In this document: one piece after another, positions 1 to 34,313 of the stretch | Layout: every line of letters starts with the position of its first letter | Numbering within the stretch: position 1 is the stretch's first letter | DNA from: Nemertoderma westbladi | Lineage: Eukaryota; Animalia; Xenacoelomorpha | Assembly: GCA_032718475.1 (NCBI GenBank) | Contig: JAUCBJ010003769.1 | Span: 1 to 34,313 of the forward strand | Direction of reading: 5' to 3' | Length of the DNA: 34,313 bases | Made by a program: the position numbers and the translations under genes | Notes under the pieces: generated by a model | Told to the model about the DNA's origin: nothing | What the model saw: the letters and a program-made list of their open reading frames with translations, nothing else | The model's database searches: none

Positions 1-1154
1 ATAGTATTTCTAGAAAGTATTGCGAACGTAAAACAGTTTACACTGATCTGTCTCAGATTAGTCGCTATATCTCGGTAACAAGAAGTAGCTTACAATTTTT
101 AAATGTATCAAAAAATTGCGCCATATATATTAAATAAGGTAACTAATGCAAAATAATATTAAATTCCACTACAAAGAAATTTAACAATTTCCACAAATGT
201 TAACAAAGGTTTTTCAAAGTATAAAATTGCTATATTAATTAATAAATTATTTATTAATTATAGGTGTAATTTATTTACTGTATTTGTTTTAGTTTAAATC
301 ATAATGTATGTAAGAACAAAAACTGTTGAACTATAATAAAATAAATTAGTTTAAAAACCACAATATGACTTATTTTGACTTTTTGGGAACATGGGTTTTT
401 AGCCAAATCTGATGGACTGGGATTTAGATGAGATTTTGCGTTACTCAGCTTCCTCCTATATTGTACCACCAAAATGAAAATAAAAATGGTTAATTGATTA
501 AACTTATATATGTTGCACTGGAAAATAATTGGTAACTATGTAGAAGTGCATATTTAAGTTAGTGTATACTGTATAGTCATTGGACTACTGATTTGTTTGC
601 ACCAAATTTGGGGAAACCCTACCAATAGTTAACTTGTTGATATGTAAAATCCGTGTTGCGCAGGAAAAAAACATGAAATTGAAAGTGCTAATATGGTTTG
701 ATTTTTTTAAACTTTTAACGCCCTTAACTAAAGGTTGAAAACAAAAATAAACATTCTCACTTAGGAGGAGGAAGGTGAATCTATCTCTGTTTCAAATTGC
801 ATGCAATCTCATTACGATTTTTGAAAATTGCTGAATTCAATATGGAGATAGAGAATTTATTACAATGATATTATTTGCAATAATATCAATTTTCTATGTT
901 CACATGACAACCACAGTAGATACATTCAGCTGTGGGTATTTATTAACTAATATCACATATAAATGTACTCTGCAATACTTTTATGGTTCTTTGATGTACA
1001 TTTTTAAATCTTTTAATCTTTTTTGTAATTGCTTAAAATCATCCACTGAACAGTAACCAATGAGCATGCAGATTAGCCTTAAGTTTTCCCAGTATTTTAG
1101 TGATTTACTAGAGTTTTCCTAATTTAGAACTATCTATTATGATTACTTTTGTAG

Positions 1155-1331
1155 GTGATGGTGAATGGACGGATTGGCCTAATGATAAGAGCCTATGCCC
1201 CAGTCATATACCGCCTGAAGAAACTGGGAAAGACATCTTAGTGAAGTTGTGTGTGAAAAAGAGATGGGGTGGTGGTTGTGAAGGCATGGAAAAGCTAAAC
1301 CCGTGCAAAGTTGACATAATGGCATTTTATA
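1155..1331 (+). CDS. Internal exon encoding a divergent thrombospondin type 1 (TSP1)-like module
   Basis: Acceptor TTTTGTAG before 1155 and donor GTATGT at 1332. Length 177 bp, phase 1-1. Translation DGEWTDW...C...C...GGGCEG...PC resembles the TSP1 WxxW/Cys pattern. Confidence 0.7.
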
Positions 1332-1350
1332 GTATGTAATGTTTTGTTTA

Positions 1351-4300
1351 GTATGTGGGGCGAGCCACGAAGTGAGTGAGCCTTAGCGTAGTGGTACCAT
1401 TAATCAACCTGTCGTTCTGTCGTTCTGTCGCGTTTTTTTTCAGTATTTTATTTTAAACGTTAATAACTCGGCCAATCCTTGATGAAATCTATCCAAACTT
1501 GGTACACATGTTGTTTGGCAAAAGTTTGAAAATTTTCCAAGTAGAATTTGCGTGGGGCCTTCGTGCAGCATCAGTGTAACTGTTATTGTAGTTATAATAT
1601 ATTTATTTATCCAAAATTAACATGCGTTAAATTATTATTACTGTAGGATAAATCAGCTGGTTATCTGACAAATTTTGCAAAACATAGGGGCTGTCTGCCA
1701 ATCTGCATGTACCATTTGTACCGGTACTGTCAGGCTGTACTCAATTCCTGAATCGAGAATTCTGCAATCAGTCAATACTGCAATACAGGTCAGCCGGTAC
1801 CATACACTGCAGACATGCCATATCATGTAATCTAAACATGGCCCCGGAAACCCTTGCGGTGATTATAGTTTAGGCCTAATTAGCCTAGTACCGGTAATAA
1901 TAATATAATAGTTTAGATAGTTCAGTAGTTACTGCTAATCATTCAGTCATTGGCACGGTACACCGTATTGCTGTACTGCCGTTGTAGTGCGCACCGTAGG
2001 TACCACCCATGCGTAGGCTGACTGTGCTGATTATGGTACTGTCAGACTGTGGTACCTAAGCTATATACTGTTAGGTATATTGCTGTATTGGGGTGGGGTT
2101 AGGAATAATCCATTTGTTTTAGCATTGAACTGTTGAATCCCCTTATTTATTATAAAACCATTGGAAATATTCACAAATGCCGCTCCATTACTGTCTGAAA
2201 CGCTCCCGACAGTCCGATGTATCTGGACCCGAGCAGCCGAGTTGCTTCAAGAGGTGATTAATGGGGGAATACTACGGAATTGCTTGTTTGTCAGTACGAT
2301 TCTATTTGGGTATTTACTACACTCAGACACTGGGAATACGGCGGTCGGTCAGATCGTAATGCGGGCCACTGCCAAGTTCATCATGCCTCACTCCGGTCAC
2401 CCACCTTGGAGTGCGGTGGGAAGAGTCCCACTTACTGACTTACGTCGACGACTGGACGAATCGACGAGGATTGCGATCTGGGTTTAGCGGCGGCCCGGAT
2501 CCTGGGATCGCCTGGGGGAAATGGTTGAACGTTGGGCAGACGTTATCGCACTGGATTACGTTCTCTGTGATGCGAAAGTGTGAAGCGAATTCGTTGTCGA
2601 ATTGGGTTGGAAGCTGCGGGAATTCTACTGTTCTACGGGAGTAAACTGCAGCGGTCCGGTGACTACGGACGGATACTACTGGGATAAGCAGGTATTTCGA
2701 TCGAGTTTCTCGTATTCTCGATGCTCGAGGCGGATAGAGAGTTGGTTGTGTTGGGCGGTGTTGTTCAATTCTATCAAACATATTAAATAATTGGTAAAAT
2801 AATAAAAACACACCAGATAAAGATACTGAGCTTATGGTAAAGAGATAGGCCGAACTTACAATTTCCAAATAGATTGTTCATATTATTATAATAAATATAT
2901 TTTTGGTATTTGATTTCAAGATAGGGGGGGGGGGGGGGGGGGGGAACTGGAAGCAATAAAAATTCATCCCTCTCCAGGGGAAATTGGACGCAAATAACAA
3001 CAGCTGATTACTCTCAAAAATAAAACTGTAACCTGTTCTATTGTGTTTACTTTATTGTTTTGGTTAAAATAACGTGCCATTGTAACCTGCTCCTTTCCCA
3101 AAATTTAGAAATTAATATTGAGGCGGGATATTAATTCGCCAAGATGGGATTTGCGTCCAGTCCCACCCCCCTCCTATCTCTTGATTTCACTAAAAAATAG
3201 AATACATTGCATTTTACTGTTATAATTACTGTATTGAATAAAATAATTAATTGATTGTTTATTAAACCGTGCTAAGCACGTTGAACTGGAGCTCTAACAA
3301 TTCCCCACTAGCAGCAGACAGGAACTGTAAAAGTCTCTGTAGAATTTCTAATTAAGCAATGCTCTTAGGTAACTACTACTAAATTTCAGATGAATCTGAT
3401 CGTTGGTTCTATAATTACAGCAATTTTTACGTTTCTGTTAATTCGCCCCCTAGCGGCAGACCGGGGAACTGTAGAAGTCTGTCTGTGTGTAGAATTTCTA
3501 AATTTTTTTAAAGACTACAAGTGTACCAAGTTTGGTTCCATTTCATCCATGATTGACCGACTTATTAGCGTTCAAACATTCCTGCCACGAATAAAAGCTG
3601 CAGGAACTCGAGCGATAATTAATTTATTTATTATTAAATACTGTTTCAATTAAATTCTTTACGAAAATCTAGTCATCTTCTTTTAAATATGGACCCTGCA
3701 TTCATGGAAAATATAATATTTGATAATTCATCACAGTCAGCCTACGCTAATTTCACAGCAAAGTCCTTGTCATGGCCTGTGTGTAGTAGGCCATGGTACC
3801 ACCCTACTACCGGTACCGGCTGACCGGTGGCAACTAGCACTTGCACAGCAACAGCCCTACCGGCGATACACAGGTTGGAATTTATGTAGAGTTTGCTCAA
3901 CAGTACAGATATAAAATAGTTATCTAAATTATCTATATTACTATTGACAAGTATTGAAATATATACCGTTATTCGTATTTGCAACATCTGACATTGGAGA
4001 GGTGAGAGAAGATGAATACCGACACTCAACAAAACCAACGCTTATCACAGGTCGGTATGGTTACCTCGAAACCGGCGCGACTGTCCACTCGAATACAACT
4101 TCAAAATACAAACGCCAACAATAAACTGAAAGCGAATCGAACGTCTTCAGAAGAATCTGTCATTTGGGACGAAGAAAAGGAAGCCAAAACCACGGGAATG
4201 GACCACAGCTAAGATTGAATGCTCCCATTGTCAGAGTTCCTGGACCGAAATTGAAACACCAATTGCCGATGGGCTTGATCTCTCAAACCAAAACTTCCTC

Positions 4301-4742
4301 TGCGGGGTTTGCGCGGCAGTAAAGATTGAAAGTCTGGAAGCTGGCATCCCTAGGTATTATTATTATAAAGAGCGTCAGCCTGCGTTTAATAAATATATTT
4401 TAATACAAAACAGGTCGAACGCAAAGAGGCTTATAATGAAGACGAGTACTGCATTGATTATATTCCTATAAACCACCTGGCTTTGTATATTGAACGTGCG
4501 TTTGGAAATAAGTTCGTGCTACCCTTCCGTGGGTGATAGATGTCGCGGTTATGTATTGGTGGGTGGGAAGGGAGGGGGGGGGGGGCGTGCAGATTAAAAG
4601 GGGTGAACACGTACTGTCCCCCTTTCTTTGATTAATTGGTGGTGTGGGTTAATCTCTCATAACCTGATTTTGTGATACAGTCGCACAATTTTAATTTGTA
4701 TCTCATAACTGGGCCTCGTGCTGCGCGAAGGCCCCACGAACG
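1351..4742 (+). mobile_element. Composite non-autonomous Helentron/DINE-1-like insertion in the intron, flanked by a 16-bp direct repeat
   Basis: TGTAATGTTTTGTTTA at 1335-1350 and 4743-4758. The left end has a (CTGTCGTT)n microsatellite and an ATAACTCG...AAACTTGGTACACAT core also present at about 26525-26690. 1551-1570 is an inverted match to 4719-4738. Confidence 0.55.
4012..4355 (+). pseudogene. Frameshifted fragment resembling the N-terminus of a CR1/L2 LINE ORF1 (CxxC...CxxC finger before a coiled coil)
   Basis: Manual translation after a frameshift near 4180: KIECSHCQSSW...NFLCGVCAAVKIESLE. Confidence 0.35.
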
Positions 4743-5243
4743 TGTAATGTTTTGTTTATGAGTATTTTATATTTTATAATTATATTATGGGCTGTCTGTG
4801 TAGTTTGCACAAAAGTTTATTAGGGAGCACTTGAAAATTAAAGCTGGAAAATTTTAGGAGCATTGATTAACATGTTATGTAGGCCAAAAATATAGACAAA
4901 AAATTGTTCTATCAGATTTGTGTATGTTACATATTGTTCCTTTTGCTAAAATGATCATAACAAATTCTGGGATAATTCATTTATATCTTGAGGGAGCATA
5001 AGTAGAAACATCGTGATAGCTACAATAATTTCCTGAGGAATCCCATATCAACAACTCTGAAACAAACGCAGTTGGGAATCTGAAATTTTTTGACATTTCC
5101 TAAAATTATTATTGTCTCCATAATAGTGAAAACGGTTTTTAATAATATTGGGAAGTTTTCGAGTTATAGCACCATCTTTTAACCCTACTTCTGACTTTTT
5201 ATTGAGACGTTTTTTAGAAAATTACATTTCATGTAATATGATT

Positions 5244-5894
5244 TGTAACATCTATCATTTTTTATTTACACCGGTTTTTTTTAGTTGTCGCTATTAGATG
5301 GAATTCATGTGACGGGATCTGAGTTGGCGAGGATCCCGACGGGTGTGTGTGTGTGTGTGTTCGAGTCTTATGGATATACACGTCACCACGTCCGCTTAGC
5401 TGCTGAGAGGCTGTTGTAATTCTGAGAAGGCCGAATAAATAACTGAGTTTTATAGTTACAGTTGTTGGTAATGTTAGAATATTAATATAGCACAATCAGT
5501 TTACAATAATAGCATGGTCAATGACGACGACGACGGTTAAAAACCGTGTGACTTCTACACCTCTAAATAGCCAACTAAAGGCACAATTAATATGAGTAAC
5601 GGTTATATTATAATTACACACGGTAAACTCCTAGCTACTTTGACCTAGCCAATGAATGCGCTCTTAATTGATGGTAATTCGCCCCACCATTGGCTGATCT
5701 ATCTTTCCTGGGCCAATATGCTAGCATCTGCTCTGAGGTTAGCTGTCATCTCTCCCGCAGGCTGGCAATGTGTATTGCCAGGGTGTGTCGCCATGTGATA
5801 TTATATTGCTAATATCACATAGCCGAACGTAATTGGTAAATCGCCACTTTCCCCATTTTCCGCTGGGTGGTGCAGCGAATTGGATCCGCTAACA
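5244..5894. mobile_element. Possible solo LTR
   Basis: Starts TGTAACA and ends CTAACA, with AATAAA, CCAAT motifs and (GT)n inside. No convincing 4-6 bp TSD. Confidence 0.25.
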
Positions 5895-6046
5895 ATTCAT
5901 ATAAAATAAGTTAAAAATGTCAAACTTGTAATGTAATGTTTTTTTCGGCGGGTACGAAATTTTGTTAAGTTTAACAAGTAACTCCTAGAAAAACCGCCAA
6001 GTAAAAATTACAACATTGTGTTTCATTATATCTTTTATATTTGCAG

Positions 6047-6721
6047 CATTTATTTGTCCACCTTCATCAGCTCACTGGCGATTAAACATAGAGTATGGTG
6101 CGAATGACAAACTGGGTAAACAAAATGGCACTATGAAAGCAAACCCATCATTTGGTCCAGGACCAGCAGGTATCGATAACCAGGCAATGAATTTCCACAT
6201 TGGGTATGTTTCAGTTCAACATGGTAGAGAATTACTAACTGAAACATTTACTATGGTAGCATTTGTGAAGCTTATGGTAAATCAACCTGGTCCGATATTT
6301 GAATATGGAAATCCCACAGCCCATGGTTCCCATTTCTGGTTATTTCCCTCAGCAACAAACTTAATGTTTAATCCTGAAAATTCGATTTCACAATTACTTA
6401 TAATGGAAAATGCAATAACTGTTAATGAATGGTATTTGGTGGCTGTTGGAGTCAATGCAGTTGATAAAAAGGTGATGTTCTACAGTCAGAAAGTAGGAAA
6501 TGTTGATCATCAGAAGATGGAGTTTGATACACCATCAACAGCTCGAAGTACAGTAGATACTAAGAACACTCTGTTGATAGGAAGACGAGAAACTGATGGA
6601 ACTGCCTTTAAAGGATACATTGCCAATGCTCAATATTACAGTTGTTATGTACCAGACGTTCCGATGGAGTCAATCTATAATGAGAGTTTACAATTTGAGA
6701 TACAGATTGGTACAGAAACAG
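6047..6721 (+). CDS. Internal exon encoding a LamG/pentraxin (concanavalin A-like) domain
   Basis: Acceptor TTTTATATTTGCAG before 6047 and donor GTTTGT at 6722. Length 675 bp, phase 1-1. Motifs FTMVAFVK, GPIFEY, NEWYLVAV and LLIGRR...FKGYIA are typical of LamG-like folds. Confidence 0.8.
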
Positions 6722-6783
6722 GTTTGTTATAGTAATTAAAATTAATGAATAAACAGGCATATAAAAATTTATATAAAATAATT

Positions 6784-7068
6784 AACTAGTTTCGGAATCA
6801 GAGACCAATTAAGAGGACAGAAAAAATATAGATTTACTGAGTAATATTTCAGCCAAGAGGCCTTTATCAAACTCAATTCAGAATATGTCACACAACAGAG
6901 AAGCACATGTCATATTTTTTTCTAAAGTGTGCTCATCTAATATGTGCTTCTCTGTTGTGTGATATATTCTGAATTGAGTTTGATAATGGCCTGGTCGGCT
7001 GAAATATTACTCAGTAAATCTATATTTTTTTCTTTCACCTTAATTGGTCTCTGATTCCGAAACTAGTT
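6784..7068. mobile_element. MITE / foldback element with about 125-bp terminal inverted repeats
   Basis: AACTAGTTTCGGAATCAGAGACCAATTAAG...GAAGCACAT is the reverse complement, with a few mismatches, of ATGTGCTTC...CTTAATTGGTCTCTGATTCCGAAACTAGTT. Spacer about 33 bp. Confidence 0.8.
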
Positions 7069-7420
7069 TATTATGATTAATGCGGTGACAAGGGTACGTT
7101 CTCACTAAAATATAAAATAATTGAAATTACATAATACAGTATAATTGATAATACATCTGCAGAGAGCTTTTGTAACAGAGTCTCCAGACAGTCAAAATTG
7201 CTGTCTGTTTTTGGCGCCATCGTCAGGATTATTGATTATTGATTATCATATTTGATTTACAAATCCATAGTCTTTAGTTAATTGGATAGGATTAGATTGA
7301 TCTGTAGTCTGTACGATTGTATATGATGTACCGGTAGAGCTAGCTGCTTTACAGTACTCCATTAGGTCCAGAGTACGTAACATTTATCCGAAAGCTATCC
7401 TGAAAAGCTATGGACTTCTT

Positions 7421-8368
7421 TCATCTCACGTTTCCAATTGGCTCGAGTCCTCCCTCATGAATACTGAGACTTACAATCGGCTGCACCATCCGTATACTCG
7501 TGGTTGTACTGGAACTATGACTACCTCCTTTGTTGTCATAGAACATAGTTCTCTCATAGTTCAAGAGATAGTTCTCTGGAGTTGCTTCAGTCTCAATCAA
7601 AGCATCTAAGATATCCTGAGTCGGCATCCAACTATTCTCAATAGCCTTGGAATCCTTCAACTCTACTATCTCTCCCCAGAATGGTAGAATATTCTCATCG
7701 GTTTCGAAAGTAGCATGACAAACCCAGATTACTAGTCACTCAACCAACTGAACAACGTTCCTGTAAGACAAGGTCCTCCAAGGTTCTACGTCAACTCGTA
7801 TTGCATTACCCTTGACGGAATGTCTCTAACAAACATCTTCTGAAAATAACTTCTAATGCACGCCGTGTTGATTTCACCTTCTGTAGAAAACGTATGCTAT
7901 CTTGTGATTCAGGATGGTCCACAAACTGTGGTGCATACAAATAACTAAAATTCGCAGACAGATAGAACATCAACTCTGGCATCGATGCTGCCCTCAGTTA
8001 CTCTGCAATGACCCTGCCAAGGTCGGCACGTCTCCCTATCAAGAGCAGATTCATATATTCATTCACTGACACTTCATTTCTTGGTGCATTGATTATATCC
8101 CTTCAACATATGATCATCTATCATATTAGTCTGTGAAATCAGATCATACCAGGTTGGGGTTGGTCCCACAGAGCCGACTCTGATCATACTCCCTCAGCAT
8201 CTTCTCAAACTGCTTATACACCCGGTATAATTCCATAGCACTTTGCTGTTCATAATCATACCAGGTTCCAGGTAATATATTGCCGTAATCGGGTGTAAAC
8301 TCATCAGGGACTTGGGGCACCAATTTCTTTTTGCCTGCTCTCATTCCAAACATCAGTTCATCAAATCT
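7421..8368 (-). pseudogene. Degenerate intronless reading frame of about 310 codons, unidentified (candidate endogenous viral element or retrocopy)
   Basis: ORFs 8144-8353 and 7421-7660 can be joined by manually read frames (TPTWYDLISQTNMIDDHML, DIINAPRNEVSVNEYMNLLLIGRRADLGRVIAE, MPELMFYLSANFSYLYAPQF) with several stops and frameshifts. Confidence 0.4.
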
Positions 8369-8399
8369 TGGATAGTTACCGGTATACCTCCTTATTTGT

Positions 8400-9960
8400 C
8401 CAAGGTACTGTCACTGAAAATCAATTTAATTCTAATTTTGAGAATTCCCCCTCTGTAACAATGTCGGTTTTTCATTTAAAATGTCGTTGCTTGCCAAAAA
8501 TCTTTACAGCTATTACATATTATTTATCTTCACTGAATCATACTTTCGAAGTACTCACTTTTACGGAAACATTTTTATCCAAAGACACACCCACTGATTT
8601 ACTGAAAATTAATGGTTATGACGGTCTGTTTTATGATTGCCGGGTTCTGCCAAAAACAATGAAAATTAGTAAGAAAAAACTCCAAAGAGCGGCGCTGCAA
8701 TTTATTTTTAAGAATCTACTAATTTTGACATTAAACCTGAGCTAAGGATTGAGGGTTTTGAAAATTCATGGGTTCAACTACATCGACCCAACAAGAGGAC
8801 GCTTGTAATAGGCACAATCTTTCGTCCAAATTCAGTTGAGCTACCATATTTCCTTACCAAACTTGAAAAAACGATTACAGATAAATCAAATTGTGATATA
8901 ATTTTAACGGGGGATTTTAATGTAGATTTATTAAAAGCAACAAAAATATTATATTCATATTTTTACAAATATTACTTCTTCGGTTTCTCATTATTCCGGT
9001 ACCTTTTTTACTAAAGTTGGCACATCAGATCATCAGGCTACGTTCATCACTTTTCAAAATTATCACAACTATTTTAAAAGTACCAAAACGACAACTTTTT
9101 TTGATTATTCAAAATTCAATTGTGATAATTTTCTTCATGATCTAAACTGCCTGGATACGTGGACGTATACTGACGTGGACGTACATTTCTACTGTTGGTT
9201 CAAATTTATCCCAGGAAATAGCCAAACCTAATCGGTCTCCCGTATGGTATATCTCACATAATGTGAGATATGCCATAAGGGAGAGCCCCCCCCCCCCCCC
9301 CCCCAATCTTTTGTACTAACAGAAACATCATCCTAAACAACGACAACAAGCCGACAACGACAACGACAACAACAACGACGCAAGCTCTCCTATCTATGCT
9401 TGAAAAATTATATCAAACACTAGAAGATAAATTGTATTCCTGTGCTATTTATATTGATCTTAAAAAAGCTGGATCATTCTTTCTTATTCAAAAAATTACA
9501 AGCATACGGTATTCGAGGAATTCCACATATGTTATTAACTGATCGTGTTCAGGTCACTGTAGTCGATAATTGTTTGTCATCTGTAATGCCACTTGTCTGT
9601 AGAGTCCCTCAAGGCGCCACTTTATCCTGTTTACTATTCCTCATGTACATCAACGACCTTCCAAATGCCTCCTCTCTCTTTACCACTTTATTTGCCGATG
9701 ACACGACTCTTTTTTCACAAGATCAATCTATACAAAATCTTATTAAAAATACAAATATTGAACTAATTAAAATCAATAATTGGCTTATTGGCTAATTCGC
9801 TTTCGCGTAATGTTAAAAAACCGAGCATACATTTTTCAGTAATGGAAACGGTAGTAATTCTAATAGTTCGCTAACAATAAATGGCCTATATATCAAGCAA
9901 ACAGACGTGGCAAAGTTTCTCGCAATCTGGTTGGATTCAAAATTATCCTGGAAAATACAT
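8400..9960 (+). mobile_element. Degenerate CR1/L2-group LINE ORF2 (AP endonuclease and reverse transcriptase)
   Basis: Endonuclease-like SVFHL..., FTETFL and ILTGDFNVDLL (about 8900). RT motifs KKLQAYGIRG, VPQGATLS, FLMYINDLP and LFADDTTL. Confidence 0.85.
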
Positions 9961-11077
9961 ACTAGAGACGGGCCTAGCGGCCCGTAAAGCAAGTCGTAGG
10001 AGACAGTACGAATCAAGTAAAAGCTTTTTGTTCTGTCTGATAATCAATTAGTGTGAGGGTAGTCCCGGTGGTGTACGAGAAATTTTCTAGACAACTTCGA
10101 ACTATAATTATTATGTTGTAATCATCTAATGAATTATAAAAGCTGTTGTGATTATAGAAGATAGAGCAGTTAGCGAAATGATTATTTTGTTCTATAGGAT
10201 AGAGTAGTCAGAGAGTTAGAGTAGTCGAGTCGTTGTTTAATAATAATAACAGCAGTTGCCATGAATTCAATATATACAATCGCGCAAAAGAAGTGATAAG
10301 ACAAATTCGTTCTTATTTTTGTAATAAATAAAACAGGTTGAGATGTTTCAATGTAAACCGCGATTAACAATTTACACTGTTCAATGTAAACCACGATATT
10401 AATTAAATATAACAATTATATTATTATTATAACAGATTTTTATATTTCAAACTATAATGTTAGCCTTATGGAGAATCATTATGAGGCTGAGTAAACATTC
10501 AGCCTTATAAGCATACAGCCTCCACAGTATTAATGTTGGCACAGAGATTTCAAAATAAAACAATAATGCGATGAGAGCATAGTACAATACACTGTGTAGC
10601 CAACACACTGTTTAACTAACAGTCATTTAGCTTGCACGCCAATTAATTACATAGCAAGGATGCTTTGGGAAGAGTTATTCAGCTGAGACTGCAATAGCCA
10701 ACTAAACCAGTTAATGTTTTGTTTGATTACTGTCTGGGTTGTAGAATAGAGTGATAATAAAACTTGGCACACAAAGTACTTCTTTGTTAGTTGCCCTTCC
10801 TATTGAATGCATTACCAGGCCATCTCTATACATTTTTCATGAGTGCCAGCTGGTGTTTTATCATTGCGCCTATGGCAATTTTAGTGTTTTGGGGCTATTT
10901 TTCGAAATAAATCAAGTCGAGATGTTTCAATTTAAACCGCGATTTCACAAGTACCCTTAGAAATCCATTTTCATGTTCCATGCAAAATTTCATCAAAATC
11001 GTTAGAGCCGTTTTTGCTCTAGGTCAGTAGTCAGTAGCCTTTTTTTCTTACAGTAATCAAGTCTAACGACTTGCTAA
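9961..11077 (-). mobile_element. Non-autonomous Helentron/HINE-like element A, inserted in the CR1 LINE
   Basis: Left end ACTAG plus hairpin ACGGGCC-TAGC-GGCCCGT plus AGCAAGTCGTAG. Right end CTAACGACTTGCT is the matching subterminal inverted repeat. CAGT repeats lie near the right end. Confidence 0.6.
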
Positions 11078-12584
11078 CTAGTGACGGGCCTAGCGGCCCG
11101 ATAAGGAACCGACTTTTTATTTTAATTTAAAAGTGACAACGAGAATTAGTATAGAACTAATAATTATGTAAAAATACAATCATATTTCATACAATAATTA
11201 TTAATAAATTTGATCTATTATTAGTTGCTCAATTCTAGAACAAAATCGACCTGCAACTAGTGAAGACCTCGTTTTGGAATTTCGAAACCACGCTGGTGCG
11301 ATGCGCGATATCGTGTTTAGTTAATAAATTGAAAACTCCATCAGTTCATGTGCAACCAGTAATAAGAAATCGCGATAAATGTAATTAAATAAAAATTATT
11401 CTAGAAAAATTTTCCTCAAAAAGTATGAAGTCTTGGCATTGGTGACGCGAAACTAGGCTAGTGAGATTCAGGATATTGCGTTTAATATAAAAATCGAAAA
11501 CGCTATCGAATTCCGTAAAGGCGTTAATAAAATACTGCAACTTTTTTGAAATTTGTAAAATTCTAGAACTAGAAAAAATTAATTTTTGAACGGCGCTGTT
11601 TGGGGTTTCGAAACATGGATAGGCTGAAAGAGGACATCGAATTAAGTTGAAAAATGAAAACCCCATCGAATTTGGACAAAGCGTTCCGGAGTTATAGCGG
11701 ATCGAAAAAAAATGACCCCCCCCCAGTCGCCAAAAATTTACAGTAATTTAAAATTTTGCAAAAAAAATTTTTTGCGTTATTTTTGATGGCGAATCGATTG
11801 GCAGTACTGGCCACGAAAATTTTTTTGTTGAAATTTTTGGTCAGAAAAAAAAACATGGAAAAAGTATATTTTTAAAAAGATTTGATGTCTTTGCCTATGG
11901 TCAGAGAATGATCCAACTCTGTAACTTGGCAATCGCTCAAATCCATTCAGCTGAATGGCACAGTAGAGTAAACTAAAGTAAATTCCCTATACAATGTTCT
12001 GAAGGGGAGACTGACAGAGAGTAATCCAACAATAAAACATTTTTGCAATAATGTTGGCATTAATGTAGCCAACTCACTGTGTACGTAACAGTCATTCAGC
12101 TTACATTAGCAGAGTGAGATATTCCCATAGATTGCATTGGGAAGAGTAATTCAGCTGAGGCGATATTAGATTTCAAACTAAACCAACCCGTTAATGTTTG
12201 CTTTGACAGAGAGTGGTGGCCTATACAAACAGTATGGGTGTACTGAGTATAATAATCTTGGCAACCTCATCGATTTATTACTAAGCCTTCTGTAGAAATG
12301 CATTACATAAGCCATTTTTCATCAGGACACCAGCTGTCATTGGTGTTATTTTACCATTGCGCCTATGGCGTTTTTTCGTTTATGTCCATTTTTCGAGCCC
12401 ACGGCTCATGGACGAAATAGCGGAACATACCAGGGACCTTAGAATCGCGGTATCTAGCCGCTGTGAAAATTTCATCAAAATCGTTAGAGTAGTTTTGGCT
12501 GTAGATCAGTCAGTCAGTCAGTCAGCCAGCCAGCCAGCCAGTCTCGAGCAATTCTTACAGTAATGAACCTCTCGGTTCCTAACT
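11077..12584 (-). mobile_element. Non-autonomous Helentron/HINE-like element B, related to A
   Basis: Same ACTAG and CGGGCC-TAGC-GGCCCG hairpin. Subterminal inverted repeat AGGAACCGA / TCGGTTCCT. (CAGT)n(CAGC)n at about 12506-12542. 12030-12490 is homologous to 10555-11010. Confidence 0.6.
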
Positions 12585-12619
12585 AATTATAATCAAGTCT
12601 AACGACTTGCTAATTAACT

Positions 12620-12835
12620 ATTTTAAATATTTAAAAGATATAACGTACGGCTGGGATCTTTTACAAACTTAGGCATATTTTCCCCTCACTGATATTAAGC
12701 GTCTATATTACTCCCTTTTACATCCTTATCCCTATCTGCTTTACGGCCTTATCTTGTGGTAACTTTATGCACATTGGATGACCTAACAAAAAAAATATTC
12801 CCAGCACCATGTAATCTACAATTGGCAGGATGTAA
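12620..12835 (+). mobile_element. Continuation of the CR1/L2 LINE ORF2 after the nested insertions
   Basis: Reads KLRHIF...KRLYYSLLHPY...YGLILW, the post-RT region expected after KLSWKIH at about 9940-9960. Confidence 0.7.
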
Positions 12836-12869
12836 TGCGGTTTGCCGCTTTAATAATGTTTTGCCGCTT

Positions 12870-13140
12870 TTCGTCAAAATTGCACCTCCAAAATCCCTAC
12901 CACCCATGTGACTTTCGTGAGATTATCCGTATCTTCAAGGCCGATGTCCTTGAGAGGCATCTTAAGAAGGCACGGGCTGTCCATCTTGCTTATTTTCTCC
13001 ATGAGATAGCCAAAACACAAGATTGTATACAAAATGGTCCTCACCACAAAAGCAATGTCATGCATAGCGGAGGCAGCTTTGCCCAAGTCTCAAGCTTTCT
13101 TGGGTGGACCAATATTATATAGTGTCTGGTTAGAGATGTG
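12870..13140 (-). mobile_element. RTE-clade LINE 3' fragment
   Basis: Nucleotide similarity to 23420-23685 (CCGTATCTTCAAGGCC, GGGCTGTCCA, AAAGCAATGTC..GCGGAGGC, ATAGTGTCTGGTT). Confidence 0.7.
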
Positions 13141-15588
13141 TATAGATAGATAGATAGATATATAGAGATTACATAAATATTCTGGAATTATAGATTTTTC
13201 AGTTTGAAAAATATTTGAATGCAATTTGATAGTACATGGTCAAATTTTTACTACCAGTCAACACCCCACCCAAATGAACTTTCAGCCATGTTCAAATGCC
13301 ATCCTTCATTTTGTAGCACTCGGATAAAGTTCTGCCTGATTTCGCCAAACAGTGCGACCAGCCAGCATGTTTCAGCTTCATGTGTGCAGACTAGTCCTTT
13401 GTACAAGATTGGGCTTCACCTGATTAGGGAGTTTGTCAAGCTTTGATTCTTTTTCAAAGGGGAAATTTATCTGGAAAAGTATCACACCTGACACTTCATG
13501 TTTTATTACCAGCAATTGGGATTGTTGTATCTCGTCGAGAGATAACCCTACATTTGTTATTTCAATTGTTATTTATATTTACAGTTATTGATGAAGCTTA
13601 TATTAAAATGACTGGCAATGTTTATTGGATTTATTTATTGCCCTCATCGATACCAAGAAGAACAATAATAATAATCTTTCAACGACAGCTGTGCATAAAA
13701 TAGTTTACTATCGATTTATGAATCAAAGGTGTTGAGTAGAAGATATACAAGTGGACCCCAACTGGTACATTTTTTTATATAATCGATCAATAAGCCCACT
13801 TTTATGCTTGGATAACAAGCCCATACCAAATACAAGGTTATATTTGTTATTATGTTACTATTGTTATTATTAAATTACATCACGCAACATATTTAAAGTG
13901 ATTAATAATCAGCCCATATCTACCATGGTAAATTATCACACCCAAAGAAATATGGCATACTTGCACCTAATTTGATCGAAAAAGTTTCCTTGCAGCGGTA
14001 TTACGCTACCATTAAGCGGTTATAAGTAAAAGATGAGTAATTCCTGCATGAGTATTAGAGCGATGCATTACATTGGGTTATAAATGCAGGAAATATATTG
14101 ACTTTCAGAGGTAGAAGAATAACAAAATTTCCTAATTAACTTGTTTTAGCACCTCTAAAGCGTAAACACCTCTAATTAATTTCCTAATATCAAAATCATC
14201 GTCGCATCTGTCGTGTATAACATGGCGGATATAGGGAAACAGATTTGTTCTAGAAAGTACTCGAACGCAAAGGAAAAATGTACAAGTTGATACAATAAGA
14301 TTTACTAAATAAGATTTTTTGAAAATTTTATAAAAAAATTTTTTGTCATATATTAGAAATTCCAGAATTGAAAATATTCTATTTTTTTCTATTGATTGTA
14401 ATCGAAAACGGTTTCGAAATTTTGAATCAGCGCATCAATATTGACCAGAAAACGTGTTTTCGGACAAAATTTTTTTTGCGCGTGATTTTTGGCCAAATAT
14501 AACAAACGCTGATATTTGGTGAAAAGTTGAGCAAGAATAAATGGTTTAATAAGTAATTGGACCAGTTTAGATAAAAATCTCTTTTGGACTAAAACATGTT
14601 AAAGTTTAAAAAATAAATAAGCATAGAATTTTAAGAAAATTAATTTTCCCCACAGTGGTTTTTTTAAGATTTCGTGATTTAGTACCAGTACGAGCCTGAA
14701 AGGGACTCGAAACGTGTCAGAAGCTGCCTACCATCGCCCAACACGACTGACACGGAGCGGACAGATTGGGTATCAAAAGTTGGTGGGGTGGTTAAAATCT
14801 TATAAAGTAAAGTCAGTAGTCCTATAAAGTAAAATACTTATCTGTCATTTGTACTGTAGGTTTATTAACTCTTATGAATATTTGGTGTTATTAGTAGTAG
14901 GGTCTTGGGCGGCTCTGCGACAGTTAGACCACACTGACACCCATTGGGTGTCATATGACACCCAATTATCACCCTATGGGTGTCATTGGGTGTCATTGGC
15001 GCCAGACTGTCTGGGTGACACCTCCCAATTAGGCTAATTAGACCCTAATTGACAGGTGTCATCAATTAATTAGTACAATTAAACCCTAACAGGTGTCATA
15101 TGACTCCTAATTAGGGTTTAATTGATTATCCTAATTAATCAGACTGATTAGCGCCCTGACACACAATGGGTCATCAGTGTTGTCTAACTGTCGCAGAGCC
15201 GGCTCAAGAGGGTGTCATAAGTGACACCGCAGCTCTTTTATTCATTAATACTTATTTATTTATATTTAATTTTAAATTAATTAATTGTACTTTATTTTAG
15301 ATTTACCAATAATTAGTTTTATATATTGGTTTCTATATGACCTCATTGACTTTCATCTCGTTATACTTAGCCATAGGGTATACAGCTCCCTTACTGGTAA
15401 CTAATTACTCTTATCTATATCAAGACAGCTTTATCGTTGACCTTTGACCTTTGACCCCCAATTAGCTTTAACCAAGCAACAGCTTATTAATAATAGTTGT
15501 ATCCAAGCGCCCCACCCCCCCACCCCGTGACAGCTCTGATTACTAATTACTCTTACCTATATCCAGCCGTCTGCAGTTCCATAGTCTG

Positions 15589-15980
15589 CCGCTAGAGGGC
15601 ATATGATCTGAAATTAACATCTTCTCTAACTTTGCTATTTTCATTCCGAATGGGTTTAAACTCGGTAGGCATCTACTACGGCATAGGCCATATCTTTTGC
15701 GGAGCCATAGAGTAGTATGAAGTTCCCCTGTCTACCGCTAGAGGGCGTGTTATTTAAAAATTAACATCTTCTCTAGCTTTGTTATTTACAATCCGCAAAA
15801 CTATGAAGTTATATTGCTTAAGGGTTCTAAGGGGCGAGCCATGAGGCAAGATGTTTGAGACTTATTTAGATATATTATTACTTAATTTTGACCCCCCAAA
15901 CGGCATCTACTACGGCATAGGCTATATCTTTTGCAGAGTCACAGAGTAGTATGAAGTTCCCCAGTCTGCCGCTAGAGGAC
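15589..15980 (+). promoter_or_regulatory. Three CTCF-like motifs (CCGCTAGAGG[G/A]C) in the left arm
   Basis: At 15589-15600, 15735-15746 and 15969-15980. Close to the CTCF core CCASYAGRKGGC. Confidence 0.4.
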
Positions 15981-16076
15981 GAAATGTCTCAAAGTGAAAA
16001 CCATACGGTAGCCATGAATTGGTTACTAGGCAATAATACTGCATTTTGCAACGTTAGGCCTATTGCTGACCGAACG

Positions 16077-16160
16077 AAAACTGCCCTGGTTCATGCAGGG
16101 GTCGAACCCATGACATACGAGAGATGTGAATTCTACGCAACCACTACACCAAGGTGGAAC
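16077..16160 (-). ncRNA. tRNA-like RNA polymerase III unit, left arm copy
   Basis: Mirror of 20149-20232 with A box, B box and T4 terminator. Confidence 0.45.
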
Positions 16161-16223
16161 AGTAACCTTCGAATTTGTTCGTTGACGTTCGAATTTGTAA
16201 GACTCTCATTTAAGACTTGACAC

Positions 16224-17337
16224 AGACTATGCCTCACCGAGGCATAGACTATGACTCACTGAGGCATAGACTATGCCTCATTGAGGCACTGAGGCATAGA
16301 CTATGCCTCACTGAGGCACTGAGGCATAGACTATGCCTCACTGAGGCATAGACTATGCCTCACTGAGGCATAGACTAGGTCTCACTGAGGCATAGACTAG
16401 GCCTCACTGAGGCACTGAGGCATATACTATGACTCACTGAGGCATAGACTATGACTCACTGAGGCATAGACTATGCCTCACTGAGGCATAGACTATGCCT
16501 CACTGAGGCATAGACTATGCCTCACTGGGGCACTGAGGCATAGACTATGCCTCACTGAGGCATAGACTATGACTCACTGAGGCATAGACTATGCCTCACT
16601 GAGGCATTGAGGCATAGACTATGACTCACTGAGGCATAGACTATGCCTCACTGAGGCATAGACTATGCCTTACTGAGGCACTGAGGCATAGACTAGGCCT
16701 CACTGAGGCATAGACTATGCCTCACTGAGGCATAGACTATACCTCACTGAGGCATAGACTATGCCTCACTGAGGCACTGAGGCATAGACTATGACTCACT
16801 GAGGCATAGACTATGCCTCACTGAGGCACTGAGGCATAGACTATGCCTCACTGAGGCATAGACTAGGCCTCACTGAGGCATAGACTATGCCTCACTGAGG
16901 CACTGAAGCATAGACTATGACTCACTGAGGCATAGACTATGCCTCACTGAGGCATAGACTATGCCTCACTGAGGCATAGACTATGCCTCACTGAGGCATA
17001 GACTATGACTCACTGAGGCATAGACTATGCCTCACTGAGGCATAGACTATGCCTCACTGGGGACTGAGGCATAGACTATGCCTCACTGAGGCACTGAGGC
17101 ATAGACTATGACTCACTGAGGCATAGACTATGCCTCACTGAGGCATAGACCATGCCTCACTGAGGCATTGAGGCATAGACTATGACTCACTGAGGCATAG
17201 ACTATGCCTTACTGAGGCACTGAGGCATAGACTAGGCCTCACTGAGGCATAGACTATGCCTCACTGAGGCACTGAGGCATAGAATATGACTCACTGAGGC
17301 ATAGACTATGCCTCATTGAGGCATAGACTATGCCTCA
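16224..17337 (+). repeat. Palindromic minisatellite, 22-bp unit CTATGCCTCA-C-TGAGGCATAG-A
   Basis: Directly visible. Variants include TGACTCA for TGCCTCA and an inserted 8-mer CTGAGGCA. Confidence 0.97.
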
Positions 17338-17759
17338 CCATGGATGGGCTTTACCACTGTACTCGCATCTGCTGTCTCATTGGCTGCTCGATGCCTCAGA
17401 TTAAGGGTCTAAGGTCTTCAAGCTGACCATTTGCTTAGTTTTCTAATTAGAAGGTCGTGAGTTCGAACCCTAGAAGAGCATTATTCTTTTTCCTAGCACT
17501 CGGCTGACTCTAGTGACCACTAGCTTTGACTCTCCCAGCTATAGTGATAGTATGCAACCTTGGGAGTTAATGTGAGTAAAGGCCAAGAGATTAGACTTCA
17601 GGTTGCCTCTATTGGTTCATTCTTCTTAACTTTATAAAATAACTCAACCCTTATTTAAAGTTTTAAAAATTATGACTTAGTCGACCAATTTTCCAAAGTA
17701 TATTATAAAAACATATAATTTCTTGAATAAATAGACCTAATAGTAATAAATATTGTGGG

Positions 17760-17885
17760 GTAAATACATTTATAATACTAATATAATTATTATGGATAAA
17801 TAGTCCTAATACTATTATAATTGTTATGGATAAATAGTCCTAATACTAATATAATTGTTTTGGATAAATAGCCCTAACACTATTA
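17760..17885. repeat. 34-bp AT-rich tandem repeat in the cargo gene 3' region
   Basis: TGGATAAATAG(T/C)CCTAA starts at 17793, 17827 and 17861. Homologous to about 32180-32300. Confidence 0.8.
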
Positions 17886-17910
17886 TGAAAGGAACTCAAA
17901 CAAACAAATG

Positions 17911-18961
17911 TCAATAGCGTCGTCCTGCGCGGGCATATACTGAACGAGAGTTTTTTATCATAGGTCTTCGAAAATTAGTAAAAGCTGGTTGATTTACTTT
18001 ACTTTCATCTTCCTCATTACCCAACTGTTTCTTAATTTTATTCAATTGTTCATTAATTTTCAGTAATTTACTTTTATTTCCCAGAACCTGTCTTAATATC
18101 TCTTCTCTATTTTCCTCATTTTCTTCCATTTGTTTAATAAATTTCCGCATTTGATTTTTGTTTCCTAATATTTGTCTCAATATCTCTTCTTTATTTTCAT
18201 CATTCTCTTCTAAATGTTTAATAAATTTCTGTAATTTAATTTTGCTTCCTAGGACTTGGGTCAATGTCGCCTCTTTATTTTCTTCATTTTCCTTCAAATG
18301 TTTAATAATTTTCCGCAATTGATTCTTATTTCCAAGTAATTGCCTCTTTATTTCCTCATTATCATCATTTTCATCCTCTTCTCCACTTTCCTGATCTTCA
18401 CTTTCTTCACCCTCTTTCTGACCTTCCTTTCTTATCCTCTTCCCCGCCTTCACTTTCTTCATCGTCTTCCTGTTCTTCACTTTCTTCATCCTCTTCCTGT
18501 TCTTCACTTTCTTCATTCTCTTCCTGACCTTCGCTATCTTCACCCTCTTCTTGACCTTCACTTTCTTCATCATCATCCTGATCTTCACTTTCTTCGTTCT
18601 CAACTTCACTCTCTTCAACTTCATCCTGACCCTCACTATTTTCATTCTCCATCTCATCATCCTCTTCTTCTCCATCTTTCTCACTCAAATTTTCCTCATT
18701 TTCTAGGGGTAACTGTTTTTGTATCCCTTTCAAAATATTCATAACTTTATGAAATTTACTTTCCATTGTCTGTTTTATATTTAATATATCACGCTCATCT
18801 CTCTTTTTCTTTTCATCTTCACTAAAAATATCTTCGGATTTTTTAAATTTTTTTGGTAATGGAGCCATTAGTTTTTCCTTTCCATGTGTTTCCATATGAC
18901 GAGATAAATTGTCTTGTCTCATTTCTTTATTACAAACCAAACAACTTTCATGTCTATGCAT
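17911..18961 (-). pseudogene. Cargo gene, frameshifted copy: C2H2-like finger, acidic repeats and four 28-aa helical repeats
   Basis: ORF 18407-18961 gives the N-terminus and the 3' part of ORF 17911-18684 gives the C-terminus of the protein seen intact at 31105-32154. Two 1-bp deletions near 18425-18435 relative to the acidic repeat unit. Confidence 0.85.
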
Positions 18962-19099
18962 TATATAGCAATGTCAATTGATAATATTGAATTTTAGCTA
19001 AATGATTTTACAAAATTTTAAATAAATTAAACTTTTATGAAAATAAATAAAACTTTTTAATATAAAACTTAGAGAATGACTGGGAATGCGTTGAACGGG

Positions 19100-19200
19100 G
19101 GTTATTATAGAGGGAGGCTAGAATGGATTATCCAATCAGAGTGCGAGGGTGAGTTAGGCAGCCAATCAGGACTCGAGGGAGGAAAGTTAGACAGCCAATG
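19100..19200 (-). promoter_or_regulatory. Putative Pol II promoter of the cargo gene: TATA-like box and three CCAAT boxes
   Basis: CCAAT at 19132, 19162 and 19195 (spacing 30 and 33 bp). TATAATA on the minus strand at 19103-19109, also kept in copy 2 at about 30958. Confidence 0.55.
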
Positions 19201-19412
19201 AGAGAGTAGATGCGAGTACAGTGGTAAAGCCCATCCATAGTGAGATAACGTCACACTAACTCTCAAGGATAGTTATACTCACCATTCAAATATCCCTCGC
19301 AAACCAGATTCCCCCCCAGCATCTAAAGTATTCCACTTCAATGCAAAATATATAGAGCTTTAGTTGGATTTGAACCTGTGCTTGTAAACTTTTTTGTGCT
19401 CGTATATTGAAG

Positions 19413-20085
19413 TGAGGCATAGACTATGCCTCACTGAGGCATAGTCTATGCCTCAGTGCCTCAGTGAGGCATAGTCTATGCCTCAATGAGTCATAGTCTA
19501 TGCCTCAGTGCCTCAGTGAGGCATAGTCTATGCCTCAGTGAGTCATAGTCTATGCCTCAGTGCCTCAGTGCGGCATAGTCTATGCCTCAGTGAGGCATAG
19601 TCTATGCCTCAGTGCCTCAGTGAGGCATAGTCTATGCCTCAGTGAGACATAGTCTATGCCTCAGTGAGGCATAGTCTATGCCTCAGTGAGTCATATTCTA
19701 TGCCTCAGTGCCTCAGTGAATCATAGTCTATGCCTCAGTGAGGCATAGCCTATGCCTCAGTGAGGCATAGTCTATGCCTCAGTGCCTCAGTGAGGCATAG
19801 TCTACGCCTCAATGAGGCATAGTCTATCCCTCAGTGAGTCATAGTCTATGCCTCAGTGCCTCAGTGAGGCATAGTCTATGCCTCAGTGCCTCAGTGAGGC
19901 ATAATCTATGCCTCAGTGAGTCATAGTCTATGCCTAAGTGCCTCAGTGAGTCATAGTCTATGCCTCAGCTGAGGCATAGTCTATGCCTCATGCCTCAGTG
20001 AGGCATAGTCTATGCCTCAGTGCCTCAGTGAGTCATAGTCTATGCCTCAGTGAGTCATAGTCTATGCCTCAGTGAGGCATAGTCT
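19413..20085 (-). repeat. Palindromic minisatellite, right arm (inverted relative to the left array)
   Basis: Unit TGAGGCATAG-T-CTATGCCTCA-G. The spacer bases T/G are the complements of A/C in the left array. Confidence 0.97.
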
Positions 20086-21649
20086 GTGTCAAGTCTTAAA
20101 TGAGAGTCTTACAAATTCGAACGTCAACGAACAAATTCGAAGGTTACTGTTCCACCTTGGTGTAGTGGTTGCGTAGAATTCACATCTCTCGTATGTCATG
20201 GGTTCGACCCCTGCATGAACCAGGGCAGTTTTCGTTCGGTCAGCAATAGGCCTAACGTTGCAAAATGCAGTATTATTGCCTAGTAACCAATTCATGGCTA
20301 CCGTATGGTTTTCACTTTGAGACATTTCGTCCTCTAGCGGCAGACTGGGGAACTTCATACTACTCTGTGACTCTGCAAAAGATATAGCCTATGCCGTAGT
20401 AGATGCCGTTTGGGGGGTCAAAATTAAGTAATAATATATCTAAATAAGTCTCAAACATCTTGCCTCATGGCTCGCCCCTTAGAACTCTTAAGCAATATAA
20501 CTTCATAGTTTTGCGGATTGTAAATAACAAAGCTAGAGAAGATGTTAATTTTCAAATAATACACCCTCTAGCGGCAGACAGGGGAACTTCAGACTACTCT
20601 ATGTCTCCGCAAAATATATAGCCTATGCCGTAGTAGATGCCGATTGGGGGGTCAAATTAAGTAATAATATATCTAAATAAGCCTCAAACATCTTGCCTCA
20701 TGGCTCGCCCCTTAGAACCCTTAAGCAATATAACTTCATAGTTTTGCGGATTGTAAATAACAAAGCTAGAGAAGATGTTAATTTTTAAATAATACGCCCT
20801 CTAGCGGTAGACAGGGGAACTTCAGCCTACTCTATGCCTCCGCAAAAGATATGGCCTATGCCGTAGTAGATGCCTGCCGAGTTTAAACCCATTCGGAATG
20901 AAAATAGCAAAGTTAGAGAAGATGTTAATTTCAGATCATATGCCCTCTAGCGGCAGACTATGGAACTGCAGACGGCTGGATATAGGTAAGAGTAATTAGT
21001 AATCAGAGCTGTCACGGGGTGGGGGGGTGGGGCGCTTGGATACAACTATTATTAATAAGCTGTTGCTTGGTTAAAGCTAATTGGGGGTCAAAGGTCAAAG
21101 GTCAACGATAAAGCTGTCTTGATATAGATAAGAGTAATTAGTTACCAGTAAGGGAGCTGTATACCCTATGGCTAAGTATAACGAGATGAAAGTCAATGAG
21201 GTCATATAGAAACCAATATATAAAACTAATTATTGGTAAATCTAAAATAAAGTACAATTAATTAATTTAAAATTAAATATAAATAAATAAGTATTAATGA
21301 ATAAAAGAGCTGCGGTGTCACTTATGACACCCTCTTGAGCCGGCTCTGCGACAGTTAGACAACACTGATGACCCATTGTGTGTCAGGGCGCTAATCAGTC
21401 TGATTAATTAGGATAATCAATTAAACCCTAATTAGGAGTCATATGACACCTGTTAGGGTTTAATTGTACTAATTAATTGATGACACCTGTCAATTAGGGT
21501 CTAATTAGCCTAATTGGGAGGTGTCACCCAGACAGTCTGGCGCCAATGACACCCAATGACACCCATAGGGCGATAATTGGGTGTCATATGACACCCAATG
21601 GGTGTCAGTTGGGTCTAACTGTCGCAGAGCCGCCCAAGACCCTACTACT
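20086..21649 (-). repeat. Right terminal inverted repeat, non-satellite part, with an extra approximately 233-bp tandem unit
   Basis: Units start CCTCTAGCGG at 20331, 20565 and 20798. Otherwise the reverse complement of 14893-16223. Confidence 0.95.
20149..20232 (+). ncRNA. tRNA-like RNA polymerase III unit, right arm copy
   Basis: A box TGGTGTAGTGG at 20158-20168, B box GGTTCGACCCC at 20201-20211, TTTT at 20229-20232. The cloverleaf is only partial. Confidence 0.45.
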
Positions 21650-22319
21650 GTTATTATTGTTGTGGGGAAGCCCATATATTTAGAATCAAGTCTCAGAATT
21701 AGGTTACTTCGGGTTATTTCTATGAGTGTTCGGAATTATAAATTTGATATTCAACCAACATTTATATTCTTTTTGCGACCTGCATGACATATCAACTTCC
21801 CCCAACAACACGCAATAATACCAGTGACTAGTTTTAGGGGATTTGGTGACATTCCTCAGGGCTTAAATCGGCCTCTATCCATGAGGATCCAGGATTGAAG
21901 GCAACAAATTGTGAGACCATGGTTGAAGAAATGAAGTTTATTATTATCAAGAGTTTGATAGTCACCGTTATTTAATTGTTGCTAAGTAGGTAACAATAAT
22001 CAATTGATGAAAATAGGTAAAAGGCAGTTTATAAGTCAGGTGAAGGCTAGTTGGGGATGGCTTGAAGATGTAAAGCTGGTTTTAGACCAAACAAGGTTAT
22101 AACATCGCAGCTCATTTCGTGATCATAGTCCGTTGCTGCACGTCCACAAAAGTGACAGCTTGTAATGTAATTATTGGTTACAATTGTGTTAATATGTAAG
22201 AGAGTGGGGGAGAAGTGTTGGAATGGAGAGATCATGGGGAGACCAGTACGGTAGGACGTTGTTTGAATAAGAAATTGGAAATTGAGAACTGTTTATATGA
22301 AATCCAAGTTGTTGATATT

Positions 22320-23100
22320 ACAAGCTGCAAGTAGAGGCTGAGGCCGCAAGCATTTTTGGTCAGTGCAAAACATAATGGATTCAACTACGTTAATTATAAA
22401 CTAAGAATATATTACTGTTACAGGGGTACATGAACACTGTCTCATTTAATTAGGAACATTCCATACAGTAGGTCATTCTGTGAAAATATCGTCAAAATTT
22501 ATGCAGTGATCCAAAAGTTAGACAAATATGAAGATATATTTAGCGCAACCTAGCGCCAGACCATGAAGTTGCGCGATGCCAGAATATGAGATTTGCTATC
22601 AAATATGATGCAGTGGTTCAAGAGTTATTAAGTTATATTTAGCACCTCCTAGTGGCGGACCATAAAATTTCGGGAAACTAGGAAGTGTCTCATTGAATTA
22701 AGAACATCCAATATGTCATTCAGTGAAAGTTTCGACAAAATTGATGCAGTGGTTCAAAGATTTTGTAGCATAGACGAGAGTGATATTTAAAGCCTCCTAG
22801 CAGCGGTCCATTAAATTGTGGGACCCAACATTGACAATTGAATTATAACATTACATACTGTAGGTTATTCTGTGAAAGTAGATACAGTGGTTCAAAAGTT
22901 ATTACGCCTAGAAGAAGTGATGTTTACCACCTAGCACCAGACCGACAGAACCGTTACTGAGATATTGGCACCCAAACAGAGCCAGACAGACAGCTACATA
23001 ATTGGTGGACAGCTGAACGCCAATTTGGCCATATGGGTGGCGAGAAACAAAGAAGCAAGAATTAGCATACAGATTAATACAGGGCCAAATCAGCGTTGTA
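22320..23100. mobile_element. Diverged HINE/DINE-like element with internal tandem repeats
   Basis: Three to four diverged units containing (T/C)ATTCTGTGAAA...ATGCAGTGGTTCAAAAG and CCTCCTAG(T/C)GGC-like motifs, plus CAGA repeats near 22980. Confidence 0.4.
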
Positions 23101-23220
23101 TCTATCTGTCTGCCCGTATGTAGGTCTGCCTGTCCGGCTCAAGGTTTGGACGCCAGTAGAGAAAAGTTTAGGGTTTAGAAATTTTAGGGAATTTTGGTGT
23201 CCCACCGTGAATGATCCACC

Positions 23221-23340
23221 ACAACCAGGCGCTAAATATCACTTCGTCTTCGCTTAAAACTTTTGAAGGACTTTTAAAAGTTTTTTAAAATAAATTATAC
23301 ATTATGCATACATATATAATACAATAAATATTATTATTGT
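23221..23340 (+). repeat. 120-bp direct repeat, left copy (probable TSD of the RTE insertion)
   Basis: Matches 25435-25554 with 3 mismatches counted by eye. Confidence 0.9.
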
Positions 23341-25434
23341 GTACTACTACTAGGATCGGCATGCTGCATTGCAGCTGCATTTTTTAAGAATGCTGTGCCG
23401 GCTTATCGACAAAATTACACCGCCACAACTCCCTATCACCCATGACATTTGCTAGATCATCCGCATCTTCAAGGCCAGTGTACTTTAAGATGCGTCTCAA
23501 GAAAGTCATGGGCTGTCCACCATGCTTATTCACTCCATGAGGCTGCCAAAGTACATGATTATGCACTGGCTGGTCCTCACGGCGAAAGCAATGTCCTGCA
23601 AAGCGGAGGCGATTTTGTTCTAGTGTCAAGCTTGGGGGAACCAATGAGACACCTCCAATGTTATATAGTGTCTGGTTGGAGATGTGTGCATTGTACTTGA
23701 CACAATGTACCCGGCGTAGCATTCTTGTGAATGTGCCATCCAGAGATTTGGTGTCCTCAGCAGTTAGAGCCCAGCATGGACTCCCGTAGAGGAGTACTGG
23801 AACTACTGCTGCTCTAAATAATCGGACCTTAAGTTTCCGATTAATTCTAGGTGACTTCCAAATCCTGGAAAGCCTATTCAAGGCTGCCCATGCCTTTCCC
23901 TTACGTATTCGAAGGTCCTCACCTGACTTCCGGGTCCATGATCCCAGGTAACAGAAGTCATCCACATGCTCAAGCATACCATCCTTTGAGATTATGGTCA
24001 TACGATCAGAGACTTGCTGAGGACTTTCAAAGTTAACTGTCAAAATGTTGGTCTTTCTGGAGTTAATAAAAAGACCAACACTAGAAGCAGCATGTTCTAA
24101 TGAGCTGAGGAGCCGTTGGGCTCCATCTAGTGATTCTGAGAGTACTCCTAAGTCATCAGCAAAGTCTAGATCAGTTAGGTACTTGGCAGGATTTCCTCGA
24201 CTTCTGGAGCCACTAGGTTATCATCACCCCATCATCATTATGATGATCTAAGGACATGCGTAGAACATAGTCAACAACAATTATGAACAAGAATGGTGTA
24301 AGTGTGTCTCCCTGGAGGACGCCCCATAACACTTCAAATGGTTCTGTGTCACTGTCAACAGTAGACACAATAATGTTGTCGAACCATCGTATACTGATCT
24401 GATTGCTGCAATAATTTCATCAGGAATCCCATATAATGAAAGTATGCTGAACATACGTGAGCGAGAGACTGAATCAAAGGCTTTGAAGAAGTCAACAAAG
24501 ATAACAGCCAGATGCCTGTCTTTCTTTTTTTGATAATTCTTCAATTATCCTTCTAAGTGCCAAAATGGGCTCCATGGTCCCACGACCTTTACGGAACCCA
24601 TTCTGATTTCCACGGAGCAGTCTCTCAATGGGATCCCTGAGGCGATTTAATAGAATTCTATTGTATAGCTTTGCAGCAATCGAGATCAATGAGATTCCCC
24701 GAAAAGAACCATAGAGTGTTAGGTTGCCCTTCTTGGGAACTGGCACCAACTTATTTGTTTTCATTTCTTGTGGGACTCTTGTTGTTCGGTACATGTCTAC
24801 TATGATGGGATAGATGAGCTTTAAACACTCAGGTATTTTAAAGACCTCAGGGGGAACACCATCTACTCCACTGGCACGATTGGTCTTAATGCTCTTTGCA
24901 GCAGCCTTCACTTCTGCAAAGGAGATATCGCCAATGGGAATATCTGGGAGTACAGACTCAGACACTTTTACTTCTATAAAGTTATCAGGCAATACCCTGT
25001 CATTATTGAGGAGCTTTTCAAAGTGGGCTTTCCAACCATTGAGGCGATCGGCTGGTGATTCAGCCTTAACCTTGGTGGTTGGTTGGCTTTTTCGACCAGC
25101 AAGCAAGTTGATCGATCTTCATGCCTGGGATGATTGCCTGCTGTCGTCAGCATCATTGATGGCATCAACCTGTTGGTTTATTAGCTCCTGTAAATTAACA
25201 GAACTGCCTGTTCAGGGACCTAGATGCAGCCTTAACTGCATTCTTGGCCCCTGTAGTCTGTTTGAGTCGGGTCTCTTTCTACGCCTTGTAGAGGTCATTT
25301 CGGCACTTCTGAATTTTGTTGTCAGTCCAGGGGTCCGTTTCCTGTTTCGAGGGTATACAGGACTGTTTCTGCAGCTGCTAACTTAACTGCCTCTGTGAAG
25401 GCAGTATAGTCACAGTGATCTGCCGCCTCGGCAG
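23341..25434 (-). mobile_element. 5'-truncated RTE-clade LINE with frameshifted reverse transcriptase
   Basis: NQNGFRKGRGT, FVDFFKAFDSV, QGDTL, DLDFADDL, FCYLGS, VLLYGS and RLRFAGH motifs. Short (TAG)n 3' tail at about 23343-23352. Confidence 0.92.
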
Positions 25435-25554
25435 ACAACCAGGCGCTAAACATTACTTCGTCTTCGCTTAAAACTATTGAAGGACTTTTAAAAGTTTTTT
25501 AAAATAAATTATACATTATGCATACATATATAATACAATAAATATTATTATTGT
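25435..25554 (+). repeat. 120-bp direct repeat, right copy
   Basis: Matches 23221-23340. Confidence 0.9.
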
Positions 25555-25702
25555 CAATACATTTTGCAGTTTCCATAGGCTACATCTAATAGTTATTACC
25601 GGCAATACAGTTTCAACAGACTCTCGTACTGAGCGAAAGTAGGCCTACCACAACGTTTAATGTTTTAGTATATGATTTTTGTCAATTTTTTTTAATATGT
25701 TT

Positions 25703-26428
25703 CTAAAATATTCCATTGAATGTTACCAGCAACAAAACCATAGGAAATATCGGTGTAGCAATGGTTGAACTGCTTGGAATCTTCTCATCTGTTGTCGTTT
25801 CTTCAACCGCACTGACGGTAGTTGCTGTAGTTAGATTCACCCCCCAAACTGGAGTATGACACTCACCAGGACAACATATCATTTGGCACGATGTGTACTT
25901 GACTGTGGCTCCGTGAAGAAAGGAATCTCTAACAGCAATCATAACCCGAACGATGTCATCTTGAGCGTTTTCCACATCCTTGAAACTCTGGTGATCGATT
26001 TTAAACCCATTTTCATACTGTTGTATAAATGTTGGACACCTGTCTTCACCCAGATCCAAGCAAATAGCGGTGAAGCCGCCAGCACCATCGCCTGAGCACC
26101 CTTCCACTGTTCCCTCGATCATGAACTCATCGCCAGTGTCATCGTGTACAGCGATATTTCGATAGAACAAATTGGCACATTCGGTACAATTGTACACGAT
26201 GCGTCTGATATCATGATGGCGTTCTGTTGTGAAACCATGTTCATCTAACCATTGTTGATTGCTATTAGCTAGATTCGCGAATTTTTCATCCATCGTGTGT
26301 TGTAGTCCCTCAGTAGTTGCAGTAACGCTCGCGGTTCCTTCGGAATAGCACGTAACATCCCCATAACAAACCATTATATATGGTATAACGTAAAGAATGT
26401 ATAGTGATGTGATCTGATAAAACACCAT
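25703..26428 (-). CDS. Intronless Cys-rich surface protein, probably GPI-anchored, possibly a divergent Ly6/three-finger protein
   Basis: 241-aa ORF with a hydrophobic N-terminus ending VCYG/DVTCY, about 9 Cys ending in CQMICCPGECH, a Thr-rich stalk, then SSS and a hydrophobic C-terminal tail. Confidence 0.7.
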   Translation of the reverse strand: MVFYQITSLYILYVIPYIMVCYGDVTCYSEGTASVTATTEGLQHTMDEKFANLANSNQQWLDEHGFTTERHHDIRRIVYNCTECANLFYRNIAVHDDTGDEFMIEGTVEGCSGDGAGGFTAICLDLGEDRCPTFIQQYENGFKIDHQSFKDVENAQDDIVRVMIAVRDSFLHGATVKYTSCQMICCPGECHTPVWGVNLTTATTVSAVEETTTDEKIPSSSTIATPIFPMVLLLVTFNGIF

Positions 26429-26524
26429 TGTAACATATGGTTATGAGGTCTTTTAATGGCAATTAATTATTCTATTACACATTATGTGCACATATGGCAA
26501 TAGATGACCTATTCGAAATCAGGT

Positions 26525-26690
26525 GTGTGGGTATGGTGAGCCACAACGAAGCCTTGGTGACCCTTAACGTAGCGGTATAATTATTGAACAGTCTGTCGTA
26601 GTCATTGTCATGGTTGGAAATGTTTGAAGGCTAATATGTCGGTCAATCTTTGATGAAATGTATCCAAACTTGGTGCACATGTTTATCAAA
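26525..26690 (+). mobile_element. Fragment of the DINE-like family that starts at 1351
   Basis: GAGCCAC...CCTTAACGTAGCGGTA...TTGATGAAATGTATCCAAACTTGGTGCACATG is similar to 1360-1510. Confidence 0.6.
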
Positions 26691-26869
26691 ATATAACATT
26701 CGACACAAAGACATACTTCTATAGTTCCTCTGCCCTGTCATCAGTACTCACAATGATCATAATCATTGTTTTATAGCAATATATTTTGAAAACAATATCT
26801 TCAATGGGCGGCTACAACAGATGAAAAGGGGTGATAATGTAAAGTGTTATATCTGTAATCAAATTTGAG

Positions 26870-27345
26870 TTAAGAATGGTTTGCCGGCTTATCGGAAAAA
26901 TGCCATAAACTGCCAAAACTGCCATAACAATGCCCTATCACCCATGTGCCGCCAGTGCACTAATGCACAAGATCGTTCAAGGAAAGTTCCTCACGTCGAA
27001 AGCTATGTCCTGCAAAGCGGAGGCGGCTCTGTTCAAGCACCAAGGTTGGGGGACCAATGATACACCTTGATGTTGTATAGGGTCTGCCTGAAGATATGTG
27101 CATTATTCTTGACACAATAAACCCGGATTACATTTCTAGTATATGTGCAAACCGGAGAATTTGTTTTCCTCAGAAGTTTGAGCCCAGCACTGGTTCCCAT
27201 ATACGAGTACTGGCTCGACAGCTGCTCTAAATGATCGAACTTTATGATTCCGATGTTTTCTATGTGACTTCCAAATCCTGAACAGCCCATACATCCTTCC
27301 GGATGAATGATCCAAGTCACCACAACACAACAAGCTCAAGTATGT
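26870..27345 (-). mobile_element. Degenerate RTE-clade LINE 3' fragment
   Basis: RIWKS...FRAAVEPVLVYG and NAHIFRQTLYNI match the RTE ORF at 23384-24043. Confidence 0.8.
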
Positions 27346-28269
27346 TGAAAATTGGAAATCACTCAACTATTCTTGTGCAGGTCCTTAGCTGATGATATGT
27401 ACCTACCTACCTGTCTATTCAATCTCACTCTGGTCTCGACCAGGGGTCCTGATGTCTGTAAACCCAGTCCAGGGTTTAGTCTGGAGTCTACCAGAGGAGT
27501 GTCAATGAAAGATATTGATAATATTATCAATTACTCAATTGAATGTTATTACTGAATATTATTCAATATATTGATTAATATATCAATAATATATTCATAT
27601 TTAATTCAATATAGCAAACTATCTCAAGTACGTTGAGGTTAGTGTAAATATAATACCAATAAGTCAAATACACCGATAGGGGTTTGTAAGTACTGCAAAA
27701 TCACCTCGACGAGAGAGAGGTGATGTTTGAAGTAGCTAATAAATCCACCAATAAACACCATCTAACCAATATAATCAATATTGACAACATCTGACTAAAC
27801 TAATATTAACACCTTGGTTATCTTCACCCTATTCCAAGAGCAATAAGGGGCACTTTCCCCCCTAGTATATCAATAATAAAATATATATCCCCACTTTGGG
27901 CCGAATCCTGCAATCTAATTTTTCTCACCTCAACTCAAGTACATATTCTAATACTATAAAAATCAAGGCTCCCCCCGATGCCTTACTCACCTTTTTTTTT
28001 ATTATACCATATTATGTTGACTGTCCAATAATTGTGAAAATAAAACTATGATTAACTAATGGTTAATCATAATCATATAAAGTTCTTTTCTACTCCTGTA
28101 AAGTAATAATATTCAAATATTCCTAGAATTATATCATTTATATTATATATTATATCAGTTAGATCACCTCTCCTGCTGTTCCTTAAAGTAATAGAAACCG
28201 AGAATAATGCAATGTCTGTGGTTTCTTCAATACGTTATCTTGCCCCCTGCTGCGAATGATTCATCTGAA

Positions 28270-29340
28270 TTATTATCATAGCATTCTGAGACATTATGTC
28301 CCCAGGATACGCCATCGCCGTCCATCGCCTATTCAATCGCCTATTCAATCAGTTACATGCTGCCAGTAAATGATCAAGTCCACCGCAATATACATATTAT
28401 GTCAACCCTGTCTCCTTAGCTATGTAGGTTAACTTGATATGGTGTAGGTAGACAGACTCCCACAAAATCCACACCCTGGATTCGAATACCATTGATCTAA
28501 ATTGTGTTCCCTTGTGGGTCTCCCATCTTCTGTGGTTTCTTTATATAATACAATGCTGGTCTCCCATGACTTCTCCCATGTACTTCTTTCTCCATTTGTG
28601 CTACTTTAAGAGCTGATTATATATAGTCTGATTTATAACTTCAAATATTTACTATTTGTTCCAACATTACAAATTTATGTATATAATGCGATTCATCTTG
28701 TTTTAATTCCATGTAACCCTACTCTCGTTTCCGTATCTATTCCGTATCTGTTGCATCGCTAATATTCCCTTTCCAAGGTCCCTCATTCCATCCGGTAATA
28801 ATTTACGACAATATCGGGTTGGTTGGTTATAGTATGCGTTGCGTTGCTGTACTAATTTACTTGCTACATGCCATAGTCACACTAATTATTGTTCTCATCG
28901 TGTGTCTTTTGTACTCAGTGACTGACTTAACAATAATATAGATTTCTCGTTGAAATATAGACTCGATCCCATCTGTCTCTTAAGAGCTGCTCTGTAGTTA
29001 AATTATTTATATTTATTAATTCCAGGAATTACTTATTCTTCCCTTTGTATCCTTTCCTCACTCTCCCGTTTCGCATGATGCTGTTTTCACTATTTGCATC
29101 CGAAAAGAGTCTCCATTAAAGGACTTAAAACCGGTGGACTCCCGACTTCTGGATTATCCACCATTCCCGGTATTTGCTGCCGATTGTGCCTGTACCATTG
29201 CTGTTTCAATAGCAATGGTAACTTACATTGTCGCACTTACATTATCACTTACATTCAAAGTTGTTGAAATACATCTCTCGTTGACATACCCATTCTGCTG
29301 CTCACCTTACTCAGACAGATTGGGGTTTTTGAGCTCCTTA
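28270..29340 (-). mobile_element. Highly degenerate LTR-retrotransposon gag-like relic
   Basis: Minus-strand traces of Cys/His knuckles (GCGFCGS, HLLAAC, GHNVSEC) among many stops. Confidence 0.3.
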
Positions 29341-29610
29341 TTTATTATCCATCACATCTAAATGCAATTCACTCGTGTCGGATGTATATTTATGTATATT
29401 TATGTCATTTATATATTATATATATTACATTTCACTGCCATCAACGTTCTAAACCTCCTGCATCAGGAGCTGGTGAAACGTGACGTCGATGCCAATCAAC
29501 ACAAAGCGGCTGCAGATGCCAGCCTCGATAAACTAACTCAGATACAACAGCATGACAATGCGGCATGCAAGCTCACTGAGGCCAACGGCAGACTGATGGG
29601 CACACTCCAA

Positions 29611-30520
29611 GTCACTTTCCACCACTCTTTGCTCTGGTGTCTTGAACAATTCTATACCAATCCTGATGTTGTCCCCATTCTGTATGTAATGGTAAATAAA
29701 TTGTCTTGATAGTGTCTTGGAGGTAGTTTCACTGCCCATGCTTTTACTATATACTTGTCTACGGCTGCCTGTACTTCTTTATGTTGTTTGTCATTCCTCT
29801 CCAATTTATATTTCATTCTCTCGAACCGTTTTAACACCATTACCAAATTATTTCTCAATCCTTGTTGCTCATCCTTCCATAACATTCGTATTTTGAAATG
29901 TCCATCTTTAAATTGTATTGATTGTTCATATAAATTCTTTCTTGTATATCTTCTTGTGAGTCTCCCAATGTCAAATCGAAGAGTCCTTCACAGTCCTGGT
30001 TAAAAATACCATCCAGATCTTATTTAATTAATTCCCTCATCACTGATGCCTTCTTCTTTACTCTCTTCCATCTGATCTATTTCCATCTGTATTCCTACAT
30101 TGTCTCCATCAACTGGGCCATATATCACCCACTCAAATGATCTCAGTTTTTCCCATGGGCTGTTTCTTATTCCTCATCACTCGTCTCTGGTCTCGAAACA
30201 TTCGGGATTGTCGACCCCTATTCATTAGACTAACCATGGGTACGTCCACTTTTTCATGGCTAAAATCAATATTGCAGAGATGATCATAATGTGCAGTTTA
30301 TTTTGCACTGGGTTGCGACTTACTTATTGTTAGGTGGTCCATTGTTGCCATTTCTGTTGCAACTATACTGAAATTTCCTCTCCCCTCCACCACTGGTACA
30401 ATAGTTTATGGGCCTATCCCAAGGCGTCCTTTAATTCTCTATTAAAGGATGCCAGTAGTAATGGTTTACCCTACTTCTGCGACAGTTTGGTCCTACTTCA
30501 CACCTTGGGTGTTAAGTAGG
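29611..30520 (-). mobile_element. Degenerate BEL/Pao LTR-retrotransposon pol fragment (protease to RT region)
   Basis: Manual reading gives HYDHLCNIDF, IGVDNP, WVIYGPV, SQED and IQFKDGHFKIRMLWKDEQQGLRNN...KRFERMKYKLERND, the motif order characteristic of BEL/Pao pol. Confidence 0.7.
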
Positions 30521-31104
30521 TCATTAATTAATTAACCAATTAATTAATTGGTCGATTAAACAATTAATTAATTGTTTAATCAATCGATTTGTATCAAATA
30601 ATGTTGCCAAAGGCAATTTAATTTGACACAAATCAATCAGATAGGGACGCGCGATGAATAAATTGTACTACAGCAAACGAAATATCGAGGCCCAAAACAT
30701 AAATATACCCTTTCACGAAAATAAAGTGGGCCCAGTTTGGCCCCGAGTCATCCCTCAATAATCTGCGGTTGTTGGGCTCTTATTAACCGTAGCATAACTA
30801 ACCCAAACATCAACGCGTGAATGGGGCCTGCCACAGAGTTTAAATTATTCAAACCTATAGCTTCGTTATTACATCAATTCGTCCGAGAAATTATAATAAA
30901 CATCTGCTCTTGCAATAGATTGCATTCTTCTTTCACAACTCCATTCTAACCTCCCTCTATAATAGCCCCTAGTCACCGCATTCCCATTCATTCTCTAATT
31001 TTTATTTTTAAAAGTTTTATTTATTTTCATAAAAGTTTTATTTATTTAAAATTTTGTAAAATCATTCAGCGAAAATTCATAATATCAATTGACATTGCTA
31101 TATA

Positions 31105-32154
31105 ATGCATAGAGATGAAAGATGTTTGGTTTGTAATAAAGAAATGAGACAAGATAATCTATCTCGTCATATGGAAAGACATAGAAAGGATAAACTAATG
31201 GATCCATTACCAAAGAAATTTAAAAAATCCGAAGATGTTTTTAGTGAAGATGAAAAGAAAAAGAGAGTTGAGCGTGATATTTTAAAGATAAAACAGACAA
31301 TGGAAAATAAATTTCATAAAGTTATGAATATTTTGAAAGGGATACAAAAACAGTTACCCCTAGAAAATGATGAGAATTTGAGTGAGGAAGATGAAGAAGA
31401 AGAGGACGAAGAGATGGAGAATGAAAATAGTGAGGGTCAAGATGAAGTTGAAGAGAGTGAAGTTGGGAACGAAGAAAGTGAAGATCAGAAAGATGACGAA
31501 GAAAGTGAAGGTCAGGAAGAGGGTGAAGATAGCGAAGGTCAGGAAGAGAATGAAGAAAGTGAAGAACAGGAAGAGGATGAAGAAAGTGAAGAACAGGAAG
31601 AGGATGAAGAAAGTGAAGAACAGGAAGAGGATGAAGAAAGTGAAGAACAGGAAGAGGATGAAGAAAGCGAAGGTCAGAAAGAGGATGAAGAAAGTGAAGG
31701 TCATGAAGAGGACGAAGAAAGTGAAGAACAGGAAGACGACGAAGAAAGTGAAGGTCAGGAAAGTGAAGAAGATGATGAAAATGATAATAATAAGGAAATA
31801 TTGAGACAATTACTTGGAAATAAGAATATATTGCGGAAAATTATTAAACATTTAGAAGAGAATGGTGAAAATAAAGAAGAGATATTGAGACAAATATTAG
31901 GAAACAAAAATCAAATGCGGAAATTTATTAAACAAATGGAAGAAAATGAGGAAAATAGAGAAGAGATATTAAGACAGGTTCTGGGAAATAAAAGTAAATT
32001 ACTGAAAATTAATGAACAATTGAATAAAATTAAGAAACTGTTGGTTAATGAGGAAGATGAAATTAAAGAAAATCAACCAGCATTTACTTATTTTCGAAGA
32101 CCTATGACAACAAACTCTCGTACAGTATTTGCCCGCGCAGGAGGACACTATTGA
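31105..32154 (+). CDS. 349-aa protein: C-x2-C-x11-H-x3-H finger, basic NLS-like PKKFKK, coiled coil, (EEDEESEEQ)n acidic tract and three 28-aa helical repeats
   Basis: Intact ATG-to-stop ORF. Conserved with 17911-18961, with in-frame differences in repeat number. Confidence 0.8.
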   Translation: MHRDERCLVCNKEMRQDNLSRHMERHRKDKLMDPLPKKFKKSEDVFSEDEKKKRVERDILKIKQTMENKFHKVMNILKGIQKQLPLENDENLSEEDEEEEDEEMENENSEGQDEVEESEVGNEESEDQKDDEESEGQEEGEDSEGQEENEESEEQEEDEESEEQEEDEESEEQEEDEESEEQEEDEESEGQKEDEESEGHEEDEESEEQEDDEESEGQESEEDDENDNNKEILRQLLGNKNILRKIIKHLEENGENKEEILRQILGNKNQMRKFIKQMEENEENREEILRQVLGNKSKLLKINEQLNKIKKLLVNEEDEIKENQPAFTYFRRPMTTNSRTVFARAGGHY

Positions 32155-32342
32155 CATTTGTTTGTTTGAGTTCCTTTCATAATAGTATTAAAACTATTTA
32201 TCCATAACAATTATATTAGTATTAGGACTATTTATCCATAACATTTATATTAGTATTAGGATTATTTATCCTTAATTATTATATTAGTATTATAAATGTA
32301 TTTGCCAACAATATTTATTACTATTAGGTCTATTTATTCAAG

Positions 32343-32490
32343 TTTACGGGGATCTGACCTACCGGATCGGTATTGATCTCCCCCCCGCTTGGTGTTGGGC
32401 CCTTTAGAGTGGTGCAATTTGTACTTTGTGCTATAAGGTGTTTTATATCTACTATATTTGGCTAATATATTTTCTTATTATAAAAAAAAA
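32343..32490 (+). mobile_element. 148-bp poly(A)-tailed retro-insertion with a 12-bp TSD
   Basis: TATTTATTCAAG at 32331-32342 and 32491-32502, with an A9 tail. The homologous site in copy 1 (about 17722-17733) is empty. Confidence 0.85.
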
Positions 32491-32723
32491 TATTTATTCA
32501 AGAAATTATATGTTTTTTATAATATATTTTGGAAAATTAGTCGACTAAGTCATAATTTTTAAAACTTTAAATAAGGGTGGAGTTATTTTATAAAGTTAAG
32601 AAGAGTGAATCAATGGAGGCAACCTGAAGTCTCATATCTTGCCCTTTACTCATAAGACCGCACGTTAACTCCCAAGGTTGCATACTATCACTATAGCTGG
32701 GAGAGTCAAAGCTAGTGTACAGG

Positions 32724-34313
32724 AGTGAGGGAAGTGAGGCAGTGAGGAAGTGAGGGAAGTGAGGGAATGAGGGAGGCAGTGAGGGAAGTGAGGCAGTGAG
32801 GCATAGTGAGGCATAGTGAGGCAGTGAGGCATAGTGAGGCAGTGAGGCATAGTGAGGGAAGTGAGGGAAGTGAGGGAAGTGAGGCATAGTGAGGCAGTGA
32901 GGCATAGTGAGGCAGTGAGGCATAGTGAGGCATAGTGAGGCATAGTGAGGCATAGCGAGGCATAGCGAGGCATAGTGAGGCATAGTGAGGCAGTGAGGCA
33001 TAGTGAGGCATAGTGAGGCATAGTGAGGCATAGCGAGGCATAGTGAGGCATAGTGAGGCAGTGAGGCATAGTGAGGCATAGTGAGGCATAGTGAGGCATA
33101 GCGAGGCATAGCGAGGCATAGTGAGGCATAGTGAGGCAGTGAGGCAGTGAGGCAGTGAGGCATAGTGAGGCATAGTGAGGCATAGTGAGGCATAGTGAGG
33201 CATAGTGAGGCATAGCGAGGCATAGTGAGGCATAGTGAGGCATAGTGAGGCAGTGAGGCAGTGAGGCATAGTGAGGCATAGTGAGGCAGTGAGGCAGTGA
33301 GGCATAGTGAGGCATAGTGAGGCAAGTGAGGCAGTGAGGCAGTGAGGCATAGTGAGGCATAGTGAGGCATAGTGAGGCATAGTGAGGCAGTGAGGCAGTG
33401 AGGCATAGCGAGGCATAGTGAGGCATAGTGAGGCATAGTGAGGCAGTGAGGCATAGTGAGGCATAGCGAGGCATATTGAGGCATAGTGAGGCATAGTGAG
33501 GCATAGTGAGGCATAGTGAGGCATAGTGAGGCATAGTGAGGCATAGTGAGGCATAGTGAGGCATAGTGAGGCATAGTGAGGCATAGTGAGGCATAGTGAG
33601 GCATAGTGAGGCATAGTGAGGCATAGTGAGGCATAGTGAGGCATAGTGAGGCATAGTGAGGCATAGTGAGGCATAGTGAGGCAGTGAGGCAGTGAGGCAT
33701 AGTGAGGCATAGTGAGGCATAGTGAGGCATAGTGAGGCATAGTGAGGCATAGTGAGGCATAGTGAGGCATAGTGAGGCAGTGAGGCATAGTGAGGCATAG
33801 TGAGGCATAGTGAGGCATAGTGAGGCATAGTGAGGCATAGTGAGGCATAGTGAGGCATAGTGAGGCATAGTGAGGCATAGTGAGGCATAGTGAGGCATAG
33901 TGAGGCATAGTGAGGCATAGTGAGGCATAGTGAGGCATAGTGAGGCAAGTGAGGCAAGTGAGGCATAGTGAGGCATAGTGAGGCATAGTGAGGCATAGTG
34001 AGGCATAGTGAGGCATAGTGAGGCATAGTGAGGCATAGTGAGGCATAGTGAGGCATAGTGAGGCATAGTGAGGCATAGTGAGGCATAGTGAGGCATAGTG
34101 AGGCATAGTGAGGCATAGTGAGGCATAGCTGAGGCTATGCCTCACTATGCCTCACTATGCCTCACTATGCCTCACTGCCTCACTGCCTCACTATGCCTCA
34201 CTATGCCTCACTGCCTCACTGCCTCACTATGCCTCACTATGCCTCACTATGCCTCACTATGCCTCACTATGCCTCACTATGCCTCACTATGCCTCACTAT
34301 GCCTCACTGCCTC
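32724..34313. repeat. Head-to-tail (TGAGGCATAG)n satellite that inverts at 34129-34134 and runs off the window
   Basis: Directly visible. Variants TGAGGCAG, TGAGGGAAG and CGAGGCATAG. (CTATGCCTCA)n from 34135. Confidence 0.97.

What the first reader, a model, noticed from the sequence alone, without database searches (positions are those of the whole stretch)
14893..21649. Single-gene mini-Maverick: Polinton-type ends with no replication or capsid genes
Seen: AGTAGT...ACTACT termini, an exact 6-bp TSD (GTTATT), near-identical inverted arms making up about 70% of the element, and one cargo gene. Known: Polintons/Mavericks have 6-bp TSDs and 5'-AG termini with short AGT-type repeats suited to protein-primed replication, but are usually 15-20 kb and encode pPolB, integrase, ATPase and capsids. 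Inference: a recently inserted non-autonomous or satellite element mobilised in trans, with an unusually modular arm.
Basis: partly seen in the sequence, partly recalled or inferred. Interest (0 to 1): 0.88.

Follow-up and report, generated by a model that had tools for sequence, protein, structure and literature searches.

The report
High-copy gutted Maverick carrying orphan gene
A 6.8-kb mobile element has the end motif and 6-base insertion footprint of a virus-like Maverick transposon but none of its enzyme or capsid genes; sequencing depth suggests hundreds of copies or more, so it likely multiplies by borrowing a full Maverick's enzymes while carrying one orphan zinc-finger gene.

Summary
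Observation confirmed. The element (14893-21649) has AGTAGT//ACTACT ends, a target-site duplication of exactly 6 bp, and arms differing by 8 substitutions in 1,333 bp. It encodes no polymerase, integrase, ATPase or capsid. New here: (1) Contig depth in public DNA runs is orders of magnitude above neighbouring single-copy DNA over the arm and the gene, so this is a large family. (2) The central gene has a frame break here. An uninterrupted 349-codon copy lies in a second element starting at 30454, which has the same terminal motif, different subterminal DNA and a related minisatellite. (3) The protein has one C2H2 finger of unusual spacing, an acidic tract and helical repeats. Among the proteins retrieved, the closest full-length one with this finger is a probable Polinton terminal-protein/protease fusion (weak structural support). 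Best reading (0.75): a non-autonomous Maverick derivative copied and integrated by a helper's enzymes. No helper and no other copy's duplication could be examined, because no genome is held. Selection on the gene is inconclusive (dN/dS 0.89). Repbase-style non-autonomous Polinton names exist, and this scan noted palindromic mini-Mavericks in other genomes. New variant of a known kind.

The parts
14887..14892 (+). left copy of the 6-bp target-site duplication GTTATT
14893..21649 (.). element 1, 6,757 bp, ends 5'-(AGT)2//(ACT)2-3'
   Evidence: a loose end before 14892 in 2 contigs of run X4 fits other flanks at this boundary
14893..15215 (+). terminal module that folds back on itself (mirrored at about 21327-21649), leaving the first 10 nt unpaired; rich in short palindromes
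   Evidence: DNA fold -110.4 kcal/mol, z -19.5, 0 of 100 shuffles as good
14893..16223 (+). left arm outside the minisatellite; partner is 20084-21649
   Evidence: 8 substitutions, one 233-bp gap
15567..16002 (+). module of 146/233-bp tandem units in the arm (3 core motifs left, 4 right); probably taken from a dispersed host repeat
   Evidence: similar core at 3415-3481 outside the element; many contigs leave the arm at 15567 and 15999/16002
16070..16154 (-). tRNA-like unit with A-box and B-box-like motifs, pointing outward (mirror at about 20155-20240, +); a lead only
   Evidence: motif scan, pattern chosen after seeing the sequence, 3 of 300 shuffles positive; ARAGORN 0; no Rfam match at gathering score; fold z 0.36
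16224..17338 (.). left minisatellite of self-complementary 22-bp units (with 8-bp half units) built on TGAGGCATAG
17337..17386 (.). short inner inverted repeat, partner about 19192-19241 (overlaps one CCAAT box)
17713..17886 (.). 34-bp AT-rich tandem repeat downstream of the gene, shared with element 2
17911..18961 (-). cargo gene: C2H2 finger (C-x2-C-x11-H-x3-H), helix, acidic tract, four 28-residue helical repeats; frame break in the acidic tract
19104..19199 (-). promoter-like stretch: TATA-like box about 148 nt upstream of the ATG in both elements; three CCAAT boxes in element 1 only
   Evidence: consensus match only
19411..20085 (.). right minisatellite, 675 bp
20084..21649 (-). right arm outside the minisatellite
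21650..21655 (+). right copy of the target-site duplication
30454..34313 (.). element 2 (right end beyond the window): starts AGTAGTA, shares a 12-nt subterminal motif with element 1, otherwise different palindrome-rich end
   Evidence: depth step at 30454 and loose ends there in run X4
31105..32154 (+). uninterrupted copy of the cargo gene, 349 codons, three helical repeats
   Evidence: 89.6% nucleotide identity over 1,416 columns including flanks
32724..34308 (.). minisatellite of 10-bp AGTGAGGCAT units (same core), about 147 head-to-tail, then reversing direction at 34120-34143

Best explanation
This is one copy of a large family of elements that have Maverick/Polinton-type ends but no replication, integration or capsid genes, and it is likely copied and inserted by the enzymes of a full-length Maverick in the same genome. 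Shown: ends, 6-bp duplication, lack of core genes, near-identical arms, very high depth, and a gene-plus-minisatellite cassette present in two elements with different subterminal DNA. Inferred from Maverick biology: a helper's terminal protein/pPolB would prime on the (AGT)2 repeat by jumping back; the long arms would let a displaced strand fold into a panhandle that regenerates the end and keeps the arms alike; and the helper's retrovirus-like integrase would make the 6-bp duplication. For the cargo I commit, at about 0.35, to a DNA-binding adaptor of Maverick origin: the finger and basic helix would bind the element's own repeats, the helical repeats would oligomerise, and the acidic tract would contact chromatin or helper proteins, favouring the element's replication. 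A neutral passenger is about as likely.
For: Ends and duplication match the commonest vertebrate Maverick motif. Ginger and IS3EU ends differ. Depth over the arm is 13,567-242,871 in X1 and 3,154-55,585 in X2, against 19-75 and 20-87 in 13600-14303. Depth over the gene is 29,460-46,739 in X1 and 7,526-9,692 in X2, against 13-28 and 11-45 in the flank, stepping up at 30454. A second, differently built element also starts with AGTAGT. In the 1.84-billion-protein search, 7 of 9 hits carry the same x11 finger. The closest fingers (13-16 of 20 identical) belong to P0002, P0003, P0005 and P0043. P0043 continues into a region whose predicted helix, Ser/Gly loop and strand, followed by a Cys and a His, fit the TP and vOTU description of PMC11161782. 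Its best fold match is a protein of Drosophila-associated adintovirus 2 (E 1.2e-5). polB-less Polintons that stayed active are reported.
Against: No autonomous element with these ends was seen: no genome is held, and both collection scans gave only chance matches (13 of 13 loci). Only one target-site duplication could be read. Depth from summed contigs is not a copy number by the tool's own statement; X1 or X2 may be the window's own sample; and X4 shows only 157-242 over the gene. The link to Maverick proteins rests on a 20-residue finger and a model of pLDDT 43 (TM 0.19 to the hit). The same finger is on 33 P-loop-like proteins of unknown context, partly because the profile was seeded with such proteins. 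dN/dS between the two copies is 0.89 over 213 codons (p 0.82), and this copy's gene is broken. Modular arms with tandem repeats also characterise foldback elements (recalled).
Confidence: 0.75

Rival explanations
1. A foldback-type non-autonomous element moved by a cut-and-paste DDE transposase, whose ends only resemble Maverick ends.
For: Long arms built of tandem and palindromic modules; very high depth, whereas Mavericks are mostly low-copy in vertebrates; no helper seen.
Against: The duplication is exactly 6 bp. Foldback-forming MULE and P/Galileo elements make 7-10 bp (recalled). IS3EU/GingerRoot make 6 bp but end TA..TA; Ginger ends TGT with 4-5 bp. Two different elements in the window start with AGTAGT.
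Confidence: 0.1
2. The ends inserted as a Maverick-type unit, but the present interior is a one-off product of deletion or recombination between minisatellites after insertion; the single-gene form is not itself the travelling unit.
For: The arrays differ in length between arms; the gene is broken; contigs show many skips and alternative joins within the arm; and 5 contigs in X1 place minisatellite-like letters directly upstream of the gene, so family members differ in layout.
Against: The arms differ by only 0.6% and the duplication is perfect, leaving little time. The gene itself has depth of the same order as parts of the arm, so gene-bearing forms are common.
Confidence: 0.12
3. Assembly artefact (fold-back chimera).
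For: Giant inverted repeats and a minisatellite that reverses direction (34120-34143) can arise in long-read or amplified libraries (recalled).
Against: Exact duplication on both sides; arms not identical; unique spacer. Arm sequence is present in runs of 3 studies. Flank contigs of X1 and X2 run 29-30 bases into element 2 with 0 differences (just short of the tool's 31-base bridging rule).
Confidence: 0.03

Closest known systems
Autonomous Mavericks/Polintons with (AGT)2//(ACT)2 ends (PMC8097293; passages, section 7 and first part of section 14 read)
   Same: End motif, perfect 6-bp duplication, long terminal inverted repeats, intronless gene.
   Different: 6.8 kb against 12.7-24.6 kb; none of the eight core genes; arms of 1.3-1.6 kb plus minisatellite (2.2-2.4 kb) against 46-1,447 bp; apparently far more copies.
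Non-autonomous Polinton families of Repbase, e.g. Polinton-1N1_DR (name seen in one passage of PMC9341505; that N means non-autonomous is recalled; the entry itself was not seen)
   Same: Polinton ends without a full gene set, presumably moved in trans.
   Different: Structure and gene content could not be compared; here an orphan gene-minisatellite cassette is shared by two end types.
polB-less Polintons of Pieris mannii (bioRxiv 10.1101/2025.02.07.637071; passages and section 13 read)
   Same: TIR-flanked, lacking the polymerase, apparently still amplified.
   Different: Those keep other core genes and carry LINE or LTR cargo; this keeps no core gene.
Transpovirons (PMC11161782; passages, abstract and section 6 read)
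   Same: Capsid-less elements of the Polinton network that depend on a helper.
   Different: They encode their own pPolB-S1H replication protein and parasitise giant viruses; this encodes none and is integrated in what appears to be an animal genome.
Palindromic mini-Mavericks noted by this scan in other genomes (e1-8075949, e1-9924924, e1-7884335, e1-7884490, e1-7883520, e1-7908075; unchecked AI notes)
   Same: Maverick ends, no core genes, mostly inverted repeat, small cargo, sometimes a zinc-finger gene, large families.
   Different: Element 1 has one gene in a 2.07-kb spacer rather than one per arm; no sequence look-alike was found. Element 2 may be of the fully palindromic kind.

Membership tests
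Maverick/Polinton (autonomous) | 6-bp target-site duplication | tested here: met
   feature
Maverick/Polinton (autonomous) | (AGT)2//(ACT)2 or (AG)3//(CT)3 end motif | tested here: met
Maverick/Polinton (autonomous) | long terminal inverted repeats | tested here: met
   at or above the published range
Maverick/Polinton (autonomous) | protein-primed DNA polymerase B gene | tested here: not met
   no frame long enough; no Pfam match; tblastn with P0043 matches only the finger
Maverick/Polinton (autonomous) | retrovirus-like integrase, packaging ATPase, protease and capsid genes | tested here: not met
Maverick/Polinton (autonomous) | size 13-25 kb | tested here: not met
   6,757 bp; range
Non-autonomous Maverick derivative | Maverick ends and duplication without core genes | tested here: met
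   rows above
Non-autonomous Maverick derivative | multiple dispersed copies | tested here: met
   depth far above the flanks and loose ends at both left boundaries; order of magnitude only, no copies counted
Non-autonomous Maverick derivative | autonomous partner with the same termini in the genome | not testable with these tools
   no genome held; scans of viral and metagenome contigs gave chance matches
Non-autonomous Maverick derivative | 6-bp duplication at other copies | not testable with these tools
   contigs do not span copies; element 2's right end lies outside the window
IS3EU/GingerRoot | TA..TA (or TG..CA) termini with 6-bp duplication | tested here: not met
   ends are AG..CT; feature
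Ginger1/Ginger2 | TGTNR termini, 4-5-bp duplication | tested here: not met
Foldback elements (MULE, P/Galileo type) | long modular arms with tandem repeats | tested here: met
   feature recalled
Foldback elements (MULE, P/Galileo type) | 7-10-bp duplication | tested here: not met
   feature recalled
Transpoviron | own pPolB-S1H replication gene | tested here: not met
   feature
Viral satellite | packaged in a helper's capsid or present as free linear DNA | not testable with these tools
   only contigs were available
C2H2 zinc finger | C-x2-C-x12-H-x3-H signature or Pfam cut-off | tested here: inconclusive
   spacing is x11 and Pfam gives no C2H2 hit on the cargo; its relatives hit C2H2 families mostly below the cut-off; the single-sequence model did not fold the finger

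The most novel reading that the evidence does not exclude
A true satellite system of an animal Maverick. A cassette made of a finger protein and the palindromic minisatellite it binds hijacks the helper's protein-priming machinery, swaps between different Maverick end types, cycles between one-gene (element 1) and fully palindromic (possibly element 2) forms, and out-replicates the helper to hundreds or thousands of copies, perhaps travelling in its capsid.
Probability: 0.2. Interest if true: 0.8.

Novelty: new variant of a known kind. Interest (0 to 1): 0.56.

Why it matters
Whether animal Mavericks really replicate by protein priming and support parasites of their own has not been shown directly in the papers read here. 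A high-copy family that keeps only the ends maps the sequences needed in cis (terminal repeat, terminal hairpin, arm modules). It also gives an abundant target for detecting free linear, protein-capped intermediates, which low-copy Mavericks do not offer. It shows, too, a route by which an orphan gene reaches high dosage in a genome. The general kind (non-autonomous Polinton) is already named in Repbase and has recurred in this scan, which caps the surprise.

Tried and rejected
No genome is held, so copies, duplications and a helper could not be listed. End-motif scans: 2 of 2 viral and 11 of 11 metagenome loci were chance matches with no similarity to the window. Word-based protein searches with residues 1-90 found 0 of 11 and 0 of 20 candidates. 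The search for related loci on viral contigs found nothing for the cargo, the finger profile, P0043 or the P-loop family. Pfam gave nothing above cut-off for the cargo and PHROGs nothing. The Atlas gave only C2H2-type leads at 0.88-0.90; the helical repeats were never searched there because the service was down. The cargo model (pLDDT 58.8, pTM 0.21) had no fold match below E 2.7. The P-loop-like domain of P0013 and relatives matched no Pfam family or solved structure; that it resembles superfamily-3 helicases is recalled, not tested. The lead from earlier notes that such fingers are tails of packaging ATPases was not confirmed: no such protein was recognised among 104 retrieved. tRNA or ncRNA reading: ARAGORN 0; all 21 Rfam matches below gathering score, 20 of them hairpin matches in the minisatellite. 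No RNA holder was listed; run X6 is only guessed to be RNA and was not used as evidence. No contig spans element 1's left junction, so its presence or absence in other samples is open. Kapitonov and Jurka 2006 and Krupovic and Koonin 2015 are not held. No supplements were opened; those of PMC8097293 (end logos, TIR sizes) and PMC11161782 (vOTU alignments) may bear on the comparisons.
Full report
OBSERVATION. The element runs from 14893 to 21649, begins AGTAGT and ends ACTACT. GTTATT lies directly on both sides; of duplication lengths 2 to 12, only 6 matches. The arms pair over 1,004 nt at 99% without gaps. Aligned globally outside the minisatellites (1,333 vs 1,566 bp), they differ by 8 substitutions and one extra 233-bp unit on the right. 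With the minisatellite arrays (1,115 and 675 bp) the arms make up 69.3% of the element, without them 43%.

ANATOMY OF THE ARM. From outside in, each arm holds four modules. First, a 323-nt terminal module that folds on itself and leaves the first ten bases free (z -19.5, 0 of 100 shuffles). Second, an AT-rich stretch followed by 146/233-bp units whose core also occurs at 3415-3481 outside the element; many public contigs leave the arm at 15567 and 15999/16002, so this module is probably borrowed from a dispersed host repeat (inference). Third, a tRNA-like unit with A- and B-box-like motifs; ARAGORN, Rfam and folding give it no support, so it is a lead only. Fourth, a minisatellite of self-complementary 22-bp units. 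The 2.07-kb spacer holds a 50-bp inner inverted repeat, a 34-bp repeat, the gene and a promoter-like stretch. No other stop-free frame exceeds 99 codons outside the minisatellites.

A SECOND ELEMENT. Positions 17722-19127 match 32342-30940 at 89.6%. That copy lies in an element starting AGTAGTA at 30454, which shares only a 12-nt subterminal motif with element 1 and has its own palindrome-rich end (z -5.7). It carries the gene uninterrupted (349 codons), then about 147 head-to-tail 10-bp units with the same TGAGGCAT core, which reverse direction at 34120-34143. Only 182 bases of the far side lie in the window, so a full palindrome is possible but not shown. The gene, its downstream repeats and the minisatellite therefore travel as a cassette between at least two end types.

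FAMILY SIZE. No genome is held. Of 7 listed runs, 6 hold part of the arm, from 4 studies. I laid 4 runs on each of two stretches. Over the arm, summed contig depth is 13,567-242,871 (X1), 3,154-55,585 (X2), 3,552-410,226 (X3, same sample as X1) and 18-2,443 (X4). In 13600-14303 it is 19-75, 20-87, 66-237 and 0; the nearer flank is itself repetitive. At element 2, depth steps from 13-28 (X1) and 11-45 (X2) to 8,428-77,469 and 3,399-17,237 at 30454, and stands at 29,460-46,739 and 7,526-9,692 over the gene. X4 shows loose ends at both left boundaries (2 contigs each), as other insertion sites would give. The tool warns that summed depth is not a copy number, and X4 is about 40- to 300-fold lower over the gene than X2 and X1. 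I read this as hundreds of copies or more in X1 and X2, order of magnitude only.

THE CARGO. The protein has an N-terminal C-x2-C-x11-H-x3-H finger, a predicted helix (48-83), a tract that is 66% Asp/Glu, and three (element 2) or four (element 1) 28-residue helical repeats. In element 1 the reading frame breaks in the acidic tract. There is no full-length relative. HMMER over 1.84 billion proteins gave 9 hits, 8 of them to the finger, and 7 share the x11 spacing. A profile of six hits plus the cargo finger retrieved 95 longer proteins. Of all 104 examined, the x11 finger is in 33 of 33 with a P-loop-like domain, 1 of 2 with a TP/vOTU-like region, 7 of 8 others, and only 4 of 61 ordinary multi-finger proteins. 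The enrichment of the P-loop class is partly built in by the seeds. The fingers closest to the cargo's are those of P0002, P0003, P0005 and P0043 (13-16 of 20 identical). In P0043 a Gly-Ser-Gly-Trp loop sits between a predicted helix and strand, followed by a Cys in a helix and a later His, as PMC11161782 describes for Polinton terminal protein and vOTU domains. The best fold match is a C2H2 protein of Drosophila-associated adintovirus 2 (E 1.2e-5, 412 columns, TM 0.19), a Polinton-like virus. The model is poor (pLDDT 43), so this is weak support for a Maverick origin of the finger. Selection is inconclusive: dN/dS 0.43 (codons 1-92), 0.21 (93-150, p 0.03), 2.07 (229-349, two synonymous changes) and 0.89 for the pooled non-acidic parts (p 0.82); non-coding flanks differ by 4.6-8.5%.

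MECHANISM. Mavericks have 6-bp duplications and, most often, (AGT)2//(ACT)2 ends, whose repetition is thought to allow the jumping-back step of protein-primed replication (PMC8097293). The element keeps these cis signals and has lost every trans function, yet it is abundant and its arms are 99.4% alike. The simplest account (0.75) is copying by a helper's pPolB and insertion by its integrase; both steps are inferred, and no helper was seen. Long arms would allow panhandle formation, and slippage in the arrays would explain their unequal lengths (inference). For the cargo, a DNA-binding adaptor acting on the element's own repeats (0.35) and a neutral passenger are about equally likely; I favour the first only because gene and minisatellite stay together across end types. 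Rivals are a foldback element moved by another transposase (0.10), a one-off rearranged interior (0.12) and an artefact (0.03).

COMPARISON AND NOVELTY. It is not an autonomous Maverick (core genes and size fail) but works like a non-autonomous one. IS3EU/GingerRoot and Ginger fail on ends. A Repbase name Polinton-1N1_DR exists, polB-less active Polintons are described, and no non-autonomous copies were seen in the anole. Earlier notes of this scan report palindromic mini-Mavericks in other genomes; they are unchecked and show that the kind recurs. Papers seen only as passages: PMC4028283, PMC5718144, PMC10045372, PMC2836005, PMC6035795, PMC3014272, PMC8363768, PMC8502044, PMC9341505, bioRxiv 2023.08.22.554363 and 2024.01.15.575659. 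PMC6431247 was seen as passages and section 10.

VERDICT. A real, recently inserted, helper-dependent Maverick-type element of a large family, with an orphan cassette shared by a second element in the same window. New variant of a known kind; interest 0.56.

Noticed in passing
window 30454-34313: Second Maverick-type element with the same gene and a minisatellite that reverses direction at 34120-34143; may be a full palindrome of about 7.4 kb closing outside the window. Expected duplication GATGCC.
   Followed up: partly
window 16070-16154 (-) and 20155-20240 (+); further B-box-like motifs at 17459 (+) and 19376 (-): tRNA-like polymerase III promoter motifs inside the element; in run X4 depth peaks at 16064-16151, which could mean a captured SINE head.
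   Followed up: partly
proteins P0013, P0015-P0024, P0032, P0037, P0048, P0073-P0080 and others: A family of 270-360-residue proteins from ENA assemblies, with one or two x11 C2H2 fingers fused to a P-loop-like domain that has no Pfam or PDB match and recalls the helicase half of nanovirus-type Rep proteins (recalled); some lie on contigs of 340-480 kb.
   Followed up: partly
protein P0043 and its cluster: Stand-alone finger + TP-like + vOTU-like protein of 409-419 residues without polymerase domains; possibly a split Polinton polymerase gene.
   Followed up: partly
window 5989-6732 (+) and 25703-26440 (-): Host-like long single frames: a laminin-G/concanavalin-like domain (Pfam PF13385, E 1.3e-6), and a Cys-rich protein with a hydrophobic C-terminal tail and no Pfam match.
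   Followed up: no
window 23384-25400 (-), 12849-13097, 26988-27287, 8712-9795: Fragments of LINE retrotransposons (RVT_1 and endonuclease matches).
   Followed up: no
window 6778-7074: A 300-bp inverted-repeat element, 86% self-complementary, just downstream of the laminin-G frame; MITE-like.
   Followed up: no
window 23221-23340 and 25435-25554: 120-bp direct repeat at 98% flanking the LINE fragment; unexplained.
   Followed up: no
window 14304-14655: High-depth repeat (4,478-15,542 in X1) in the left flank of element 1.
   Followed up: no

Follow-up and report, generated by a model that had tools for sequence, protein, structure and literature searches.

SV40 large T antigen joins an origin-binding domain to an SF3 helicase and has inverted pairs of the GAGGC pentanucleotide near its own promoter; KSHV LANA and EBV EBNA1 feature an acidic repeat tract and adjoining cognate repeats. 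The GAGA factor of Drosophila is a host protein with a BTB domain and a finger of 12-residue spacing. Excerpts of two reports describe it as binding a GAG-containing satellite through a single C2H2 finger (PMC2132683, 10.1101/2022.11.29.518380). In the CRESS-DNA viruses (geminivirus, circovirus), the Rep protein carries an SF3 helicase next to an HUH nuclease and iteron-reading domain, and its iterons are short repeats with orientation, close upstream of the Rep gene, that diversify in sequence (compare PMC12548392). Polintons (Mavericks) end in (AGT)2//(ACT)2 or (AG)3//(CT)3 motifs, produce a 6-bp target duplication (PMC8097293) and have terminal inverted repeats quoted as 100-1500 bp (10.1101/2023.08.22.554363). 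Adintovirus ‘Ziftr’ zinc-finger genes occur on adintovirus/Polinton genomes; an excerpt of 10.1101/2024.03.25.586562 describes them as CTCF-like regulators and names no target there; they are a possible counterpart of the present gene.

The window, the whole stretch of 34,313 nucleotides analysed here, contains two elements that compare with the Polintons as follows.

14893..21649, no strand assigned: element 1, a complete non-autonomous Maverick-type element of 6757 bp with AGTAGT...ACTACT ends
14893..17342, plus strand: left terminal inverted repeat of element 1, containing the 22-mer array 16224-17338
19411..21649, minus strand: right terminal inverted repeat of element 1, containing the 22-mer array 19411-20085
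30454..30513, plus strand: left terminus of element 2, Maverick-type, beginning with AGTAGT and matching one end of element 1 in an alignment of 60 columns

Both copies of the gene under study sit in these high-copy, non-autonomous Polinton/Maverick-type elements. Element 1 is flanked on both sides by GTTATT (14887-14892 and 21650-21655), a 6-bp target duplication, and the (AGT)2//(ACT)2 motif is present at both of its ends and at the left end of element 2. The latter is preceded by GATGCC (30448-30453), a predicted target duplication; its right end and the partner duplication lie beyond the window. Summed contig depth is about 12 up to the bin containing 30454, where it climbs to thousands. 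The ends, the 6-bp duplication and the long terminal inverted repeats are those of Polintons, but the element of the window measures only 6.8 kb, has the finger gene as its sole gene and carries satellite arrays inside its arms, which at 2.2-2.4 kb (98-99% complementary outside the array) exceed the quoted length. Since the ORF list of the two elements contains no PolB, integrase, ATPase or capsid frame, we class them only as non-autonomous Maverick derivatives. A Foldback/Galileo-type element was rejected because the ends and the 6-bp duplication match Mavericks. No tRNA gene was found.

The gene and its product are organised as follows.

17911..18961, minus strand: gene copy 1, with the same recognition helix, frameshifted near 18430 in the acidic region
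30940..31104, plus strand: 5' non-coding region common to both copies (blastn)
31105..32154, plus strand: gene copy 2, an open frame of 349 aa with finger, long helix, acidic tract and 28-aa repeats
31123..31182, plus strand: short-spaced C2H2 finger (C7, C10, H22, H26; family profile E 8e-8; hhalign 95.5%)
31147-31167, plus strand: recognition helix, R15(-1) Q16 D17(2) N18(3) L19 S20 R21(6)
31246..31353, plus strand: predicted long helix, residues 48-83, aligned to the post-finger helix of helicase-bearing relatives
31375..31788, plus strand: acidic tract, 65% Asp+Glu, made of 27-bp repeats
31798..32037, plus strand: about three 28-aa repeats with an 84-bp period
32179..32337, plus strand: AT-rich repeats of 34 bp that follow the gene on its 3' side, with a counterpart in copy 1 at 17713-17886

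The two loci align by blastn over 30940-32342 and 19127-17722 at 89.5%, and the shared 5' non-coding region is likely to represent the promoter. Because of the frameshift, the first ORF of copy 1 (18407-18961) comprises only 184 aa. Both copies read C-x2-C-x4-RQDNLSR-H-x3-H, as a first-pass annotation of this DNA had stated for the helix. The structure model gives a beta-beta-alpha fold with CCHH ligands (E4-6, E13-15, H16-31; pLDDT 79-90 over residues 1-30), and the ligands are invariant or nearly so in the family. R15 immediately precedes the helix in the model, a register that fits position -1 of a Zif268/Sp1-type finger. Classical C2H2 fingers separate the second Cys from the first His by 12 residues; here there are 11, and the finger scores below the Pfam cut-offs. 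A homodimer prediction for residues 1-92 returned a score of 0.02, which counts neither for nor against a dimer. One RNA run chosen by guess, X5, covered little of the gene. Direct homologue searches with the protein gave nothing at E 1e-3 (lengths 191-611 only), nor did a search of viral contigs; one further search gave nine weak matches confined to or centred on the finger, the Atlas returned zinc-finger leads only, all sub-0.9, and no relative of the 28-aa repeats was found.

Relatives of the finger were found as genes from environmental (metagenome) samples, on contigs of 1-5 kb, and the family exceeds 1000 members. Among the matches listed, 113 of 120 relatives have the 11-residue spacing and none has 12. 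The spacing had been raised as a weakness of the DNA-reading proposal; with this distribution and the position of R15 directly before the helix the worry is answered, and a lesion is rejected, the spacing being the family norm. The 113 relatives listed with this spacing mostly keep R(-1) (104), D(2) (90) and R(6) (109), and position 3 of the helix is variable (N 47, H 39, T 14, V 6). In most cases the finger forms a fusion with a C-terminal SF3 helicase of CRESS-Rep type (Foldseek E 5e-11). Neither an HUH nicking domain nor its motifs were detected in the alignment of the relatives, whose N-terminus consists, by alignment and model, of the finger and helices. The relatives share the helicase fold of the CRESS Reps and, at some loci, have short oriented repeats just upstream of their own gene, but a C2H2 finger occupies the place of the HUH nuclease and iteron-reading domain. 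Like large T antigen they combine a DNA-binding domain with an SF3 helicase, and the word repeated in the window happens to include GAGGC; the DNA-binding folds are unrelated, however, and no sequence relationship is expected. The product of gene copy 2 lacks the helicase as well, and at most it would work like an initiator without being a member of the CRESS Reps. The gene had been labelled a cargo. This proved wrong: its family occurs on mobile-element-like contigs and sits with viral helicases, and a captured host gene is accordingly rejected. ORFs neighbouring the relatives that carry an NGSGW motif, together with the C-terminus of L035, presumably resemble Polinton genes; a Pfam search of the relatives' contigs detected no Polinton family. 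The finger pattern had no match in prokaryote genomes and the helicase alignment none among viral contigs.

Next to the gene copies lie the satellite arrays.

32724..34135, plus strand: head-to-tail array of about 147 10-mer units, predicted to be binding sites
34135..34313, minus strand: 10-mer array in opposite orientation, running off the window end

The two 22-mer arrays of element 1 consist of inverted pairs of the word of the 10-mer array, so that both gene copies indeed adjoin arrays of one word, as had been observed; in total, about 300 TGAG[G/T]CA sites lie beside them. Between gene copy 1 and the start of the array 19411-20085 upstream of it lie about 450 bp; gene copy 2 has no site upstream. 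The common unit variants all retain GAG[G/T] (TGAGGCATAG 102, TGAGGCAG 23, CGAGGCATAG 7, TGAGGGAAG 6; TGAGTCA 19), which bears out the earlier reading, and the two elements have 158 and 147 sites with middle A against 10 and 3 with another middle base. The caution that a 4-bp match could be chance was justified too, GAG[G/T] alone being expected in 11-15% of random 10-mer units (TGAG[GT][CT]A: 0.5% of random 10-mers). Rare variants do alter GAG, with four substitution types over its three positions compared to 11 over the other seven. Given this chance level and the fact that GAG substitution types are no rarer, retention is a weak argument alone, and variant conservation was rejected as proof of binding. 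A 20-mer array search of viral contigs returned one two-unit chance match only.

More informative is the DNA around the relatives, 27 loci of which were examined for sites. Defining a cluster as at least three G-N-G[GT][CT]A sites with the same middle base within 400 nt upstream, a motif and a limit chosen after viewing the loci, we found clusters of 4-10 oriented sites at 6 of 27 loci (5 independent) against 0.27 expected. A motif-blind scan detected clusters at 9 of 27 loci, seven of them with a TG-N-G[GT] cluster, including all five of mixed orientation. In the upstream clusters, the residue at helix position 3 goes along with the middle base: N with A, H with G and V with T. This agrees with the zinc-finger code (Table 1 of PMC1920264), from which selected fingers sometimes depart, at all five independent loci (permutation P = 1/30) and at six of six when the window is included (P = 1/60). 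The sister genes L008 (N) and L017 (H) (95/91) have homologous upstream DNA with A versus G at five aligned sites, and the heptamer of the window is identical to that at L008 and L019. The first-pass annotation had suggested examining homologues for such co-variation, and for upstream clusters it stood. It did not hold off-position: the GAG clusters of the H-type loci L019 and L022 lie 65 bp downstream, L003 (V) shows GAG sites at 700 bp upstream, and when such off-position clusters are counted the code fits six of eight (P = 0.036), or five of seven once the window is left out (P = 0.057). The claim that the finger reads GAG[G/T] of its own arrays is likewise supported in part, through position 3 and the middle base, and weakened by 21 of the 27 loci having no upstream cluster, about a dozen of these with at least 340 nt of upstream DNA. 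Same-type helices beside arrays without GAG, named earlier as evidence against the claim, do occur (RSDNLKRH at L018 and L020). The predicted GCG cluster was seen at none of the four loci with T-type fingers, and upstream clusters were absent from eight finger-bearing virophage/PLV-like viral contigs.

Since the middle base of the sites changes with one finger residue in some of the relatives, the protein of the window likely binds the repeats of its own element. We consider it probable that non-autonomous Maverick-type elements here carry a helicase-less, short-spaced finger whose protein binds the adjoining TGAG[G/T]CA sites via R(-1), D(2), N(3) and R(6). The build of the family, which combines a finger, an SF3 helicase and oriented sites that lie upstream of the gene itself, suggests that it began as an initiator with iterons. 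The gene thus likely derives from an iteron-binding initiator by loss of the helicase, and its protein likely coats the expanded arrays of its element. In full-length relatives, the finger would set the helicase on the sites that directly precede its own gene, where the protein may act as Rep or T antigen does on iterons, by origin opening and self-regulation. In the window gene, the helicase would have been replaced by the acidic tract and the helical repeats, and the predicted sites expanded into satellites that lie within the terminal repeats or next to them. Avidity on the coated arrays could offset a single weak finger; since the predicted site of 7-8 bp exceeds the reach of one finger, flanking residues or a partner must contribute. 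The least supported steps are that the coated ends most likely mark the element for an autonomous Maverick to replicate or integrate, and that the protein most likely also regulates its own promoter. An analogy to LANA and EBNA1 with a tethering function had been proposed earlier. An acidic-tract protein encoded beside repeated putative cognate sites is common to both, but the elements are integrated, and neither an episome, a tethering motif nor a shared fold was shown; the tethering analogy is unsupported and looser than that to Rep and its iterons. The GAGA factor (structure 1YUI) is a weak fold match to the finger (E 1.1) and, in contrast to the present protein, is not encoded by the repeat-bearing element.

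It is rather improbable that finger and GAG sites were inherited from a finger-helicase ancestor and are now unused, the sites having grown by slippage and unequal exchange and the protein being inactive on them or not made. The frameshift in copy 1, the loss of the helicase and the variability of the GAG positions, by type no lower than elsewhere in the unit, would be understandable in this case, and the conservation of the helix within the family reaches only P = 0.07 (helix codons with no replacement and two silent variants, compared to 12 and three outside), although its direction favours the preferred reading. Copy 2, however, retains its 349-aa frame across a repeat-rich tract, residues 7-24 are free of replacements when the copies are compared, against 11 elsewhere in 92 codons, and the internal variant amplified most (G to T at position 5 of the unit, 17 copies) also occurs in the sites of the family. 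Somewhat less probable still is that another factor reads the sites, be it a transcription factor of the host or a different finger encoded by the autonomous element, and that the agreement is partly a small-sample coincidence. TGAGTCA is the AP-1 word. Several relative loci encode more than one finger, L022 has two homologous modules with GAG sites in one and GGG in the other beside one H-type gene, and according to PMC12548392 host factors may compete for the iterons of geminiviruses. A host factor, on the other hand, is not expected to track residue 3 in the sister genes L008 and L017, and the five upstream clusters all obey the code.

We regard it as very unlikely that the finger is a protein-binding module of the ubiquitin-binding UBZ kind instead of a DNA reader. 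The 11-residue spacing is typical of UBZ4, and the UBZ domains of WRNIP1 and RAD18 head the Foldseek rows, but with E 0.5-1.0. UBZ4 domains have CCHC ligands and a conserved Asp after the His; the present finger has CCHH, and the family keeps no acidic residue after the first His, a position that is mostly Lys, Gln or Arg. Moreover, the closest PDB sequences are Sp1 finger 3, Zif268 and ADR1, and the variation is focused on position 3, which contacts a base.

A protein that binds the repeats of its own element thus remains our preferred reading. A wider version of it is tentative, and we think it doubtful: animal Polintons would carry an initiator-iteron system in which a single short-spaced finger stands in for the HUH domain that a CRESS-type Rep helicase would have, and helix position 3 versus the base in G-N-G would give lineage identity like plasmid incompatibility groups. 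The elements of the window would be its finger-only parasites, whose iterons became satellites capturing or titrating helper machinery, and because the parasites expanded their iterons a self-encoded DNA-binding protein would have given rise to a host satellite. Our literature searches found no sequence-specific cis-trans pair for Polintons/Mavericks, though adintovirus genome maps may name the family otherwise. If the binding is true, it would supply such a pair, a protein family of more than 1000 members with a predicted site and a code of one residue and one base that is directly testable with natural variants. A lone finger with short spacing would in addition offer a natural experiment on the zinc-finger code, and the pairing bears on how these elements recognise self-DNA, on helper borrowing by non-autonomous copies and on the origin of satellites from the binding sites of a mobile element.

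Note that the 10-mer array changes strand at 34135, which may be a real palindrome or an assembly fold-back; taken as the start of a right arm, its best unit-order match is 16/18 (P = 0.15).

Two copies of the finger gene are present in the window. The ORF at 31105-32154 (copy 2, in element 2) encodes 349 aa with an N-terminal finger, C-x2-C-x4-RQDNLSR-H-x3-H. Copy 1 (in element 1), on the minus strand with its start at 18961, has the same helix.

14893-21649, element 1, 6757 bp, with copy 1 in its middle
32724-34135, + strand, 10-mer array 3' of copy 2, continuing on the opposite strand to the window's end
either side of copy 1, 22-mer arrays, inverted pairs of the 10-mer array's word

The strand flip of the 10-mer array at 34135 is either a real right arm or an assembly fold-back (P = 0.15 for the right-arm comparison). 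About 150 bp following copy 2 (32343-32490) are missing from copy 1. The first-pass annotation had taken the retention of GAG[G/T] in the array variants as a sign that the finger reads its own satellite. The common variants do retain GAG[G/T], but counted by type, substitutions in rare variants fall on GAG about as frequently as on the rest of the unit (4 types over the 3 GAG positions versus 11 over the other 7), and GAG[G/T] is present in 11-15% of random 10-mer units, so that retention alone is a weak argument. The heptamer of the window is that of L008 and L019, two metagenome loci of relatives; TGAG[GT][CT]A is found in 0.5% of random 10-mer units. The two window elements contain 158 and 147 such middle-A sites, compared with 10 and 3 whose middle base is different.

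Direct searches with the window protein found no homologue, either among proteins of 191-611 aa (E 1e-3) or in viral contigs. Searching DNA with a degenerate form of the 11-spaced finger that left helix positions 1, 3 and 5 open yielded 34 distinct metagenome loci (36 rows) and 10 viral loci, and a profile built from 17 metagenome proteins gave 1037 protein matches. The spacing of 11 residues between Cys and His, previously a reason for doubt, is present in 113 of the 120 matches listed and a spacing of 12 in none (the pattern was absent in 7), which settles this point. Among these 113 relatives R(-1) is conserved in 104, D(2) in 90 and R(6) in 109, counts that are biased upward because the seed pattern fixed positions -1, 2 and 6; position 3 is N in 47, H in 39, T in 14, V in 6, K in 4, I in 2 and Y in 1. 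On profile comparison (hhalign 95.5%, finger profile E 8e-8) the window protein belongs to this finger family. In its model, residues 4-6 and 13-15 form strands and a helix begins at 16, and R15 is therefore position -1. Behind the finger, most of the aligned relatives carry a Walker-motif domain whose predicted fold resembles that of the CRESS-DNA Rep SF3 helicase (E 5e-11). This domain is missing from the window protein, where an acidic tract (65% D+E) and 28-aa repeats stand in its place. The contigs of the metagenome relatives are putative Polintons, judged by Polinton-like motifs. At L030, L034 and L020 the finger proteins or their neighbours carry a fused HIRAN domain, in place of the helicase or next to it (Pfam E ~1e-5 to 1e-7). 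Two tandem short-spaced fingers occur in the listed proteins P0225, P0227, P0228, P0232 and P0233 and at L015 and L033, with different residues at position 3, e.g. H then N; such proteins would read composite sites.

The comparison of helix and satellite suggested earlier was carried out on 27 loci, i.e. the 34 metagenome loci minus L005 (identical to L002), L009 and L027 (which do not resemble the helicase family) and a single GC-rich group made up of L011, L013, L023 and L031. A motif-blind scan for 7-mers repeated at least 4 times within 150 bp detected clusters at 9/27 loci; a TG-N-G[GT] cluster was present at 7 of the 9, among them all 5 with mixed orientation. Upstream clusters, defined as at least 3 sites G-N-G[GT][CT]A[CT] with one middle base within 400 nt upstream (motif and limit were chosen after viewing the loci), were present at 6/27 loci versus 0.27 expected by dinucleotide resampling, a model that leaves local duplication outside. 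Since L012 and L036 are one lineage, five loci are independent. Written as position 3 residue/middle base, these are L008 N/A, L012 N/A, L017 H/G, L035 H/G and L010 V/T. Table 1 of PMC1920264 gives the middle-base code as N-A, H-G, V-T and T-C, with exceptions. All five independent loci match it (permutation P = 1/30), as do 6/6 with the window (P = 1/60). L008 and L017 are sisters in the tree (95/91) and their upstream DNA aligns, with five aligned sites where L008 has A and L017 has G. Position 3 changes inside most clades of the tree.

The proposal that the finger reads GAG[G/T] of its own arrays thus gains from the middle base tracking position 3 in every independent upstream cluster, although 21/27 loci have no such cluster; some contigs are too short, and about a dozen have at least 340 nt upstream. 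Arrays without GAG beside the same helix had been named as evidence against it, and such arrays lie near the RSDNLKRH fingers of L018 and L020. At both L019 and L022 (H), a set of six GAG sites lies 65 bp past the stop codon, and L022 also has a second, homologous module of six GGG sites. At L003 (V), GAG sites are located 700 bp upstream. Counting the L019/L022 and L003 lineages, 6/8 match (P = 0.036), or 5/7 without the window (P = 0.057). These off-type clusters may be owned by neighbouring genes past the contig ends. A GCG cluster was sought at four T-type finger loci and none was found. Four TGAGGCA lie within the own coding repeat of L002. The 140-bp repeated modules 3' of the finger-helicase gene (L022:90-380, L019:30-200) have six sites each in the order -,+,-,-,+,+, and between modules the middle base changes at all six: GAG is succeeded by GGG in L022 and, in L019, by two GTG sites. 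Eight viral loci, on virophage/PLV-like contigs, have a true finger, and no upstream site clusters were found at these eight. At L002, L037, L039 and L041-L045 (virophage/PLV-like) the short-spaced finger is often C-terminal, without site clusters, in proteins that are presumably GIY-YIG-like nucleases.

We propose that the full-length relative would be an initiator that uses its finger to read oriented sites ahead of its own gene, much as Rep does on iterons or T antigen on GAGGC. Rep acting on iterons is covered in PMC12548392. The window derivative would have been reduced to the finger plus a long helix, its sites having grown into satellites within or beside terminal repeats. From these comparisons, binding of the window protein to its own arrays is the outcome that we expect, with some reserve. 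It would coat them, avidity likely offsetting the single finger; the site extends beyond the reach of one finger, which would call for basic flanks or a partner. We are much less sure of its downstream role, which would most likely be to mark the element ends for a helper Maverick and to regulate its own gene.

Alternatively, finger and sites could be inherited but no longer used, which we consider unlikely. Points in its favour are the frameshift of copy 1 near 18430 and a P of only 0.07 for conservation of the helix codons among host family copies (0 replacement variants and 2 silent ones, versus 12 and 3 elsewhere). Slightly less probable still is that another factor reads the array sites. 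Foldseek with the small finger returned weak rows only, topped by UBZ domains and GAGA factor, and the PDB sequences nearest to the finger profile are Sp1 finger 3, Zif268 and ADR1; a UBZ-like module appears very improbable to us.

Binding of the arrays by the window protein would take place within Maverick-type elements. The arms of element 1 are 98-99% complementary, its two ends read AGTAGT and ACTACT, and either flank carries GTTATT; the end motif and 6-bp duplication of Mavericks in PMC8097293 are the same. An ORF scan found no PolB, integrase or capsid ORF in either window element, which are therefore non-autonomous. Element 2, which holds copy 2, has its own Maverick-type end at 30454, and this aligns with an element 1 end. 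The element family is clearly repeated in the genome; at 30454 summed contig depth, which is not a copy number, rises from ~12 to thousands in 2/4 runs and from 0 to ~70 in a third. Five contigs of the sequencing run X1 have loose ends at 31079 starting with the array word, hinting that in some copies the array abuts the promoter. Repeats of 233 bp present in each arm of element 1 (15569-15998 and 20311-20973) carry a CTCF-like word, CCGCTAGAGGGC; a related copy stands alone at ~3432-3476. The terminal 40-bp motif of element 1 is repeated inverted ~270 bp inward of each arm's end (14893-15200, 21340-21649). These inner copies surround AT-rich palindromes, similar to those in element 2 at 30527-30589. 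Within element 1, a 53-bp inverted pair (17334-17386 and 19192-19244) flanks the gene just inward of the arrays.

'Ziftr' zinc-finger genes are described in some adintoviruses, the available text naming no target (10.1101/2024.03.25.586562). Searches covering the main text of open-access papers turned up nothing on point about a Polinton finger and its binding sites. Initiators with iterons are a known kind; the finger/site version is directly testable with natural variants.

By Pfam, the window also contains reverse-transcriptase remnants and a laminin-G exon, which mark it as eukaryotic and probably animal DNA. A 241-aa single-exon ORF (25703-26428, minus strand) without a Pfam match has many Cys, a signal-like N-end and a hydrophobic C-terminal end. 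Decayed non-LTR retrotransposon copies lie at 12849-13141, 23384-25554 and 26988-27293 (RVT_1, DUF6451 matches), and degraded fragments at 29500-30400, just outside element 2, presumably resemble a BEL/Pao retrotransposon pol region.
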